The notes under the pieces are model-generated. The model searched no databases. It was not told where the DNA came from and saw only the letters and a list, made by a program, of their open reading frames with translations. Below are positions 1 to 64,000 of a stretch of DNA of 64,000 nt, in pieces. Every line of letters begins with the position of its first letter. Position 1 is the stretch's first letter. The stretch is from an uncultured Trueperaceae bacterium (GTDB lineage Bacteria; Deinococcota; Deinococci; Deinococcales; Trueperaceae), in contig CAVSGP010000004.1 in the NCBI GenBank assembly GCA_963727505.1, forward strand, positions 448,001-512,000. The letters run 5' to 3'. Both the position numbers and the translations under genes were made by a program.

Positions 1-217
1 AGCGCTCCTCGCCGTACTCCTCGCCACGGATGCCGTCGTCGGGGAAGGCAGCGTGCAGGCGCTCCCGGATGAGCTCCTCCGCGGCGCGATCGGCCGCCGT
101 CACGGGGCTGTCGTCCGCCTTGTACTCGGCCTCCACGCCCGTCCGGAAGCTCGCCAGCGTCTGCCTGCCCGCCTCGTAGGCGGTGCGGATCGCGACGTCG
201 AGGGGATCCTCTGCCAT
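1..217 (-). CDS. Inositol monophosphatase family protein (histidinol-phosphatase HisN-like), 5' part only; runs off the window edge
   Basis: Manual translation from ATG at 217: MAEDPLDVAIRTAYEAGRQTLASFRTGVEAEYKADDSPVTAADRAAEELIRERLHAAFPDDGIRGEE (K-x-D-x-SPVT-x-AD and GEE motifs); GGGAGG RBS upstream. Confidence 0.8.
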   Translation of the reverse strand, partial: MAEDPLDVAIRTAYEAGRQTLASFRTGVEAEYKADDSPVTAADRAAEELIRERLHAAFPDDGIRGEEYGEER

Positions 218-304
218 GCTCAACCTCCCTTTCCGGCCCGCGGCGCCTGGGGCGCGCAGGGCCGGAAGTCACGCCTACCACGCGAATGGTACGATACGCC
301 CATC

Positions 305-1453
305 ATGCTCTACGAGCGCGCCCTGCTCGAGGAACGCGAGCTCCGATCCCTCGCACCCTACGCCAGCCTCGCGTCCGCCTCGCGCGGGCGCCTCCACCCG
401 GAGGCCGAGAGCCGCTACCGCACGGCCTACCAGAAGGACCGCGACCGGGTCATCCACACCAGTGCCTTCCGCCGCCTGGAGTACAAGACGCAGGTCTTCG
501 TCAACACCCAGGGCGACTATTACCGCACGCGCCTGACGCACACGCTCGAGGTGGTGCAGGTCGGCAAGAGCATCGCGCGGGCGCTCGGGCTCAACGAGGA
601 CCTCACCGAGACCATCGCGCTGGCACACGACCTGGGCCATCCTCCCTTCGGCCACGCCGGCGAGCGCACGCTCGACCGGCTGACGCAGGCGATCGGCGGT
701 TTCGACCACAACAAGCAGAGCCTGCGGATCGTCACCGAGCTCGAGCGGCGCTACCCGGCCTTCCCCGGGCTGAACCTGAGCTGGGAGACGCTCGAGGGGA
801 TCATGAAGCACGAGACCGAGTACGACCTTCCCGACCCCAGCTGGGAGCCGGACCGGCAACCGTCGCTGGAGGCGCAGGTGGTCAACGTCGCCGACGAGCT
901 GGCCTACAACGCCCACGACCTGGACGACGGCCTGCGCTCGGGCCACCTGTCACCGCGGGACATCGTCGAGGTGCGCGTCGTGCGCGAGCTGATGGATCGG
1001 CTGGGGATCGATCCCCTGAACTTCGCCAACACGCAGCGCTACTACCTCATCCGTGAGTTGCTGGGAGACGTCATCACCGACGCGGCCGAGCACACCCATG
1101 CCCACCTCGTCGAGGTCGGGGTGCTCAACGTCGCGGACGTGCGCGAGGCGCCGGGCAAGCTGGTGTCGACATCCCCGGAGATGCGGGAGAAGCTGGCCGA
1201 GCTGAAGGCCTTCCTGTTCGAGCGCTTCTACTTCCACTACCGCCAGATCCGCATGACCCACAAGGCCGACGCTCTGTTGGAACGCATGTATCTCGCCTAC
1301 GTCGACGCGCCGGACATGCTGCCCTTCGACGTGCAGGCGCAAGCCGAGGCGCTCGGGCTAGAGCGCGCCGTCACCGACTACATCGCCGGCATGACCGACC
1401 GCTATGCCCGCGAGGAGTACCGGCGCCTGTTCGACCCCGACGTGCTGACCTGA
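305..1453 (+). CDS. dgt: Deoxyguanosinetriphosphate triphosphohydrolase (HD-domain dGTPase)
   Basis: RTAYQKDRDRVIH..AFRRLEYKTQVF, RTRLTHTLEV, HDLGHPPFGHAGE, DYIAGMTDRYA; start moved to ATG 305. Confidence 0.93.
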   Translation: MLYERALLEERELRSLAPYASLASASRGRLHPEAESRYRTAYQKDRDRVIHTSAFRRLEYKTQVFVNTQGDYYRTRLTHTLEVVQVGKSIARALGLNEDLTETIALAHDLGHPPFGHAGERTLDRLTQAIGGFDHNKQSLRIVTELERRYPAFPGLNLSWETLEGIMKHETEYDLPDPSWEPDRQPSLEAQVVNVADELAYNAHDLDDGLRSGHLSPRDIVEVRVVRELMDRLGIDPLNFANTQRYYLIRELLGDVITDAAEHTHAHLVEVGVLNVADVREAPGKLVSTSPEMREKLAELKAFLFERFYFHYRQIRMTHKADALLERMYLAYVDAPDMLPFDVQAQAEALGLERAVTDYIAGMTDRYAREEYRRLFDPDVLT

Positions 1454-1472
1454 GCAGTGGAGCGGCCCGGCA

Positions 1473-2534
1473 CTACTGTGTCGCCCGGGCCACCGCGATC
1501 AAGCTGCCGTCATCGGGGTTGCGGAACCAGGCCACGTTGAAGCCGCCCCGCAGCACGTGGATCAGGAGCCACGGGCTGGTGAGCGCCTGGGTGGTGATCT
1601 GTCCCTGCTGGGGCTGCTGCCTCACGAGGTCGACGTAGAGCTCACCGTTCTCCACCGTCACGCTGCGAACCTTGACGTCGTAGCCTCCCGTGGACTTCTG
1701 CCCGTCGAACACGGCAAGCACCGTCTCGCGCGAGAAGTCGATGGTGGGCACCGGCGGAACGTTGAGCTGCGAGCCGTAGGCCTTGTACCAGAGGTTGGTG
1801 AGCTGGTCCCGGCTGTTGACCAGCACGTACTGCGGCTTGTCGAAACCGACCGCCTTCTGCCCCTGCGCCAGCACCTCCCAGGCGATCTGCTGGGCGCCGG
1901 CGCCGGGCGCCGAGGCCGCCGTCTCGAGCCCCTGCTGGACGTAGACGCCGGTCTGCAGATACTCGCTGGTGCCGTTCACGCTGTGCTTGGTGAGCGACGC
2001 GCTCGGGAGCACGGCCAGCACGTAGGGCTTGCCGCCCTTCTCGAGGCCGTTGGCCAGGGCGTCGGCCTCGCGGTCGGTGAGCTCGCCCAGCCCGCGCAGG
2101 CGGTTGAGACGCGGCGTGGGCACCACCGTCTGCGTGGTGCCGGCCTTGGCGCCGTCCACCAGCTTGAAGTAGTCGCTGCCGTCGAAGTAGACCACCTGCT
2201 CGACGTCGGTGTGGGCTGCCAGACGGAGATCGGTCGTCAGCGGGATGCGCGACACCGCAACAGGTGCGGGATCGAGCGGCGGGACGGATGTCCGGGCGAA
2301 CGCCTTCCCGTCGACCAGCAACGCACCGTCGACGGCATAGGGCGCCGTCGCACTCCCCTGGCTCAGGGTCACCTGCTTACCGTCCAGATCGAACTTCCTC
2401 GGCGACCCGTACAGGTAGCTCAGCCGAGCATTGAGCGCACCGTACACGGTGACGTCGTGGAGCTTCGGTCCGGACTGTGGTGCGCAGCCCGCGAGTAGGA
2501 CGAGCACGGCCAGAGCGGGCAAGGCGAAACGCAT
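1473..2534 (-). CDS. Lipoprotein with C-terminal PrcB-like domain
   Basis: Lipobox LLAG-C after hydrophobic leader; C-terminal P-x-IDFSRETVLAVFDGQKSTGGY...TQALTSPW. Confidence 0.75.
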   Translation of the reverse strand: MRFALPALAVLVLLAGCAPQSGPKLHDVTVYGALNARLSYLYGSPRKFDLDGKQVTLSQGSATAPYAVDGALLVDGKAFARTSVPPLDPAPVAVSRIPLTTDLRLAAHTDVEQVVYFDGSDYFKLVDGAKAGTTQTVVPTPRLNRLRGLGELTDREADALANGLEKGGKPYVLAVLPSASLTKHSVNGTSEYLQTGVYVQQGLETAASAPGAGAQQIAWEVLAQGQKAVGFDKPQYVLVNSRDQLTNLWYKAYGSQLNVPPVPTIDFSRETVLAVFDGQKSTGGYDVKVRSVTVENGELYVDLVRQQPQQGQITTQALTSPWLLIHVLRGGFNVAWFRNPDDGSLIAVARATQ

Positions 2535-2638
2535 GCGTACCTCCTCGGCGCATGCTATCACTGCGCAGCTGAGAACCCGCTGAGGGACGGCGTCGCCCAT
2601 CGTGATAGGGTGTCCGTCCCCCCTGCTATGCTGCGGGC

Positions 2639-3799
2639 GTGTCGCCCGGGGCCAAGCGCATCCTGATCGTGTCGGCCTCCATCGGAGGGGGGCATGTGGC
2701 GGCGGGACGCGCGCTCCAGACCGCCTTCGACGACGCTGGGATGGTCGCCGATCATGTCGATCTCCTCGAGTACACCGCTGCGCCCTTCCGGCGCCTGTAC
2801 CGCCAGGCCTACTTCGACCTGGTCCGCACCGCTCCCGACCTGGTCGAGTGGCTGGGTCGCCGGCTGGACAAGACACCGGGCGAGGAGAAGTCGCGGCAGC
2901 AGCGGCTGCGCGCACGCCTGACGCGCATGCTCAGCTACGAGCTGCCCGACCGCATCGCCATGGCTTACCCCGACGTACTCGTGCATACCCACTTCCTCGG
3001 TCCAGAGATCCTCAGCGGCCGGCTAAGGCGCAACCCGACGACGCCGCCTCAGGTCGAGGTCATCACCGACTTCTTCGCCCACAGCCTATGGCTCCAGCCC
3101 GGCCTCCAGCGCTACTACGTCGCCAACGACGAGGTCGCGGTGCACCTCCGTTCGGCGGGGGTGGAAGCGGAACGCATCCGCGTCACCGGCATCCCCGTCG
3201 ACCCGCGCTTCGCGCTGCTCCCGGGCAAGCGGGAGGCGCGCGCGGCGCTGGGCATCGGCGCCGACCGCGACGTGCTGCTGTTCATGGCCTCGGGGCTTGA
3301 CGGCAAGACCCTGCGGGCGCTTCTCGAACAGCTCGGCGAGTTGCGCTGGCCCCTCGTCGTGCACGTGGTCTGCGGGCGCAGCCCCGCTCTGGTGGCGGTC
3401 GCGCAGGACGCGATCGAGACGTACGAGGGACCGATCGCCTTCGAAGTCCACGGGCGGCGCGAAGACATCCCCCTGCTGATGGCGGCCTCCGATCTTCTGG
3501 TCGGAAAACCCGGCGGCCTCACCAGCAGCGAGGCGATGGCGGCCGGCCTGCCGCTGGCGGTCGTGCACCCCTACCCCCTGCAGGAGGAGGCCAACGCCAA
3601 CGTGCTCCTGGAGCAGGGAGCCGCCATGCGCATCGCCCCCATCACCACCTTCGCGCACAAGCTGCGGGGCTTCTTCGGCGATCCGACGCGCCGCTCCGTC
3701 ATGGCAGAGGCGGCTCGGCGAATCGGCAGACCCGACGCCGCCCGCGCCGTGGTGGACTCGGTCCGGAGCGAGCTGCTCGAGGTCGACCCCGCCCTATGA
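2639..3799 (+). CDS. MGDG synthase/UgtP-like glycosyltransferase (GT28)
   Basis: SASIGGGHVAA, VITDF..H..W, TGIPVDPRF, DLLVGKPGGLTSSEA, QEEANA. Confidence 0.88.
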   Translation: MSPGAKRILIVSASIGGGHVAAGRALQTAFDDAGMVADHVDLLEYTAAPFRRLYRQAYFDLVRTAPDLVEWLGRRLDKTPGEEKSRQQRLRARLTRMLSYELPDRIAMAYPDVLVHTHFLGPEILSGRLRRNPTTPPQVEVITDFFAHSLWLQPGLQRYYVANDEVAVHLRSAGVEAERIRVTGIPVDPRFALLPGKREARAALGIGADRDVLLFMASGLDGKTLRALLEQLGELRWPLVVHVVCGRSPALVAVAQDAIETYEGPIAFEVHGRREDIPLLMAASDLLVGKPGGLTSSEAMAAGLPLAVVHPYPLQEEANANVLLEQGAAMRIAPITTFAHKLRGFFGDPTRRSVMAEAARRIGRPDAARAVVDSVRSELLEVDPAL

Positions 3800-5670
3800 T
3801 CCTCGGTCGGTCGCAGCCGTGCGCCTTCATGGAGGCGTCGGTCCGGGCGTTCGCCGCCCGGCTGGTGCCCGCCCTGCTGCTCGCGACGTACCTCGTCCTG
3901 GCGTCGTCGGCGGCCGCGCAGGCCAGGCCGGACGCCACGGCGCCGAGCGCGCCGTCGGGTGATGGGGCGCAGTCCGTCGACGTGCTCGTGGTGGGCTCGC
4001 AACCCGAAGCGATCATGGCCGCCGTGGCCGCGGCCGAACAGGGCGCACATACAGCGCTCCTGACCAGCGCCACGCGCCTCGGCGGGCTCTTCGTCCTGGG
4101 CGAGCTCAACGTCCTCGACCTGCGCACGCAACCGCACCTGTACCAGCGCGGGCTTTTCCTGCGCTGGTGGCGCCGGGTCGGAGAGCGTCCAGCGTTCGAC
4201 GTCCCCGCCGCCGAACGCGCCTTCGAATCCATGCTCTCGCAGGCCGGGGTCGAGGTGATCCGTGGCACCGCCGAGCCCGTCCCGTTGTTGGATGCCAACG
4301 GCCGCCTGCTGGGAGCGCGCGCCGGTAACCGCACGTTGCTCGCCAACCAGGTCGTCGACGGCCAGGCCGACGGCCGGTTCGCCGCGGCCGCCGGCGCGCC
4401 GTTCACGCTGGGCTGGTCGTCGCTAGGCGTGCAGCAGCGCATGGCCGACACCCTGGTGTTCGCCTTGCACGACGTCGATTGGCAGACGCTGACGCGTGCG
4501 GTTCGGGCCCGCGGCTCCGACTACGCCGACGTGCGGGACAACGTGGTGTGGGGCCCCTTCGGGGGGTACCCGGCCGCCTACCGGCCGGAGCGCAGTGGGC
4601 TGCGCCTGCGCGGACTGAACCTCGGCAAGGAGAGCGACGGCACCGTCCTGGTCAACGCCCTGCTCGTCTACGGCGTAGATCCACTCGACCCGGCCAGCCG
4701 CGCCGCCGCCCGTCGGCGGGCGGCGGACGAGGTGCCGTCGGTCGTGCGCTACCTGGCGGCGGGCATCCCGGGCTTCGAGCACGTGCGCCTCGCCGGCGTG
4801 GCACCGAGGCTGTACGTTCGGGAGTCGCGCCACCTCGAGGCGCAGTGCGTGCTGCACGTGGGGGACGTGCTGGACAACCGCGTCACCGGTTCCGACGTGG
4901 CGGCCGGCGGCTACCCGCTCGATGTGCAGAGCCTCACCGAGCACGACACCGGTTTCGTCTTCGGCACTCCCGAGGTGTACGGGGCGCGCTTGTGCATGAG
5001 CGTGGCGCCCTCCCCGGCGCCCCTGTGGGTCGTGGGCAAGACCGCGGGCTTCGATCCCATCGCGTTCGCCAGCGCACGCGTGGTGCCGTTCGGGATGGCG
5101 CTGGCCGAGGCGGTGGGCGTGGCGGCCGCCCGGGCCGCGGCGCTCGGGCTCGACCCCGGCGCGCTGACCTCCGACCCAGAGCAGGTCCAGGCCGTCCGTG
5201 CCACCCTCGCGGAGCGGGGAGCCTACCTGGCGCCGGTCGAGCCCCGGACGCCGGTCGGCCCGGTCGACAGTCCGTACTACGAGGCCTACCGACTGCTCCT
5301 CAGTCGGGGCCTGGCGGTCGGCGGCTACGACAACGACCCGCACCTCGGCAAGGCAGTCACCCAGCAGAGCTTCCTCTACCTGCTGAGCAACGTGGCGCAG
5401 CGCTTCTTCGCAGACGGTAGCGCCGGTCCGACGCTGGTCGCGCGTTACGGCGTCAGCGCCACGCCCCTGCGCCCGGCCATCGCCTTGAGCGCGGCGTACG
5501 ACGCCGCGTGCCTGTTGGGCGGATGCCCGGCGGAGCCGACCTGGGCCGCGCTGCAACGCGCCGGCCTGGCGCCACCGGGGTTCGCCCCCACGGCGCCGCT
5601 GGACCGCGGCCAGGCCTACGCCCTGGCCGCCGGCATCGCCCGCATGGCCGCGGGCGCCCGGGGGCACTGA
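3796..5670 (+). CDS. Exported FAD-dependent oxidoreductase with SLH-like C-terminal region
   Basis: Signal-peptide-like N-terminus, DVLVVG..PEAIMAAVAAA Rossmann start, LYVRESRH, GGYPLDVQ, SARVVPFGMALAEAVG; start may be 3829. Confidence 0.75.
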   Translation: MILGRSQPCAFMEASVRAFAARLVPALLLATYLVLASSAAAQARPDATAPSAPSGDGAQSVDVLVVGSQPEAIMAAVAAAEQGAHTALLTSATRLGGLFVLGELNVLDLRTQPHLYQRGLFLRWWRRVGERPAFDVPAAERAFESMLSQAGVEVIRGTAEPVPLLDANGRLLGARAGNRTLLANQVVDGQADGRFAAAAGAPFTLGWSSLGVQQRMADTLVFALHDVDWQTLTRAVRARGSDYADVRDNVVWGPFGGYPAAYRPERSGLRLRGLNLGKESDGTVLVNALLVYGVDPLDPASRAAARRRAADEVPSVVRYLAAGIPGFEHVRLAGVAPRLYVRESRHLEAQCVLHVGDVLDNRVTGSDVAAGGYPLDVQSLTEHDTGFVFGTPEVYGARLCMSVAPSPAPLWVVGKTAGFDPIAFASARVVPFGMALAEAVGVAAARAAALGLDPGALTSDPEQVQAVRATLAERGAYLAPVEPRTPVGPVDSPYYEAYRLLLSRGLAVGGYDNDPHLGKAVTQQSFLYLLSNVAQRFFADGSAGPTLVARYGVSATPLRPAIALSAAYDAACLLGGCPAEPTWAALQRAGLAPPGFAPTAPLDRGQAYALAAGIARMAAGARGH

Positions 5671-5692
5671 GAGGCGCGACGTCCGCGTGAGC

Positions 5693-6913
5693 TCAGACGC
5701 GTCCGGTCGCGCGCTCCTGCACGATGGCGTCGATGAACTGCCGCGCCGTGCGACCCGAGTACCCGTTCCCCCAATCGGCGAAGCGGACGGCGCGCTCCCG
5801 AAGGTCGCTTCCACCGACCACCTCGCGCGCCGCCAGGGCCTCCACGATCTCTAGGTAGCGGCGCTGGCTGGCGCTGGGGAAGGTGAGCGTCAACCCGAAG
5901 CGATCGGCCAGGGCGAGTCGCTCGTTGTGGGTGTCCCAGGCGTGCACGTCATCGTCCTCGCCGGGCTGCGGGCGCTCGGAGAGGCGCTCTCGAAGCAGGT
6001 GCCGGCGGTTGCTGGTGGCGTAGAGCACGACGTTACCCGGGCGCGCCGTGAGGCTCCCCTCCAGCAGCGTCTTCAGGGGGTGGTAGCGGCGGTCGTCGTG
6101 CTCGAAGCTGAGATCGTCGACGTAGAGCACGAAGCGCTGCGGCAGCGCCCGCAACCGCTGGACGACCTCCGGCAGCGTCTGCAGCTCGCCGCCGGCGAGC
6201 TCCACCAGCCGCAGCCCACGCTCGGCGTAGCGCGGCAGCAGACTACGCACCGCCGTGGACTTGCCGCTGCCACGCGGCCCGTAGAGCAGCGCATTGTGCG
6301 CCGGAGCGCCGGCGAGCAGCGCCTCGGTGTTGGTGAAGAGGCGGGCGAGCTGGTCGTCCACGCCCACCAGCGCCGAGGCGTCGGCCATGGCCGGGTGGGG
6401 GATGCCGTGCAGCACACCCCCCTGCCACCGGAGCGCCGGGTAACGCGCGGCCGCCCCGGCACCGTGATCGCGGTAACGCTCGAGCAGCTGCTGCAGCAGG
6501 TCCTCGACCGGCTCACGCAGCAGCGCGGCCGCGAACAACGCCACCGCCTCCTCCCAGGCGTCCGGCGCGGGCGGCCGCACCAGGCCCTCGAGCGGCGGCA
6601 GGTCGCCCGCACCCTGCGCCTCGGCCTCCCGCCGCCAGTCGCGCCGCAACGCGCTCACGATCGCGTCCACGTCCGCCCGGGCAACGTCCAGAAGGCCCTC
6701 CGGCGGATCGGCTGCGCGTGCCAGCGGGTTGTCCACCTCGAGCAGGGCGGCCGCGAACGCCGACGCCAGATCGGCGCGTTCGTCGGCCAGCAGCGCCCGC
6801 ACCACCTCGACGTAGGCCGCCTCGACCGGCTCCGGGTCGCGACCCTGCAGCGTCCTGTCCAGCGCGCGCAGGGCGGGCCAGGTGGGGCGCTGCTCGAGCC
6901 CCCGGAGCACCAT
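5693..6913 (-). CDS. DUF815-type AAA+ ATP-binding protein
   Basis: Walker A GPRGSGKS, FVLYVDDLSFE, LKTLLEG, YATSNRRHL, LADRFGL, SGRTARQF. Confidence 0.85.
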   Translation of the reverse strand: MVLRGLEQRPTWPALRALDRTLQGRDPEPVEAAYVEVVRALLADERADLASAFAAALLEVDNPLARAADPPEGLLDVARADVDAIVSALRRDWRREAEAQGAGDLPPLEGLVRPPAPDAWEEAVALFAAALLREPVEDLLQQLLERYRDHGAGAAARYPALRWQGGVLHGIPHPAMADASALVGVDDQLARLFTNTEALLAGAPAHNALLYGPRGSGKSTAVRSLLPRYAERGLRLVELAGGELQTLPEVVQRLRALPQRFVLYVDDLSFEHDDRRYHPLKTLLEGSLTARPGNVVLYATSNRRHLLRERLSERPQPGEDDDVHAWDTHNERLALADRFGLTLTFPSASQRRYLEIVEALAAREVVGGSDLRERAVRFADWGNGYSGRTARQFIDAIVQERATGRV

Positions 6914-7824
6914 CAACGGTCGCACGGGACCTCCTCGCCCCGCAGCTGGCGGGTGAACTCCGGCGCGGCGGCGAGCGCCGCGCGCATCGCCTGCTCCCCG
7001 GCACGGATGTTCTGCGGCGACTTGTGGAAGTCCCACCAGGCGCTGGGAGGGTCCTCGCGGACCAGCAGGCCCCCCCGCGGGGCGCGCAGACCGTGGCTGT
7101 ATGAGCGCAGCGAGATCGCCATGCCTCGCGTCATCTGGCCGAACGGTCCGGTTGCCCCACTGCGGGCAGCCAGCTCTTGGAAGCCCCGTCCCAGGCTAGA
7201 GGCGTTGAACCGCCGGATGAAGCGGATGAGGCGTGAATGCTCGACGTCGACGCCCGCATGGAGCCCGATCACCAGGTCTGGGTCCAACGTCGCCAGCGCC
7301 CGGAACGGTACCGTCTCCACGAAGCCTCCGTCGATGAGCACGCGGCCGTCCATGCGGACCGGCGCGAACACGCCGGGCAGCGCGCAACTCGCCTGGACCG
7401 CGTGAGCGATGCCCCCCTGGCGGATCACCCGTAGCCGACCCGTCGACAGGTCCGTGCAGGCCACCACGAACGGGATCTCGGTATCGGCGAAGGTGGCGCC
7501 GAAGAAGAACTTGCGATCGAGCCAGCGGGCCAGGCGCTGCCCGTGGATGAGGCTGCCACGGTGCAACCCGAAATCCACGCCCTGCAGCCAGATCTCCCCC
7601 GTGTTCTGTTCCCGTACGAGCTTCTCGAGCTCCAGCGCCGGCATGCCCAGTGCGTACAGAGCAGCGACGATCGCTCCGTAACTCGTGCCCGCCAACGCAC
7701 TCGGGGTGGCTCCTTCGGCCTCGAGCACCTTGAGCGCTCCGATGTGCGCCAGACCGCGCGCCGTGCCGCCGCCCAATGCCACCCCGAGACGCGGCCGGAC
7801 GCCGTGGTATGCGGGCGCTTCCAT
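6913..7824 (-). CDS. Patatin-like phospholipase
   Basis: LGGGTARGLAHIG, GTSYG nucleophile elbow, DGG motif. Confidence 0.9.
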   Translation of the reverse strand: MEAPAYHGVRPRLGVALGGGTARGLAHIGALKVLEAEGATPSALAGTSYGAIVAALYALGMPALELEKLVREQNTGEIWLQGVDFGLHRGSLIHGQRLARWLDRKFFFGATFADTEIPFVVACTDLSTGRLRVIRQGGIAHAVQASCALPGVFAPVRMDGRVLIDGGFVETVPFRALATLDPDLVIGLHAGVDVEHSRLIRFIRRFNASSLGRGFQELAARSGATGPFGQMTRGMAISLRSYSHGLRAPRGGLLVREDPPSAWWDFHKSPQNIRAGEQAMRAALAAAPEFTRQLRGEEVPCDR

Positions 7825-7943
7825 GGCCACCATGCTACACCGCGTGGAACGCCTCGACACGCGCCAGGACGCACGCGAGAGGCTCCCATCGGGCGCCGAG
7901 CGGGCCGCCTGAGGGGGTGCGCCCGGTGGTAGAGTGACCCCTG

Positions 7944-9470
7944 ATGTCGGCGCTGTACCAACGGGCCCGCCCCGTCCGTTTCGACGAGGTGGTGGGTCAG
8001 GAACATGTCATCGAGGTGCTGGGCTCGGCGGTGCGCCGCGCCCGCATCGGGCACGCCTACCTCTTCTCCGGTCCGCGCGGCGTGGGCAAGACCACCACCG
8101 CCCGTCTGTTGGCGATGGCCGCCAACTGCGAGCACGAGGATCCGGCGGCGCGTCCCTGCGGCACCTGCGACTCCTGCCGGCTCGTGCAGGCTGGCTCGCA
8201 TCCGGACGTGACCGAGCTCGATGCGGCTTCCAACAACTCCGTGGAGGACGTGCGGGACCTGCGCGAGAAGGTAGGCCTCGCCGGCCTGCGCGGAGGGACC
8301 CGCGTGTGGATCCTGGACGAGGCCCACATGCTCAGCCGGGCGGCCGCCAACGCGTTGCTGAAGACCCTCGAGGAGCCGCCGCCCGGGCTGCTGTTCATCC
8401 TTGCAACGACCGAGCCGGAGAAGCTCCCTCCGACCGTCCTGTCGCGCTGCCAGCACTTCCGCTTCCGGCGCCTGTCCGACGACGAGATCGTAGGCAAGCT
8501 GCAGACGCTCGCCGCGGCGGCCGATATCGACGCGGAGCTGGAAGCGCTGAGGCTGGTGGCGCGCGTGGCCGACGGCGGCATGCGCGACGCCGAGTCGATG
8601 CTGGAGCGGCTGCTGCTGCTCGACGAGGGCATCACCGCACGCGCCGCCGAAGAGGCACTGGGACTACCCCCGCAGGAGCGCCTCCAGGCGATGGGCTCGG
8701 CGCTCGCCGACCGAGATCTGGAGACGCTCCTGGACGAAGCCGACGGGCTCTACCGGGAGGGGTTCTCGCCCCGCACGCTGGCCGAACAGCTCACGCGCAC
8801 GCTCCGCGACGCCCTGGTGGGCTCCGTGAAGGACGAGGGGTTCCGGCTTCCGGTCGAGGATCCCGCCCTGATGCGCGTCATCCAGACGCTCGACGACGAG
8901 ATGGAGCGTTTCCTGCGGCACAACGATCTCTACGCGCTAGAGGTGGCGCTCATCAAGGGGCTCAACGCGCTGGCGGCGGGAGCGGCCCAGGCAACGGGCC
9001 CCGGCGCGACCGCCACGGCCGCCGACGGCGCGCCCGAGCTCCCGCCCTTCGAGCCGAACGGCGGACGGCGCGACCGGCCCGGGCGTCGAGGCACGCCTCC
9101 TGACGCGCGCTCGGCGGCGCCGCCGAGCGAGGCGACCCCGAGCGAGGCGACCCCGAGCCCACCGCCGGCAGCGGCCCACGCGCAGCCCGCCGCGGGCACG
9201 CCTGCGAGCGACGCTCCCGGCAAGCCGCTCTCCTGGCGCGCGGTCAAGGCGAAGGCCGGTGCGCAGCTCAAGGCCTTCCTGCTGCCTGCCCAGGAGAGCG
9301 TCGACGGTACGGTGGTGCGGCTCAAGTTCGATGCCGTCCACCGCTTCCATCACGGCCAGCTCCTGGGCCGCTCCGACGAGCTGGCGGCGCTGGTCGAGGA
9401 GGTCGCCGGCCCCGGCTACACCATCCTGATCGAAGGCCCCGAGGGGGGCGCACCAAAAAAAATAGCGTGA
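7944..9470 (+). CDS. dnaX: DNA polymerase III subunit gamma/tau (zero-frame product)
   Basis: YQRARPVRFDEVVGQEH, HAYLFSGPRGVGKTT, Cys cluster, LDEAHML, LLKTLEEPP, SRCQ; upstream of ybaB-recR. Confidence 0.95.
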   Translation: MSALYQRARPVRFDEVVGQEHVIEVLGSAVRRARIGHAYLFSGPRGVGKTTTARLLAMAANCEHEDPAARPCGTCDSCRLVQAGSHPDVTELDAASNNSVEDVRDLREKVGLAGLRGGTRVWILDEAHMLSRAAANALLKTLEEPPPGLLFILATTEPEKLPPTVLSRCQHFRFRRLSDDEIVGKLQTLAAAADIDAELEALRLVARVADGGMRDAESMLERLLLLDEGITARAAEEALGLPPQERLQAMGSALADRDLETLLDEADGLYREGFSPRTLAEQLTRTLRDALVGSVKDEGFRLPVEDPALMRVIQTLDDEMERFLRHNDLYALEVALIKGLNALAAGAAQATGPGATATAADGAPELPPFEPNGGRRDRPGRRGTPPDARSAAPPSEATPSEATPSPPPAAAHAQPAAGTPASDAPGKPLSWRAVKAKAGAQLKAFLLPAQESVDGTVVRLKFDAVHRFHHGQLLGRSDELAALVEEVAGPGYTILIEGPEGGAPKKIA

Positions 9471-10234
9471 CGGGGCCCCGCGTTGCGGGCGCCCCGGAGG
9501 CCCCTCCACCCGCGTCCAGCCGACCGCGTGCCGGCGACCGTGCCGCAGCGGACTTCCCCGCGACGAGCGCCGCCGGCACGGCCGGCGCAACGGGAGCCGC
9601 GGCGGCACGGGACGACGCGGCGGACGACGCGGCGAAGGACGACGGGCCGGCACGGGACGCGGCGCCGGAGGCCGCCGCCGCGAAGGACGACGGGGCGAAG
9701 ACCGGGGCGGCGGACGCATACGCATCGGCGACCGAGGCATCGGATGCACAGGCGCACGAACCCGCCGTCCCCGATGACGTCGCCACCGGCTTGGAGGAGC
9801 TCCCGCCCGGCTTCTGGGACGAGCCCCCGGCCGCGGCCCCCGCGCGGGTGAACCGCACGCGCCCGGACCAGGAGCCCCGGAGCGCGCCGACGGCGTCGGC
9901 CGGGCCCGAGCCTGGCGCGACCCGCGAGACGGCGCGGGACGGTGGATCCGGCTCGAGGGAACGTGGCGCGGCGCCGCACGGCGACCTGGAGCGCGCCCTT
10001 CTCGGCGGCGAGACCACCGCCGACGAGCTCCCCGAAGCCCTGCGTGACACCGTCGACGCGCTCCGGGAGCTCTTCCCCGGCGAGCTCCTGGCGGTCACGC
10101 CGCGCGCGGACGAGGACGAAGGCGCGATGGAGGCCGCCGAGGACGACGCCGGCAGGCGCGACGACGGGGACGGCGAGGACGGCGACGTACACGGCGCCGG
10201 AGACCCGACGCACGAACGCACCGACGCGGGCTAG
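9467..10234 (+). CDS. Probable C-terminal extension of DnaX tau in the -1 frame (low-complexity linker plus short folded domain)
   Basis: Lies between dnaX and ybaB; in frame with dnaX after one extra A at the A8 run 9455-9462; ends LRDTVDALRELFPGELLAV plus acidic tail. Confidence 0.6.
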   Translation: MTGPRVAGAPEAPPPASSRPRAGDRAAADFPATSAAGTAGATGAAAARDDAADDAAKDDGPARDAAPEAAAAKDDGAKTGAADAYASATEASDAQAHEPAVPDDVATGLEELPPGFWDEPPAAAPARVNRTRPDQEPRSAPTASAGPEPGATRETARDGGSGSRERGAAPHGDLERALLGGETTADELPEALRDTVDALRELFPGELLAVTPRADEDEGAMEAAEDDAGRRDDGDGEDGDVHGAGDPTHERTDAG

Positions 10235-10252
10235 ACTGCCCTGGGAGAACGC

Positions 10253-10573
10253 ATGAACATCCAGAAATTGATGAAGGAAGCCCAACGCGCGCAGAAACAG
10301 ATGGCCGAGGCTCAGGAGCGGCTCGCCGGCATGGCCGTCGAGGGCAGCGCCGGCGGCGGCATGGTCCGGGCCAGCGCCAACGGCGACGGCACCGTCACGC
10401 GCGTGCACATCGACCCCAAGGCCGTCGACCCCGACGACGTGGAGATGCTCGAGGACCTCGTCACCGCCGCCATCAACGACGCCCAGCGCAAGGTCAAGGA
10501 GCTCCAGGAACAGGAGCTCGGCGGTGCCATGGGCGGCCTCTCGGGCCTCGGCGGCATGGGAGGCATGTTCTGA
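10253..10573 (+). CDS. ybaB: YbaB/EbfC nucleoid-associated protein
   Basis: MNIQKLMKEAQRAQ, GSAGGGMV, IDP..VDPDDVEMLEDLVTAAINDA; dnaX-ybaB-recR synteny. Confidence 0.95.
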   Translation: MNIQKLMKEAQRAQKQMAEAQERLAGMAVEGSAGGGMVRASANGDGTVTRVHIDPKAVDPDDVEMLEDLVTAAINDAQRKVKELQEQELGGAMGGLSGLGGMGGMF

Positions 10574-10583
10574 TCGCCCGACC

Positions 10584-11186
10584 ATGAGGTACCCGAACGC
10601 GCTGGTCGCCCTCATCCGGGAGCTCGGCCGCCTGCCGGGCATCGGCCCCAAGAGCGCCCAACGCCTGGCCTTCTACCTCTTCAATCAACCCGAGGAGGAC
10701 GTGCGCCGCCTGTCCGACGCCATCCGAGACGCCAAGGCGTCGCTGGACCGGTGTCCCGTGTGCTTCAACGTCATGACCAAGGGGGAGCCGTCGTGCGCCG
10801 TGTGCTCCGACCCGCAGCGCGAGCGCTCGGTCGTGTGCGTGGTGGAGCAGCCTGCGGACGTACTGGCCATCGAGCGCAGCGGAGAGTATCAGGGGCTCTA
10901 TCACGTGCTTCATGGCGCGCTGAGCCCGATGAACGGCATCGGACCGGACCAGCTCACCATCCATGCGTTGATGGGACGGTCCGACACCTCCGAGATCCAG
11001 GAGGTGATCCTCGCGACCTCGACGACGGTCGAGGGCGAGGCCACCGCCATGTACCTGGCGCGCCAGCTCGGAGAGCGCGGCGTGTCGATCTCACGCATCG
11101 CCTACGGCCTCCCCATGGGAGGCGACCTCGAGTACGCCGACGAGGTGACCCTGGGGCGGGCCATCAGTCATCGCCGACCGCTCTGA
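10584..11186 (+). CDS. recR: Recombination mediator RecR
   Basis: LPGIGPKSAQRLAF, C4 zinc finger, YHVLHGALSPMNGIGP, VEGEATAMY, GGDLEYADEVTL. Confidence 0.97.
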   Translation: MRYPNALVALIRELGRLPGIGPKSAQRLAFYLFNQPEEDVRRLSDAIRDAKASLDRCPVCFNVMTKGEPSCAVCSDPQRERSVVCVVEQPADVLAIERSGEYQGLYHVLHGALSPMNGIGPDQLTIHALMGRSDTSEIQEVILATSTTVEGEATAMYLARQLGERGVSISRIAYGLPMGGDLEYADEVTLGRAISHRRPL

Positions 11187-11269
11187 GCGGGCCCCGGCGA
11201 CCGCCTCGAGCACGTATCGCACGGCGGCAGCGCGCTCGGCCTGCGTTCCTCCTGGTGCCCAGGTCACGA

Positions 11270-11297
11270 TTGACAGCCGGGGGACGGTCCGTATAAT
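11270..11297 (+). promoter_or_regulatory. Consensus sigma70-type promoter of topA
   Basis: TTGACA (11270-11275), 16-bp spacer, TATAAT (11292-11297), 27 nt before the TTG start. Confidence 0.85.
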
Positions 11298-11324
11298 GGC
11301 GGCGCATTTGAAGGTGGAACCCCA

Positions 11325-14270
11325 TTGACTGCTGAGAAACCGACCAAACGCCTCGTCATCGTGGAATCGCCCACCAAGGCCCGGACCATCCGGCGCTTCC
11401 TTCCGCCGGAGTACCAGGTCGAGGCGTCGATGGGCCACGTCCGTGACCTCCCGGCGTCTGCCGCGGAGATCCCCAAGGAGCTCAAGGGGCAGACCTGGGC
11501 GCGCCTCGGCGTCGACGTCGACGAAGGCTTCAAACCGCTGTACGTGGTGTCGGCCCGCAAGAAGAGCGTGGTCAGCAACCTGCGCTCGGCCTTGAAGCAG
11601 GCCGACGAGCTCTATATCGCGACCGACGAGGATCGCGAAGGGGAATCGATCGGCTGGCACCTCGTGGAAGTGCTGCGCCCGGACGTGCCGGTGAAGCGGA
11701 TGGTGTTCCACGAGATCACGGAGGATGCCATCCGTGGCGCGCTCGACGCCACCCGCGACATCGACGTGCATCTCGTCGACGCGCAGGAGACGCGCCGCGT
11801 GCTCGACCGGCTGGTCGGCTACACCATCAGTCCCCTGCTGTGGAAGAAGATCGCCCCGCGGCTCTCGGCGGGGCGGGTACAGAGCGTGGCGGTCCGGTTG
11901 CTGGTGCTGCGCGAGAAGGAGCGGATGCGCTTCGTTCCCGCCGGCTACTGGGACCTTCAGGCACAGCTGAGCAAGGGTTCGAGTTCGTTCGGGGCGGTGC
12001 TGACGCATCTGGACGGCGTGCGCCTGGTCGGCGGCCGCGACTTCGACGCCGAGACCGGTCGCCTCAAGGAGGGTCTGGAGGCCGGCCGCGATGTCCTGCT
12101 GCTCGACGAGAAGCGCGCACGCGACCTGGCCGAGGCCGCGCGAAGCGCCGCCTGGCGTGTCACCTCGGTCGAGGAGCGCAACGCCACCCGGTCCCCATCA
12201 GCACCGTTCACCACCTCGACGTTGCAGCAGGAGGCGAGCCGCAAGCTCGGCCTCGCCGCCAAGGACACCATGCGCATCGCCCAGGAGCTATACGAGAACG
12301 GCTACATCACGTACATGCGTACCGACTCCACCAACCTGTCGCAAGAGGCCATCGACGGCAGTCGCGAGGCCATAGGGCAGCGCTACGGCAGCGACTACCT
12401 GAGCCCGCAGCCGCGGCAGTTCAAGGGGACGGCGCGCAACGCCCAGGAGGCGCACGAGGCCATCCGCCCGGCGGGCCGCGCCATGCTGACCGCGGACGAG
12501 AACGGCCTCAAGGGTGTGCAAGCGGCGCTGTACGAGCTGGTGTGGAAGCGCACGGTGGCGACCCAGATGGCGGACGCACGACTGAAGTTCGTCACGGCTC
12601 GCATCACCGCCGACACGACCCGGGGCGAGGGTACGTTCCGGGCGAGCGGGCGCACCATCCTCTTCCCCGGCTTCTTCCGCGCCTACGTCGAAGGTTCGGA
12701 CGACCCCGAGGCCGCGCTGGACGACCGTGAGCAACCGCTTCCCATGCTCGCACAGGGCGACGCGCTCGCGGCGGGCGAGGTCTCGGCCGAAGGACATGAG
12801 ACGAAGCCGCCCGCCCGCTATACCGAGGCGTCGCTCGTCAAGCTCCTGGAGGGCGAAGGCATCGGACGTCCCAGCACCTACGCCAGCATCATCGACACCA
12901 TCATGCGGCGTGGCTACGCTCGCAAGAACGGCTCCCAGCTGGTGCCGACGTTCATGGCCTTCGCCACCAACAACCTGCTCGAACTGCAATTCTCGCAGCT
13001 CGTCGACACGGAGTTCACGGCCAACATGGAGTCCGCGCTCGACGACATCGCAACGGGCGCGCTGGCGTCGAAACCCTACCTGCGCGACTTCTTCCTCGGC
13101 GAGGAAGGGATCGACGCGCGCGTCAGCGAGGGGCTCGAGGGGATCGATGCACGCGAGATCTCGACCATCCACTCCGGGCGTTGGGACCCGTACGTGGTGC
13201 GTGTCGGGCGCTACGGGCCCTACGTCGAAGGGCCGGTCGAGGGCGGCGAGCTGAAGACCGCCTCGCTTCCCGACGACCTGGCGCCCGGTGACGTCACCGG
13301 CGAGATGCTCGAGCACTACCTGGTCGAAGGCAACAAGGGGGACGTCGTCGTCGGAGAGGAGCCCGAGACCGGCCTGCCGATGCTGCTCAAGCGCGGTCCC
13401 TTCGGCCCTTACCTCCAGCTCGGCGAAGTCCCGGCCGACGCCAAGTCGGGATCCAAGAAGGGCGAGAAGAAGCAGAAGCCCAAGCGCGTCTCGCTTCCGC
13501 CCGGCGTCTCACCGCACGACGTGAATGCCGATCTCGCCGGGCGGCTGCTGGCCCTGCCCGCGCCCATCGGCGAACATCCGGAGTCGGGCAAGCCGGTCGA
13601 CCTCGGTGTGGGGCGCTTCGGGCCGTACGTGCGCCACCAGGGCATCTACGCCTCGGTCCCCAAGGACACCTTCGTGCTCGACGTCACGCTCGAGCAGGCG
13701 CTGGAGCTGCTGCAGAAGAAGGCCTCGCGCAACAAGCCGCTCCGCGTGCTGGGCGAGCATCCCGAGGCCGGCACGGCCGTCGAGGTGCGCGATGGACGCT
13801 ACGGGCCCTACGTCAAGAGTGGCAAGCTGAACGCTTCTCTCCCCAACGACGTCTCCCCCGATGACGTCACCCTGGAGCAGGCGGTCGAGCTGCTGGCGGC
13901 GCGCGCGGCCAAGACGGGCAAGAGCGTCAAGGGTGGCAAGGTTGCCGGCAAGGGCAAGGCCGTTGCGAAGGGCAAGAGCAAGGGCACCGCCAAGAGCAAG
14001 AAGAAGGCGTCGAGCGCCAAGCCGAAGCGCCCCAAAGCGGGCAAGGCCGACCTCGCGCCCTTCCTGGGCGAGCTCGACCCGCAGGTGGCCGAGGTGGTGG
14101 CGAGGGTCGAGGGTATGAACGGTCACGAAGCGCAGCCGCCCGAGGAGGTCTCGAAGGCCTTGCGCGTCAGCCAGGACGAGGTCGCGCGCCTGCACAAGCG
14201 CGGCATGTTCAAGCTGCGCATGGCCTTCGGGAAGAGCCGCAACCAGGAGCGCCAGGCCGAGGCGGTCTGA
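11325..14270 (+). CDS. topA: DNA topoisomerase I with C-terminal repeats, Lys-rich tail and a sigma-region-4-like terminal domain
   Basis: [55 protein letters not shown], four GRYGPY-type repeats; TTG start. Confidence 0.97.
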
Positions 14271-14284
14271 GCGAAACGGATCGC

Positions 14285-14584
14285 GTGAGCGTCGGCGAGC
14301 CCCTCAACCTGCTGGGGCTGGCGCGCGCCGCGGGGGAGCGTGCCGCGCTGGTGCCGGGCACCGACCTGAGCGTTCGCCGGCTGGCCGAGCGCCGGTGGGA
14401 GACCACGACGGCGCCGAGCTGGCTGCTGGTGCTGGAGGGGCGCCTGATCGTCGACCTCCCCCACGGCGACTTCCGGATCCTGGAGCGCGGCGACGCGCTG
14501 CACCTGCCGGCCGGGCTCGAGCTGGCGTTGCAGGCGGTCGAGGGCGAAGCCCTGCTGGTCTGGAGATCCGCCGCTGACACCTGA
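14285..14584 (+). CDS. Small cupin-like protein
   Basis: WLLVLEGRLIVDLPHGDFRILERGDALHLPAG cupin-like pattern. Confidence 0.6.
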   Translation: MSVGEPLNLLGLARAAGERAALVPGTDLSVRRLAERRWETTTAPSWLLVLEGRLIVDLPHGDFRILERGDALHLPAGLELALQAVEGEALLVWRSAADT

Positions 14585-14613
14585 TCCGCGGCCGCGCCCC
14601 GTAGACTGGAGCC

Positions 14614-15348
14614 GTGCAGCGCACATCCGTGACCGAGGGCATCGTCATCCGGCGCAAGGTCCTGCCGAGCGGCGACGTGGTCATCACCCTGATGAGCGAG
14701 CACGGCAAGTGGCGGGCCGTCGCGCGCAAGGGCCGCCTGCCGGGCGGCAATCTGGGCCGCCTCAGCCTGTTCCACGACGTCACCGTGCAGTACTACCGCA
14801 AGCACGAGGACGACCTGGCGCTTCTCACCCAGGTACGGCTGAACGGGGCCCTGCCCAACCTGAGCCGCCCCGAAATCTACCCCTACGCACACGTGCTGGC
14901 CGAGTTGACCGACGCCCTGACGGTCGACGTGCACCTCGGCGAGCAGGTCTACACCTACCTCGCTAGCGGCCTGCGCGGGCTCAACCGCCACCCGGACCCG
15001 AACCTGGTGGCGCTGGCATACGCCTGGAAGCTCCTGGGGCTGGCCGGCCTGGCACCCTCCACGGACGCCTGCCTGCACTGCCGCACCGAGGCGCCGCTGG
15101 TTGCGCTCGACGTCGCCGGTGGCGGCCTGACCTGCGGTTCGTGCGCCCGAGGTATACGCCTGGGCGCCGACGGGGCGGCCGAGCTACACCGCCTCGTCGC
15201 CGGCAGCCTGCACACCCTGCTGCGCGCTCCTCCCGTCGACCGCGAGCTGCACTGGCGTGTGCTCGAACGCTACGTCGCCTACCACGTGCGGGAGCTGCAA
15301 GCGCTCGCCACGCCGCCGCACGCCGCAGCCGGGGCCGCCGGTGCTTGA
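14614..15348 (+). CDS. recO: DNA repair protein RecO
   Basis: EGIVIRR..PSGDVVITL..GKWRAVARKG OB fold; CxxC...CxxC zinc motif. Confidence 0.88.
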   Translation: MQRTSVTEGIVIRRKVLPSGDVVITLMSEHGKWRAVARKGRLPGGNLGRLSLFHDVTVQYYRKHEDDLALLTQVRLNGALPNLSRPEIYPYAHVLAELTDALTVDVHLGEQVYTYLASGLRGLNRHPDPNLVALAYAWKLLGLAGLAPSTDACLHCRTEAPLVALDVAGGGLTCGSCARGIRLGADGAAELHRLVAGSLHTLLRAPPVDRELHWRVLERYVAYHVRELQALATPPHAAAGAAGA

Positions 15349-15967
15349 GGTCTTCGCGGCACTGCTGGCCGGCTACCTGCTGGGGTCGCTCCCCTTCGCC
15401 GCCTGGGCCGCCCGCCTTCGCGGGGCCACCATCTTCGAGGTGGGGTCGGGGAACATGGGCGCCATGAACACTGCGCGCAACGTCGGCTTCGGGCTGGGGG
15501 CACTGGTTCTCCTGCTCGACGCCGCGAAGGGCGCTGCGGCCACCGGTATCGGCCTGGCCCTCGGGCGTCTGCCCGGAGCGCCGACCGGACCCGTGATGTC
15601 GTTGCTGCCGCCGCTCGCCGCCGGGCTGGGCGCCATCCTCGGTCACGCCTTCTCGCTCTATATCGGCTTCCGCGGCGGCAAGGGGCTCGCCGCTGCCCTC
15701 GGGGTCGCGCTGCCGTTCTACCCGCTGGCCGCGCTGGCCACCGTCGCGCTGTTGTTCGTGCTCACGCTGGCGTTGCGGCGCCGCTCCGGGTTGGCCGCCG
15801 TACTCACGGTCGCGGTGTACCCGGCGCTGGTGCTCAGCGCGCAGATCCTCGCCGGTCGCAGCACCAACGCCGCGCTGGCCATCGCCGCAGGCGTCGCGTC
15901 GATGGCGCTGGTGGTGCTCTACCGCCACTACCTGGCGTTCCGCCGTGAACGCGCGCGGCGGCGCTGA
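15341..15967 (+). CDS. plsY: Glycerol-3-phosphate acyltransferase PlsY
   Basis: GYLLGSLPF, GSGNMGAMN..R, DAAKG, GHAFS...FRGGKGLA. Confidence 0.92.
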   Translation: MLEVFAALLAGYLLGSLPFAAWAARLRGATIFEVGSGNMGAMNTARNVGFGLGALVLLLDAAKGAAATGIGLALGRLPGAPTGPVMSLLPPLAAGLGAILGHAFSLYIGFRGGKGLAAALGVALPFYPLAALATVALLFVLTLALRRRSGLAAVLTVAVYPALVLSAQILAGRSTNAALAIAAGVASMALVVLYRHYLAFRRERARRR

Positions 15968-16011
15968 GCGTACCGGCCCGGCCCAGTGCGGCGCGCGACG
16001 CACACGCGAGC

Positions 16012-17292
16012 TCACTGCCAGCGCTCACCACCGTCGGGCCGCTCGCGACGCGCCAGGGCGCGCACCTCGCCCACCAGGAAGAGGCTGCCTGCGACCACCA
16101 CGGTGCCGTCCACCCCCGCCCAGCGCGCCGCGAGCCGGAGCGCCGCCGGCGGGTCGGCGGCCACGGCATCGGCCCCCACGACGCGGCCCAGCGCCGCCGG
16201 CTCCATGGCTCGCGGGCTCGACGTCGCTCTGGTGGCGACGATCCTGTCGGCCACGCCGGCCAGCGCCGACGCCACGCCCGCGACATCCTTGCCTGCCGAC
16301 ACACCCAGGACGAGCACCGGTACCCGGCCCTCCAGCGACGCCAGGGCGCGGGCCAGGGCGGCCGCCGCTTCGGGGTTGTGGGCCCCGTCGAGGACGAGCC
16401 ACCGCCCGCGGAAGCGCAGCCGTTCCAGCCTCCCCGGCCAGTGCGTCTCCGCCGCGCCGCGCGCGGCCACCTCGAGCGGCACGCCGAGCTCGGACGCGCC
16501 CACGAGCGCCAACGCCACGTTGCGTGCCTGGTGGCGCCCGACCAGCGGCGTGGTCGCCTCGACCGCGCCGACGGGCGTGCGTAGCTCGAGCTCCAGGCCC
16601 TGCCATCCTCGATCGAGCACCTGCAGCTCGACCTCCTGCTCCAACGTGCGCAGCCGCACCCCCCGCACCTTGGCCTCGGCCCGCAAGGCTGCCAGCGCCT
16701 CGCCGGACGCACCGGTCCAGGCCGGCACGCCCGCGCGCAGGATGCCCGCCTTCTCGCGGGCGATCCGCTCCAGCGTGTCCCCCAGAACGCCGACGTGGTC
16801 GAGCGCCACCCCCGTGACCAGCGAGAGCACCGGCTCGACGACGTTGGTGGCGTCGAAGCGTCCACCCAGACCGACCTCCAACACGGCGGTGTCGACCTCG
16901 GCGTCGGCGAACAGCAGCAGGGCAACGGCGGTGACGATCTCGAAGAAGGTGGCGCCGAGACGCTCCGCCGGGGGCCGCACCCGCGCCAGGGCCTCCAGCA
17001 CGATGTCGTCGGGAAGGGGTGCACCGTCGACCACGAAGCGCTCCGCGAAGCGCACCAGATGGGGGCTGGTGGTGAGCCCCACGCGTTCGCCCGCGGCGCG
17101 AAGGGTCGCCGCCAGCACCGCCGCCGTGCTCCCCTTGCCGTTGGTCCCGCCCACCAGCACCGACCGGAACGCCCTGTCGGGCCGCCCGAGCTCGTCGAGC
17201 AGCCGCCGCATCCGATCCAGCCCCAGGTGGACGCCGAAGCGCTGGCGCTCGAACACCCATCGGAGGAGGTCGTCGGGCTCAGGTCTCGTCAT
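16012..17292 (-). CDS. folC: Folylpolyglutamate/dihydrofolate synthase
   Basis: VGGTNGKGST, TSPHLVRFAER, TFFE, EVGLGGRFDATN, WPGRLE, LDGAHNP, GSLFLVGE. Confidence 0.95.
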   Translation of the reverse strand: MTRPEPDDLLRWVFERQRFGVHLGLDRMRRLLDELGRPDRAFRSVLVGGTNGKGSTAAVLAATLRAAGERVGLTTSPHLVRFAERFVVDGAPLPDDIVLEALARVRPPAERLGATFFEIVTAVALLLFADAEVDTAVLEVGLGGRFDATNVVEPVLSLVTGVALDHVGVLGDTLERIAREKAGILRAGVPAWTGASGEALAALRAEAKVRGVRLRTLEQEVELQVLDRGWQGLELELRTPVGAVEATTPLVGRHQARNVALALVGASELGVPLEVAARGAAETHWPGRLERLRFRGRWLVLDGAHNPEAAAALARALASLEGRVPVLVLGVSAGKDVAGVASALAGVADRIVATRATSSPRAMEPAALGRVVGADAVAADPPAALRLAARWAGVDGTVVVAGSLFLVGEVRALARRERPDGGERWQ

Positions 17293-17773
17293 CGATCCGT
17301 CGCAGGAGCTCCGCATCCCCACCGATCACGTGGTGGTCCGCCACCAGCCGGGCTACGGTCTCGCTCCCGCCCGCGGAGCGGATCATCTCGGCGCCGTAGG
17401 CGTGGTGGTGACGCTTGACCTGCAAGGCACCCGCCAGGCCCCGTCGCCGCGGTTCGGCGGGTACCGGCCGCTCCGGCAGAAGGTGCACCAGGACGCGCTC
17501 CAGCACGCGGTAGCGCCGACCGGACTTGCCGACGTCATGGAGCAGCGCGGCCCGCACGAGCTCGTCCGGCGCGTCGGGGTGGCGCGCCAGCAGCGCCTTC
17601 GCAACCTCGCAGGCGTGGTGCCGGTCGCGCACATCCATCCTCTGGTAGACGCCGTACTCGGCGACCGGCAGGCGCCGACGCGCGAAGGCGTCGTCGGGCG
17701 GCGCCAGCGAGGGCAGCACCGCGCGCAGCGTGCGCCGCGCGGCGTTGAGGTACCAGACGGGCGGCCGAGCCAT
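17279..17773 (-). CDS. HD-domain protein
   Basis: DRHH, AALLHDVGK, HHHAYGAEM. Confidence 0.8.
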   Translation of the reverse strand: MARPPVWYLNAARRTLRAVLPSLAPPDDAFARRRLPVAEYGVYQRMDVRDRHHACEVAKALLARHPDAPDELVRAALLHDVGKSGRRYRVLERVLVHLLPERPVPAEPRRRGLAGALQVKRHHHAYGAEMIRSAGGSETVARLVADHHVIGGDAELLRRIDDET

Positions 17774-17911
17774 CGCGGATCGAGTCTACCGCTTCCCCGT
17801 CCCGCCTCGAGGCGCGCACCTTGCCGCCGCGGTCAGGCCCGCCGCCCCTTCTGGGGTATGCTGGCTGGCGCGATCCGGGGGCGTCCGCCACGCCCCGGAT
17901 GGAGTTCTCCG

Positions 17912-19135
17912 ATGCACCAGCCCCGTTCTGCCACCGCCCTCCTCGTCCTCATCCTCGTTGCCACGCTGCTCGCAGGTGCGGCCGCTGCCCAGGGCACACC
18001 CACGAGTCCCAACGGATCCAACGGTGCTTCCACGGCTGCGCCCGCCCCCGGCACCGTCGCCGCACCCGCGTCCGGCAACGGAGCCTCGTCGGAAACGGCG
18101 TCCGCCATCGGCATGACGGGAAGCGCTCCGGCCGCCCTCGCCGACCAGGCCGTGAGCACCTGGCTCAAGCGCAGTCCTGTCACGCTGGAGCGACTCTCCG
18201 CGCTGGACACCAAGCAGCTCTGCCAGGCCCTGCCCGGGATGATCACCCACCCCGCCCCGCAGGCGGGCACACAGGTGCACCTGAACGACCGCCAGGAGCA
18301 ACCGACCCAGGACCCGAACCGGAAGCGCTTCACCTACAGCGCGGTGCGACCCGGCAACCAGCTCGACGTGGTGGAGGTCGATCTCAGCCGCAAGGGCAAG
18401 GTCTGGACGGTCGACGACGTCGGCTACCGCACCACGGTGGAGCCCAGCGGCGTACGCGCCTGGCTGCAGGGGAGCACGGCGTCGTGGCTGTTCATCGCCT
18501 TCAGCCTCCTGATCCTGTTCGGGCTCGTGCGGCCCAGCCCGCTACGGCGTTGGCTGCACGAGGGCTGGAGCTACATCCGCGAGCACCGACGGCTGGTCAT
18601 CGGTACCTTCGTGTTCCTCTACGCCATGTTCGCGCTCGGCGCGCTGGTAGGCTCGGGCCTACCCAAGGAGTGCGAGACGGCCATCGTCACGGTCGTCAAG
18701 ACCGCGGTGACCAGCGTCGGCGCCACCCAGGCCTACGGCAGCGGCGACATCGTGCGCGCGGCGGTCACCACCTATTACCAGAACTTCGTGGTGGTCACGC
18801 TTTCGGTGACCTTCACGCTGGCGCTGCTGTTCGGCGTGCCGGCCTACTTGCTGAGCGCGGCCTCGTACTTCGTGCAGGGGATCCCGTTCGGCCTGATCGG
18901 CACCGCTTCGGCGGGTCAGTTGGTACTGGTGCTGATCCTGCTGCTGATCGAGCTCAGCTCGTACTTCATCGTGGTCGCCGGCGGCGGCATGTTCCTGGCC
19001 ACTCTGGTGCGGCGGGGCCTCGGATCGCTGCCTCAGGCGTTCCGAAAGCTCGCGGCGATGCTGCCCTTCGCCATGGTGATGCTGCTGCTCGGCGCCTGGT
19101 ACGAGGCCTTCATCGTCCTCCGTCTGGGCGGCTGA
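17912..19135 (+). CDS. Membrane protein with C-terminal SpoIIM-like domain
   Basis: Signal peptide, soluble domain, then multiple TM helices with LIELSSYFIVVAGG and LLGAWYEA. Confidence 0.65.
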   Translation: MHQPRSATALLVLILVATLLAGAAAAQGTPTSPNGSNGASTAAPAPGTVAAPASGNGASSETASAIGMTGSAPAALADQAVSTWLKRSPVTLERLSALDTKQLCQALPGMITHPAPQAGTQVHLNDRQEQPTQDPNRKRFTYSAVRPGNQLDVVEVDLSRKGKVWTVDDVGYRTTVEPSGVRAWLQGSTASWLFIAFSLLILFGLVRPSPLRRWLHEGWSYIREHRRLVIGTFVFLYAMFALGALVGSGLPKECETAIVTVVKTAVTSVGATQAYGSGDIVRAAVTTYYQNFVVVTLSVTFTLALLFGVPAYLLSAASYFVQGIPFGLIGTASAGQLVLVLILLLIELSSYFIVVAGGGMFLATLVRRGLGSLPQAFRKLAAMLPFAMVMLLLGAWYEAFIVLRLGG

Positions 19136-19143
19136 GTCCCCCG

Positions 19144-20070
19144 TCAAGCCCGTAGCAGGAGCCGGCGGCTGGCGAGCGCGACGTCCATCAGGTCGGCGGC
19201 CTCGGCGAAGGCGCTGGCGCCCGGACCCACGGCCAGCAGCGGCACCATGTTGCGGGTGTGCCTGGATGACGTCAGGTCCTCGAGGTTGCCATGGTCCGAG
19301 GTGAGCACCAGCGTGGTGTCTCTCAGGTCCGAGAGCGCACCGGCCAGCAGGCCGTCGATCGCCTCCAGCAAGCGCACCCCGTCCTCGAAGCGCCGCTCAT
19401 GCCCGAGTCGGTCGGTGAGCCAGACGTCGAAGAACGAGAAGGCATGGTGCCCGGCCAGCCGCGCGAGCCGGCGTCCCGCCTCCTCGGCCGTCAACGTCGC
19501 CAGCGACGGGTCGAGCTCGCGGAAGGCGGCACCGGTGACGTCGGCCGCCAGCGCGTCGCCGCGGCGGTAGGCGTCGAGGTCGAAGAGGGTCACGCCCGCC
19601 GCCCGGGCCGCCATCACGGGGGCATTGGGCCGTAGGCGCCGTCCTTCGAGGGCGCGGAAGTACCCCTCCGGATAGGCGTTGGCGAGCGCGGCGGAACCGT
19701 CGGCGTAGTGGAAGAGCGTGTCCTGTTGGAGCTCGCGCGCCAGCGTGGGCCCCGGCCAGGGTCCGTAATGGCGCCCCATGATCGCCGCGCCGTTTCGCCC
19801 CGTCAGCAGGCTCATCTGCCCGGTGGCGGACTGCGGGAGCCCCTCGTGCCCGAGGCGGGCGTCGATCGGCCGGAACACCAGGCCGGCCTCGCTGCGCGCC
19901 GCGGCGCCTGCGACGGGGGCGCCACCAACGAGCTCACGCAGAAGCGGCAGGTCCGCGGCCACCAGGGGGTTGCGACCGGGATCGGCCTCCCCCAGACCCA
20001 CACCATCGAGGAACACCATGACCACGCCCCCCGGACGACCGCGAGTCCCGGGGCCGCTCGCCTCAACCAA
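19144..20070 (-). CDS. Metalloenzyme (alkaline phosphatase/iPGM superfamily)
   Basis: FLDGVGLG, GLPQSATGQ, TDRLGH, LTSDHGNLED, HTRNMVP; exact start uncertain. Confidence 0.8.
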   Translation of the reverse strand: MVEASGPGTRGRPGGVVMVFLDGVGLGEADPGRNPLVAADLPLLRELVGGAPVAGAAARSEAGLVFRPIDARLGHEGLPQSATGQMSLLTGRNGAAIMGRHYGPWPGPTLARELQQDTLFHYADGSAALANAYPEGYFRALEGRRLRPNAPVMAARAAGVTLFDLDAYRRGDALAADVTGAAFRELDPSLATLTAEEAGRRLARLAGHHAFSFFDVWLTDRLGHERRFEDGVRLLEAIDGLLAGALSDLRDTTLVLTSDHGNLEDLTSSRHTRNMVPLLAVGPGASAFAEAADLMDVALASRRLLLRA

Positions 20071-21112
20071 CCCCCATCGCCTCCTTGGCCCGGGCCAGGG
20101 TGGGGGCGGCCGCCGCTCGCGCGCGCTCCGCTCCGTGCGCCAGCAGCTCGTCGATCCGGCCCGGCTCCGCCATGATGGCCTCGTAGCGCTGGCGGATCGG
20201 CTGCAGCGTGTCGAGCACCACACCGGCCACCGCCTTCTTGAGGTCGCCGTAGCCCTTTCCTTCGAACGTCCCCTCCAGCGCCCCCATCGGGCGCCCGTCG
20301 AGAGTCTGCAGGATGGTCAGCAGGTTCCTGACGCCGGGCGAGGCGTGCTCGAAGCGTACCTCGCGGCCGGAGTCGGTCACCGCCGACATGATGGCCTTGC
20401 GGATGGTGCGCTCGTCGTCGAGGAGGTTGACGGCGTGGCCCGAGCGCTGAGCTCCGATGCTCTTGGACATCTTGACCTCGGGGTCGTCGAGACCCATGAT
20501 GCGGGCGCCCATGGTGGGGACCACCGCCTGCGGCAGCACGAACACCTCGCCGAAGAGGTTGTTGAAGCGCACGGCGATGTCCCGGGTGAGCTCGATGTGC
20601 TGGCGCTGGTCTTCACCGACCGGCACCACCTCGGTGTCGTACAGCAGGATGTCGGCGGCCTGCAGCACGGGGTAGTCGAGCAGGCCCGTACCGACGCTCT
20701 CCCGCCCCTCGGACTTGGTCTTGAACTGCGTCATGCGGTAGAGCCACCCCAGCGGCGTCGCGCAGTTGAGCAGCCACGTGAGCTCGGCATGCTCGTGCAG
20801 GTGGGACTGCGCGAAGATGATGTTGCTGTCGGGATCGAGCCCTACCGCCAAGTAGAGTGCGGCCACCCGCCTCACGTCGTCCTTCAGGCCCGCGGGGTCG
20901 ACGCTCTCGGGGATGGTGAGCGCGTGCAGGTCGACGACGCAGAAGACGTTGTCGCGCTCGTCCTGATGCTCCACCCACTGCCTGAGAGCCCCGAGGTAGG
21001 TGCCGAGGTGCAGGTCGCCGGTGGGCTGGATGCCGGAGAAGACGCGGGGCTTGGCGGAAGACGTCGTGCGGGACGCGGGAGAGGACGCGGCCACGGGGTC
21101 GGTGGAACTCAT
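20063..21112 (-). CDS. trpS: Tryptophanyl-tRNA synthetase
   Basis: FSGIQPTGDLHLGTYLG, YPVLQAADILLY, VPVGEDQRQHIELTRD, KMSKS. Confidence 0.96.
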   Translation of the reverse strand: MSSTDPVAASSPASRTTSSAKPRVFSGIQPTGDLHLGTYLGALRQWVEHQDERDNVFCVVDLHALTIPESVDPAGLKDDVRRVAALYLAVGLDPDSNIIFAQSHLHEHAELTWLLNCATPLGWLYRMTQFKTKSEGRESVGTGLLDYPVLQAADILLYDTEVVPVGEDQRQHIELTRDIAVRFNNLFGEVFVLPQAVVPTMGARIMGLDDPEVKMSKSIGAQRSGHAVNLLDDERTIRKAIMSAVTDSGREVRFEHASPGVRNLLTILQTLDGRPMGALEGTFEGKGYGDLKKAVAGVVLDTLQPIRQRYEAIMAEPGRIDELLAHGAERARAAAAPTLARAKEAMGVG

Positions 21113-21215
21113 CCGGACAGTATACCGACGGCGTCCGGCGACGGTCGGCCCGCCGCAGGCCGTCCGGCCAGCAGGGCGAACGTCGTCGCCGACCACCCTG
21201 TGATCGCTGTCCTGC

Positions 21216-22358
21216 TCAGGGGAAGGTGTGCCCCACCCACGCCAGCGGGTTGGTGGGCACCCCGTCGACCCGCATCTCCCAGTGCAGGTGAGGCCCGGTG
21301 CTGAGCCCCGTCGTCCCTACCAATCCGACGACGTCGCCGCGCTTGACGCTCTCGCCGTCGTGGACCAGGATCTTCGACTGGTGGAAGTACAGGCTGACGA
21401 TGCCGTCGCCGTGGTCGATGGCGACGACGTTGCCGGAGATGGGAAGCTCGCGCGCTAGCACCACCGTGCCGTCGTTGGTCGCATGGATGGGCGTGCCCTC
21501 CGGCGCCGCCAGATCCAGACCGGTGTGGTAGGACACCGGCCCGCCGGCCGCGTAGCGCCGGGCGGAGCCGAACCCCGCGGACTCGGCCCCCTCGATGGGG
21601 GTCTCGAAGGCGGCGGTCCAGCGCGGCCGGGGAGCGCTCTGTGCGAACGCCGTCGCCAGCGCCTGCTGCTCCTCGGCCCACGCCGTCGGCGTGTCGGTCG
21701 CCAGCACCTTCGGCGGTAGATGGATGGTCTCCACCGCTCCCTTCAGGGGCGTCACCGCGATGCTCCGCGTGTCGCGGTGCATGATGCCGAACTCGTCGGT
21801 AACGCTCACGGCCAGCGTATGGGCGCCCGGAGCGGTCGCCAGCGGGACCGGCACGATGGCGCGCGCGCCGTCGCTTCCCCGCACGAGCCGCTCGTCCTTC
21901 CCGTCGAAGCTCACCTGGACCTTCGTTACATGCGCGCTGCCCGCCGGCCAGCTCACGCGGACGCCCAACGGGTCACCCGCCGTGAGCTGGGCTTCGGACC
22001 GCACCTCGGGCACAGGCGCGGCCACGCCGTCGATCGTAGCCTGCGCGTCGGTACGGTTCCCGGCACCGTCGGTGGCGACGATGTCGACCGGCTGCGGGCC
22101 TGCTTCGGCGGTGAGCGCCACGTTCCAGTCCTGCGTGACCTTGGTAGCGTCGAAGCTACCGTAGCGCACGCGGTAGGTGACCGGCTCGTCGGCCGTGATG
22201 AGCACCTGGGTGGCGCTCCCGGCCTCCGCGCGCGGCGGCGCCTCGATGTACAGCTTGGGCGGGGTGGTGTCGCGCCGCGCCTCCGACACCGCCAGCCCGG
22301 CCAGGGCTGCGCTGAGCACGACGAGGAGGATGAACGCGGGTCGGCGAAGCCGCCTCAT
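21216..22358 (-). CDS. M23 family peptidase
   Basis: HTGLD and GPHLHWE motifs; N-terminal anchor. Confidence 0.9.
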   Translation of the reverse strand: MRRLRRPAFILLVVLSAALAGLAVSEARRDTTPPKLYIEAPPRAEAGSATQVLITADEPVTYRVRYGSFDATKVTQDWNVALTAEAGPQPVDIVATDGAGNRTDAQATIDGVAAPVPEVRSEAQLTAGDPLGVRVSWPAGSAHVTKVQVSFDGKDERLVRGSDGARAIVPVPLATAPGAHTLAVSVTDEFGIMHRDTRSIAVTPLKGAVETIHLPPKVLATDTPTAWAEEQQALATAFAQSAPRPRWTAAFETPIEGAESAGFGSARRYAAGGPVSYHTGLDLAAPEGTPIHATNDGTVVLARELPISGNVVAIDHGDGIVSLYFHQSKILVHDGESVKRGDVVGLVGTTGLSTGPHLHWEMRVDGVPTNPLAWVGHTFP

Positions 22359-22900
22359 GCCTCGCTCTGGCTCGTCACGAACGGCAGGTTGCGGAAGCGA
22401 TGCGCGACGTCGAGGCCGTAACCGTAGACGAAGGCGTCCTCGATCTCGAACCCGACGTAGTCCAGCGGCACCTCGACGACGCGCCGCGACGGCTTCGAAA
22501 GCAGGGTCACCACCTCGACCGAGAGCGGCCCACGCCCGCGCAGATACCCGAGCAGGTACTGCATGGTGAGGCCCGTATCCACGATGTCTTCGACCAGCAA
22601 GACGTGCCGGCCCTTGAGGCTCTGATCGAGGTCCTTGACGAGCTTGACCTCGCCCGAGGACTCGGTGCGGGAGCCGTAGCTCGATACCGACAGAAAGTCG
22701 ACCGTCAGGGGCAGGTCGATGGCGCGCACCAGGTCCGCCATGAACATGAAGGCGCCGTTGAGCACGCAGATGAGGTGGAGCTCGTGGCCCCGATGATCGG
22801 AGCGGATCCGGCCGCCGAGCTCGGCGACTCGGGCCTCGATCTGCTCGCGGGTGATCTGGACGGGGCCGTCGCCGGCCCGGAAGATGCTGGTTTCGGACAT
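22355..22900 (-). CDS. hpt: Hypoxanthine phosphoribosyltransferase
   Basis: LNGAFMFMADL, VLLVEDIVDTGLT, FVYGYGLD. Confidence 0.95.
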   Translation of the reverse strand: MSETSIFRAGDGPVQITREQIEARVAELGGRIRSDHRGHELHLICVLNGAFMFMADLVRAIDLPLTVDFLSVSSYGSRTESSGEVKLVKDLDQSLKGRHVLLVEDIVDTGLTMQYLLGYLRGRGPLSVEVVTLLSKPSRRVVEVPLDYVGFEIEDAFVYGYGLDVAHRFRNLPFVTSQSEA

Positions 22901-23024
22901 GACGCGTCCTTCTCGATGGGGGTGTCGACCGGTGCGGCTCGCTCGCCGCCCGGCACGGCTTGCGCGAGTATACCCGAGCCCGCCGCCCGCGGCGACCCGC
23001 TCACGAGGCGGGTCGGCGCGCGCT

Positions 23025-23753
23025 TCAGGCGCTGCGCAGGCGTGCCAGCTCCCGCTCCGTGAGGCGGCGGTAGTGGCCCGAGGGCAGGTCGCCGAGGCGC
23101 AGCGGCCCCTGTCGGATGCGCACCAACCGGGTGACCCGGTAGCCGACCGCGTCCAGCATGCGGCGCGCCTGCCGGTTGCGCCCTTCGGTCAGCACCAGCA
23201 CGCACCCTCCTTCCGCCGCCGTGACGATCGCAGCTCGGGCAGGACCGTCGTCGAGCTCGACCCCGCCCGCCAACGCCGCCAGCGCAGACGGCTCGACGGT
23301 GCCCTCGGCGCACCACAAGCGGTACTCCTTCTCGTGCCCGTAGCGCGGGTGGGTGAGTTTGAGCGTGAGGTCGCCGTCGGTGGTGACCAGCAGTAGCCCT
23401 TCCGAGTCCATATCGAGCCGCCCCACCGGGTGGAGCCCCGGCAGCTCGGGAAGCAGGTCGAGCACGGTGCGCCTGCCGCGGTCGTCGCGCGCCGTGCTCA
23501 CCACACCCGGCGGCTTGTTCACGAGGAACGTGTCGTGCTCGGCGCGCCGAGCCACGAGCTGTCCGTCGACGCGGACGTCGTCGCCAGACCGCGCCCGGTC
23601 TCCCAGACCGGCGATCCGACCGTTCACCGTGACACGCCCTGCGCGGATCAGGTCCTCGGACTTGCGGCGGCTCGCCACGCCCGCCCGGGAGAGGATCTTC
23701 TGGAGGCGCTCGCCCTCGACGCCCCGCCCCGTGGGGCCGCCGGGCGCGCTCAC
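23025..23753 (-). CDS. RsuA/RluB-family rRNA pseudouridine synthase
   Basis: ERLQKILSRAGVASRR S4 domain, NKPPG, VGRLDMDSEGLL, EGRNRQARRM; GTG start overlaps upstream stop. Confidence 0.92.
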   Translation of the reverse strand: MSAPGGPTGRGVEGERLQKILSRAGVASRRKSEDLIRAGRVTVNGRIAGLGDRARSGDDVRVDGQLVARRAEHDTFLVNKPPGVVSTARDDRGRRTVLDLLPELPGLHPVGRLDMDSEGLLLVTTDGDLTLKLTHPRYGHEKEYRLWCAEGTVEPSALAALAGGVELDDGPARAAIVTAAEGGCVLVLTEGRNRQARRMLDAVGYRVTRLVRIRQGPLRLGDLPSGHYRRLTERELARLRSA

Positions 23754-24637
23754 AGCTCGAGCACGCCATGGGCGACGCGCACCGCGCCGCCGCCGACCTC
23801 TACCGCAGGCTCCCCGTCCTCCAAGCGGATGCGAAGGTGGATCTCGCTCGACCGGCCCATCTCCACACCCTGGCGGCTGAGCACCTCGACGGGTCCCCGC
23901 GTGGCGTCGACGAGACCGGTCCACGCCAGGTACGCGCCCAGCGGGCCGTGCGCGCTTCCGGTCGCAGGATCCTCCACCACGCCGAGGGCCTCGCCGAACA
24001 TGCGCGCACGTACGTACGCGTCCTCGGCGTCGAGGGTGAAGGCCAGCACCGCGCGGTGGTCGGCGGGCACGAACGAGGCCACCACCTCGAGATCGAGGCG
24101 CGCGCGTGCGAGCGCGCTCCGGTCCCGCAACGGCACCAGCAGGAAGGGCACGCCGGCGCTCACGACCTCGAGAGGAAGATCGGCGTCGAGCTCGTCGACG
24201 TCGAGCCCCAGTGCGCGCGCCACCCCGGGACGATCCCCGACGCGCGCCAGCCGCCGTGGTCGGCCCTGGTCCATCCACACGCGCACCAACCGCCCGGCGC
24301 TGCGTTCGAACCTCAGCCCCACCACGCCCACGCCGAGCTCGATCCGGCCCCGGTCGCCGCCGAAGACGCCACGAGCGTCGAGCGCGAACGCGGTCCCGAT
24401 CGTGGGGTGGCCGGCCATCGGCAGCTCCCGCGCCGGCGTGAAGTATCGCGCCCGCGCCTCGGCCCGCTCGCTGGGGAGCACGAACGCGGTCTCGGACAGG
24501 TTGAACTCACGCGCCAGGGCCTGCATCGCGGCGTCGTCGAGACCGCTGGCGTCGGTGACCACCGCCAGCGGGTTCCCGCCGAACACGCGCGCGGTGAACA
24601 CGTCCCAGCGCTCGTAGGGGTAGCTTCTCGTCGCCAT
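23750..24637 (-). CDS. PhzF-family isomerase/epimerase
   Basis: DVFT...GGNPLAVV, EFNLSETAFV, ELPMAGHPTIG, EDPATGSA. Confidence 0.92.
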   Translation of the reverse strand: MATRSYPYERWDVFTARVFGGNPLAVVTDASGLDDAAMQALAREFNLSETAFVLPSERAEARARYFTPARELPMAGHPTIGTAFALDARGVFGGDRGRIELGVGVVGLRFERSAGRLVRVWMDQGRPRRLARVGDRPGVARALGLDVDELDADLPLEVVSAGVPFLLVPLRDRSALARARLDLEVVASFVPADHRAVLAFTLDAEDAYVRARMFGEALGVVEDPATGSAHGPLGAYLAWTGLVDATRGPVEVLSRQGVEMGRSSEIHLRIRLEDGEPAVEVGGGAVRVAHGVLEL

Positions 24638-24718
24638 GCTGCGCCATTGTACGCATGCGCCCTTCCGGCCGCCGGCCGGCGCTGCGGTAGCGACCGGCAA
24701 CCGGTAGAATGGTGCGTC

Positions 24719-25150
24719 ATGGACGCGCTCAGCCCGGATGCCATGCGGTCGCTCGTCGAGGAGCTCATCCCCTTCAACCGCTTCCTCGGGGTCCGGTTGG
24801 AGAGCGTCGACCGCGAAGCCGGTCACCTCGGCACGCGCCTGGACTTGCGACCGGAGTTCGTGGGCAACGCGCTGCGCGACATGCCGCACGGTGGCGTCGT
24901 GTCGGCCTTGATCGACGCCACGGCCGGCGCTGCCGCCGCGCTCTCCCTCGAGGACCTTTCGCTGGCGGACCGAGTGGCCACCATCGACATGCGGGTGGAC
25001 TACCTGCGCGCCGCGCGCGGCGCGTCGCTCCACGCCCACGCCGAGGTGATGCGCACGGGCCACCGCGTGATCGTGGTGCGCACCGACGTGCACGACGATA
25101 CCGGCGCTCTGGTTGCGCTGGGGTCCAACGCCTTCCACGTGGCGCGTTGA
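24719..25150 (+). CDS. PaaI-family hotdog-fold thioesterase
   Basis: IPFNRFLG, HGGVVSALIDATAG, TIDMRVDYLR. Confidence 0.9.
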   Translation: MDALSPDAMRSLVEELIPFNRFLGVRLESVDREAGHLGTRLDLRPEFVGNALRDMPHGGVVSALIDATAGAAAALSLEDLSLADRVATIDMRVDYLRAARGASLHAHAEVMRTGHRVIVVRTDVHDDTGALVALGSNAFHVAR

Positions 25151-25220
25151 GGCACGCGGGCGGCTTGTGCAACCCCGATGCAACCCCTGAGCAACCCAAC
25201 GTCGTGATAGCCTCGCCGCC

Positions 25221-26309
25221 GTGATCCAGCCGATCTTCGAGCGTTACGCCGAGCTGCTGGTGGGCTACTGCACCGAGGTCGCCCCTGGCGAGCACGTCTA
25301 CCTTTCCGTCGACACCCCGGCGATGGAGCTGGGGCGCGCCCTGGTCCGCACGGTGCTGCGGGCCGGCGCCCAGCCCCACCTGCGACTCGCCTACCCCGCG
25401 TACGCCGGTGACGTCCTGGAGCTGGCGAGCGACGGCCTCCTCGACGGCCGTCCCGAGCTGGAACTCGAGGAGATGCGCCGCATGGACGCCTACATCCGGG
25501 TCGCCGCCCCGGACGGCGGCCGGGTCCTGCAGGGTATCGACAAGGAACGCACGACGCGCTGGCGCCGGCGCAACCAACCGGTCCAGGAGGAGCGTGTCAA
25601 CCGTACCCGTTGGGTGAGCACGCTCTTCCCCACGACCGGCGGCGCACAGGACGCGGGCATGAGCCTCGACCACTACGAGCGCTTCGTGTTCGACGCGATG
25701 TACCTCTTCGACGACGACCCCTCACGCCGCTGGCGGGAGCTGCGCTCGCATCAGGCGCGCATCATCGAGCGCCTCCAGCGTGCCAGCGAGGTGCGCATCC
25801 TAGCGGAGGGAACCGACCTGCGCCTCGACGTCCGGGGGCGCACCTGGATCAACTCCGACGGCAAGCGCAACATGCCGTCGGGCGAGGTCTTCACCGGCCC
25901 GGTCGAATCGAGCGCCGAGGGGACGATCCGCTTCGATGTGCCAAGCACGGTCGAGGGGGTCGACGTCGACGACGTGCGCCTGACCTTCCGCGACGGCAAG
26001 GTGGTCGAGGCCCATGCCGGGCGCGGCCAGGAGGTGCTCGACGCCCAGCTCGCCACCGACGCAGGCGCTCGCTTCCTGGGCGAGCTCGGGATCGGGACCA
26101 ACGAGCGCATCCAGCGCCCCACCCGCTCCACGCTCTTCGACGAGAAGATCGGCGGCACCGTCCACCTGGCGCTGGGACGCTCCTACCCGGAGACCGGCGG
26201 TGTCAACGACAGCGCCATCCATTGGGACCTGGTGTGCGACCTGCGCCGAGGCGGCTCGCTGCTGATCGACGGGGAGCCGGTCCAGGAGAGCGGGCGCTTC
26301 CTGTTGTGA
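25221..26309 (+). CDS. Aminopeptidase, M29 (AmpS/AmpT) family
   Basis: NMPSGEVFTGP, LGELGIGTN, LFDEKIGGTVHLALG, SAIHWDLV. Confidence 0.93.
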   Translation: MIQPIFERYAELLVGYCTEVAPGEHVYLSVDTPAMELGRALVRTVLRAGAQPHLRLAYPAYAGDVLELASDGLLDGRPELELEEMRRMDAYIRVAAPDGGRVLQGIDKERTTRWRRRNQPVQEERVNRTRWVSTLFPTTGGAQDAGMSLDHYERFVFDAMYLFDDDPSRRWRELRSHQARIIERLQRASEVRILAEGTDLRLDVRGRTWINSDGKRNMPSGEVFTGPVESSAEGTIRFDVPSTVEGVDVDDVRLTFRDGKVVEAHAGRGQEVLDAQLATDAGARFLGELGIGTNERIQRPTRSTLFDEKIGGTVHLALGRSYPETGGVNDSAIHWDLVCDLRRGGSLLIDGEPVQESGRFLL

Positions 26310-26376
26310 GGCGCCCGCGCCCCCTTGCGCCGCCGGCGGGGCGTGGTAACATGCGAACCCGCGACCGCGCGTGGAC

Positions 26377-26463
26377 GCCGAAGTGGCGGAATTGGTAGAC
26401 GCGCATGATTCAGGGTCATGTGACCGCAAGGTCGTGGGGGTTCAAGTCCCCCCTTCGGCACCA
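26377..26463 (+). tRNA. tRNA-Leu (anticodon CAG)
   Basis: GCCGAAG/CTTCGGC acceptor stem, anticodon arm CATGA-TTCAGGG-TCATG, long variable arm, GTTCAAGTC T loop, encoded CCA. Confidence 0.97.
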
Positions 26464-26464
26464 A
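26409..26464 (+). repeat. attL core (3' half of tRNA-Leu)
   Basis: TTCAGGGTCATG...CTTCGGCACCAA identical to 39158-39213. Confidence 0.95.
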
Positions 26465-26490
26465 GTCCTAGACAGGACAAACGGCAAATC

Positions 26491-26515
26491 GGGCGACCTT
26501 CCCCCAAGGTCGCCC
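26491..26515. terminator. Element-borne hairpin after tRNA-Leu (probable replacement terminator)
   Basis: GGGCGACCTT-CCCCC-AAGGTCGCCC 10-bp stem; no clear U tract. Confidence 0.5.
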
Positions 26516-26731
26516 GCAGTCGTTGTGTGCCTATAGTGTGCCGGGATCAGCCCCGACTCGAACGACCGCCTTGTGGGCCCTCGCTCGAGAACCCCAGAGC
26601 GCTTGGGCACTGCGCCAAGAGCCAGAAACCACGCCCTGGACACTGTCAAGGCTAGCGACGGGGAGTTGCGAAGCCCTATGATTAGGAGATCGGCAGGCAA
26701 GCGGTCACCAGCCGGCCGAGATCGGAGCCAT

Positions 26732-27022
26732 ATGTTCGGTGAGACGATGACACTTGAGGATGTTGTAGGAAAGCCCCAGGTCCTTGGAACACTGATGCCA
26801 AACGCTGGAGGTTGGTATGGGCGACGGTTCGATGCGACCTTCGACGTCTTGCGCCTCGCCGACCTAGCCCTCTTGCGGACGCTGGAACCGCGTCAACGCG
26901 TCACAATCCGTAGCAGGATGGAAACTGACCGTGAAGAGCGCTTTTTCGCCGCCTACGTATGGCCAGACAACTGTCTTGTCGAGCTAATTGGGTGCGGCGC
27001 TCCCACCTCTTCGTCTATCTAA
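26732..27022 (+). CDS. Hypothetical protein (element)
   Basis: 96-aa ORF with GGAG upstream; convergent 39-bp overlap with the integrase end; no motif. Confidence 0.35.
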   Translation: MFGETMTLEDVVGKPQVLGTLMPNAGGWYGRRFDATFDVLRLADLALLRTLEPRQRVTIRSRMETDREERFFAAYVWPDNCLVELIGCGAPTSSSI

Positions 27023-28117
27023 GCCGAATCCACCGAGCATCCGATCGACAACGTCGCTGGCATCGCGCTGCAGACTCGGGAGGACGTGGCTGTAGGTGTC
27101 CAGTGTGATCTGGATGGTTGAGTGGCCGAGGCGCTCACTCACGACCTTGGGATGCACGCCGGCCAACAGGAGCAGCGAAGCGTGCGTATGCCGCAGATCG
27201 TAGAGCCGCAGGTCGAGCGGGAGCTCGGCCCGCTTGAGGGCCGGCTTGAAGTGGTGCTCTACCAGGGCACGCTGGCAGTAAGGCTCGCCGGAGAAGTTCG
27301 TGAACACCAGCTCGCCATCACGCACGTGGTCCGCTAGTAGGCTCACCAGGCCGTCGGGCAGGTCGATCTGGCGCTTCCCCTTCGCCGTCTTCGGCGGATT
27401 GAACACCCACCGACCGCCCACCTTTGACGCGGTGCGCTGGACGTGAAGGCGCCGGCCGATGAGGTCGACATCGCTCCACTTCAATCCTGCGGCCTCACTA
27501 GGGCGCATGCCGGTCCCGAGCAGGGTTGCCAGAAGCACTCGGTAGGGATCGCTCTCGATCGCTTCGAGGAAGCTACCAGCCTGCTCCTGGTCCAGCGTGC
27601 GCATCTCGTGCTGCTGTTGCCTCGGCAGGTCGACGGCGTCCGCTGGGTTCACGCGCAGCATGCGCCACTTGACGGCTTGCTGCAGCGCGTTCCGGAAGAT
27701 GGCATGCGTGAGTCTCACAGTGCGGGCTGAGAGGCCCCTGTCGAGCATCTGGCCGTAGAGGCCCTGGATCTGCAGCGGCGTGATCTTCTCAAGCCTGCTG
27801 GCGCCCAGCACGGGCGTCACGTACCGCTCGAGCGTCTCCTCGTATTGGTTGTACGTGCGCTCGCGGAGGCGTGGCTTGGCGGCCGCCCGAAGCCAGTGTT
27901 CGAGGTACTCGTTGAGCGTCTGCGGGTTGGCCTTGCTGAGCTCGCCGGCATCGTTCTTCACGAGGAGCTTGTTCAGGACGCGCTGAGCGTCCTTGTCGGT
28001 GCCGCGAACGGTTTGGTTGTAGTACTGGCGCTTCCCTGTGCCGTCGGCGCCGAGGTAGATGCGCACGACAAACGTGCGGTCGCCGCGGTCGATGATCTGG
28101 CCGGCTCTACGGGCCAT
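26984..28117 (-). CDS. int: Tyrosine recombinase/integrase
   Basis: N-terminal arm-binding-like region, TGMRPSEAAGLKW, PPKT, YDLRHTHAS, ERLGHS..ITLDTYSH; adjacent to attL. Confidence 0.96.
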   Translation of the reverse strand: MARRAGQIIDRGDRTFVVRIYLGADGTGKRQYYNQTVRGTDKDAQRVLNKLLVKNDAGELSKANPQTLNEYLEHWLRAAAKPRLRERTYNQYEETLERYVTPVLGASRLEKITPLQIQGLYGQMLDRGLSARTVRLTHAIFRNALQQAVKWRMLRVNPADAVDLPRQQQHEMRTLDQEQAGSFLEAIESDPYRVLLATLLGTGMRPSEAAGLKWSDVDLIGRRLHVQRTASKVGGRWVFNPPKTAKGKRQIDLPDGLVSLLADHVRDGELVFTNFSGEPYCQRALVEHHFKPALKRAELPLDLRLYDLRHTHASLLLLAGVHPKVVSERLGHSTIQITLDTYSHVLPSLQRDASDVVDRMLGGFGLDRRRGGSAAPN

Positions 28118-28119
28118 GC

Positions 28120-28332
28120 TTACCGCTCCTTCGGGACGGCGACGAGCTCGAGGTCGAGGGCGTCGAGAACCTTGAGCCAGGTCTCGGGAATCTTGCCGAC
28201 GTGGCCGGTCATGAGGCGGCTGACATATTGGGACTTCATGCCAACGAGTTGGGCGAGGTCGCCTTGCTTGAGGTCGCGTTCGGCAAGTCGGACGCGCACG
28301 GCTCGGCGGATCTGGTCGTTCATGGCTGCCAT
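28120..28332 (-). CDS. XRE-family HTH regulator upstream of int
   Basis: LAERDLKQGDLAQLVGMKSQYVSRLMTG HTH; GGAG RBS; 2-bp gap to int. Confidence 0.85.
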   Translation of the reverse strand: MAAMNDQIRRAVRVRLAERDLKQGDLAQLVGMKSQYVSRLMTGHVGKIPETWLKVLDALDLELVAVPKER

Positions 28333-28786
28333 GTTCTCACGTCTCCATTCCTCGGTTATCACTTTACCACTATCTGTTGACCACTGTAACTGTAAGGGGT
28401 ACACGCCAGCGTCTCCGGAAGGAGGAAATCAGGAGCGCGGTCCGCCAAAATGGCGCAACCAACTTGTCAGGGATCGAGTTCCATGCCGTGCCGGGTCACC
28501 TGCCGTGAGCGAACGCCCGGACTTATAGTCTGAGGCATACCGAGACCAGTTCACCAACGACCGAAGGGGGGATGGCGATGCTGGGTTCTTTGTTCCCGTT
28601 CACCAAACGAGTTGCTCGCGGAGGCTATGCGATTCGGCTTGGTGCGTTCGTCGCAATCGGACCAGCTTTGGACGCCCTAGGCGAAGCCGGACCGCGCTCA
28701 CAAGGAGACGAGCTGCCCGTTTCTCCGAGCAGGACGGGCGCGGAGAGGTTGTCAGCAAGCGCCAGTTCCACCGACGCGACGGGCGC

Positions 28787-29266
28787 TTGAGTCGGATGGC
28801 CAGGGTTCTGCGGACCGTCTTGGGGGCTTTCGGGCTCCTCCTTTTCCTATTCGTAGCTGCGTTCATGTACAGCGAAGGGTTCCGCGACTGGGTCTTGGGT
28901 GCGACAGCCCACCCCGAATATCAGGGCTTCCCAGACTCGGAACTTCACGCTTCGTTGGCATCTGCAAGAGCGTGGTCCATGCTCTCAGGCAAGGAACGCG
29001 GGTCCATTGGCGAGTTCCAAATGCGCTCGTCGCGCGGACCCGTCACGGCACGATTATGCAAACAATATGGGGGGTTCCCGTTCTTCGGCATCGTCAGCTA
29101 CAAGTTCCTTGAGGAATACGGCCACGGCGTTAATCTTGTTCAGGACAGTAAATCGGGTGAGGTCTACTTGAGCGTCGGATTCGGTCAGTATTCCCCTGAT
29201 CTGCTCGGATCGTTCCTCGGCACGCAGGAGGTCGGAGCTTGCCTATACCGAGTGACGAGCCCCTAG
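28787..29266 (+). CDS. Hypothetical membrane-anchored protein (cargo)
   Basis: N-terminal hydrophobic helix, no recognised motif; start uncertain. Confidence 0.55.
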   Translation: MSRMARVLRTVLGAFGLLLFLFVAAFMYSEGFRDWVLGATAHPEYQGFPDSELHASLASARAWSMLSGKERGSIGEFQMRSSRGPVTARLCKQYGGFPFFGIVSYKFLEEYGHGVNLVQDSKSGEVYLSVGFGQYSPDLLGSFLGTQEVGACLYRVTSP

Positions 29267-29435
29267 CAAGGGAGAGTATGAACCCGTTCGGTGAGCTCCG
29301 CGGCGTAAGGGAACTGAGTTAGTAGAGAAACCTAGCCCGCGCTATGGGTTGAGCGCCGTGAATGGGCGCTTGAGAAAGCCCACACCATGCTGGCCTCCCC
29401 TATGGTGGATTGAAAGAACCAAAGGGGGGATACCA

Positions 29436-29681
29436 ATGCTGAACAAATGGAAGCTCTCTACCATCGTCCTGGCCGCGGTCCTGGCCGGCTTTCTTCTGGC
29501 TCAAGTGACGGGAATGGGCTTCGTCACCGCACAGTCCGGAAGCATCGCGAAGGTCCAGCTCGACACGAGCAATTGCGGGTATGGAATCGCGATAGACCCT
29601 CTTCCATCAGGGGCGTTCGTCGTGCAGGGGCAAACAGACCAATACGGCCGGAACATGTACGTCTACAACGTCTGCAAGTAG
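29436..29681 (+). CDS. Small exported protein (cargo)
   Basis: AAAGGGGGG RBS, signal peptide MLNKWKLSTIVLAAVLAGFLLA, two Cys. Confidence 0.65.
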   Translation: MLNKWKLSTIVLAAVLAGFLLAQVTGMGFVTAQSGSIAKVQLDTSNCGYGIAIDPLPSGAFVVQGQTDQYGRNMYVYNVCK

Positions 29682-29757
29682 GCCTCGCGCAACGGTCGCT
29701 CTAGAGTGTCGATTAGACTTGTCAGGGCTGTCACGTAGGGGGGGGCGGGCGGGAACC

Positions 29758-30039
29758 ATGACCTTCATTGTCTTTTGGATCATCGCTGGCATCGTTGTGG
29801 CGCTCATCGCCAACTCGAAGGGCCGCAGCGGCTGCGGATGGTTCATCTACGGCTTCCTGCTTTGGCCAATAGCTCTCGTACATATCCTCGTGTCGCCTCC
29901 GAACCAGAAGACGGTCGAGACGCGCGCCCTTCGGAGCGGAACGCAGAAGAAGTGCCCTCACTGCGCTGAACTCATCAAGGCGGACGCCAAGGTCTGCCGC
30001 TATTGCGGCCGAGACGTCGGAACAGTTCCCACGGAGTAG
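29758..30039 (+). CDS. Membrane protein with C-terminal zinc ribbon (cargo)
   Basis: IANSKGRSGCGWFIYGFLLWPIAL TM hairpin; KKCPHCAELIKADAKVCRYCG. Confidence 0.85.
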   Translation: MTFIVFWIIAGIVVALIANSKGRSGCGWFIYGFLLWPIALVHILVSPPNQKTVETRALRSGTQKKCPHCAELIKADAKVCRYCGRDVGTVPTE

Positions 30040-30126
30040 GTGCCCCGCACAAATGGTCCTCTTCACCACATCGCGTACTGGCGTGTGCACTTGAGGTATT
30101 CGAGAATGATGAGATTGGGGGCAAAT

Positions 30127-30804
30127 ATGCGTGTCGGCTTGAGCCTTCTCGTTTGCATGTTCGCAGCATCCGCGCTCGCTCAATCGAATTGGACGTCCTA
30201 TCGCACTCTCTCAAGCGATTACCTCCTTTACATACACAACGACTCAACCGGCGCGGGAACGTTCCGTGATGTCGTCTATCTCTCCACCAAAGCCACCATC
30301 GGCGACCAGTTAGTGCATAGAGGGTCTGAAGGATTCTCGACCCCCCAGGTGCACGTGTTCCACTGCGAGGACTGGACATTCGAGGGCGTCCTGAACGGCT
30401 CTTTGATCATCTCCCGATCCGCTTTCACAATCACGCGTTTGACCACAGTGGCAAGCGACAAGGTCGTGCTTGACCCATTCCTTAAGGCGGCGGTCGGTAC
30501 GGAGGATTGGGGCAGGTCGCTTGTATCCCTTTGTTCGCGCTCCTATGTATCCGACAACCAGGTCTCAACCGACAGCCTGTACGTCCCTTTGCCCACGACG
30601 CCTGGGACACAGATAAGACTGAATCCCTCGGGCTGGTCTTCGGGCTTCTTGACTTTCATTTTCGATGCGAAGCTTAACGAGCTGGACCGCTTCCCTGCAC
30701 TGAATCGGAAGCAAGACCTTGGTTCAGGCTCACATCTGTCTCCCCTTGCAAACTGTTTTGGGAGCCCGCTCTGCGGGGAGACGGCGCGCGCCTCTCATCT
30801 GTAG
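30127..30804 (+). CDS. Exported hypothetical protein (cargo)
   Basis: Signal peptide MRVGLSLLVCMFAASALA-Q; no recognised domain. Confidence 0.55.
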   Translation: MRVGLSLLVCMFAASALAQSNWTSYRTLSSDYLLYIHNDSTGAGTFRDVVYLSTKATIGDQLVHRGSEGFSTPQVHVFHCEDWTFEGVLNGSLIISRSAFTITRLTTVASDKVVLDPFLKAAVGTEDWGRSLVSLCSRSYVSDNQVSTDSLYVPLPTTPGTQIRLNPSGWSSGFLTFIFDAKLNELDRFPALNRKQDLGSGSHLSPLANCFGSPLCGETARASHL

Positions 30805-30967
30805 CTGATCGCTCGGGCCGTGGCGTTTCGCGGTTTGGTTCGCGCGCAATTAGCTCATGCCACGGATCTTCTTCCTTTGGCCTTGGCAACCGCCTCGCAA
30901 CCCTCCGGGACGCATACTTGACTTCCTCCGCGCGTAATGGCCCGCGCTGTCTCCTCGCAGAGCGGGC
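30764..30967. repeat. 29-bp imperfect inverted repeat pair enclosing 146 bp
   Basis: GCCCGCTCTGCGGGGAGACGGCGCGCGCC (30764-30792) versus reverse complement of 30939-30967; 3 mismatches. Confidence 0.85.
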
Positions 30968-31214
30968 AAACTACACATGGCAGCCGATCACCTCGACCTC
31001 TACCGGGTCCGGCGTCGGGTGCCGGTTTATCCCATGCGCTGCTCCTCATCACCGCGCGACCCGCGGCCCACATGTGTCGCTGCGCAACCCCTCGCTCGGT
31101 GCTACGCTCGGACTTGACGCCAACAGGCCCATTGGCCTCAACTGTCATGCCAAATGTCACGGTGATGGTCGTGCATTGCAGTAAGGGACTGGGCCGCAAA
31201 GGGGGAATCCACAC

Positions 31215-31862
31215 ATGAAGAGACTTTGGGTATTGGCTGGATTGGTGCTGGGCCTGGCGCTGCTCGCCGGTTGTAGCACCGTGAACGATGCCGGGAACGG
31301 TGCTGGCCTCCGACTGCAATCGGTCGAGACCACTCCCGGCTACCTGGGTAACCCGGTCGGCGGAACCCAGGTGACTTCCGGCTTGAATGCCGCCGACGTG
31401 ATGCCGAGCACGAACCAGAAGAACTTCGACAGCACTGACTATGCGTATGTGGAGCTCGTCAGCGCTGACATCGGGCAGGTGACACTCAAGTTCGTCAGCC
31501 GGCACAGCTACGCTTCCTGCTTCGAGTACCGCATCGACGACGAAGCCCCCACCTCCACATCAAACGGCGGCGCCAACTACAACCCCGACGTCGCAGACGG
31601 GATGTGGAATTTCACCTGCCTCACCGGCGGTAGCATCGCTACCCCGGCGGAAACGACCAAAACGGTCGCCGCCAGTGACCACGTCGATATTCGCATGGTG
31701 TTCGGAGCCGAGACCAACGAACGATTCGACTGGACGCGCTTCTACCCGTTGACACTGGACAGCATGGACCAGTGCAAGAACGGAGCGTGGGAAGGCTACG
31801 GATTCAAGAACCAGGGACAGTGCATCGCTAGCATCGTTGCCAACCCCAACTCCGGCCACTAA
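31215..31862 (+). CDS. Lipoprotein (cargo)
   Basis: AAAGGGGG RBS, lipobox LLAG-C, C-terminal DQCKNGAWEGYGFKNQGQC. Confidence 0.8.
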   Translation: MKRLWVLAGLVLGLALLAGCSTVNDAGNGAGLRLQSVETTPGYLGNPVGGTQVTSGLNAADVMPSTNQKNFDSTDYAYVELVSADIGQVTLKFVSRHSYASCFEYRIDDEAPTSTSNGGANYNPDVADGMWNFTCLTGGSIATPAETTKTVAASDHVDIRMVFGAETNERFDWTRFYPLTLDSMDQCKNGAWEGYGFKNQGQCIASIVANPNSGH

Positions 31863-32263
31863 CGCCGGATTGCACAGGCACTTCTCGAACACACCGTGAC
31901 GAGGACTGAGCGGACGGCCAGGAGCAGGATGCCTGGCCGTCCGATACTGGCCAACTCGATGCCGGCGCTTCGGCCACCTAAGTGATTCAGGGGAACGTGT
32001 CCAGCGCGCGGCCCCAGTCTTGCCACCTCAGCGTTTGCATGGGCGAACGGCGAGCGAACGAGGCCCAATTGCCACCAACTCGATGGAGACCTGGTGCGGC
32101 GAAGAGCGATTGGCGCACCAGACGCCGAGCGCATCGGCGTGGCACGGGAGCCACCGTTCGTCGCTTCCGGACCGGCACCACCCTGCCGCCAGCGTCCGTC
32201 TCTGGAACGCGAGTCTTCCGTCTGCCATGCGCCACCCGACAGCGGGAGCCGCAGCGGGCGCCT

Positions 32264-32926
32264 TCAATGCGGCCCATACCCAATCGCGCGGCGCACCGTC
32301 TCCGGGTCCGCGATCGGGTGCCGCTCCGGCCAATACAACGCGAGCGCCGTAGCCAGCACCAGGTCGTCGTGCGGGTTCTCCCGCCAGTCATTCCCGTACG
32401 TGTCATGACCGCGAGCGTTGAGCTTCACCCGGAACGCCAGCATCTCGTCCCTGAGCACCTGAGCCAGCGACAAGTCGCTCTGTACGCGCAACACGCCCTT
32501 CTGAAGCGCCACCTGCAGGCGTGACACCAGATCGCGCTTCGGGACGCGATGGTAGCCGTCCGTGGAGGTGGCCGCGTCCCCGCCCGTGATGGTCACAGCC
32601 TTCGGCTTGAGGCCCGCCTGCCGCAACAGGTCGACCACGGGCCGGCCGACACCCGTCGCATCCACAATGAGCGTCACATCGCCGTCCCAATAGGTGCGCC
32701 CGTCAAGGTGCATCGGCGCTCCCATCAGCCGCTTGATGATCTCCCCCACCCGCTCCACCTGATTGGGGTAGGACGTTCCGAGCGGCAGGCGCTCGAGATG
32801 CCCGAGGCGGTACAGTCGCGGCTTGCTCACGTCAGGATGCTCGACCTTCTCCACGACGCTGATGGCCGTGTAGTCGTTGGCCTGGCCGAGGTCAACGCCC
32901 ATGAAGAACTTGCGGGAACGCTTCAT
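32264..32926 (-). CDS. Terminase large-subunit nuclease (RNase H-like) domain as a stand-alone gene
   Basis: MGVDLG..NDYTAI, IVDATGVGRPVVD, HDDLVLATAL; own GGAGG RBS and ATGA overlap with the ATPase gene. Confidence 0.85.
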   Translation of the reverse strand: MKRSRKFFMGVDLGQANDYTAISVVEKVEHPDVSKPRLYRLGHLERLPLGTSYPNQVERVGEIIKRLMGAPMHLDGRTYWDGDVTLIVDATGVGRPVVDLLRQAGLKPKAVTITGGDAATSTDGYHRVPKRDLVSRLQVALQKGVLRVQSDLSLAQVLRDEMLAFRVKLNARGHDTYGNDWRENPHDDLVLATALALYWPERHPIADPETVRRAIGYGPH

Positions 32927-33681
32927 GCCGAGGCCTCCAGGAACGGCTCGAAACCGTCGTCCATCGCGGCTTGCACGAGCTCGTAGTTGAAGACTTGATC
33001 ATCGGCGTCGCTGAAGACGCACATGTACTCCTGCTGATACCGCCAGAGCGGCATGCTGGCCTTCTCCTGCTCGAGGAACGACGCGCTGATGCGGGGAATG
33101 TCGGTTGCCGGCACCTCGGTGCGCGTCCAGCCGGTCGCCTCGCTCCACAGCTCCCAGAAGTGCCGAAGCTTGCCCCACGGCGTGCTCATCAGGACCATGC
33201 GGCCGTTGGAGACGGCGAGCATGGGCCGCATCGCGGCGTGAATATCGTCTTCCACCCAGGCGGCCTCATCCTCCACGATGAGCGTCGGAGCGGAGAAGCC
33301 GCGAATGGTGGCGTCCGAGCCCGGGAGGGCGGCCACGCGTCCGCCGTTCCTCACCGTCCAGGAGAGCTTGTTGTCCTCCGAGAGGTCGGGCTTGCGGGGG
33401 AGCAGCTCGGCGAACTCCTTGACCTTCCGGAACAGCTCGCTGCTCTGCCGCTGCGACGGGCTCACGATGAGCGTCAGACTCTTCGGGACGTAAAGACTGG
33501 TATGTAGACCTAGCACCGCGGCGAGGGTACTCTTGCCGCCCTGCCGCGTGACATTGATGAGGTCGCGCTTGCTGTCGCTCGTGAGCACCTTCCGCTGCCA
33601 CGGGTCGAGCTTGAGCCCGAGCACTTCCTCAGCGAACGCCGCGCGATCCAGCGCGTACCTGAAGTCACTCGCTAGGCTCAT
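32923..33681 (-). CDS. Terminase large-subunit ATPase domain as a stand-alone gene
   Basis: LDPWQ adenine-binding motif, TRQGGKS Walker A, LIVEDEAA Walker B, LMSTP motif III, YQQEYMCVF. Confidence 0.9.
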   Translation of the reverse strand: MSLASDFRYALDRAAFAEEVLGLKLDPWQRKVLTSDSKRDLINVTRQGGKSTLAAVLGLHTSLYVPKSLTLIVSPSQRQSSELFRKVKEFAELLPRKPDLSEDNKLSWTVRNGGRVAALPGSDATIRGFSAPTLIVEDEAAWVEDDIHAAMRPMLAVSNGRMVLMSTPWGKLRHFWELWSEATGWTRTEVPATDIPRISASFLEQEKASMPLWRYQQEYMCVFSDADDQVFNYELVQAAMDDGFEPFLEASA

Positions 33682-34147
33682 GGTTCTCCAGCGCGTGCAT
33701 GACCGCCACGCGCGCCTCCGGGAACGGCTGAAGGGCGCCCATCAGGTCCGCCCGGAGCGCGATCCACTGGTTGCTCACCGTGATGTTGACGGTCGTGCCG
33801 GTCTGCAGCTCACCAAGCATCTTCGCGAGCAACTCGAGATTGCTCCTAGCCTCCTTGATGGCCAGCAGCGCGGTCTTATGGTCGCCGGCGCTCTTGCTCT
33901 TCGCGAGGATGCCCTCCGCCTCGCTCTGCAGGCCCCGCACCTTCGCCAACAGGTCATCGGCGTTCGTGTTCGCCGCGGTCGGCGCGCCCGCCATCTCCGC
34001 CACCATGCGGTCCTTGTGCCTGTGCACGGCGCTCTTGCTGAGCCTGAATGCCTCCGCCACCTGCCGGACGGGCATGCCCCTGGCGAGCGCCTCCTCGACC
34101 TCCCTGCGCTTCGGATGCGTCGTGATGGTCGTTTGGCTCGCGCTCAC
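33665..34147 (-). CDS. Terminase small-subunit-like HTH protein
   Basis: HPKRREVEEALARGMPVRQVAEAFRLSKSAVHRHK HTH plus helical body; overlaps the terminase ATPase start. Confidence 0.7.
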   Translation of the reverse strand: MSASQTTITTHPKRREVEEALARGMPVRQVAEAFRLSKSAVHRHKDRMVAEMAGAPTAANTNADDLLAKVRGLQSEAEGILAKSKSAGDHKTALLAIKEARSNLELLAKMLGELQTGTTVNITVSNQWIALRADLMGALQPFPEARVAVMHALENHEPSE

Positions 34148-34276
34148 GCCTGCCACTCCACACGCAGCTCCTCGAGCGCGACGGGGCTCACGTCACGCCC
34201 GCCATTAACGCCCGAAACGCGGCGTACAAATGACCATCCAACAGCCACCCCGCCGCACGAAGCTTCCGACGCAGCC

Positions 34277-34915
34277 TCACGCCAACTCCTCCTCCGGATC
34301 CACGTCCGGGGAAAACAGTCCGGCCGTGTTCCGAATCGCCGCCAAAGCCCTGAAGCGCCCACCGAAATCATGCGAGAGCCACACCGGCACATTGGAGTTC
34401 CCCCGCTGCAACGGCTCAACGTCCGCCCCGACAACCCCGCGCGCCAGCTGCTCATTCGCGTCGCCGCCATGCTTACCCGCCAACCGCACAGCCGCCGACG
34501 TGGCACGGTGAAACTCCCGATTAGCCCGCTCACTCAAGTGCTTCGACAACGTCACCGCGCGCCGCACCGACGCGTCAGCCGCCTCCATCACCGCGTACCA
34601 CTGCGCCTCAGCCTCCCGATAAGCAACCGACCCCGCAGCGACCTCCGCCAGCTCCCGCTCGTCCTCCGCGACTGACTCCAGCCCGGCGAGCTCCGCCTCG
34701 ACCTCCGCGATCTCCTCGCGATGCTGCGCCAGCATGGACTCGACCGCATCCCGACGGGCCCGCAGGTCCGCGACCTCGTCGATGTCCACGCCACCGGACT
34801 TCGCCTCCCGATACTCGCGGTCGCGCTTCGCAAGCAACGCTTCCAACCGCGGCTCATCCGAACGCAGCGCGTCCAGCGTCTCGCTCGTGCTCTTGAGTTC
34901 CGTCTTCGTGCTCAC
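34277..34915 (-). CDS. Coiled-coil hypothetical protein (element)
   Basis: GGAGG RBS, GTG at 34915; long Glu/Ala/Leu/Arg heptad-rich helix. Confidence 0.7.
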   Translation of the reverse strand: MSTKTELKSTSETLDALRSDEPRLEALLAKRDREYREAKSGGVDIDEVADLRARRDAVESMLAQHREEIAEVEAELAGLESVAEDERELAEVAAGSVAYREAEAQWYAVMEAADASVRRAVTLSKHLSERANREFHRATSAAVRLAGKHGGDANEQLARGVVGADVEPLQRGNSNVPVWLSHDFGGRFRALAAIRNTAGLFSPDVDPEEELA

Positions 34916-35076
34916 GGCTCCACCTCCAGAAAGTTGTTGCTCTCCAGGTACGCGTTGACTTTCTCCGAGGTCTTCCCTCGAAGCGCCTGCAGCTCTTCCG
35001 CCGTCGCCCTCCTCGACTTCCACTGGTAGCCCTTGGCCTTCGGCTCGCTCCGCTCGTCCTTCTGCTGGTCGCTCAT
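34912..35076 (-). CDS. 54-aa hypothetical protein (not in ORF track)
   Basis: GGGAGG RBS; MSDQQKDERSEPKAKGYQWKSRRATAEELQALRGKTSEKVNAYLESNNFLEVEP; stop overlaps next GTG. Confidence 0.65.
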   Translation of the reverse strand: MSDQQKDERSEPKAKGYQWKSRRATAEELQALRGKTSEKVNAYLESNNFLEVEP

Positions 35077-35086
35077 GCTTCCTCCC

Positions 35087-35119
35087 AAAGAAAATGGCCC
35101 GATCTCTGCGACCGGGCCA
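35087..35119 (-). terminator. Terminator-like hairpin upstream of the packaging operon
   Basis: Minus strand TGGCCCGGTC-GCAGA-GATCGGGCCA followed by TTTTCTTT. Confidence 0.65.
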
Positions 35120-35154
35120 CCAGCGGCTTCTACAGTCCCAAGCGTACATTCGCG

Positions 35155-35583
35155 CTAACTCGCGCTAACGCCGTACTTCCGGCGCAACCGCTCGACCTCC
35201 GCCTCGGGCACCAGCCAGCCCGAACGGTTATCGCCCCGCCGGCCCTTCCGAGCGTCGATCAAGCCCTCTCGGCACTGCCACGTAAGCGTCGAGTACGGCA
35301 GGCCCGTCAACTCCTGGACCCCCTCGAGCGTGTACTCCCTCGGCGCGGCCGGCGCCCGCTGCCAGGACGGCGTGTAAGCCCGCTCACGAGGCGACACGAA
35401 GCTCGGATGGGCACTGCGTCGCGCGGGCCCCGAGGGGCGGCCGTAGAGCACCCTGACCGCCTCTGAGGGGCCATCATCCGCCGATACCATCCAGACTTCG
35501 CAGGCGTCACAGTATAGCGGCGCTCGCGTCGGGGTGGATGCCCCCTGCCCGCACTCAGGGCACACGTACCGGTTCACTTCCAA
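35155..35583 (-). CDS. Zinc-finger plus MerR/Xis-like HTH protein
   Basis: CPECG...CDAC; YTLEGVQELTGLPYSTLTWQCREGLI...WLVPEAEVERL. Confidence 0.75.
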   Translation of the reverse strand: MEVNRYVCPECGQGASTPTRAPLYCDACEVWMVSADDGPSEAVRVLYGRPSGPARRSAHPSFVSPRERAYTPSWQRAPAAPREYTLEGVQELTGLPYSTLTWQCREGLIDARKGRRGDNRSGWLVPEAEVERLRRKYGVSAS

Positions 35584-35897
35584 CCCCCAGAGCGCGCCAG
35601 GAGCTCTAAGAGGTCCGCGAGTCTCAGCACGGCGAACATCTGCGACTTCGAGCCGCGCCGTGACTCCACCAGCACGACCCCGTCCGTGCCCTCGGGTGGC
35701 GTCAGGAACTCCGCTAGCTTGGCTCTCGTCTTCACCTGCGCGCGCATGTTGCCCACGAGTACGTCGACCGTCTCGGAGTGCCCCAGCGACCGGCCATCGC
35801 TTCCGCGAGCTCTGACCGCCGGCAGGCCAGCCTCGGACGCGGCCCGAACCACCATCCGCTCGCCTCGATCGCCCTTCCTTTTCGACGGGTGAGCCAT
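35574..35897 (-). CDS. Holliday-junction-resolvase-like PD-(D/E)xK nuclease
   Basis: SKRKGDRGER, VDVLV..AQVKTR, FAVLRLADLLELL. Confidence 0.7.
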   Translation of the reverse strand: MAHPSKRKGDRGERMVVRAASEAGLPAVRARGSDGRSLGHSETVDVLVGNMRAQVKTRAKLAEFLTPPEGTDGVVLVESRRGSKSQMFAVLRLADLLELLARSGGWK

Positions 35898-36192
35898 CAA
35901 GCCCACCGGCCTTCGCGCACTATTCGCACACTGGCAGCACCAGGCGAGCATGACCGCAAGCGCCAACATGCGCGCCTGACGCCACTATTCGCCAGCTCTG
36001 CCTGAGGGGTTCGACAGACTAGTAGTCTGTCCGAGCCTTCGTCCCGCTGGACTGTCGACGTCCCACCTCTTGGCCCGAAGCGCGCCAGCCGACGGAAGCT
36101 AGTCCCACTCGGCGCCGCTGAGGACGCGATATTCGCGCCCTTTGGCTCTCCACCGTCCCACAAACAAGAGCCCACGCACTCTCGTCCAACGG

Positions 36193-37419
36193 TCATGCGC
36201 TGTGCTCCTGAATGAGACTACGCAGGCGCGCCCTATCTTCAGTGGTGGCGCGATCCTTCGAGAAGATGGCGGTGAGTTCGTCCTGGGCGTCGGTTCCTTG
36301 GAACTCGCCAGCTATCCATTTCTTGTGGAGGTTCTTGACTTCCTCTGGAGTATCCCCATTCACAGCGTTCACAGGGGGGTTTGGTGTGAATGCCTGTGAA
36401 TGAGAGGGGTCTGTGCCGTTCACAGGGGTTTGCGCTGTCTCTGTCGCATCTTCTAGCACGCTGTGAACAAGGTGAACGATAGAGTAGTTGCCTTTGTCGT
36501 CACTGGCGAGCATGCCTTCGTTGCGCATGCGGATGAGAAGGTGGCGTGTGCTGTCGCGTTTGAGTGTTGCGGCTTCGGCGATTTCCTTTGGAGTGAGGCC
36601 TTCCGGGGCTTCCTCTAGAGCCCGGAGGATGGCTCTGCGTTCTTGCGAGAGGCTCCATTCGCGCGCAGAGCCGAGGACTTGCCAGAGCCCGGTGTGATTG
36701 TCGAATTGGAGGGCGAGCTCTCGGTCCTCGACATCTCTGCCGGTGATGTGCATGGTGGCGTCGGCGTCGCCGCGGGTTCGTTTGATGACGATCATTCCGT
36801 CTAGAGGTCCGGTGATGCCGTAGCTGCCGGATATCTCCTCGAAGGGATCGGCTCCTTGTGACTTCCGTGTGTGGTGGACGAGGAGGATGCATATGTCGAA
36901 CTCTTTTGTGAGCGCTTGGAGTTCTGAGACCATCCTGCTGTCGCCGCTATATAGGTCTTCGCTCTTGATGCGTTGGCCGCGGATTCGGACGAGCGTGTCG
37001 ATCGCGATGACTTTGGTGCTGGGGTGGTCTTGGATCCATTTGCGTAGTGCCTGTATGAGCCCGCGGTCCAGGCCAGGTGCTTCGGTGAGCATGTGGAAGG
37101 TGGTTGGCCAGCCGGTTTCGTCGGCTCCGAGGAATTGCAGCCGGGTTCGGAGTCGCTGGCGTGTGTCCTCGAGCGCTAGGTACAGGACGCCTGCAGGCTC
37201 TACTGGGATCTTCCCGAAGGCGAGTCCGCCTGCGGCGACGCTGAGGAGGAGGGCGAGGACCCACCAGCTCTTGCCTGTCTTTGGTGGGGCGGCGAGAAGC
37301 CAGAGGCCGTAGGCGATGACGTCGGGCACGACCCATTGCTGGGGTGGTATCTCCATGTCGCGGAGGTCGTTGGCGGTGAACGTATGGAGGGTCGGCGGGA
37401 GGGAGCGGGGGCTTGGCAT
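36193..37419 (-). CDS. AAA_25/RepA-like replicative helicase with C-terminal wHTH
   Basis: LLAAPPKTGKSW Walker A, VLYLALED, IAIDTL, LVHHTRK, ISGSYGI, ITGRDVE. Confidence 0.88.
   Translation of the reverse strand: MPSPRSLPPTLHTFTANDLRDMEIPPQQWVVPDVIAYGLWLLAAPPKTGKSWWVLALLLSVAAGGLAFGKIPVEPAGVLYLALEDTRQRLRTRLQFLGADETGWPTTFHMLTEAPGLDRGLIQALRKWIQDHPSTKVIAIDTLVRIRGQRIKSEDLYSGDSRMVSELQALTKEFDICILLVHHTRKSQGADPFEEISGSYGITGPLDGMIVIKRTRGDADATMHITGRDVEDRELALQFDNHTGLWQVLGSAREWSLSQERRAILRALEEAPEGLTPKEIAEAATLKRDSTRHLLIRMRNEGMLASDDKGNYSIVHLVHSVLEDATETAQTPVNGTDPSHSQAFTPNPPVNAVNGDTPEEVKNLHKKWIAGEFQGTDAQDELTAIFSKDRATTEDRARLRSLIQEHSA
36359..36477. repeat. Iteron-like TTCACAG/CTGTGAA repeats within the helicase gene
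   Basis: Seven exact or near copies at 36359, 36368, 36384, 36394, 36419, 36461, 36470 in both orientations. Confidence 0.65.
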
Positions 37420-37772
37420 CAGATGTCCTCGCGGTCGGCCCAGCGGAGCATTCGTATTCGTGCCTCGAGGCCTCCGGAGAGCGCGTCCTCGATCAGCTCC
37501 CGCGCCCTGGTCTTGGCGAAGTGGCTGAGCTGAAGCCTGCCGGACTCCAAGGTCTTCTGCAGCCGCTCAATCTTTGCCCGGTCGTCGTCGTTGAGGGCGT
37601 GCGCCTTGGCGTAGGCGATGCCGAACAATGCCCAGCCCAGCCCAATCTGTTCGTGCTCGTTGAAGCTGTCACGGTTGGCGGCGTCGCGGAGGTACTCCAG
37701 ATCGACTTGTCGTGCTAGAGTCTTCCCGTACCCGTCGGTGCCGCGCCCCGCCTGCCAGCGGGGCTCTTTCAT
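37419..37772 (-). CDS. Hypothetical protein (element)
   Basis: 117-aa ORF with start/stop overlaps to both neighbours. Confidence 0.65.
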   Translation of the reverse strand: MKEPRWQAGRGTDGYGKTLARQVDLEYLRDAANRDSFNEHEQIGLGWALFGIAYAKAHALNDDDRAKIERLQKTLESGRLQLSHFAKTRARELIEDALSGGLEARIRMLRWADREDI

Positions 37773-38044
37773 GCCGGACCCTCTGCTGGCTCTTCCCTCC
37801 AGCCTCCAGGCAGTGCTTGGCCGCCGGATTCAATGAAGGCTCTCACGTCCTCTGGGCGGAATCTGACGTTGCGGCCGATCTTGACGCAGGGCAACAGGCG
37901 ACGGCGTGCATAGTCGTAGACGCTGCTGGGCGGGAGGTCGAGGATTTCGGCGACGTCTCTGCCGGAAAGCAAGTGCATGATGCCTGCGGTGCGGTGCCGT
38001 TCCTGTTGCGCATGCGTGTCGCGTCCCTCAGATACATTGGTCAT
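37769..38044 (-). CDS. Excisionase-like HTH_17 DNA-binding protein
   Basis: LLSGRDVAEILDLPPSSVYDYARRRLLPCVKIGRNVRFRPEDVRAFI; AAGGAGG RBS. Confidence 0.88.
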   Translation of the reverse strand: MTNVSEGRDTHAQQERHRTAGIMHLLSGRDVAEILDLPPSSVYDYARRRLLPCVKIGRNVRFRPEDVRAFIESGGQALPGGWREEPAEGPA

Positions 38045-38259
38045 GCAAACCCTCCTTGGGTTTGTGCTTGGGTGGAGGCGCTGTCACTCTTGGCGGAGAA
38101 GGCGCCTCCATCTGCTATTGGTTTCGGGCTGTTCGTGTCTGGCCGCAGCAAGCCGTCCTCCTTATGGTCTCACCATAGGGAGAAGAGCGGCCCGGTGTCA
38201 ATCGCAATAAGGGCGTCAGGGACGTGAAAAAGGGGTGTTTCTGCACCACCCGAAGAGGT

Positions 38260-39018
38260 TCATACCTTTTTTGATGGCCGGCCAGAGTCGCGCTTTGCCC
38301 GAGGAATGTCCAGCAACGTGGATGCGGCGTTCAAGGCTTGATTCACCGTTGCCTTGGACTTGTGCATCAGCACCTGCAACTCGCGGACGTCCACGCCACA
38401 GGTCTGGTACAGGACAAACCATTCGATATTGCGGCCGGTCGTGGAGGTCGTCAACGGCAGAGCGAGCCCTTCCTCCGCCAGGAAGGCCTCAAACCGGTCC
38501 ATGTATGCAGTCACTTGGCGTTCAAGTTCCTTCAAGGCTTGAGCCCTGAAGTTGTCGCGACCCTCGTTCCAAGCGAGCCGGTTCCATCCGACGATCGGCT
38601 CCGGCTTGAAGTCATACAGATCGTCTCTCGTGCGGTGGACGGCTATCCTTGGCAGTTCGCCCCAAGATTTGCCGGCAATGGCCGGTTCCTCGATCCAGAG
38701 GCACAGACTATCTAGGGCCTGGTCGCGGACCCAGCGGGCGTCGATGTTGTGCGCTTCGAGCGCGCGCGCGAGCGCAGCGGCAAACGCTAGAAAGCCTGCT
38801 TGGCCTTCCAATATGACTGCTACGTTCTCGTAGATAAGCCCTGGCCTTGAGAACTCCGCCCGCGTTAGGCCCGAAGCGCCTTCAAGAAAGCGCCTCAACT
38901 CTTTGAGCGGATCTCCAGCAAGGTCTCTCAGTACGTGAGGCGCGTGGCGCTCGACCCTTTCAAGAAACGTCGCCCGCGCGAATACCAGCTCGGCCTCGCT
39001 AACCGGTTCAGAGCTCAT
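38260..39018 (-). CDS. Hypothetical protein with C-terminal HTH-like segment (possible regulator)
   Basis: First gene inside attR; EWFVLYQTCGVDVRELQVLMHKSKATVNQAL and basic tail. Confidence 0.6.
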   Translation of the reverse strand: MSSEPVSEAELVFARATFLERVERHAPHVLRDLAGDPLKELRRFLEGASGLTRAEFSRPGLIYENVAVILEGQAGFLAFAAALARALEAHNIDARWVRDQALDSLCLWIEEPAIAGKSWGELPRIAVHRTRDDLYDFKPEPIVGWNRLAWNEGRDNFRAQALKELERQVTAYMDRFEAFLAEEGLALPLTTSTTGRNIEWFVLYQTCGVDVRELQVLMHKSKATVNQALNAASTLLDIPRAKRDSGRPSKKV

Positions 39019-39157
39019 GATCTTGTGTGCGAGTAGTGTGCCAACTCGGCGCCCTCTGCCATACTGACGCGAGCATAGCATACGGCCAGCCCTTTTCCCT
39101 TACGTCTCGGGCGCACTTCTCGGCCTATTCGTCCTCACCGGCCATACCTTTTAGCGT

Positions 39158-39213
39158 TTCAGGGTCATGTGACCGCAAGGTCGTGGGGGTTCAAGTCCCC
39201 CCTTCGGCACCAA
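39158..39213 (+). repeat. attR core (duplicated tRNA-Leu 3' half)
   Basis: 56/56 identical to 26409-26464; 5' half of tRNA absent. Confidence 0.95.
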
Positions 39214-39216
39214 TCG

Positions 39217-39260
39217 AATCAAGGGAAGGGCCCCGCGACGGCGGGGCCCTTCCCTTGATT
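39217..39260. terminator. Long hairpin; probable original tRNA-Leu/glyS terminator
   Basis: AATCAAGGGAAGGGCCCCGC-GACG-GCGGGGCCCTTCCCTTGATT perfect 20-bp stem. Confidence 0.85.
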
Positions 39261-39301
39261 GCCTCCAGCGTCGCGGCGAAGACCGTCGCGACCGAGCGGA
39301 C

Positions 39302-41428
39302 TCAGACTCCTTCGAGCTGGTCGAGCGCGCCGAGCTCCCGCAGGACCTCGGTCACCTCGCGCAACAGCGCCAGACGGTTGCTGCGCACCTCGAGCTCGTC
39401 GACCATCACCAGCACGTTGTCGAGGAACGCATCGAGCGGCGCCTTGAGCGCCAGCACGGCGCGTACCTCGTCGCCCAGCTCGCCCAGGGGCGTCGCGGGT
39501 GGAGACGCCAGGTCCCAGCCCGGCAGCGCCTCGCGCACCTGCGCGAGCAGCGCCTCCACCCCGCGGCGAGCGCCAGGCAGCGCCTCGAAGAGCGGCGCTT
39601 CGAACTCGTTGCGGAACAGGCCCGGCTTGACGTTGCGGCGGCGTTCCTCCTGGCGCGCCAGGTTGGCCGCGCGCTTGTACAGCGCCATCAGATCAGGGAA
39701 CCCCTCGTGCCCCATCAGCGAGCGCAGCAGATGCGCACGCCGCGAGGCATCGATCACGCTGCGGCTGCCCTGCACGGCGGCACGTACGACGGGGACGGGC
39801 ATGCCCTGCTCGTTGAGGAGCGAGCCGACGCGGTCCCAAAGGAAACGCTCCACCTCGGCCTCCCCCTCGGCCGGGATGTCCAGGCCGTTGGCCCGATGGG
39901 GGGCGGCGCCCTCGAGCACCACATCGGCGAGCGGCAGGCGCCAACCCTGCGCATTGAGGACTCGCGCGATGCCGAGACCGTCACGCCGGAGCGCGAAGGG
40001 ATCGGCCGAACCGGAGGGACGCTTGCCCAGCGCGAAGAAGCCCACCACCTTGTCGATGCGATCCGCAACCGCCAGGACCGCGCCGATACGTGTGGCGGGT
40101 AGCCGGTCACCCGGCCCGCGCGGCAACACGCCGTCCTCCAGCGCCACCGCGACCTCCTCGGGAAGACCCTCGGCCAGAGCATAGGCCCGCGCCATCACCC
40201 CTTCCAGCTCGGGCAGCTCGAACACCATGTCGGTGGACAGGTCGGCCCGGAAGATCGGCAGCGCCTGGTCCAGCGATGCCCGTTCCTCCCTGGGGAGATC
40301 CAGCACCTCAGCGAGACGCCCGGCCACGTCGCTGACGCGCGCGATCTTGTCGGCCATGCTCCCGAGTTCCTTCTGGAAGCCGATGCCCGACAGGCCCCAG
40401 GCGTGCTGCGACATGCTCTTGCGGCGGTCGGCGTCCCAGAAGAAGCGGGCGTCGTAGAGCCGGCCTTCGAGCACCTGCTCGTAACCCGCCCGCACCACGT
40501 CTTCGTTGGTCACACGATTGTTGGAGATCCCCACGAAGAAGCTCGCCAGGGCGCCGTCGGCGGCGTGGGTCGGGAAGAAGCGCTGGTGGTGGATCATCAC
40601 CGTGCTCAGCACCTCGTCGGGGAGCTCCAGGTAGCCTTCGTCGAAGCGACCGAGCACCGCCACCGGGTACTCGACCAGGTTGCACACCTCGGCGCGCAGC
40701 GCGGGATCGTCGTGCGCGACGAGCCCTTCCCGGCCCGCCGCCTCGCTGGCGGCGCGCCAGGTCGCCTCGTCTCGTTCCTCGGGGTCGGCCAGCACCCACG
40801 CCTCCCGAAGGACGTCGACGTACGTCGTAGCGTGGCGCAGACGCACCTCGTCCGGCGCCAGGAAGCGGTGGCCGCGGGTGGTCGCCCCCGAGCGCACGCC
40901 GGCGGCCTCGAGCTCCAGGACCGTGTCGTCGAGCATGGCCAGCAACCAGTGCACGGGCCGCATGAAGGGCGTGCTCACGTCGGCCCAGCGCATCTTGCGC
41001 GGTGCCGGCAGGTCCTCCACGAGCCCGGCCAGCAGCGCGGGCAGCACGCCGGAGGCGGAGTCGCCGCCCCGCTGGAAGCGCGCGAAGACGTAGCGTCCGC
41101 GCTCGGTGTCGCGGATCTCCAGGTCGCCGGGCTCGACGCCGCTGGACTGCGCGAAGCCGCGCGCGGCGCGGGTCGGCGCGCCGCTATCGTCGAAGGCCAC
41201 CTCGGCGGCGGGCCCGCGCCGGAGCTCTTCGCGGGTCTGGCTGCGCTCCGGCAGACCCTCGGCCAGCACCGCCAGGCGCCGTGGGGTGCTGAAACCGCGC
41301 ACCTGCTGCGCGGCCAGGCCGGCGTCCGCCAGCCGCTCCTCGAGGAGCTGCGCCAGCGCGGCGCGCCCCTCGTCGACGTACCAGCTCGGCAGCTCCTCGG
41401 TACCGATCTCGAACAGCAGGTCGGGCAT
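39302..41428 (-). CDS. glyS: Glycine-tRNA ligase beta subunit
   Basis: LLFEIGTEELP, TPRRLA, RPVHWL, VEYP, HHQRFFP, ELPELEGVM, SGSADPFALRR, C-terminal DALR-like NRLALL. Confidence 0.95.
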   Translation of the reverse strand: MPDLLFEIGTEELPSWYVDEGRAALAQLLEERLADAGLAAQQVRGFSTPRRLAVLAEGLPERSQTREELRRGPAAEVAFDDSGAPTRAARGFAQSSGVEPGDLEIRDTERGRYVFARFQRGGDSASGVLPALLAGLVEDLPAPRKMRWADVSTPFMRPVHWLLAMLDDTVLELEAAGVRSGATTRGHRFLAPDEVRLRHATTYVDVLREAWVLADPEERDEATWRAASEAAGREGLVAHDDPALRAEVCNLVEYPVAVLGRFDEGYLELPDEVLSTVMIHHQRFFPTHAADGALASFFVGISNNRVTNEDVVRAGYEQVLEGRLYDARFFWDADRRKSMSQHAWGLSGIGFQKELGSMADKIARVSDVAGRLAEVLDLPREERASLDQALPIFRADLSTDMVFELPELEGVMARAYALAEGLPEEVAVALEDGVLPRGPGDRLPATRIGAVLAVADRIDKVVGFFALGKRPSGSADPFALRRDGLGIARVLNAQGWRLPLADVVLEGAAPHRANGLDIPAEGEAEVERFLWDRVGSLLNEQGMPVPVVRAAVQGSRSVIDASRRAHLLRSLMGHEGFPDLMALYKRAANLARQEERRRNVKPGLFRNEFEAPLFEALPGARRGVEALLAQVREALPGWDLASPPATPLGELGDEVRAVLALKAPLDAFLDNVLVMVDELEVRSNRLALLREVTEVLRELGALDQLEGV

Positions 41429-42297
41429 CAGGACGCCTCCGGAGCCGTCTCCAGCTCGCCGCGCTGGGAGAGGTACTCGCGGGCGCTGGCCTCACTCAGC
41501 CGCCGGACGCGCTGGACGTAGTTCTGGCGCTCGGTCTGCGACAGCACGCCGCGGGCGTCCAACAGGTTGAAGGCGTGCGACGCCTTCATCACGAACTCGT
41601 AGCCGGGGTGCAACAGTCCGAGCTCGAGCAGACGCCTGGCCTCGATCTCGAACTTCTCGAAGAGCAGGCGCTGCAGCTCGGCATCGGACTCCTCGAAGTT
41701 GTAGCGGCAGTGTTGCGCCTCGAAATCTCCGCGCAGCGCTCCCATCGTCACGCCCGGCGCGTACTCCACGTCGAACGCGTGATCGACGCCCTGGAGGTAC
41801 ATGGCGATGCGCTCGAGCCCGTAGGTGAGCTCCACGGACACCGGCCGGCAGTCGAAGCCGCCGACCTGCTGGAAGTAGGTGAACTGCGTGATCTCCATGC
41901 CGTCCATCCACACTTCCCAGCCCAGCCCCCAGGCCCCCAGCGTGGGCGACTCCCAGTTGTCCTCCACGAAGCGGATGTCGTGAGCGTGGGGGTCGATGCC
42001 CAGCGCGTAGAGCGAGTCGAGGTAGACCTGCTGCACGTCGAGCGGCGACGGCTTCAGCAGGACCTGGTATTGGAAGAAGTACTGGAAGCGGTAGGGGTTG
42101 TCGCCGTAGCGGCCGTCGGTCGGCCGGCGGCTGGGCGCCACGCCGGCCACGCGCCAGGGCGCCGCTCCCAGCGACCGCAAGAAGGTGGTCGGGTAGAAGG
42201 TGCCGGCCCCCACCTCGGTGTCGTGCGGCAGCGCGATCACACACCCCTGGTCCGCCCAGAAGCGATCGAGGCCGAGCATGATATCTTGAAACAGCAC
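41428..42297 (-). CDS. glyQ: Glycine-tRNA ligase alpha subunit
   Basis: [53 protein letters not shown]. Confidence 0.97.
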
Positions 42298-42474
42298 AGA
42301 AGCTCCTCGAGGCGTACGCAGCGTTCCAGTTCGGGTCCAGCGCGGGGCAAACGTAACGAACGCCCTTTCTGGACTCACATCAGGCGGGTACTATACCATC
42401 ATGATTCGGCGGCAAAAGGCGAGCAGCATGGGGCCGAATCGACCGACGCCTCCTTCTCCCCTTCGGAGGGCACC

Positions 42475-44682
42475 TTGAACAGGTACGACGATCGAGCGAG
42501 GTTGGTCTTCCACTTCGCCCGCGAGGAGGGCTCCAAGCTCGGGCACGCCATGATCGGACCCGAGCACTTGCTTCTGGGCCTGATGCGTGAGGGGGGGACC
42601 GCCAGCAAGGTGCTGGCCGAGTTCGGCGCGACGCTGGAGGGCTTCCGGAGGCAGGTCGAGGAGATGGTGGGGCGCGGGGACGGCCTGCCCCGCAACGAGA
42701 CCGCAGCCATCACGCCCCGCGCGCGGCGCGTCATGGAGCTGGCGGGCTCGGAGGCGCGCAGCCTCGGGAGCAACGTCATCGCCACCGAGCACATCCTGCT
42801 CGGCATCATCCGGGAAGGGGACGGCGTCGCCTACCGTATCCTCCAGAACCTCACGCGGGACGTCGACACCGTGCGCTGGCGTATCCTGGCCGCCGCCGAC
42901 CCGAAGAACCAGACGGAGACGGTCAACACCCCCTTCCTCGACGAGTACGCCCGCGACCTCACCAAGGAGGCGCGCGAGGACAAGCTCGACCCGGTCATCG
43001 GCCGCACCGAGGAGATCCGCCGCGTCATCCAGATCCTGACGCGCCGCACCAAGAACAACCCGGTGCTCATCGGTGAACCAGGGGTCGGCAAGACCGCCAT
43101 CGTCGAAGGGCTCGCCCAGGCCATCGTCGAGGGGCGCGTACCGCCCAACCTCACCAACGTGCGGGTGCTGTCGATCGACCTCAGCAACATCGTGGCCGGC
43201 ACCAAGTACCGCGGCGAGTTCGAGGAGCGGCTGCGGCAGGTCATCGAGGAGCTGCGCAACGCCAAGGTCGTGGCCTTCATCGACGAGCTGCACACGCTCG
43301 TGGGCGCCGGCGGGGCCGAGGGAACGCTCGACGCCGCGAACATCCTGAAGCCTCCCCTGTCGCGGGGCGAGGTACAGGTGATCGGCGCCACCACGACTGG
43401 CGAGTACCACAGGTACATCGAGAAGGATGCGGCCCTGGAAAGGCGCTTCCAGCCCGTCATCGTGTTGGAGCCCTCCCCCGAGGAGTCGCTGGAGATCCTG
43501 GAGGGCCTGCGCGAGAAGTACGAGTCCCACCACGGCGTGATCATCCCGCAGGAGATGCTGCGGATGTCCGTGCGCTACGGCGAGCGCAGCTTGCCGGGCC
43601 GCAACTTCCCCGACAAGGCGATCGATCTCATCGACGAGGCCGCCGCCCGCACGCGGCTCAACAAGTCGCTCGGCTTCCCGGTGCTCGAGGAGGAGGACGG
43701 CACACCCGTCGTCACCCGCGAGGACCTCGAGGCGGTCGTGAACTCCTGGGGGGGCATCTACGTCGACGAGGCCGATTCCGAGAAGCTGGCCCACATCGAG
43801 GAGAACCTGGAGCGCAGCGTGGTCGGTCAGAGCAAGGCGATCAAGGCGCTCGCCTCGGCACTGCGGCGCGCGCGGGTCGGCCTCGGCGGCCGGACCCGGG
43901 TGGCCGCCTCGTTCATGTTCGTCGGTCCGTCGGGCGTGGGCAAGACCTTCCTGGCCAAGCAGCTCGCCCTCGAGCTCTTCGGCAGCGAGCGGGCGCTGGT
44001 GCGTCTCGACATGTCCGAGTTCCAGGAGTCCCACAGCATCTCCAAGCTCATCGGGGCACCTCCCGGCTACGTCGGCCACGAGCAGGGCGGTCGGCTGACC
44101 GAGGCGGTGCGCCGCCAGCCGTTCAGCGTGGTGCTGCTCGACGAGATCGAGAAGGCGCACGCCGACATCTACAACACCTTCCTGCAGGTGCTCGACGACG
44201 GCCGCCTCACCGACGGCCTGGGCCGCACGGTCGATTTCCGTCGCGTCATCCTGATCATGACGAGCAACACCGGCTTCAACCGGGGCTCCACCATCGGCTT
44301 CCAGGAGGAGGGCAAGCAGGACTCCAACTCGCCGCTGAAGGGCATCTTCAGCCCGGAGTTCCTGGACCGCCTCGACGAGGTCATCGTGTTCGAGACCTTC
44401 GACCGCGCGGGCATCGTCGTGATCACCGAGCAGATGCTCGAGGACATCCGGAGCGAGCTCGCCGGCCGCGACATCCACGTCACCTTCTCCAAGGAGGTCG
44501 CGGAGTTCCTCGTCGACAAGCTGCCGCGCGGAGAGAGCGCCCGCCCCATGCGCGGCATCATCCGCGAGCACATCGAGGACCCGCTCTCCCTGGAGATCCT
44601 GCAGCACGGCTCCGAGGAGCCCCTGCTCGTCACCGTCGAAGAGGGCCGCGTGGTCTTCGCGCGACCCGTACCGATGGTCTGA
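42475..44682 (+). CDS. clpC: ClpC/ClpA-type ATP-dependent Clp protease ATPase
   Basis: Two Clp-N repeats, [35 protein letters not shown] loop; TTG start after GGAGGG; clpC-radA-PIN/TRAM synteny. Confidence 0.9.
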
Positions 44683-44823
44683 TTCTGACGTGCCACGCTC
44701 CCGGAGCGCCGTCCGAACGTCGGCCCGGGAGGGCATCGTTGCCGAGAACGCCCAACGGCTCGGGTCGGGCCGCGGTATCGTGACCGGTATGTGGCCGACT
44801 GTGCCCTGGGGGAGGGTGATGCC

Positions 44824-46161
44824 GTGGCTCGCGTGAGCGTCCGTTATGTGTGCCGCGAGTGTGGCGGCCACTCCGCCACGCCCATGGGCCGTTGCCCGCG
44901 TTGTGGGGCCTGGAACAGCCTGGACGAGGAGGTGCTCGGCGGCGACGCCGGCCCCCGAACCTCGGCGCGTACGCCCACCCACCGCATCTCGCCCGTCGCC
45001 CTCGAGTCCGTCACCGACGCTCAACTCGTGCGTCTCGGCTCGGGCGAAGCAGAGGTCGATCGCGTCCTCGGGGGCGGTTGGGTCCCCGGTTCCGCGGTCC
45101 TGCTGGCCGGCGAGCCCGGCATCGGCAAGTCGACCCTGCTGCTGCAGCTCGCGCACCACGCGGTGGAAGCGGGGCGCAGCACGCTCTACGTGGCGGGCGA
45201 GGAGTCGCTCGCTCAGGTGCGGCTTCGGGCCGAGCGGTTAGGGCTGTCACGCGGCGTCCTGTTGACGCGTGAGACCGACGCCGGGGCGCTCGCCGAGCAC
45301 CTGCGGGCCACCGCCCCCGACCTCGTCATCGTCGACTCCATCCAGACCCTGCTGGCCGATCCCGACGGCACGCCCGGAACGCTCAGCCAGGTGCGCGACG
45401 GCACGGCGCTGCTCGTCGCGGCGGCCAAGGAGAGCGGCAGCACCCTGGTGCTCATCGGCCACGTCACCAAGCAGGGGTCGATCGCCGGCCCCAAGGTCAT
45501 CGAGCACGTGGTCGACGCCACCTTCGCCTTGGAATCCGCAGCCGGGTTGCGGGTGCTGCGCGCCATGAAGAACCGCTACGGGCCGGCCGGCGAGGTCGGC
45601 GTCTTCGACATGGCGCAGTCCGGCATGCGCGCGGTGCCGAACCCGTCGGAGGCGTTCCTGGCCGAACGGCCTCACGGCGTGCCGGGGTCGATCGTGCTGG
45701 CGGCGCTGGAGGGGCAGCGGCCTCTGCTGCTCGAAGTGCAGGCGCTTGCCTCCAAGACGCCCTACGCTTCGCCCCGGCGGGTGGTGCAGGGGCTCGAGCA
45801 GCGCCGTGTCGACGTGGTGCTGGCCGTGCTGGAACGCCGGCTCGACCTGCCGCTCGCCGATCTCGACATCTTCGTGAACGTCGCTGGCGGACTCCGACTC
45901 ACCGATCCGGGCGCCGATCTCGCGGTAGCGCTGGCCGTGTACTCGGCGGTCACGAACCGCTCGGTGCCGGAGCGCACCGCCGTGGTGGGCGAGGTGGGGC
46001 TGGCGGGCGAGGTGCGCTCGGTCGGCCATCTCGGGCGCCGCCTCGAGGAAGCGCGGCGCGCCGACCATCCGCACCTGGTGGGCCCGCGCTCGCGCGAGCT
46101 CGACGGCGGCGTTGCCGACCTGCGCCAGGCGATCGCGCGCGTCTGGAGGGAGGCGTCATGA
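44824..46161 (+). CDS. radA: DNA repair protein RadA/Sms
   Basis: C4 zinc finger, GEPGIGKSTLLLQ, KNRYG, Lon-like C-terminus GEVGLAGEVR. Confidence 0.96.
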   Translation: MARVSVRYVCRECGGHSATPMGRCPRCGAWNSLDEEVLGGDAGPRTSARTPTHRISPVALESVTDAQLVRLGSGEAEVDRVLGGGWVPGSAVLLAGEPGIGKSTLLLQLAHHAVEAGRSTLYVAGEESLAQVRLRAERLGLSRGVLLTRETDAGALAEHLRATAPDLVIVDSIQTLLADPDGTPGTLSQVRDGTALLVAAAKESGSTLVLIGHVTKQGSIAGPKVIEHVVDATFALESAAGLRVLRAMKNRYGPAGEVGVFDMAQSGMRAVPNPSEAFLAERPHGVPGSIVLAALEGQRPLLLEVQALASKTPYASPRRVVQGLEQRRVDVVLAVLERRLDLPLADLDIFVNVAGGLRLTDPGADLAVALAVYSAVTNRSVPERTAVVGEVGLAGEVRSVGHLGRRLEEARRADHPHLVGPRSRELDGGVADLRQAIARVWREAS

Positions 46162-47225
46162 GCGACTCGGCGAACACCGCAACCTTCCTGGCGCGCGCGG
46201 TCTTCAGCCTCATCGGAGCGCTCGTGGGCTACGGGCTGGCCGTGCTGCTGCTCGATCGCGGCCTGCTGACGGGGCCGAACAACCTGCTCTACCTCACGCT
46301 TCTCGGGCTCCTCGCCGCCTACCTGGCAGGCGGCACGATGGCGCACCGCACGGCTCGCGCCTGGGACCGGCTGGTGACGCGGGCGTCCAAGACGCCACCC
46401 GAGGCGGTCCTGGCCGCGGGCACCGGCGCCACGGTGGCGCTCCTGGTGACGGTGCTGCTGAACAACCTGCTGGCCACGGTGCCGGGTTTCACCTGGTACT
46501 GGTCGCTGCTCATCGCAGTGGTGCTTGTCGCGTCCTCAACGTCGTTCTTCGTCGTCAACCGGCAGCTGTTCACCTTCAACCGGCCGCAGGGCCCGGTGGT
46601 GCCCCGGCCCGGCAGCCTGCGCGACAAGGTGATCGACACCTCCGCCATCATCGACGGGCGCATCGCCGACGTGGCCGAGTCCAACTTCGTCGACGGCACG
46701 TTGCTCATCCCCAACTTCGTCCTCAGCGAGCTGCAACGCATCGCCGATTCCGACGAGCCGCTCCGGCGCCAGCGCGGACGTCGGGGGCTGGAGGTGCTCG
46801 ACCGGATCGCCAAGGAGCAGAGCATCCCCACCGAGGTCATCCACGACGACCCCGCCTCCGCCACGGCGGTCGACGAGAAGCTCGTCCGGGTGTGCCAGGC
46901 ACGCGGCGCCGACCTCATCACCACCGACTACAACCTGAGCCGGGTGGCCGCACTGCAGGGAGTGCGGGTGCTCAACCTGCACCAGCTCGCCAACTCCGTG
47001 AAGGCCACCTTCCTACCGGGCGAGAGGCTTTCGCTGAGCATCGTGCGTACAGGCCGCGAGCAGGGCCAGGGACTCGCCTACCTCGAAGACGGCACCATGG
47101 TGGTCGTGGAGGACGCCAGCGAGCTGGTCGGTCGCACCGTCGAGGTGATGGTGACGAGCAGCCTGCAGACCAACATGGGTCGCATGATCTTCGCGCGTCT
47201 CGGGGAGCCGGAGGACTTGGGCTGA
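46158..47225 (+). CDS. Membrane PIN/TRAM-domain protein (YacL-like)
   Basis: N-terminal TMs, DTSAIIDGRI, RGRRGLEVL, TTDYNL, YLEDGTMVVVE. Confidence 0.92.
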   Translation: MSDSANTATFLARAVFSLIGALVGYGLAVLLLDRGLLTGPNNLLYLTLLGLLAAYLAGGTMAHRTARAWDRLVTRASKTPPEAVLAAGTGATVALLVTVLLNNLLATVPGFTWYWSLLIAVVLVASSTSFFVVNRQLFTFNRPQGPVVPRPGSLRDKVIDTSAIIDGRIADVAESNFVDGTLLIPNFVLSELQRIADSDEPLRRQRGRRGLEVLDRIAKEQSIPTEVIHDDPASATAVDEKLVRVCQARGADLITTDYNLSRVAALQGVRVLNLHQLANSVKATFLPGERLSLSIVRTGREQGQGLAYLEDGTMVVVEDASELVGRTVEVMVTSSLQTNMGRMIFARLGEPEDLG

Positions 47226-47273
47226 ACCCCCCCGGCTTGCGGGAAACGATGTCCTGCACGTTCGCAAGCGCGC

Positions 47274-47302
47274 TTGACAGGCATGCGCGGCCCGCGTATC
47301 CT
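47274..47302 (+). promoter_or_regulatory. sigma70-type promoter of tRNA-Ala
   Basis: TTGACA, 17-bp spacer, TATCCT. Confidence 0.75.
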
Positions 47303-47356
47303 CAAGGGCGCGCGGTGGCGCAGGCACCGTCATGCACGGTGTTGCGCGCCCATCGA

Positions 47357-47432
47357 GGGGCCTTAGCTCAGCTGGGAGAGCATTCGCTTTGCAAGCGAAG
47401 GGTCGCCGGTTCGAATCCGGCAGGCTCCACCA
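47357..47432 (+). tRNA. tRNA-Ala (anticodon TGC)
   Basis: GGGGCCT acceptor with G3:U70, TTCGC-TTTGCAA-GCGAA anticodon arm, GGTTCGAATCC, CCA end; 76 nt. Confidence 0.97.
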
Positions 47433-47446
47433 AATGTTCGGGACAG

Positions 47447-47481
47447 CGCTCCGGCAGTCGCTCTTGACTCGCCGGAGCGCC
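47447..47481. terminator. Hairpin downstream of tRNA-Ala
   Basis: GCGCTCCGGC...GCCGGAGCGC stem with inner AGTC/GACT pairing. Confidence 0.55.
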
Positions 47482-47607
47482 CATTTGGACCGCCGAACTT
47501 GGCCCTTCGCGAGCGCGCTCTGGTCGCCGGTCCAACGTGGCCGCATCCCACGCGACCCGATCCGTGTACCTCGATGCGCCGCTCCGTCTCCATCGCCGGA
47601 CCCGAGG

Positions 47608-48384
47608 TCAGGGGCTGGCCGGCTGGAACACGAGCGGCACCGGCGGAGCCAGTCCCACCACCTCCGATAGCCCGCTCAACCCTTTGAAGGCAGGGTCGAG
47701 CGTGATGGCGCTCGTCGTGGCCCGCCCCACCAGCAGATCCGCCAGGCAGGTGCCTGCGATGTCGTTCACCAGCAGGGTCATGTCGGCCGTTCCGTCGGAT
47801 TCCGGCACCGTCTTCGGAAGCTCGACGAGGGGGCGTGCATCGGCCACCTCGGCAGCCGTGGCCTTGCTGCAGCTCTTGAGATCGAAGCGCATGGCCACGT
47901 CGGCGCCGCCTCCGCTATCGACCCAGCTTACGGGGAAGGCCGCACGTTCGGTGAAGGCGTCGCCGCTGCTCGGCGCTGTGATCGCGAACGGGGCCGGAAC
48001 GGTGACGCGCGTGGCGGGCGCGTCCGCACCGTCGACGCGCGTCACCGCGATCACCAGCTCGTCGCCCGGGGACACGCCGGTGATCTGGGCAAGGTAGGCG
48101 GCGTTGTAGTTCACATCCTTGCCGAAGCTCATCGGGGTGGTGACGCCGTGCGCGTCCGTGACGGTGACGGAGCCGCCGGAGGCGAACTGGACGAGACCGG
48201 CCAGACCGTTGCGGAACGACGCGCTCACGTCGACCGTTCCGCTGGGATAGGCCTCGACATAGACGCTCACGGTGAGATCCGAGGTGGCGACCCCGGTCGA
48301 ACCGATCACGTTGCAGGCCGACAACGACCCGATAACGAGCAAGATCGCGATCGATCCTGCCACGACTCGTGCCAATGCGCGCAT
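47608..48384 (-). CDS. Hypothetical lipoprotein
   Basis: GGAGG RBS, lipobox LSA-C, beta-rich body. Confidence 0.7.
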   Translation of the reverse strand: MRALARVVAGSIAILLVIGSLSACNVIGSTGVATSDLTVSVYVEAYPSGTVDVSASFRNGLAGLVQFASGGSVTVTDAHGVTTPMSFGKDVNYNAAYLAQITGVSPGDELVIAVTRVDGADAPATRVTVPAPFAITAPSSGDAFTERAAFPVSWVDSGGGADVAMRFDLKSCSKATAAEVADARPLVELPKTVPESDGTADMTLLVNDIAGTCLADLLVGRATTSAITLDPAFKGLSGLSEVVGLAPPVPLVFQPASP

Positions 48385-48689
48385 GACGACTCCCCCCTCC
48401 AACTTCTCTACGATGTTTTTCCCCTGACGCTAGCGCGCAGCCACTTCGGGCGCTACGGCAGCAAACACGACTTGCACCCTTGGAGGGCACGCGACCAAGC
48501 CGATGGCTCCGCATGCAAACCGACCGCCGGCATCTCTTCTGCCCCCGTCCGATCCCCGTGACCGAGCGCCTCACATCAGAGGGTTCGGCTACGAGTGCGG
48601 GGGCACACCGGCAAGCGCGACGAGAGGGGGTTGATGCCGCGCCGGCACACCTCGCGTAGCGACCCGAACGCCGCCGGCTAGACTGGCCC

Positions 48690-49679
48690 ATGCCGAAGGC
48701 CCGCGTGTTCATCACCCGCCGCCTCCCCGAGGCCGGCCTGGCCCCGCTCCGCGATGCCGACATCGAGATCGACATGCGCGCCGCGGACGATCCCATCGAT
48801 CGTGAGGGTCTGCTGGCCGGCGCCACGGGCGCCGACGCCGTCATCACCCTGCTGACCGACCGCGTCGACGCGGCGTTCCTGAGCGCCGCCGGCGACCGGC
48901 TCCGGATCGTGGCGAACTACGCCGTCGGCTACGACAACATCGACCTGGCCGCCTGTACGCGGCGCGGGGTCGCGGTCGCCAACACCCCCGACGTCCTCAC
49001 CGAAGCCACCGCCGACCAGGCCTTCGCCCTGCTCCTCAGCGTCGCCCGGCGCGTGCGCGAGGGACACGAGCTGGTCGCCTCAGGTGCATGGACGGGCTGG
49101 GAGCCGCTGCAGCTCCTGGGCCGAGATGTGGGTGGGGCGACCCTCGGCATCGTGGGCATGGGCCGGATCGGGCGCGCCGTGGCCCGGCGCGCCCGGGGCT
49201 TCGGCATGAACGTGCTCTACCACAACCGTCACCGCGACCCCGAGACCGAGCGCGAGCTGGGGCCACGCTACGTGGACCTCGGCGAATTGGTCGCGGCCAG
49301 CGACTTCATCAGTCTCCACGCCCCCCTCACCGAGGCAACGCGCCACCTCATCGACGCCGCAGCGCTCGCGCGCATGAAGCCCACGGCCATCCTCATCAAC
49401 ACCGCTCGCGGGCCCGTCGTGGACGAGGCAGCGCTGGCGAACGCGCTTCGACGCGGGGCCCTGGGGGGCGCGGGTCTGGACGTCTTCGAACACGAGCCCC
49501 AGGTGCACGCCGGCCTCATGGAGCTCGACAACGTGGTGTTGACGCCCCACACCGGCTCCGCCACCGAGAGCGCCCGCACGGCGATGGCGCGGTTGGCGTC
49601 CGAGGCGGTGGTTGCCGCGCTCGCAGGACGCACAACCGGCAACATCCTGAACCTGGAAGCGCTCGATTCGGCCTCGTAG
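48690..49679 (+). CDS. D-2-hydroxyacid dehydrogenase (glyoxylate reductase/D-glycerate dehydrogenase family)
   Basis: AVGYDNID, NTPDVLTEATAD, GMGRIG, INTARG, LDVFEHEP, PHTGSAT. Confidence 0.93.
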   Translation: MPKARVFITRRLPEAGLAPLRDADIEIDMRAADDPIDREGLLAGATGADAVITLLTDRVDAAFLSAAGDRLRIVANYAVGYDNIDLAACTRRGVAVANTPDVLTEATADQAFALLLSVARRVREGHELVASGAWTGWEPLQLLGRDVGGATLGIVGMGRIGRAVARRARGFGMNVLYHNRHRDPETERELGPRYVDLGELVAASDFISLHAPLTEATRHLIDAAALARMKPTAILINTARGPVVDEAALANALRRGALGGAGLDVFEHEPQVHAGLMELDNVVLTPHTGSATESARTAMARLASEAVVAALAGRTTGNILNLEALDSAS

Positions 49680-49992
49680 GTCGCCGGTTCGCAACCTACA
49701 AGAGACAAACGTCCCGAATTCGCCACCCGTTTGCGGCGCTAGTGATAGACTCGGCCAGGTGCGGCAACCTGGCTCCGTGTTCGACAAGAGCGGGCCGGGG
49801 CGCCAAACCGAGGGCCCACACCTTCCCATCAACACGCCCGTGAGCGGTTCATCGTGTCGGGCGTAAGTACCTTCAGGAGCGCCGGGGCACTGCGCGGGGG
49901 TCGAAGGGAACGGTACGTCGGTGGGAGCGTGGCCCCAAACCAAGACCAGGGTGGAGGCTCAGCGCCGGTCCGCCCCCGTGGAGTGAGCGTGC

Positions 49993-50952
49993 GTGCATAG
50001 TCTTTACTCAAATGTTGCCTCGGTGCTGAGCCCGGCCTCGCCTTATGCGGCGGAAATCGGCCGGCTGTTCTGGATCACGCTCTGGATCTCGTTGGTGATC
50101 CTGGTGGCCGTCAGCGCCTTCGTCATCTTCAACCTCATCCGCTACCGGGACCGCGGGCAGGAAGGGCTGCCTCCGCAGACCCACGGCAACATGGTCGTCG
50201 AGGTCACCTGGACGGCCATCCCGCTGGCCATCCTGGTCGTGCTCTTCGTCCTGACGATGCAGACCATGGCCGCCGTGTCTCCGCCGGCACACCCCAAGAC
50301 GCCCCCGGTGAACGTGGACGTCATCGCCCATCAGTGGTGGTGGGAGTTCCGCTACCCCGGCTCGAAGGTGGTCACCGCCAACGAGCTCCACATCCCGGTC
50401 GGCAAGAGCATCCACATCCAGCTCACCTCGGTCGACGTCATCCACGACTTCTGGGTGCCTGAGCTCGGACGCAAGATGGACGCCGTCCCCGGTCACCCCA
50501 ACACCATGCTGATCCAGGCCGACCGGCCCGGCGTCTACCTCGGCGCCTGCGCCGAGTACTGCGGAGCCGGCCACGCCTGGATGCGCATCCGCGTCGTCGC
50601 CCAGACCGAGGCGGACTACCAGAACTGGCTGGCGTCGCAGGCCCAGCCACACCCGGAACCCAAGAGCGCCCTGCAGGCCAACGGCAAGGCCCTGTTCGTG
50701 GGCCTCACGTGCTCGAGCTGCCACACGATGACGGGTTCGGGCGCCCCGCCCAGCAAGGACGTGGGGCCCGATCTGACGCACCTCGGCGACCGGCAGACGC
50801 TGGCCGCGGGCGTGGTGCCCAACACCCCGGATGAGCTGCGGAAGTGGCTGGCCGACCCCAACAGCATCAAACCTGGTTCGAACATGCCGAACCTTCACCT
50901 CTCGTCACAGCAGCTCGACGCGCTGGTCGCCTACCTGGAGGCAAAACCGTGA
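49993..50952 (+). CDS. coxB: Cytochrome c oxidase subunit II with fused cytochrome c (caa3 type)
   Basis: EVTWT, HQWWWEF, DVIHDFW, CuA CAEYCGAGHAWM, C-terminal CSSCH. Confidence 0.95.
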   Translation: MHSLYSNVASVLSPASPYAAEIGRLFWITLWISLVILVAVSAFVIFNLIRYRDRGQEGLPPQTHGNMVVEVTWTAIPLAILVVLFVLTMQTMAAVSPPAHPKTPPVNVDVIAHQWWWEFRYPGSKVVTANELHIPVGKSIHIQLTSVDVIHDFWVPELGRKMDAVPGHPNTMLIQADRPGVYLGACAEYCGAGHAWMRIRVVAQTEADYQNWLASQAQPHPEPKSALQANGKALFVGLTCSSCHTMTGSGAPPSKDVGPDLTHLGDRQTLAAGVVPNTPDELRKWLADPNSIKPGSNMPNLHLSSQQLDALVAYLEAKP

Positions 50953-52622
50953 GACAGGAGCCGATCGCCCCTCACGCCCTCCCCTTCCCCCCGTTGAACA
51001 AGGGGTGGGGCTGGCTGGCGTGGTTCTCCACGACGGACCACAAGAAGATCGGCATCCTTTACATGGTGACGTCGCTGTTCTTCTTCGGGGTCGGCGGCAT
51101 CGAGGCTCTCCTGATCCGCATCCAGCTGGCTGCGCCCAACGCCAAGGTGCTGACACCGCAGGAGTACGACGCCATCTTCACCATGCACGGCACGACCATG
51201 ATCTTCCTGGTGGTGATGCCGCTGTTCATCGGCGTCGCCAACTACCTGGTGCCGTTGATGATCGGCGCGCGTGACGTCGCTTTCCCGCGCCTGAACGCCC
51301 TGGGTTATTGGGTGTTCCTGCTTGGCGGCGTCGTCATCTATCTGGCGCTGTTCACGGGTAGTCTCGCCGACGCCGGTTGGTTCAGCTATGCCCCCCTGAG
51401 CGAGGCAGCCTACTCGTCGAGACCGGGTGTCGACTACTGGATCGTCGGCCTCATCGAGACCGGGGTCGGCACCATCGGGGCGGCGGTCAACCTGCTTGCC
51501 ACGATCGTGCGCTATCGCGCCCCCGGAATGACGTGGCGGCGCATGCCGCTCTTCGTGTGGATGATGATGATCACCAGCCTGATCATCCTCTACGCGCTGA
51601 CGCCACTCAACGCCGGCCTCATCATGCTGCTCGGCGATCGCATCCTCCACCTGCACTTCTTCCGTGCCAACGTGAGCGGCGGCTCGGCCATCTTGTGGCA
51701 GCACATCTTCTGGTTCTTCGGGCACCCCGAGGTCTACATCATGGCGCTCCCCGCCTTCGGCATGATGTCGGAGGTCGTGCCGGTGTTCTCGCGCAAACCG
51801 ATCTTCGGCTACACCTTCGTCGTCGGATCGGGCATCGCCATCGGCCTGCTGAGCTTCGCGGTGTGGGTACACCACATGTTCGCCGTCGGCCTGAGCACGC
51901 CCATGAACGCGGCCTTCAGCGCCGCCAGCATGCTCATCGCGGTGCCGACGGGCGTGAAGATCTTCAACTGGAGCACCACCATGTTCCAGGGCAAGTTGCG
52001 CCTCGACACTCCCCTGCTGTTCGCCGCAGCCTTCATCATCCAGTTCGTCATCGGCGGCATCACCGGCGTCATGTTCGCCGCCGTCCCCATCGATTGGCAG
52101 CTCACCGACAGCTACTTCGTGGTCGCGCACTTCCACTACGTGCTCTTCGGCGGCTCGATGTTCGCGCTGTGGGCGGGCATGTACTACTGGTACCCGAAGA
52201 TCACCGGCCGCCTGATGGACGAACGGCTCGGGAAGTGGCACTTCTGGCTGGCCGTCATCGGCTTCAACATGACCTTCTTCGTGCAGCACATCCTGGGCCT
52301 CGTCGGTATGCCGCGGCGCGTGTACACCTACCCGAACCTGCCCGGCTACGGCACCATGAACATGATCTCCACCATCGGCGCCTTCATCCTCGCAGTGGCC
52401 GTCCTGTTGTTCTTGTGGAACCTCGTGGTGAGCTTCCGGCGCGGCAAGATCGCGGGGGACAACCCTTGGGATGCCTGGACGCTGGAGTGGGCGACGACAT
52501 CGCCGCCCCCCGAGCACAACTTCGAGAAGCTCCCCCCTGTTCATAGCGCGCGGCCCCTGTTCGACCTGGCGCACCCCGAAATGGCCGACAACCCCAAGTA
52601 CCGCACGGAGGCCAAGGCATGA
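50949..52622 (+). CDS. coxA: Cytochrome c oxidase subunit I (A1 type)
   Basis: TDHKKIG, HGTTMIF, WFFGHPEVY, VWVHHMF, VVAHFHYV, GMPRR. Confidence 0.97.
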   Translation: MRQEPIAPHALPFPPLNKGWGWLAWFSTTDHKKIGILYMVTSLFFFGVGGIEALLIRIQLAAPNAKVLTPQEYDAIFTMHGTTMIFLVVMPLFIGVANYLVPLMIGARDVAFPRLNALGYWVFLLGGVVIYLALFTGSLADAGWFSYAPLSEAAYSSRPGVDYWIVGLIETGVGTIGAAVNLLATIVRYRAPGMTWRRMPLFVWMMMITSLIILYALTPLNAGLIMLLGDRILHLHFFRANVSGGSAILWQHIFWFFGHPEVYIMALPAFGMMSEVVPVFSRKPIFGYTFVVGSGIAIGLLSFAVWVHHMFAVGLSTPMNAAFSAASMLIAVPTGVKIFNWSTTMFQGKLRLDTPLLFAAAFIIQFVIGGITGVMFAAVPIDWQLTDSYFVVAHFHYVLFGGSMFALWAGMYYWYPKITGRLMDERLGKWHFWLAVIGFNMTFFVQHILGLVGMPRRVYTYPNLPGYGTMNMISTIGAFILAVAVLLFLWNLVVSFRRGKIAGDNPWDAWTLEWATTSPPPEHNFEKLPPVHSARPLFDLAHPEMADNPKYRTEAKA

Positions 52623-53200
52623 CGACGGCCAACTCGACTGCCAAGACGGGACCGACCATGAACCGCCACAAGGTGGGCATGCTGTTCTTCATCAGCTCGG
52701 AGATCTTCTTCTTCTTGACGCTGCTCTCCAGCTATGCCTACCTCAGCGGTGCGTTCGGCAACCTGCCCCGTGAGAGCCTGGCGGTGCCCCGGACGTTGCT
52801 GTTCAGCCTCTTCCTGTTCTCCAGCAGCCTCACCATCTGGTTCGCCGAGCGCGCCTTCCACCGCGGCAAGCATGCGGCCTTCCGCGGTTGGATGCTCGCG
52901 ACGATAGCGCTGGGCCTGGTGTTCCTGGCCGGCCAGGCGATCGAGTACACGGAGCTGATCCGGACCGGCATCACCCTCAACTACGACGTCTTCAGCTCCG
53001 CGTTCTTCACCCTGACAGGCTTCCACGGCCTCCACGTGGTCACAGGGCTCATCATGCTCGGGTCGCTCACGGGCCTGAGCTTCGCGGGCAAGCTCGGCCC
53101 CGAGAACGAGTCTGCCGTAGCCACCATCTCCTACTACTGGCACTTCGTCGACGCCGTCTGGGTCGCGGTGTTCACCGTGGCCTACCTCATCTTCATCTGA
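52619..53200 (+). CDS. coxC: Cytochrome c oxidase subunit III
   Basis: FISSEIFFF, FFTLTGFHGLHV, YWHFVDAVW. Confidence 0.95.
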   Translation: MTTANSTAKTGPTMNRHKVGMLFFISSEIFFFLTLLSSYAYLSGAFGNLPRESLAVPRTLLFSLFLFSSSLTIWFAERAFHRGKHAAFRGWMLATIALGLVFLAGQAIEYTELIRTGITLNYDVFSSAFFTLTGFHGLHVVTGLIMLGSLTGLSFAGKLGPENESAVATISYYWHFVDAVWVAVFTVAYLIFI

Positions 53201-53202
53201 TC

Positions 53203-54180
53203 ATGACGACTGCTCACCTCTTCACCATCGCCTGGAGCCCGGATCCGTCCGTGATCGGCGGCAGCCTGGCCCTCGCGGTGGCCTACCTGATGTGGCTCAG
53301 GCGCCGCCTGGGCGCGCGGGCGATCGTGTTCCTGGCCGGGGTCGCGGTCATGCTGTTCGCGCTGGTGGGGCCCTTGGACCGCATCGGTGAGCTGTACCTC
53401 TTCAGCGTGCACATGGTCCAGCACCTTCTGCTGATCCTGGTGGTCCCGCCGCTGCTGCTCTGGGGGCTGCCACCCGAGGCCACCCGGCGCCTTCTGCGAG
53501 GGGGCGTCGTGCACCGCGTCGAGCGGGTCCTGGGGAGACCGCTGGTCGCTCTGCCCGTGGCCATCGTGACGCTCTGGGGCTGGCACCTGCCCGCCCTCTA
53601 CGACCTGGCCCTGCGCAACGAGAGCGTGCACGCCCTGGAACATCTGCTCTTCCTGGCGACCGCCACGATGTTCTGGTGGCCTGTGCTGAGGCCGGAGAAG
53701 GAGCGCCGCTTGAGCCCGCCGGCGGCCATGGCCTACCTCTTCGCCGGCATGGCGTCCGACGCCGGCCTGGGCGTGGCCCTGACCTTCTCGCCGACCCCGC
53801 TGTACGCCTTCTACGCCCATCCGCCGGACCCCTACGGCGCACTCCCGCTGATCCGGGAGACCTGGCGCGTGAGCGTCCTGAGCGATCAGCAGATGGGCGG
53901 CCTGGCGATGTGGATCCCGGGCGGGATCTTCTACATCGTGGCGATCCTGGCGGAGTTCGGGCTGTGGTTCGGTGAGCCGGAGGCGGACGAGAACGCGGTC
54001 CTCGGATCCGGCCCGCAGCCGGACGCCCGACAAGGGCAAGAGCCGTTGGGGACCGGTATCGGTCAGGACTCCGTAGCGCCGGAACGTGCGGCCTCGACAA
54101 CGGTTCCGGCGGTCTCCGCCCAGCGAAATGCCTGGTATGACCCTGCTGCCATCGGCGGCATCCTGGAAGGAGCACGATGA
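53203..54180 (+). CDS. ctaG: caa3-type oxidase assembly factor CtaG
   Basis: LFSVHMVQHLLL, WHLPALYD, HALEH, DQQMGGLAMWIPG. Confidence 0.9.
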   Translation: MTTAHLFTIAWSPDPSVIGGSLALAVAYLMWLRRRLGARAIVFLAGVAVMLFALVGPLDRIGELYLFSVHMVQHLLLILVVPPLLLWGLPPEATRRLLRGGVVHRVERVLGRPLVALPVAIVTLWGWHLPALYDLALRNESVHALEHLLFLATATMFWWPVLRPEKERRLSPPAAMAYLFAGMASDAGLGVALTFSPTPLYAFYAHPPDPYGALPLIRETWRVSVLSDQQMGGLAMWIPGGIFYIVAILAEFGLWFGEPEADENAVLGSGPQPDARQGQEPLGTGIGQDSVAPERAASTTVPAVSAQRNAWYDPAAIGGILEGAR

Positions 54181-54401
54181 ACGACAAGGACAGCATCGAG
54201 TGGCAGGAGCCCCGGGATATGCTCATCCCGCGCCCTACGGCGTGGCCCCTGGGCGTCGCCTTCGGCATCACCTTCCTGCTTCTGGGGCTGATCACGCACT
54301 GGATCGTGGCCCTGGCGGGCTTCCTCGTCTTCGTTACCTCGATCGTGGGTTGGATGGGAGAGATGATTCGTGACGGACAAGCCGACGAGTCCCACGGCTG
54401 A
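54177..54401 (+). CDS. Cytochrome c oxidase subunit IV-like small membrane protein
   Basis: PRPTAWP plus two TM helices ending GWMGE; operon position. Confidence 0.7.
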   Translation: MNDKDSIEWQEPRDMLIPRPTAWPLGVAFGITFLLLGLITHWIVALAGFLVFVTSIVGWMGEMIRDGQADESHG

Positions 54402-54930
54402 GGGCGGATCCCCGCAGCACGGCCCCGAGGGCGACCCGGACCGCCGGAAGTTCCTGGCGCGTCTGAGCGTGGCGCTGGGGGCGTTCGCGGGCCTCCTGGT
54501 GGGGATCCCGGTACTGGGTGCGGTACTCAAACCCATGGTCGCGCGGGAACCGCGCGTGTGGCGCAGCGTCGGCGCGATCGACGACTTCAAGGTGGGTTCG
54601 ACCGTCGCGGTCAGCTACGAGAACGGCGCGACGAAGTCCTGGGCGGGCGTGACCGGTAGGACGGCCGCTTACCTGCGGCGCGACGGCGAGTCCGCCTTCA
54701 CCTGCTTCACGGTGAACTGTTCGCACCTCGGCTGCCCCGTGCGCTGGGAGCAGTCCTCAGACATGTTCATGTGCCCGTGCCACGGCGGTGTGTACTACGC
54801 CAACGGCGACGTGGCCGCCGGCCCGCCGCCGCGGCCGCTGGCCCGCTACCCCGTGCGCGTGCGCGGCGGTAACGTCGAGATCCAGACCACTCCCCTGCCG
54901 ATCGACGGCCGGGTGCCGCGGTCGAGCTGA
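54370..54930 (+). CDS. qcrA: Rieske iron-sulfur protein of a Rieske/cytochrome b complex
   Basis: Tat motif DRRKFL, CSHLGC and CPCHGGVY, GPPPRPL. Confidence 0.93.
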   Translation: MTDKPTSPTAEGGSPQHGPEGDPDRRKFLARLSVALGAFAGLLVGIPVLGAVLKPMVAREPRVWRSVGAIDDFKVGSTVAVSYENGATKSWAGVTGRTAAYLRRDGESAFTCFTVNCSHLGCPVRWEQSSDMFMCPCHGGVYYANGDVAAGPPPRPLARYPVRVRGGNVEIQTTPLPIDGRVPRSS

Positions 54931-54940
54931 GGTGCTGGGC

Positions 54941-56350
54941 ATGTTCCGTCGAATAGGCAACTGGATCGAAGAACGCACCGGCATCGGTGAGCTCATCAGC
55001 CCCGTCATGTCCCACCTCGTGCCGCGCGGCTCGAGCTGGATGTACGTCTTCGGCAGCGCCACGCTGTTCGCGTTCCTCCTGCAGATCGTCACCGGCATCG
55101 CACTGAGCTTCGTCTACGTCCCGTCGTCGAGCCAGGCGTACGACAGTCTGAAGTTCATCACCGAGAACTCGGCACTCGACCACTTCCTGCGCTCGGTGCA
55201 CTACTTCGGTGCTTCCGCCATGATCCTGATGGTGGGGCTGCACATGTTGCGCACGTTCCTGTTCGCCTCTTACAAGTACCCGCGCGAGGCGAGCTGGATG
55301 AGCGGTACGGTGCTGCTGTTCCTCACGCTCGCCATGGGCTTCACGGGGCAGATCCTGCGTTGGGACCAGACCGCCATCTGGTCGGTGGTGGTGGGTGCGC
55401 AACAGGCCGGCTACGTACCGCTCATCGGACCGGCACTGGCACGCTTCATGCTGGCGGGCGAAAGCCTGGGCGGCCAGACGCTCAGCCAGTTCTTCGCGCT
55501 GCACGTGTTCGTCTTCCCCGTACTGATCGGCGCGCTGCTCGGGCCGCACCTGTGGATGGTCATCCGCAACGGCATCTCGGAGCCCCCCAAGCGGGGCAAG
55601 CCGGTCGACCCCAGGACCTACAACGAGGAGTATCACGAGCTCCTCGAGAAGGACGGCATCCCGTTCTGGCCCGATGCCGCCTGGCGCGATGTGGCCTTCG
55701 CGGTCGCCATGATCGTGGCGATCGTGGGCCTGGCGATCGTTCTGGGGCCGCCCCACCTCGTCGATGCCCCGAACCCCACCAACCTCGTCACGGAGCCCAA
55801 GCCGGACTGGTACCTGTTGTGGTACTTCGGCGTGCTGGCGCTCATCCCGCACGCCTGGACCCCGTACGTCATCATCGGCGGCCCCGGCGTCGTGTTCTTG
55901 ACCCTGTTCCTGATGCCGCTGTTCGCGCGCGCCGGGGAACGGCACCCGCTGCGGCGCCCGTGGGCGCTGGGCACGGTCGCGGTGGTGGTGGTCGCGATCG
56001 CCGCCTTCTGGTCGCTGGCGACCTGGGAGCCGTGGTCCCCACGCTTCGACGCGCCACCGTTGTCGGCCCAGGCGATCGGGAACGTCAGCGCGGAGGCGCA
56101 GCACGGTGCACAGCTCTTCCACGACAAGGGTTGCATCGAGTGCCACCGTATCGGCAACGACGGTGGCTACCGCGGCCCCGACCTGACCAACGTCGGCAAC
56201 CGCCTCGACGCCAAGGAACTCACCTGGCGCATCGCCAACGGCGGCTACAACATGCCGTCGTTCGCTCGCATCCTTTCGTCCAAGGAACTCGACGACCTGG
56301 TGGCGTTCCTGGAAACGCGCAAGCCCAGTCTGAGCGCCGAGTCGAAGTAG
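54941..56350 (+). CDS. qcrB: Cytochrome b fused to subunit IV and a C-terminal cytochrome c
   Basis: RSVHYFGAS...HMLR, FFALHVF...HL, KPDWY, C-terminal CIECH and GPDL. Confidence 0.92.
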   Translation: MFRRIGNWIEERTGIGELISPVMSHLVPRGSSWMYVFGSATLFAFLLQIVTGIALSFVYVPSSSQAYDSLKFITENSALDHFLRSVHYFGASAMILMVGLHMLRTFLFASYKYPREASWMSGTVLLFLTLAMGFTGQILRWDQTAIWSVVVGAQQAGYVPLIGPALARFMLAGESLGGQTLSQFFALHVFVFPVLIGALLGPHLWMVIRNGISEPPKRGKPVDPRTYNEEYHELLEKDGIPFWPDAAWRDVAFAVAMIVAIVGLAIVLGPPHLVDAPNPTNLVTEPKPDWYLLWYFGVLALIPHAWTPYVIIGGPGVVFLTLFLMPLFARAGERHPLRRPWALGTVAVVVVAIAAFWSLATWEPWSPRFDAPPLSAQAIGNVSAEAQHGAQLFHDKGCIECHRIGNDGGYRGPDLTNVGNRLDAKELTWRIANGGYNMPSFARILSSKELDDLVAFLETRKPSLSAESK

Positions 56351-56353
56351 ACG

Positions 56354-56403
56354 GTAACGACGAACGCCGCGGCGCCTCAGGGCGCCGCGGCGTTCGTCGT
56401 TAC
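56354..56403. terminator. Perfect 23-bp inverted repeat between convergent qcrB and gyrB
   Basis: GTAACGACGAACGCCGCGGCGCC-TCAG-GGCGCCGCGGCGTTCGTCGTTAC. Confidence 0.85.
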
Positions 56404-56431
56404 GCAGCCCGCCCGAAGGGCGACGAAAGCG

Positions 56432-58475
<2,044 letters not shown>

Positions 58476-58483
58476 AACACTTT

Positions 58484-58500
58484 TGCCGTCAGGGACGCAA
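58484..58500. promoter_or_regulatory. Candidate RDRM (DdrO operator) upstream of gyrB
   Basis: 17-bp quasi-palindrome TTGCGTCCCTGACGGCA (minus), one deviation from TTNYGY-N5-RCRNAA. Confidence 0.5.
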
Positions 58501-58633
58501 CTCCATACCATGCGTGCGGGTCCGTCCGGCGCCGCGGGGCACTGCGCGCCGTTCACGTTCGCCTAACGCGCCACCGGTAGCCTCGGCAGCGGACGCGCAA
58601 CGGTAGCAGCGCGTTCGTGACGAGAGGAGACGC

Positions 58634-59077
58634 ATGAACCGACGAACGTTGCTGTGGGGGCTGGTGGCCGTCGTGGCCTTCACCATCTTGATCCAGTTCG
58701 TGCCCTTCCCGGGCCTCGGAAGCAACCCTCCCGTGGTGGCCGAACCGAAATGGGACAGCACCACCACCCGCACCCTGGCCGTGCGCGCCTGTTACGACTG
58801 CCACAGCAATCGGACCCGCTGGCCCTGGTACAGCCGGGTCGCCCCCGTCTCCTGGGTCGTCGCCCACCACGTGTCCGAAGGCCGAACCGCTCTCAACTTC
58901 TCCGACCCCTCGGCCTCTCGCGTGAGCGCCGAGCGCGCCGCGCGCGCCGTCACCGACCACGCCATGCCCCCCTTCTACTACACCTGGCTTCACCCCGGCG
59001 CCGCGCTCAGCCCAGCCGAACGCACGACGCTGGCGGCAGGACTCCGCGCCAGCCTGGGGAAGACCGCCCAGCGCTAG
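58634..59077 (+). CDS. Heme-binding domain protein (c-type, CxxCH)
   Basis: N-terminal TM, RACYDCHSN.T.WPWYS.VAPVSW, EGR..LNFS, MPP..Y..LHP. Confidence 0.88.
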   Translation: MNRRTLLWGLVAVVAFTILIQFVPFPGLGSNPPVVAEPKWDSTTTRTLAVRACYDCHSNRTRWPWYSRVAPVSWVVAHHVSEGRTALNFSDPSASRVSAERAARAVTDHAMPPFYYTWLHPGAALSPAERTTLAAGLRASLGKTAQR

Positions 59078-59152
59078 ATCCGGTCGGCTGCAACCCGGCG
59101 GGGCCGTTTGCCCACTGCGCACGCGCGCCCCGTCCGTTACCCTGGTGGCGAC

Positions 59153-59818
<666 letters not shown>

Positions 59819-59821
59819 CGG

Positions 59822-60979
59822 GTGCGGCTCCGCGGCCAGCTCATGATCGCCGTGACGCTGGTAGCGCTGGCAGCGGTCACCGTCACAGCGCTGTTGAGCG
59901 TCCAGGTGGCGACGCAGCGCGTCGGCCGACTGTTCGACACCCCCGCCACCCAGGACGCCGGGCGCGTGCCGGCCGCGCGGGGCGCGGGTCCGGGGATGGC
60001 CGCCGGCGCGGGCCCCGCCTTCGCCGACGTACGCCGGGCAACGCTGCGACGCGACCTGTGGCGCGCCAACCTGCAGTCCGCGGGGATCGCGTTGCTGGTG
60101 GCGGCGGCGGTCGGCATGGCACTGGCGGCACGGCTCGCCCGGCCGCTGCGCGCCCTCACGGCCACAGCCAATCGCTACGCCGCCGGCGAGCGCGCCACCC
60201 GCGCCGACGAGACCGGTCGCGACGAGGTGGCGGAGGTCGCGCACGCGTTCAACCGCATGGCGGACAGCCTGCGCCTCGAGGAGCAGCAGCAGCAGAGGCT
60301 CATCGCCGACATCGCCCACGAGCTCCGGACGCCCCTGACGATCCTGAAGGGGGAGCTCGAGGCCCTCGAGGACGGCCTGCTCGAGCCCGAGACCGCGACC
60401 TTCCGCCGCCTGGGCGAGGAGGTCACCCTGCTCGAACGCCTGGTGCACGACCTGCGCCTGCTCACCCAGGCGGAGAGCGGCGAGCTGTCGCTGCGCCGTC
60501 AGCGCGTGGACCTCGCCGCCCTGGCGCGCGAGGCGACCGCCTCGTTCGCCGCGCACGCGCGGCACCGCGACGTGACCGTCGTTCCCGACGTCGCGTCCGT
60601 CATCCTGGAAGGCGACCCGGATCGCCTGCGCCAGGTCCTCGCGAACCTGCTGGAGAATGCGGTGCGCCACGCGCCGCCGGGCAGCCGCGTGGATGTGGGC
60701 CTTGGGCGGGACGACGAGCACGCAATCCTCACCGTGAGGGACCGGGGCGAAGGCATCCCGGAGGAGCAACGCGAACGGGTGTTCCAGCGTTTCTACCGGG
60801 TCGATCGCGCGCGCAGCCGCGCCACCGGCGGGTCGGGTCTGGGCCTGGCCATCGTGCGCACGCTGGTGGAGCTGCACGGCGGCTCGGTGGCGGCCGCCTC
60901 CCACCCGGACGGGGGCGCCGTGCTCACGGTGCGCCTGCCGCTCGCGACGGAAGACGGCGGCCCTCAGTCGCGGACCTGA
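59822..60979 (+). CDS. HAMP-domain sensor histidine kinase (BaeS-like)
   Basis: Two TMs, HAMP, AHELRTPL, NLLENAVRH, DRGEGI, GGSGLGLAI. Confidence 0.95.
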   Translation: MRLRGQLMIAVTLVALAAVTVTALLSVQVATQRVGRLFDTPATQDAGRVPAARGAGPGMAAGAGPAFADVRRATLRRDLWRANLQSAGIALLVAAAVGMALAARLARPLRALTATANRYAAGERATRADETGRDEVAEVAHAFNRMADSLRLEEQQQQRLIADIAHELRTPLTILKGELEALEDGLLEPETATFRRLGEEVTLLERLVHDLRLLTQAESGELSLRRQRVDLAALAREATASFAAHARHRDVTVVPDVASVILEGDPDRLRQVLANLLENAVRHAPPGSRVDVGLGRDDEHAILTVRDRGEGIPEEQRERVFQRFYRVDRARSRATGGSGLGLAIVRTLVELHGGSVAAASHPDGGAVLTVRLPLATEDGGPQSRT

Positions 60980-62217
60980 CCCTCGCCATCGACCAGGTAC
61001 TTGTAGGTCACGATCTCGGCCAGCCCCATGGGGCCGCGGGCATGCAGCTTCTGGGTGCTGATCCCGATCTCGGCGCCGAAGCCCAGCGCGAAGCCGTCGG
61101 TGAACCGCGTGGAGGCGTTGACGTACACCGCCGCCGCGTCCACCTCGTTGCGGAAGCGCTCGGCGACCCCCAGGTCGTTCGCCACGATGGCCTCGCTGTG
61201 CTGCGTGCCGTAGCGCGCGATGTGCTCCAGCGCTTCATCGAGACCGTCGACGACGCGGACCGCCAGCTCGAGGTCGAGGAACTCCGTGGCCCAGTCCTCC
61301 TCGGTGGCCTCCCCTACCCCGTCCACCAGCGCGCGGGTGCGGGCGCAGCCGACGAGCGCCACACCGGCCGAGGCCAGGCGCGCCAACGCCGCGGGGAGGA
61401 AGCGCTCGGCCACCGCTGCGTCGACGAGCAACGTCTCGGCGGCGTTGCACACGCCGGGCCGCTGCACCTTGGCATTGAAGACGATGGCGTCGGCGGCGTC
61501 CAGATCGGCGGTGGCGTGCACGTAGACGTGGCAGTTCCCGACACCCGTCTCGATGACGGGCACGCGGGCGCTGTCGACGACGTGCCGGATCAGGCCGGCA
61601 CCGCCGCGCGGGATCACCAGGTCGACCCGACCGCGCGCCTCCAGCAGCTCCGTCACCAGCGCCCGGTCGGGCGAGTCGATGAGCTGCAGCGCGTCGGCGG
61701 GCAAGCCGGCATCGGCGATGGCGCTGCGCATCACGGCGCTCAACGCCCGGTTGCTGTGCAGAGCGTTGGACGACCCCCGCAGCACGGCGGCGCTGCCGGC
61801 CTTGATAGCCAGCACGGCGGCGTCGACGGTGACGTTGGGGCGGGACTCGTAGATCATGCCGATCACGCCGAACGGCACGCTCACCTTGCGCACCCGCAGA
61901 CCGTTGGGGAGCCGCCAGCCGTCGAGCACGCGACCGAGCGGGTCGGGTAGCTCGGCGACCTGGCGGCAGCCGCGCGCCATGCCGGCCACGCGCCCCTCGT
62001 CGAGAGCCAGGCGGTCGACCCGCGAGGCGGGGGTGCCGCGCTCGCGCTCGGCCGCCACGTCGCGGGCGTTCGCCTCCAGGATGCGCTCCACATGCTGCTC
62101 GAGCGCCCGCGCGACGGACTCGAGCGCTGCGTTCCGGTCGGCCGCCGCCAGCGACCTGCTGGCGCGGCGCGCACGCGTCAGGAGCGTGTCGAGCGAGACG
62201 TCCATGGTGCCGGGCAT
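60964..62217 (-). CDS. proA: Gamma-glutamyl phosphate reductase
   Basis: VPFGVIGMIYESRPNVT, IPRGG, CNAAETLL, NASTRFTDG, GAEIGISTQKLHARGPMG; start 62217 or 62205. Confidence 0.96.
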   Translation of the reverse strand: MPGTMDVSLDTLLTRARRASRSLAAADRNAALESVARALEQHVERILEANARDVAAERERGTPASRVDRLALDEGRVAGMARGCRQVAELPDPLGRVLDGWRLPNGLRVRKVSVPFGVIGMIYESRPNVTVDAAVLAIKAGSAAVLRGSSNALHSNRALSAVMRSAIADAGLPADALQLIDSPDRALVTELLEARGRVDLVIPRGGAGLIRHVVDSARVPVIETGVGNCHVYVHATADLDAADAIVFNAKVQRPGVCNAAETLLVDAAVAERFLPAALARLASAGVALVGCARTRALVDGVGEATEEDWATEFLDLELAVRVVDGLDEALEHIARYGTQHSEAIVANDLGVAERFRNEVDAAAVYVNASTRFTDGFALGFGAEIGISTQKLHARGPMGLAEIVTYKYLVDGEGQVRD

Positions 62218-62294
62218 ACGGGAGTATAGCCGTGGTCGGGTTCTTGATTCGTGAAGGCGAGTGATTGTTGGAGTTTCTACTGTCAGGGACGGAC

Positions 62295-62576
62295 GTGCTG
62301 GGCACCAAGCGCACCTCGTCTTGAAGGGCGATGTGCGGGGCTCGTCATCGTGATCCTGGCGACTCCTGTCCCCCTCCGCCCCCCCAGTCTCTTGCGACGC
62401 TAGAGCTAGCCAAGCGCCGTTTCGCGCCAGGGTTGCCGGACGCAGGATCCCCCCTGGTCCAGGCCGGATTCCTGCTCGATTTGCTCCCACTCCGTGGAAC
62501 TGGGGCCTTCATCAAACGCAGAATGGTTCATCGTGGTGGACGGCCTAGGTCGCCAGAAGGCCTTCGGGTCCAGCAT
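62295..62576. ncRNA. Candidate structured non-coding RNA (possibly an IS110-family non-coding end)
   Basis: Nested long-range pairings GTGCTGGGC/GTCCAGCAT and CTGGCGAC/GTCGCCAG, several internal hairpins; no credible ORF. Confidence 0.45.
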
Positions 62577-62688
62577 ACGGAACGTGACCGCGCCGCGGCA
62601 GCTTACGAAGGCCGCGCAAGCTGGCACTGAAGTCCCGTGTACACGCCGCGCCCGTGCCGCGCTATAGCGCTCGGCCCGAGCCAAGGGG

Positions 62689-63489
62689 CTAGAGTGTTGC
62701 GCCGGCCGTGCGTCGCGAGCCGGCCGAGCGCCGCAAGGTCTTCACGCTGTAGATCCCGAAGACGACGATGTACGCCACGGTGATGATCGCCACCAAGGTG
62801 GTGTGGTCGGGACCGTTGGCCACGCCGCCGTCGGAGATGAAAGCGAACAGGTCGGTGGCGGCATGCGCGGCGATGATCGGCAGCAAGCGCCCGCCCGCCT
62901 CGAGGCCGGCGGCGAACGCGCAACCCAGCGCGAAGGCATAGAGGACCTGCAGCAGCGTGACCAGGAGGCCAGCGCCTTGCGTGATGTTCAGCAGGTGCAC
63001 CAAGCCGAACACGAGCGCCGAGCCGATCACCGCGCGGCCGACGCCGAACCGGCGGAGCGCGGCGTACAGCACGCCCCGGAACAGCACCTCTTCGGTGACG
63101 CCGACGAGGAGCGCCAGCAGCGCGAAGACGAGCACGCGCCCGGGCGCCCAACTGCCGCCGAAGCGCAACGCCAGCGCGAGCGTCACAGCCGCAGGCAGGA
63201 ACAGCGGGGCGGTGAGCGCGAAGGCGCGGCGCCAGGGTTGCGGCTCGACCCCGGCGGCCCGCAGGCCGCCCCGCCGCGCCAGCACCAGCAGCCCGGCCAG
63301 CGCCAGAGGCACATCGGCGAGCACGACCAGCAACGTCGACGACAGGTCGAGCATCCGAACGATGACGCCGACGGCGGGGATGTAGACGACGATGATGGCG
63401 ACCAGGAGCACGATGGCGAACCGTGCCGGCCGCCGCGCGGAGGGACGGTCGCATTGCGCTTCAGAGCGCGCGGAGTTCGATGTGTTCAT
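62689..63489 (-). CDS. CPBP-family (CAAX/Abi) intramembrane metalloprotease
   Basis: EEVLFRG, FGLVH, HAATD motifs; multiple TMs. Confidence 0.9.
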   Translation of the reverse strand: MNTSNSARSEAQCDRPSARRPARFAIVLLVAIIVVYIPAVGVIVRMLDLSSTLLVVLADVPLALAGLLVLARRGGLRAAGVEPQPWRRAFALTAPLFLPAAVTLALALRFGGSWAPGRVLVFALLALLVGVTEEVLFRGVLYAALRRFGVGRAVIGSALVFGLVHLLNITQGAGLLVTLLQVLYAFALGCAFAAGLEAGGRLLPIIAAHAATDLFAFISDGGVANGPDHTTLVAIITVAYIVVFGIYSVKTLRRSAGSRRTAGATL

Positions 63490-64000
63490 GAAGCCCCCCA
63501 AGGCCTCGGTTGGCGCGCGATGAGGCCCGCGGCAAGAGGCCCGACGACGGTGTCCCCCGCGGCCTCGTTGGAGCGCCCACCAAACGGGCAGAAGGCTGCG
63601 AGGGCATGGCTCACGGGTCGTCTTGACGCAGTTAGCCCCGCCAAAGACGCGCGAACCTCGCAAACCCTAGCACCGGACCGCTGGTATAAATGACCCGCTA
63701 CCCCTGCAACAAGCGCATGGCACCGCAGACGCCGGCGAAGTCGGGTCGGGCGCGTCGCACCGAGCCTGAAGCGTTTCGGACCGAGGTACCGACGCCAGAC
63801 CCCGCCACACTGCTGCCGACAAGAACTCTCCATGTGTGCAGTGGACCTGCAAGGACTCGAAGTTCCGCCAATTGGACCTGAGGCAGCGTCCAGGGACATC
63901 GCAACTCTCGGGGGAACGCCACTGTCAACGTCACCGGCGAAGCACACAGGCTTGGTCAACGACGCCAAACCGCGCCGCGTAGAGCGCCGCCGAGACCGTT

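What the first reader, a model, noticed from the sequence alone, without database searches (positions are those of the whole stretch)
26409..39213. Capsid-less, terminase-only satellite-like element in tRNA-Leu
Seen: perfect 56-bp att repeats bound 12.8 kb carrying int, XRE, Xis-like HTH, AAA_25 helicase, resolvase-like nuclease, a TerS-like gene and both TerL domains. I recognise no portal, capsid, head protease, tail or lysis gene, and there is little unassigned space for them. Known: classical PICIs usually carry at most TerS and borrow helper TerL; capsid-forming PICIs carry TerL together with portal and capsid. Inference: a complete private packaging motor without a head fits neither pattern and may be a distinct satellite class that docks its own motor on helper procapsids or moves DNA by another route. 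Identical att cores and tight gene coupling argue against a decayed prophage.
Basis: partly seen in the sequence, partly recalled or inferred. Interest (0 to 1): 0.88.

Follow-up and report, generated by a model that had tools for sequence, protein, structure and literature searches.

The report
Capsid-less element carrying its own terminase
A 12.8-kb mobile island in a tRNA gene has a full phage DNA-packaging enzyme set but no genes for a virus shell; it belongs to a widespread, apparently undescribed family in bacteria and archaea that probably loads its own DNA into other phages' capsids.

Summary
Confirmed. Perfect 56-bp att repeats bound a 12.75-kb element in tRNA-Leu; two same-genus genomes show the empty site. 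It encodes an integrase, regulators, an AAA_25 helicase, a resolvase-like nuclease, a TerS-like protein and a large terminase split into ATPase and nuclease genes with intact motifs. No portal, capsid, tail or lysis gene was found, and no portal or capsid elsewhere in the genome.

This is a family, not a local deletion. A portal followed the terminase in 1 of 80 genome loci and 1 of 80 metagenome loci. Repeat-bounded 5-17 kb relatives occur in many bacterial phyla and in methanogens; circular forms and Salinibacter plasmids exist; dN/dS is 0.06-0.35. A model puts the TerS C-terminus on the ATPase N-terminus. The same split terminase also serves true phages, interleaved in the tree.

Best reading (0.6): a PICI-like satellite that brings its own terminase to helper procapsids. 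Packaging, excision and a helper are not shown, and portal detection has false negatives. I found one published precedent (NitKor-E1, called a relic) and no family description. This scan reported the family twice before, on other DNA.

The parts
26377..26463 (+). tRNA-Leu(CAG), integration target, left intact
   Evidence: ARAGORN; empty site in G004 and G007
26409..26464 (+). att core, tRNA-side copy (56 nt)
26984..28117 (-). tyrosine integrase, 377 aa
   Evidence: PF00589 4.5e-23, phrog_1; 57% identical to the integrase of relative L023
28120..28332 (-). XRE-family HTH regulator (about 70 aa; longest ORF starts at 28404)
   Evidence: PF01381; homologues beside int in related elements
28787..31862 (+). 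cargo block, five genes (159, 81, 93, 232, 215 aa). By sequence: membrane or secreted proteins, one zinc-ribbon membrane protein, one lipoprotein-like
   Evidence: zinc ribbon / phrog_8436; no PADLOC hit; four of five have no homologue in the fetched loci; signal and membrane character read from the sequence
32264..32926 (-). stand-alone terminase nuclease (RNase H fold), 220 aa
   Evidence: PF17289, phrog_27743; D12, D89, D187, D188 invariant in 45 homologues; family profile matches solved terminase nucleases 5m1q/5tge at 2-4e-7
32923..33681 (-). stand-alone terminase ATPase, 252 aa
   Evidence: PF03237, phrog_7579; DPWQ, RQGGKS, LIVEDEA and STP motifs with R46, K50, D138, E139 invariant in 18; profile matches 4zni (1e-19) and T4 gp17. 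Motif names are recalled
33665..34147 (-). TerS-like protein, 160 aa: N-terminal HTH, helical hairpin, conserved C-terminal helix pair
   Evidence: HTH hits; model pLDDT 87; family found in 128 fetched loci; predicted contact with the ATPase N-terminus; fold searches inconclusive
34277..34915 (-). 212-aa helical hairpin / long coiled coil; candidate capsid-interference factor (lead only)
   Evidence: model pLDDT 95; only generic coiled-coil matches; nearest named Atlas cluster Psu at 0.90, low recognition; homologues upstream of the terminase genes in L014, L024, L033, L189, L293
34912..35076 (-). 54-aa hypothetical
   Evidence: no family
35155..35583 (-). 142-aa zinc-finger + HTH_17 protein
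   Evidence: PF12728 0.001, under cut-off; CxxC pairs read from the sequence
35574..35897 (-). Holliday-junction-resolvase-like nuclease (about 107 aa)
   Evidence: phrog_244 1.4e-6; Hjc 0.0027; 45% to a gene on plasmid pSR31; start codon read
36193..37419 (-). AAA_25 (RepA-like) helicase with C-terminal HTH, 408 aa; no primase domain recognised
   Evidence: PF13481 7e-30
37419..37772 (-). 117-aa hypothetical
   Evidence: no family over threshold
37769..38044 (-). Xis/AlpA-like HTH_17 protein
   Evidence: PF12728 6.9e-13; phrog_66
38260..39081 (-). 273-aa hypothetical, probably a regulator; the only unassigned ORF of capsid size
   Evidence: no Pfam, PHROG, NCBIfam or PADLOC assignment; Atlas neighbours at 0.96-0.97 carry no Pfam, nearest named are YdfE / Trans_reg_dom at 0.78; not folded
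39158..39213 (+). att core, distal copy (56 nt), followed by a hairpin shared with the empty site

Best explanation
A PICI-like phage satellite that carries its own three-gene terminase. Shown: site-specific residence in tRNA-Leu with an empty site in kin; intact int, xis, helicase, TerS-like, ATPase and nuclease genes; no head genes found; the same architecture in many phyla and as circular replicons. Inferred: on infection by a tailed helper phage the element excises (Int + Xis) and replicates to concatemers (AAA_25 helicase, resolvase-like nuclease). Its TerS binds an element-specific site and holds the ATPase by the TerS C-terminal helices. The separate nuclease subunit cuts the DNA, and the motor docks on the portal of helper procapsids, taking heads, tails and lysis from the helper. 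Its own TerL frees it from needing a TerS that fits the helper's TerL. The motor stays close to a phage-type TerL while TerS diverges or is swapped. The 212-aa coiled coil (and tape-measure genes in relatives) may tune the hijacked particle; this step is a guess.
For: (1) Recurrence. A portal next to the terminase was found in 1 of 80 genome loci (L060), in none of the 62 with at least 2 kb downstream, and in 1 of 80 metagenome loci (L224; 23 had at least 1.8 kb downstream). 46 of 83 genome loci have an integrase and 44 of 83 a TerS homologue within the flanks held, up to 10 kb. (2) 18 genome loci have flanking direct repeats enclosing 4.8-17.5 kb, plus L293. PHROG on 107 of their ORFs of 100 aa or more found primases, antirepressors, tape-measure and tail-fibre genes, no portal or major capsid. 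(3) Free forms: circular L189 (9.9 kb, ATPase 61% identical), circular L128 (15.2 kb), complete plasmids pSR11, pSR14, pSR31 of Salinibacter ruber and a 16.3-kb Streptomyces circle with integrase; no portal or capsid in 36 plasmid proteins scanned (which includes Rhodococcus pDJL3). (4) Purifying selection in 18 pairs without a detected portal: ATPase dN/dS 0.06-0.31 (16 unsaturated), nuclease 0.09-0.35 (15 unsaturated). (5) TerS C-terminus on ATPase N-terminus: score 0.71, best control 0.00; the mark was reached by 116 of 157 solved complexes and 2 of 215 mismatched pairs; runs agree in at least 86% of contacts; partner pLDDT at least 61. The contact joins L11 and L139, each invariant in its alignment. 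(6) Sister pairs of element and portal-bearing locus keep TerL and differ in TerS: L020/L060, one assembly, ATPase 86%, nuclease 75%, TerS 54%; L096/L101 87/82/45%. A different short gene family stands in the TerS position in the window's own clade.
Against: No particle, transfer or excision data: no attP or attB joint in four laid runs of contigs. No helper in this genome. TerL-portal docking was not tested. Portal detection has false negatives: the presumed portal and capsid of L101 had no PHROG assignment at E 0.05. Portal-less loci are not one clade (10 changes on 71 rows; AU p 1e-103), which repeated prophage decay would also give. Decayed copies exist: L293 ATPase interrupted, L289 and L067 remnants. 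The window's TerS lacks the CxxC found in 30 of 38 aligned homologues, and no primase was recognised. The one full prophage found beside such an element (L176) has a full-length TerL with no BLAST match to the split family at 1e-4. Pairwise dN/dS covers the whole path between two copies, which could include phage stages, and some paired loci are short contigs.
Confidence: 0.6

Rival explanations
1. The element is a satellite or defence island whose terminase works mainly by interference: it competes for or jams the helper's portal or motor, or cuts helper concatemers. The element's own DNA is packaged by the helper motor or moves by another route.
For: TerL stays 75-87% identical to portal-linked phage TerL in sister pairs, as a competitor would. 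Extra nuclease paralogues occur (three in L055, two in L076 and pSR31). A satellite inhibitor of TerL is known (Gpi of PLE, PMC11417361, abstract).
Against: All catalytic motifs of both halves are invariant, and a cognate TerS with a predicted ATPase contact is kept. A mere jammer need not keep a full active set. Gpi is not described as a TerL homologue in the abstract.
Confidence: 0.17
2. Repeatedly formed prophage relics: deletions remove everything downstream of terL and leave att-bounded replication-plus-terminase stumps with no function.
For: Portal-less loci are interleaved with phages. Broken copies are common. Krupovic et al. read the similar NitKor-E1 as a likely relic (PMC6563490, passage). 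Stray tape-measure and tail genes occur in some copies.
Against: Starred clades are wholly portal-less, including the window's 9-row clade. dN/dS is well under 1. Stand-alone circles and ParA plasmids have the same content. Portal-bearing versions are 1 in 80 in cellular genomes, the reverse of what decay of a common prophage would give. The att cores are identical and no core gene has an internal stop.
Confidence: 0.1
3. The terminase has been repurposed for a capsid-free job: resolving or linearising replicated element DNA, or feeding it into vesicles or a tape-measure-lined conduit.
For: Plasmid forms in cultured strains. Tape-measure-like genes in L042, L050, L091, L024, L080, L116, pSR11, pSR14. 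No helper in this genome.
Against: Near-identity to portal-linked TerL in sister phages implies the same partner surface. Tape-measure genes are known in a real satellite class (EPIPs, PMC12822802, passages). The window has no tape-measure gene.
Confidence: 0.08
4. A divergent, unrecognised capsid or portal is present, so these are minimal capsid-forming satellites.
For: PHROG missed the presumed head genes of L101. The 273-aa ORF was not folded.
Against: No unassigned ORF over 273 aa in the window. The 273-aa ORF has no homologue in the fetched loci. Clustering found no frequent large unassigned family shared by the genome loci other than primase-like ones. L032 encloses only 4.8 kb and L052 8.3 kb.
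Confidence: 0.05

Closest known systems
Phage-inducible chromosomal islands (PICI/SaPI), as modelled in SatelliteFinder (PMC10085698; passages)
   Same: About 10-15 kb, att-bounded, integrase, HTH regulators/Xis, replication helicase, TerS, accessory cargo, no tail or lysis genes.
   Different: PICIs are described with TerS only, redirecting the helper's packaging machinery; here both TerL halves are present and conserved. No AlpA/Stl or capsid-morphogenesis gene was matched. The family also occurs in archaea and as plasmids.
Capsid-forming PICIs (cf-PICI; PMC10085698, PMC13612085 passages) and Streptomyces satellite Ando (PMC13587820 passages)
   Same: Satellites that encode their own large terminase and lack tail and lysis genes.
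   Different: They encode capsid proteins (cf-PICIs also portal, protease, head-tail connectors) and borrow tails. Here no head gene was found, and TerL is split in two genes.
NitKor-E1 of Nitrosopumilus koreensis AR1 (PMC6563490, passage)
   Same: Integrated element with tyrosine integrase, TerS and TerL as its only tailed-virus genes.
   Different: Single case, called enigmatic and likely a relic. Whether its TerL is split or belongs to this family was not tested.
EPIPs of Mycolicibacterium (PMC12822802, passages)
   Same: Helper-dependent satellites with TerS, integrase and a tape-measure gene, like several relatives here.
   Different: Serine integrase, head-tail adaptors, no TerL in the gene list seen. 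The window has no tape-measure gene.
PICI-like tycheposons (10.1101/2020.12.28.424599) and VEIMEs (PMC9618062); passages
   Same: Small integrative elements with integrase, replication module and a packaging gene.
   Different: They carry TerS or a capsid gene; large terminase is ascribed to the helper.
Tailed phages with split TerL (PHROG 7579 + 27743/5909; IMG/VR loci)
   Same: Same two-gene TerL, often the same TerS family.
   Different: Portal and head genes follow the nuclease.

Membership tests
PICI | Integrase at a defined att site | tested here: met
PICI | Regulator (AlpA, MerR or Stl type) | tested here: inconclusive
   XRE and HTH_17/MerR_1-like hits; SatelliteFinder profiles not available
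PICI | Primase-replicase module | tested here: inconclusive
   AAA_25 helicase without recognised primase; relatives have primase-helicases
PICI | Small terminase that redirects packaging | tested here: inconclusive
   position, HTH, and predicted ATPase contact; PHROG TerS hit only 0.0028; fold searches unspecific
PICI | Capsid-morphogenesis gene | tested here: inconclusive
   212-aa hairpin is a candidate; Psu at 0.90 is a lead only
PICI | No other phage structural or packaging genes (relies on helper TerL) | tested here: not met
   both TerL halves present and intact. TerL is not among the forbidden components listed in the passages read, so the tool might still call such elements PICI
PICI | Induced and packaged by a helper phage | not testable with these tools
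   needs experiment; no joint seen
cf-PICI | Large terminase | tested here: met
   (split in two genes)
cf-PICI | Portal | tested here: not met
   no hit and no unassigned ORF over 273 aa
cf-PICI | Major capsid protein, protease, head-tail adaptor and connector | tested here: inconclusive
   no hits; 212-aa ORF is a coiled coil; 273-aa ORF not folded
Prophage (tailed phage) | Portal, capsid, tail and lysis modules | tested here: not met
   no portal, capsid, tail or holin family matched in the element; no portal or capsid in the 97%-complete genome with the profiles tried
EPIP | Tape-measure protein, serine integrase, head-tail adaptors | tested here: not met
   tyrosine integrase and no tape-measure gene in the window; some relatives have one

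The most novel reading that the evidence does not exclude
A third packaging strategy for phage satellites, shared by bacteria and archaea: no head genes, but a complete private terminase (exchangeable TerS plus a two-subunit TerL kept compatible with phage portals) that is plugged onto helper procapsids. The module would be traded back and forth with true phages, carried by integrative islands and plasmids alike, and in some members joined by a tape-measure gene. A natural two-subunit TerL would also let the ATPase and nuclease steps of packaging be tested separately.
Probability: 0.45. Interest if true: 0.88.

Novelty: new variant of a known kind. Interest (0 to 1): 0.74.

Why it matters
The satellite classes in the papers I read either borrow the helper's motor (PICI, PLE, tycheposons) or build their own heads (cf-PICI). 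A class with a motor but no head fills the gap between them. It would change how isolated terminase hits are read: they are now taken for virus hallmarks or prophage relics. It spans Deinococcota, Bacillota, Acidobacteriota, Chloroflexota, Pseudomonadota, Myxococcota and methanogenic archaea at about 50% identity, so it may be a common vehicle of gene transfer. Cultured carriers make it testable: Salinibacter ruber M8 with pSR11 (isolated S. ruber phages are the subject of PMC5776456, search listing only), Thermovorax subterraneus DSM 21563, Methanospirillum purgamenti.

Tried and rejected
Read laying: four runs of contigs gave no attP or attB joint; contigs cannot show absence. Five of the seven listed runs held under 0.2 of the words, so no habitat claim is made.

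Fold searches: the TerS-like model matched only generic hairpins (best Z 9.1 over 58 residues; BFVD best E 1e-3, uncharacterised; no terminase among 19 PDB sequence hits). The 212-aa model matched only generic coiled coils (Z 11.3 or less; Psu and Sid not among the listed rows). BLAST between it and L033's similar ORF was not significant, although the family HMM later hit it at 3.7e-8.

A viral-contig scan with the TerS alignment could not be run (too little conservation), so TerS-led searches of viral contigs remain open. A scan with the pSR11 nuclease found no relative. Cultured phages: only 4 weak nuclease matches, 25-32%. PADLOC gave nothing for the cargo. No pac/cos or origin could be picked from short repeats.

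The 71-nt repeat in L055 is probably internal, not an att site. Short repeats in L018, L087 and L091 (21-30 nt) are weaker att calls.

Literature: 10 full-text searches found no description of this family. The library lacks most subscription papers, and no supplements were read; satellite tables in supplements could hold such elements.
Full report
Observation. The repeats, tRNA and gene set are as described. The 56-nt cores are identical. G004 and G007, of nine same-genus genomes searched, show tRNA-Leu joined directly to the sequence right of attR. Of five genomes inspected, the other three differ near the site without carrying this terminase. All 18 curated ORFs translate without internal stops. 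The ATPase keeps its adenine-binding, Walker A, Walker B and coupling motifs (motif names recalled), and the nuclease its acidic residues. Family profiles match solved terminase domains. This is the only match to the ATPase in the 97%-complete genome. Portal (PF04860, PF05133) and capsid (PF05065) searches, and HMMs built from fetched phage head genes, found nothing there apart from one marginal E 0.0085 hit. The host is probably a Trueperaceae bacterium (inference from named relatives). In its phylum 9 of 364 genomes have the nuclease, all in the host's family.

The family. The stand-alone nuclease has 7,212 relatives among 8,000 scored candidates of similar length. The best 80 of 392 confirmed genome loci come from many bacterial phyla and from methanogens at 40-53% identity. 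ATPase and nuclease are separate ORFs in 73 loci and fused in one; the commonest junction is a 4-nt overlap. Genes were called with my own simple caller and clustered: 44 of 83 genome loci (the 80 plus three fetched regions, two of them duplicates) have the TerS homologue and 46 an integrase. The large portal and capsid clusters were all from viral contigs. HMMs of those clusters hit only L060's own portal and a capsid in L014 that belongs to a separate neighbouring prophage with its own full-length TerL. Most, not all, large genes just downstream of the nuclease were also scanned in Pfam or PHROG. Of 80 metagenome loci one has a portal. These are top-ranked hits, not a random sample. In contrast 61 of 80 viral loci hit the head HMMs, largely by construction since the HMMs came from them.

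Eighteen genome loci have flanking repeats around 4.8-17.5 kb, most at a tRNA or next to the integrase. Examples: Thermovorax 10 kb at tRNA-Lys, Truepera 13.6 kb, Magnetococcales 10.4 kb, Chloroflexota 13.1 kb, Myxococcales 10 kb, Methanomicrobiales 16.5 kb. Four calls are weak, L067 lacks the ATPase and L032 an integrase. PHROG on 107 of their ORFs gave primases, antirepressors, toxins of the RelE type, tape-measure, neck and tail-fibre genes, and no portal or major capsid. L293, from the host's family, repeats the window's layout in 9.8 kb at tRNA-Gln with an interrupted ATPase. Free forms: L189 is a circular 9.9-kb contig with primase-helicase, the 212-aa homologue, TerS and both TerL halves, and no integrase. 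L128 is circular with an integrase. Three complete Salinibacter plasmids and a Streptomyces circle carry the split module, and Rhodococcus pDJL3 a full-length TerL with tape measure. The S. ruber genome paper only notes a terminase on pSR31 (PMC6060240, passages).

Selection and history. dN/dS between loci without a detected portal is 0.06-0.31 for the ATPase and 0.09-0.35 for the nuclease (18 pairs, 2 and 3 saturated). Window against four relatives gives 0.13-0.43, and a fifth is saturated. On a tree of 71 chosen loci (44 without, 27 with portal; L101/L104 labelled by gene position only; L043 dropped for a broken ATPase) the label changes 10 times, at least 7 forced by starred branches, and one clade is rejected. 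The window lies in a starred 9-row portal-less clade. So the module moves between phages and head-less elements, or head genes are lost repeatedly and the result persists. The tree cannot give the direction. Sister pairs keep TerL at 75-87% while TerS is at 45-54%.

TerS and the coiled coil. The TerS-like model has an HTH, a two-helix hairpin and a C-terminal helix pair. Fold searches were unspecific, but the complex model supports binding of that helix pair to the ATPase N-terminus: 0.71 against 0.00 for the best control; mark reached by 116 of 157 solved and 2 of 215 mismatched pairs; at least 86% contact agreement; partner pLDDT at least 61. It shows neither affinity nor function. No solved TerS matched the family by sequence, so a pass from memory is less likely but not excluded. 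The window copy lacks the family's CxxC. The 212-aa ORF has 38 relatives at E 0.001 or better and folds as a helical hairpin with a 105-residue helix. Psu is a weak lead only.

Mechanism. Most likely a satellite that excises, replicates and packages itself with its own terminase into helper heads (0.6). Rivals: interference (0.17), relic (0.10), capsid-free use (0.08), hidden head genes (0.05). Integration, gene integrity, recurrence, selection and free circular forms are shown. Excision of this copy, helper identity, portal docking and encapsidation are inferred.

Known systems. It works like a PICI but fails the PICI feature of relying on the helper's TerL, and fails cf-PICI for want of a portal (PMC10085698, passages; PMC13612085, passages). 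The closest published case is NitKor-E1, one archaeal element with TerS and TerL only, read as a relic (PMC6563490, passage). EPIPs, tycheposons, VEIMEs and Ando differ as listed (passages). PLE Gpi: abstract only. Four further papers were searched for passages and held nothing on this family. Ten searches found no family description; subscription papers and supplements were not seen. Two earlier notes of this scan describe the same kind of element in other genomes. I reached the family reading before seeing them, and they are not independent support.

Verdict. Real, intact as far as sequence shows, and one member of a broad undescribed satellite-like family. New variant of a known kind; interest 0.74; up to 0.88 if own-motor packaging into helper heads is shown.

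Noticed in passing
L055 9266-11253; L076 9189-10678; L273 5178-6436; L268; L203: Several elements carry two or three terminase-nuclease paralogues, mostly in tandem, behind one ATPase, which suggests exchangeable nuclease subunits.
   Followed up: no
L074 9995-11875; L086 9995-11920: Gene order is permuted in two methanogen loci: nuclease, TerS, ATPase.
   Followed up: no
L062, L071, L073, L078, L079, L082, L084, L085, L089, L092, L093: A mostly Acidobacteriota clade has ATPase + nuclease among host-like genes, often with a divergent upstream gene of one family (cluster c31) and with no integrase or att found within the flanks held; possibly domesticated or minimal forms.
   Followed up: no
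L016, L023, L024, L026, L029, L290, L293 upstream of the ATPase: In the window's own clade the TerS position holds unrelated short (about 100-115 aa) helical proteins, and the ATPases are about 15-20 aa longer.
   Followed up: partly
L014 5684-20000 and L176: A complete-looking prophage with its own full-length TerL, portal and capsid lies directly beside one element; candidate helper, but its TerL is not of the split family.
   Followed up: partly
L042 9742-12468; L050 5621-8362; L091 11713-14171; L024 3166-8511; L269 7132-9018; L270 9641-11467; L272 8976-13744: Tape-measure genes, some with neck or tail-chaperone genes, in head-less elements and plasmids; pDJL3 has a full-length TerL.
   Followed up: partly
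L032 8387-13290: A 4.8-kb att-bounded unit with only TerS, ATPase, nuclease and a tail-spike-like gene, no integrase.
   Followed up: no
window 33789-35795 (run X2, records 10-12): A 95-97% identical variant of the element occurs in a run that also holds exact matches.
   Followed up: no
L098, L101, L103, L104: Presumed methanogen viruses whose portal-position (about 460 aa) and capsid-position (304 aa) genes have no PHROG assignment; divergent head genes.
   Followed up: partly
window 26732-27022 (+): A possible 96-aa ORF between the att core and the integrase end, overlapping it by 39 nt; no family.
   Followed up: no

Follow-up and report, generated by a model that had tools for sequence, protein, structure and literature searches.

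Gene content of the locus

The stretch of DNA analyzed here (the window) comprises 64,000 nucleotides from an uncultured Trueperaceae bacterium (contig CAVSGP010000004.1, positions 448,001 to 512,000). It carries an island inserted at a tRNA-Leu gene and flanked by perfect 56-nt direct repeats (100% identity), whose spacing gives the island a length of 12,749 bp. Its GC content is 0.59–0.67, compared with about 0.70 in the flanks. The following features were located, each given with its window coordinates, its strand, and the basis of the assignment.

26377..26463, plus strand: tRNA-Leu (CAG), the integration target (ARAGORN)
26409-26464, plus strand: attL, the left copy of the 56-nt repeat, which includes the 3' part of the tRNA (repeat search)
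26984..28117, minus strand: tyrosine integrase, 377 aa (Phage_integrase 4.5e-23, Phage_int_SAM_3 1.1e-13)
28120..28404, minus strand: Xre-type HTH regulator, 94 aa (Pfam HTH_3 2.8e-05)
28787..31862, plus strand: cargo block of five ORFs, at 28787..29266, 29349..29681, 29719..30039, 30040..30804, and 31215..31862 (ORFs and translations)
32264..32926, minus strand: TerL nuclease subunit, RNase H-like, 220 aa (Terminase_6C; phrog_27743 end to end)
32923..32938, minus strand: junction of the two TerL genes, with the ATGA stop/start overlap at 32923-32926 and GGAGG at 32934-32938 (sequence)
32923..33681, minus strand: TerL ATPase subunit, 252 aa (Terminase_6N; phrog_7579 end to end; PDB profile matches)
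33665..34156, minus strand: TerS-like protein, 163 aa (gene position, N-terminal HTH, long helical hairpin)
34277..35149, minus strand: coiled-coil protein, ORF of 290 aa with the true start probably later (no Pfam family)
35155..35583, minus strand: HTH_17-type DNA-binding protein, 142 aa (Pfam HTH_17 0.001, below cut-off)
35574..35969, minus strand: possible Holliday-junction resolvase, 131 aa (weak matches: phrog_244 RusA-like 1.4e-06; NCBIfam Hjc 3.5e-04, below cut-off)
36193..37419, minus strand: AAA_25 (RepA/DnaB-like) ATPase with a C-terminal winged HTH, 408 aa (AAA_25 7.2e-30, HTH_IclR 8.5e-07)
37419..37772, minus strand: small gene, 117 aa, with no assigned family (ORF)
37769..38044, minus strand: HTH_17 excisionase/AlpA-like protein, 91 aa (Pfam HTH_17 6.9e-13)
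38260..39081, minus strand: 273-aa protein (no Pfam, PHROGs, NCBIfam, or PADLOC family)
39158..39213, plus strand: attR, the right copy of the 56-nt repeat (repeat search)

Homologues of the integrase occur in 16 related loci. The Xre gene lies directly upstream of it in the same orientation, and the same pair adjoins a tRNA in loci L147 and L148. Judging from their N-terminal sequences, the cargo products look like membrane, secreted, or lipoproteins. Their sole Pfam match is a zinc ribbon in 29719..30039; no PHROGs family was found in the other four ORFs, which were scanned against that library, and no PADLOC family in any of the five. A PADLOC scan of 13 island proteins returned no defense system, giving only weak matches to SspC (3e-04, coiled-coil protein) and mad1 (1.7e-05, HTH protein). 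Homologues of the coiled-coil protein are encoded upstream of the TerS-like gene in L010, L011, L015, and L016. The AAA_25 ATPase also matches primase/helicase families of PHROGs and is likely a replication initiator or helicase. A scan of positions 31700-35400 for promoters and terminators gave nothing above shuffled sequence.

A large terminase encoded by two genes

In tailed phages, the large terminase (TerL) is normally one protein, with the motor and the nuclease joined in one chain. The window departs from this organization, its two TerL domains being encoded by two ORFs that meet at a stop/start overlap. The letters tcat at 32923-32926 of the plus strand read ATGA on the minus strand, so that the nuclease ATG (32926-32924) overlaps the ATPase TGA (32925-32923), and CCTCC at 32934-32938 is a minus-strand GGAGG separated from the nuclease ATG by a 7-nt spacer. 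The sequence thus bears out this part of the original prediction, which had described both the overlap and the GGAGG upstream of it.

The ATPase matches Pfam Terminase_6N (3.1e-11, 43.8 bits, cut-off 22), phrog_7579 from end to end (2.6e-54), and, in the PDB, the ATPase of T4 gp17 (2o0h, 4.6e-13) and P74-26 TerL (4zni, 2.2e-07). The nuclease matches Pfam Terminase_6C (4.2e-05, 24.0 bits, cut-off 22.6) and phrog_27743, again from end to end (2.4e-34). As a single sequence it reaches an E-value of only about 0.05 against the PDB; significance needed the family profile, which matches the TerL nuclease domains of G20c/P74-26 (5m1f, 5tge) at 2e-07 over profile positions 6-188 of 208. Neither terminase half scores above the model cut-offs of NCBIfam, and the nuclease is listed as "unknown function" in PHROGs (phrog_27743) and as a "hypothetical protein" wherever sources name it, so annotation pipelines miss half of the terminase.

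All seven motifs named in the original prediction (LDPWQ, RQGGKS, EDEAA, and STP in the ATPase; GVDLG, DATGVG, and HDDLV in the nuclease) are present, at alignment columns that are invariant or nearly so across the family. In the ATPase, RQGGKS, LIVEDEA, and STP occupy invariant columns (R46, Q47, G49, K50, S51; D138, E139, A140; S166, T167, P168), and we take these motifs to be Walker A, Walker B with the catalytic Glu, and the coupling (C) motif. In the nuclease, D12, D89, D187, and D188 are invariant, and these conserved acidic residues are presumably the metal ligands of an RNase H-like TerL nuclease. The window's two terminase proteins keep all family-invariant residues.

The proposal that the ATPase ends at the domain boundary agrees with alignment to P0241 and other fused relatives. 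On the fused chain, residue 254 is matched by the last ATPase residue, 252, and residue 258 by residue 7 of the nuclease, where the nuclease alignment begins; no portion of TerL is therefore missing at the split. Mapped on such rare fused relatives, the cut is in the interdomain linker.

Conservation of the split among relatives

The split is conserved among homologues. The best 120 of 1416 ATPase matches are all 232-284 aa long and the best 120 of 7208 nuclease matches all 197-260 aa, so that for the closest relatives, at least, homologues are far from uniformly fused; nuclease relatives of at least 386 aa number only 47. Among the best 150 cluster representatives, taken with no length limit, 122 were split, 23 fused, and 6 fragments. 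We assembled 85 loci (5 genomic and 80 metagenomic), of which 74 are split and none is fused; in 5 others the ATPase runs off the contig end, and in the remaining 6 at most 207 nt follow its stop codon. Every evaluable locus (74/74) thus has two genes. The closest relatives, P0002 and P0122, share 86% and 76% protein identity with the window's own copy.

The details of the junction vary widely. Taking the ATPase as reference, 42 loci have the nuclease in frame +2, 23 in +1, and 9 in 0, and each of the three stop codons is used to end the ATPase gene somewhere among the 74 split loci. The nuclease start lies between -13 and +9 nt from the end of the ATPase stop codon in 68 of the 74, a count biased toward small gaps, since the script took whichever start codon was closest to the ATPase stop. 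The halves lie apart in some loci, with an HNH/EndoVII-type gene between them in L121 and 7.8 kb in L128. Other loci have two nuclease genes, either in tandem (L055, L103) or with the second copy upstream (L053, L060, L088).

Selection was assessed on 40 pairs of related loci, all of them relatives of the window's own copy and mutually non-independent as pairs. Where dS could be computed, dN/dS was 0.016-0.251 for the ATPase and 0.063-0.308 for the nuclease, which indicates purifying selection on both halves at the family level. The junction itself was reproduced in a run contig from a second study, which over positions 32815-33067 has 0 differing letters and 0 gaps and lists no indel at 32923-32926.

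A recent frameshift or indel in the one-chain TerL of a decaying prophage, or an error of assembly, would suit the fused TerL of the closest cultured phages (42-46% ATPase identity) and an island without head genes, as in a remnant, but it is extremely improbable given 74 of 74 evaluable relatives split in three relative frames and with many spacings, the end-to-end match of each half to a half-length PHROG profile, dN/dS below 0.31 for both, the nuclease's own ATG and GGAGG, and the second-study contig. The original view that this is an evolved two-gene arrangement rather than a lesion is accordingly upheld.

Scarcely more credible is programmed recoding, in which a frameshift or stop read-through at the junction would yield a fused TerL. 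The ATGA overlap does place the genes in a -1 relation, and in the nine in-frame loci a single stop codon separates the ORFs. Against it, relatives vary in how the two frames are offset, which precludes conservation of any one recoding signal; no slippery heptamer precedes the stop in the window, as judged by reading the sequence; and recoding could hardly join the halves that are separated by a gene in L121 or by 7.8 kb in L128.

In the ATPase tree (FastTree, 145 sequences), fused and split forms are interspersed. The most parsimonious reconstruction has 16 changes, at least 3 of them forced by well-supported branches, which are few in this tree. A profile of the split-family nuclease detected no C-terminal part in 14 fused relatives. 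We read the split as a long-standing condition, kept by selection, of a large lineage that spans complete uncultured phages, mini-elements with a portal and a capsid protein, and capsid-less islands. Portal and major-head genes follow the split terminase in L090, L092, L093, L102, and L119, and on this gene order, complete uncultured phages are also served by the same split terminase. The proximity of portal and major-head genes in these five relatives lends indirect support to ATP-driven translocation and end-making cleavage by the pair.

A proposed two-chain equivalent of TerL

According to the original prediction, the split lets the halves differ in stoichiometry or frees the nuclease for a function of its own, for instance cleavage of helper DNA. 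In one version of this explanation, the nuclease alone would act on helper-phage DNA as interference, with the ATPase alone as the motor. The loci with two nuclease genes speak for it, and in some locus pairs ATPase and nuclease differ sharply in divergence. It can also be noted that phage phi29 packages DNA using an ATPase with a merely vestigial nuclease domain, as stated in the abstract of PMC7672431.

Several observations run counter to separate roles, which we regard as unlikely. The genes are tightly coupled in the 68 loci mentioned above; this start-stop proximity points to coupled and roughly equimolar synthesis of ATPase and nuclease. Fused forms with the same nuclease type are scattered among the split ones, and complete phages have the pair as their sole terminase, adjoining the portal gene. 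Docking is also predicted, through a conserved ATPase tail.

This docking comes from complex prediction, a test that had been proposed for the terminase proteins and that, for ATPase and nuclease, placed the ATPase C-terminal tail on the nuclease. Three runs scored 0.75, 0.75, and 0.73 vs 0.22 for the best control, values that may merely echo solved one-chain TerL structures, with split-gene halves passing for that reason. The mark set for such scores is reached by 116 of 157 solved complexes and by 2 of 215 mismatched pairs. Contact agreement across the three runs was at least 83%, and the pLDDT of the partner at least 76. The modelled interface sets ATPase residues 224-248 (with 169-172 and 210-214) against nuclease residues 134-169, 42-43, and 24-26. 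The ATPase tail motif (D/E)(V/I)xP(L/M)F is present in 98 of 120 close homologues.

Given this mixing of fused and split forms in the tree and the modelled placement of the ATPase tail on the nuclease, the pair in the window can be read as the two-chain equivalent of an ordinary TerL; taken jointly with the satellite interpretation developed below, we consider this reading fairly probable. The ATPase motor and the RNase H-like nuclease would be separate polypeptides, their genes overlapping and coupled in translation. Most likely, the nuclease would then dock on the ATPase's conserved C-terminal tail with no covalent bond, and together they would act like a one-chain TerL, which cuts concatemeric DNA and pumps it through a portal.

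The TerS-like gene

The gene upstream of the ATPase overlaps its start by 17 nt. Homologues were found in 73 loci and lie directly upstream of the ATPase in 71 of them. No TerS family of Pfam, PHROGs, or NCBIfam matches the protein, and its HTH matches in Pfam are below cut-offs. The AF2 model (pLDDT 82.5) shows an HTH followed by a long hairpin. A Foldseek search of the PDB gave no match at E <= 0.001, with the TerS of G20c (4xvn) listed at E 2.5, and VIA-align returned nothing beyond generic helical-hairpin matches (Z at most 9.3). The product of 33665..34156 is therefore called TerS-like here, by its gene position and general shape. CxxC is found in 36 of 41 aligned relatives, and the window copy is without it.

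Capsid-less islands as probable satellites

No capsid, portal, adaptor, or tail family was found among the island proteins with Pfam and PHROGs, a few small ORFs being covered by one library only. Searching the whole genome (97% complete) with Phage_capsid PF05065 and Phage_portal PF04860 gave no match; any helper must therefore be external. Among the assembled (Logan) contigs of four sequencing runs, no attL-attR join or circular junction was found.

The window is not alone in this build. Annotated surroundings were available for 28 split loci, the window included, and 21 of these have no capsid or portal family, although eleven of the capsid-less loci were screened by Pfam alone, which divergent head proteins could escape; 12 of the 21 have an integrase. 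Two genomes from the host's family share the window's gene order (nuclease, cargo, Xre, integrase, tRNA). Terminal repeats also occur on three of the capsid-less contigs (L011, L091, and L096, 9.9-15.2 kb long), which look like complete circles. Islands of the same build occur in many taxa, on contigs with GC from 0.37 to 0.69, and because they recur so widely, the island in the window is probably a phage satellite.

The strongest competing explanation is that the terminase family is functional and the island is not a satellite, being instead what is left of a decayed prophage, or else an integrative element of non-viral nature that uses the module otherwise. No helper was found in the genome, nor any capsid or portal family, and the TerS-like protein of the window has lost its CxxC. 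A thaumarchaeal island with only TerS and TerL was, moreover, judged a likely relic in the excerpts of Krupovic et al. 2019 (PMC6563490). On the other side, perfect att repeats bound the island, which retains an intact integrase. Beyond the window's own genome, none of the other nine genomes of the genus matches the nuclease family, and in the same-genus genome G004 the tRNA directly abuts the right flank, which makes it an exactly empty site; the insertion is therefore recent. The retention of all family-invariant residues, the recurrence of the build across taxa and base compositions, and the apparently complete circles also argue against decay. A remnant thus seems improbable, if less so than separate roles for the halves.

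We therefore favor, with reasonable though not full confidence, the reading that a naturally split TerL pair and a TerS-like gene enable the island to package its own DNA into helper procapsids. The three-gene module (TerS-like protein, ATPase, and nuclease) would load island DNA into the procapsids of a helper phage, on which the island would depend.

A broader proposal is offered tentatively, as one that may well prove wrong. According to it, these islands form a widespread, undescribed class of satellites with no shell genes and a complete three-protein packaging machine, whose two TerL chains permit separate exchange. The TerS-like protein of this class would have a zinc-binding-like HTH in most members. 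With TerL in two chains, the motor that docks on the portal and the part that cuts DNA could be exchanged separately by recombination, which would let a satellite match the portals of new helpers with recognition of its own DNA kept. The unequal divergence of the halves between related loci hints at such exchange.

Comparison with known systems

The nearest one-chain relatives are TerL proteins of the Terminase_6N/6C (T4 gp17) type from Thermus phages P74-26 and G20c (4zni, 5m1f, 5tge), Meiothermus phages MMP7 and MMP17, and Thermus phage Riverbug. The window shares with them the ATPase fold family (Walker A, Walker B with the catalytic Glu, STP), the RNase H-like nuclease with conserved acidic residues, and the position of the gene after a gene of the small-terminase type. 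In contrast to MMP7, MMP17, and Riverbug, whose TerL is one chain of 415-417 aa, the window has two chains of 252 and 220 aa. Identity to those phages is 42-46% for the ATPase and about 30% for the nuclease.

In the excerpts of de Sousa et al. 2023 (PMC10085698), the core of phage-inducible chromosomal islands (PICIs) includes integrase, regulator, primase-replicase, and TerS among five components, and TerL is not one of them. Like PICIs and SaPIs, the window island is small and tRNA-integrated, with an integrase, HTH regulators, a replication ATPase, a TerS-like gene, and cargo, and it has no structural or lysis genes. PICIs bring TerS only, or a packaging-redirecting protein, and rely on the TerL of the helper, whereas the window island encodes a complete TerL of its own, in two pieces.

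Capsid-forming PICIs (cfPICIs) are told apart, in the same excerpts (PMC10085698), by head-tail adaptor/connector genes and terL. The window island resembles them as a probable satellite with its own TerS-like gene and TerL. Unlike them, it has no capsid, portal, or adaptor family in Pfam and PHROGs scans. Within the split lineage, L115 (a 9.8-kb contig with a terminal repeat), which has a portal, a major head gene, a split TerL, and a primase, can be likened to a cfPICI.

The element NitKor-E1 of Thaumarchaeota has TerS and TerL as its only virus-like genes, and the role of its terminase is called enigmatic in the excerpts consulted (PMC6563490). Both it and the window island are integrated and combine a tyrosine integrase with a terminase pair and no other virion genes. 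NitKor-E1 is a single case, considered a likely relic, for which those excerpts report no split TerL, whereas the build of the window recurs in many loci under selection.

Significance of a two-chain TerL

Our search of the full-text literature found neither a TerL family split at the domain boundary nor a capsid-less satellite with a full terminase. The phrases "terminase ATPase subunit" and "endonuclease subunit" do appear there, but as P2-type naming of the large and small subunits rather than of a split TerL.

The cross-talk between TerL domains, and which domain contacts the portal, are still argued. A natural two-chain TerL, with thousands of sequences and present in real phages, would make it possible to express, label, mutate, and titrate each part by itself. 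The satellites known so far bring just a small terminase, remodel the capsid of the helper, or form a capsid of their own. If the capsid-less islands are satellites, they would represent a new hijacking strategy, in which the whole terminase is brought and only the shell is taken.

A large terminase encoded by two genes

In the window, the two domains of TerL, the large subunit of the terminase, are encoded by separate genes:

32923..33681, minus strand: TerL ATPase, 252 aa (Pfam Terminase_6N, 3.1e-11; 43.8 bits, cut-off 22)
32264..32926, minus strand: TerL nuclease, 220 aa (Pfam Terminase_6C, 4.2e-05; 24.0 bits, cut-off 22.6)

The nuclease start overlaps the ATPase stop, with plus-strand tcat at 32923-32926 reading ATGA on the minus strand, and CCTCC at 32934-32938, GGAGG on the minus strand, lies 7 nt ahead of the nuclease ATG. 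The original prediction of a split TerL with this overlap, this GGAGG, and seven sequence motifs was borne out by the open reading frames (ORFs), the sequence, Pfam, and family alignments, in which all seven motifs occupy invariant or near-invariant columns. Both proteins match half-length profiles end to end: the ATPase phrog_7579 ('terminase large subunit', 239 positions; 2.6e-54) and the nuclease phrog_27743 ('unknown function', 233 positions; 2.4e-34). The first 17 nt of the ATPase gene are shared with a TerS-like gene. An insertion or deletion at 32923-32926, which would mark a lesion rather than an evolved split, is not listed in the contigs of public sequencing runs; these independent contigs reproduce the junction, and one of them, from a second study (run X3), spans 32815-33067 with zero differing letters and zero gaps.

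Conservation of the split

In a collection of 5.8 billion proteins, the ATPase had 1416 matches at E <= 1e-10 (138-441 aa searched), with lengths of 232-284 aa throughout the best 120. Of 8000 scored candidates (121-385 aa) for the nuclease, 7208 matched at E <= 1e-05, the best 120 all being 197-260 aa, and a dedicated search for longer proteins returned only 47 relatives of at least 386 aa, the best at 49% identity. When 1.84 billion cluster representatives were searched without a length limit, the best 150 together with the window ATPase comprised 122 split forms, 23 fused forms, and 6 fragments.

Gene layout was compared at 85 loci, 5 genomic and 80 metagenomic, the latter being the best 80 (a relative was encoded in 551 of 600 candidate stretches). 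The ATPase ORF ends and the nuclease ORF follows directly at 74 of the 85; elsewhere the ATPase runs off the contig (5/85) or at most 207 nt remain after its stop (6/85), and none of the fetched loci carries a fused TerL. Relative to the ATPase, the nuclease is read in frame +2 at 42 loci, +1 at 23, and 0 at 9, and all three kinds of ATPase stop codon are seen. With the nuclease start taken by script as the start codon nearest the ATPase stop, starts fall between -31 and +28 nt, counted from where that stop codon ends, and 22 loci have a 4-nt overlap (ATGA, GTGA, or TTGA). The junction has been rebuilt in many ways, always staying split, which argues that the split is a selected state. dN/dS was examined in 40 pairs of related loci, which are not independent of one another and none of which includes the window copy; wherever dS was unsaturated, the ATPase gave 0.016-0.251 and the nuclease 0.063-0.308.

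Homologue sizes, split loci, junction variety, low dN/dS, and the independent contigs together rule out the lesion reading, and the arrangement proves to be an evolved one, as originally proposed. Very likely, the split is genuine and old, maintained by selection, and widespread. A conserved recoding signal at the junction is ruled out by the variable frames among loci, and no slippery sequence was seen ahead of the ATPase stop in the window.

Several loci depart from the simple layout. Two tandem full-length nuclease copies follow the ATPase at L055 (10745-12026) and L103 (7093-8302), and a second nuclease copy lies ~1.2 kb upstream of the ATPase at L053, L060, and L088. On large viral contigs, an HNH/EndoVII-type endonuclease gene separates the halves at L121 (9920-13001), and at L128 (9890-19305) the nuclease gene lies 7.8 kb downstream, so that the halves are not adjacent. 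The halves have also diverged unequally in example locus pairs (L046/L069/L039/L058/L050 and L034/L031), with ATPase identity of 82-88% against 95-97% for the nuclease, whose dS is lower, or 97% against 85%; this hints at possible recombination between the two genes.

Fused relatives and the place of the cut

Fused relatives with the same nuclease type are rare; they comprise 9 of the 23 fused representatives and three further fused proteins (P0241, P0242, and P0245). On P0241, the window ATPase aligns through its last residue, to position 254, and the window nuclease aligns from its residue 7, at position 258. In fused chains, a motif '...D-V-x-P-L...' is followed after ~8-10 residues by 'F-x-G-V-D-L-G'. 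Judged from these alignments, the split falls inside a short interdomain linker, with no sequence missing.

Among longer nuclease relatives, P0264 and P0287 contain Hint/intein Pfam domains, P0262 is joined to a serine recombinase, and P0272 to ABC ATPase domains. The source of P0250 and P0256 names a Halobacteriota archaeon, and the nuclease family may therefore extend to archaea. A search of 50,697 deposited phage genomes with the nuclease turned up 4 records and no more; in each of them TerL is fused, and identity is 25-32%. Thus the split lineage is essentially absent from cultured phages.

Relationship between the two halves

The ATPase resembles those of T4 gp17 (2o0h, 4.6e-13) and P74-26 TerL (4zni, 2.2e-07). 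Over the whole domain, the nuclease family profile aligns with the nuclease domains of TerL from Thermus phages G20c and P74-26 (5m1f, 5tge; ~2e-07), and the Asp residues of GVDLG and VDATGVG and the HDD motif are paired.

The genes are closely coupled, 68 of 74 junctions lying within -13 to +9 nt. In the ATPase tree (FastTree; 11 of 142 inner branches well supported), fused and split forms are interspersed, the most parsimonious count being 16 changes, at least 3 of them forced by well-supported branches. Complex modelling, which the original prediction had suggested, gave ATPase-nuclease scores of 0.75, 0.75, and 0.73 against 0.22 for the best control (the mark for such scores was reached by 116/157 solved complexes and 2/215 mismatched pairs), with contact agreement between runs of at least 83% and partner pLDDT of at least 76. 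Docking is thus predicted, although the score may mirror likeness to TerL rather than binding, because one-chain TerL structures have been solved. The predicted interface comprises the ATPase C-terminal tail (224-248) with residues 169-172 and 210-214, and nuclease residues 134-169, 42-43, and 24-26; the nuclease would dock on this tail, which carries the motif (D/E)(V/I)xP(L/M)F in 98 of 120 close homologues. Tight coupling, interspersed forms, and predicted docking therefore lead us to regard the two proteins as a non-covalent counterpart of one-chain TerL, and the two halves probably form one enzyme. The proposal that the halves differ in stoichiometry, or that the nuclease serves to cut helper DNA, finds support only in the few loci that carry extra nuclease genes.

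The TerS-like protein

Homologues of the TerS-like protein (33665..34156, minus strand) occur at 73 loci, at 71 of them directly upstream of the ATPase; where the gene lies and the protein's overall shape are the grounds for calling it TerS-like. Two motifs of the family, C-x2-C-x-H at the N-terminus (CxxCxH in 36 of 41 aligned members) and H-x2-3-H further on, together look like a zinc site beside a helix-turn-helix (HTH). The window protein reads T-I-T-T-H, both Cys being replaced by Thr, and CxxC is absent.

The island in the window

The terminase genes lie in an island of 12,749 bp, set by 56-nt direct repeats, with a GC content of 0.59-0.67 against ~0.70 in the flanks:

26409-26464: attL, perfect 56-nt direct repeat, 3' part of tRNA-Leu CAG
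39158-39213: attR, second copy, perfect match to attL

Genes read from attR on the minus strand, with the cargo opposite:

1: 273-aa protein without known family
2: HTH_17 protein, excisionase-like
3: 117-aa protein without known family
4: AAA_25 replication ATPase with winged HTH
5: possible junction resolvase
6: second HTH_17 protein
7: coiled-coil protein
8: TerS-like protein, ATPase, nuclease
9: five cargo ORFs, 28787-31862, plus strand, between nuclease and Xre/integrase
10: Xre-type regulator, then tyrosine integrase adjoining the tRNA

In the same-genus genome G004, the tRNA directly abuts the right flank, and none of the genus's remaining 9 genomes has a match to the nuclease family. 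Both results mark the island as recently inserted. Some cargo ORFs begin with signal-peptide-, lipoprotein-, or transmembrane-like sequences, and the five genes look like membrane or secreted proteins; one contains a zinc ribbon. Family and defence-system scans of these ORFs gave no defence-system match and no family beyond the zinc ribbon. No capsid, portal, protease, tail, or lysis families were found in the island scans run. Neither Phage_capsid PF05065 nor Phage_portal PF04860 is matched anywhere in the host genome (97% complete), which contains a single copy of each terminase half.

In public runs X3 and X4, summed contig depth over window 25500-40000 is 20-58 in both flanks and 0-4.7 across the island, and at 26454, close to where the tRNA ends, contigs part from the reference. 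Island-free relatives could dominate these samples, which contig depth cannot prove.

Settings of related split loci

Surroundings were annotated for 28 split loci, the window included. Portal and/or head genes lie near the split terminase in 7 of them. Such genes are found on viral contigs of 34-87 kb (L090, L092, L093, L102, L119, and L121) and on L115 (9,773 nt, 127-nt terminal repeat), which carries a portal gene (phrog_533, 3.2e-45), a major head gene (phrog_267, 1.3e-63), split TerL, regulators, and a primase-helicase, with no tail genes seen. L115 looks like a complete mini-element and resembles a capsid-forming satellite. Since whole phages use the same pair, the split terminase is not satellite-specific.

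The other 21 annotated loci showed no capsid or portal families (11 were screened by Pfam only; L109, L110, and L128 are unbounded), and 12 of the 21 have an integrase. In the host's family, L147 and L148 share the order ATPase, nuclease, few cargo genes, Xre, integrase, tRNA; at L146, the third locus fetched, an integrase lies ~1.2 kb downstream of the nuclease, and the scanned stretch contains no tRNA. Three capsid-less contigs, L011 (9,908 nt), L096 (11,694 nt), and L091 (15,218 nt), end in exact repeats that look like those of complete circular assemblies. The capsid-less L088 carries, at 6418-7914, a Mu-type transposase (rve + Mu-transpos_C_2) in place of a tyrosine/serine integrase. The capsid-less class to which the window island belongs is a recurrent one and retains the packaging enzyme alone.

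Comparison with known systems

The island fits neither the PICI nor the capsid-forming cfPICI gene set of phage satellites, as set out in the relevant sections of de Sousa et al. 2023 (PMC10085698). On balance, we lean towards a helper-dependent satellite. The main alternative is that the island is a relic; the relevant passages of Krupovic et al. 2019 (PMC6563490) describe one archaeal island with TerS and TerL only, whose terminase is termed 'enigmatic' and probably a relic.

Full-text literature searches turned up no account of a TerL family cut in two at its domain boundary, nor of satellites with a whole terminase and without a capsid. The system is a variant of two known kinds, TerL on one side and phage satellites on the other. 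Experiments could make use of its naturally two-chain packaging motor, and it is a candidate for a new strategy of hijacking.
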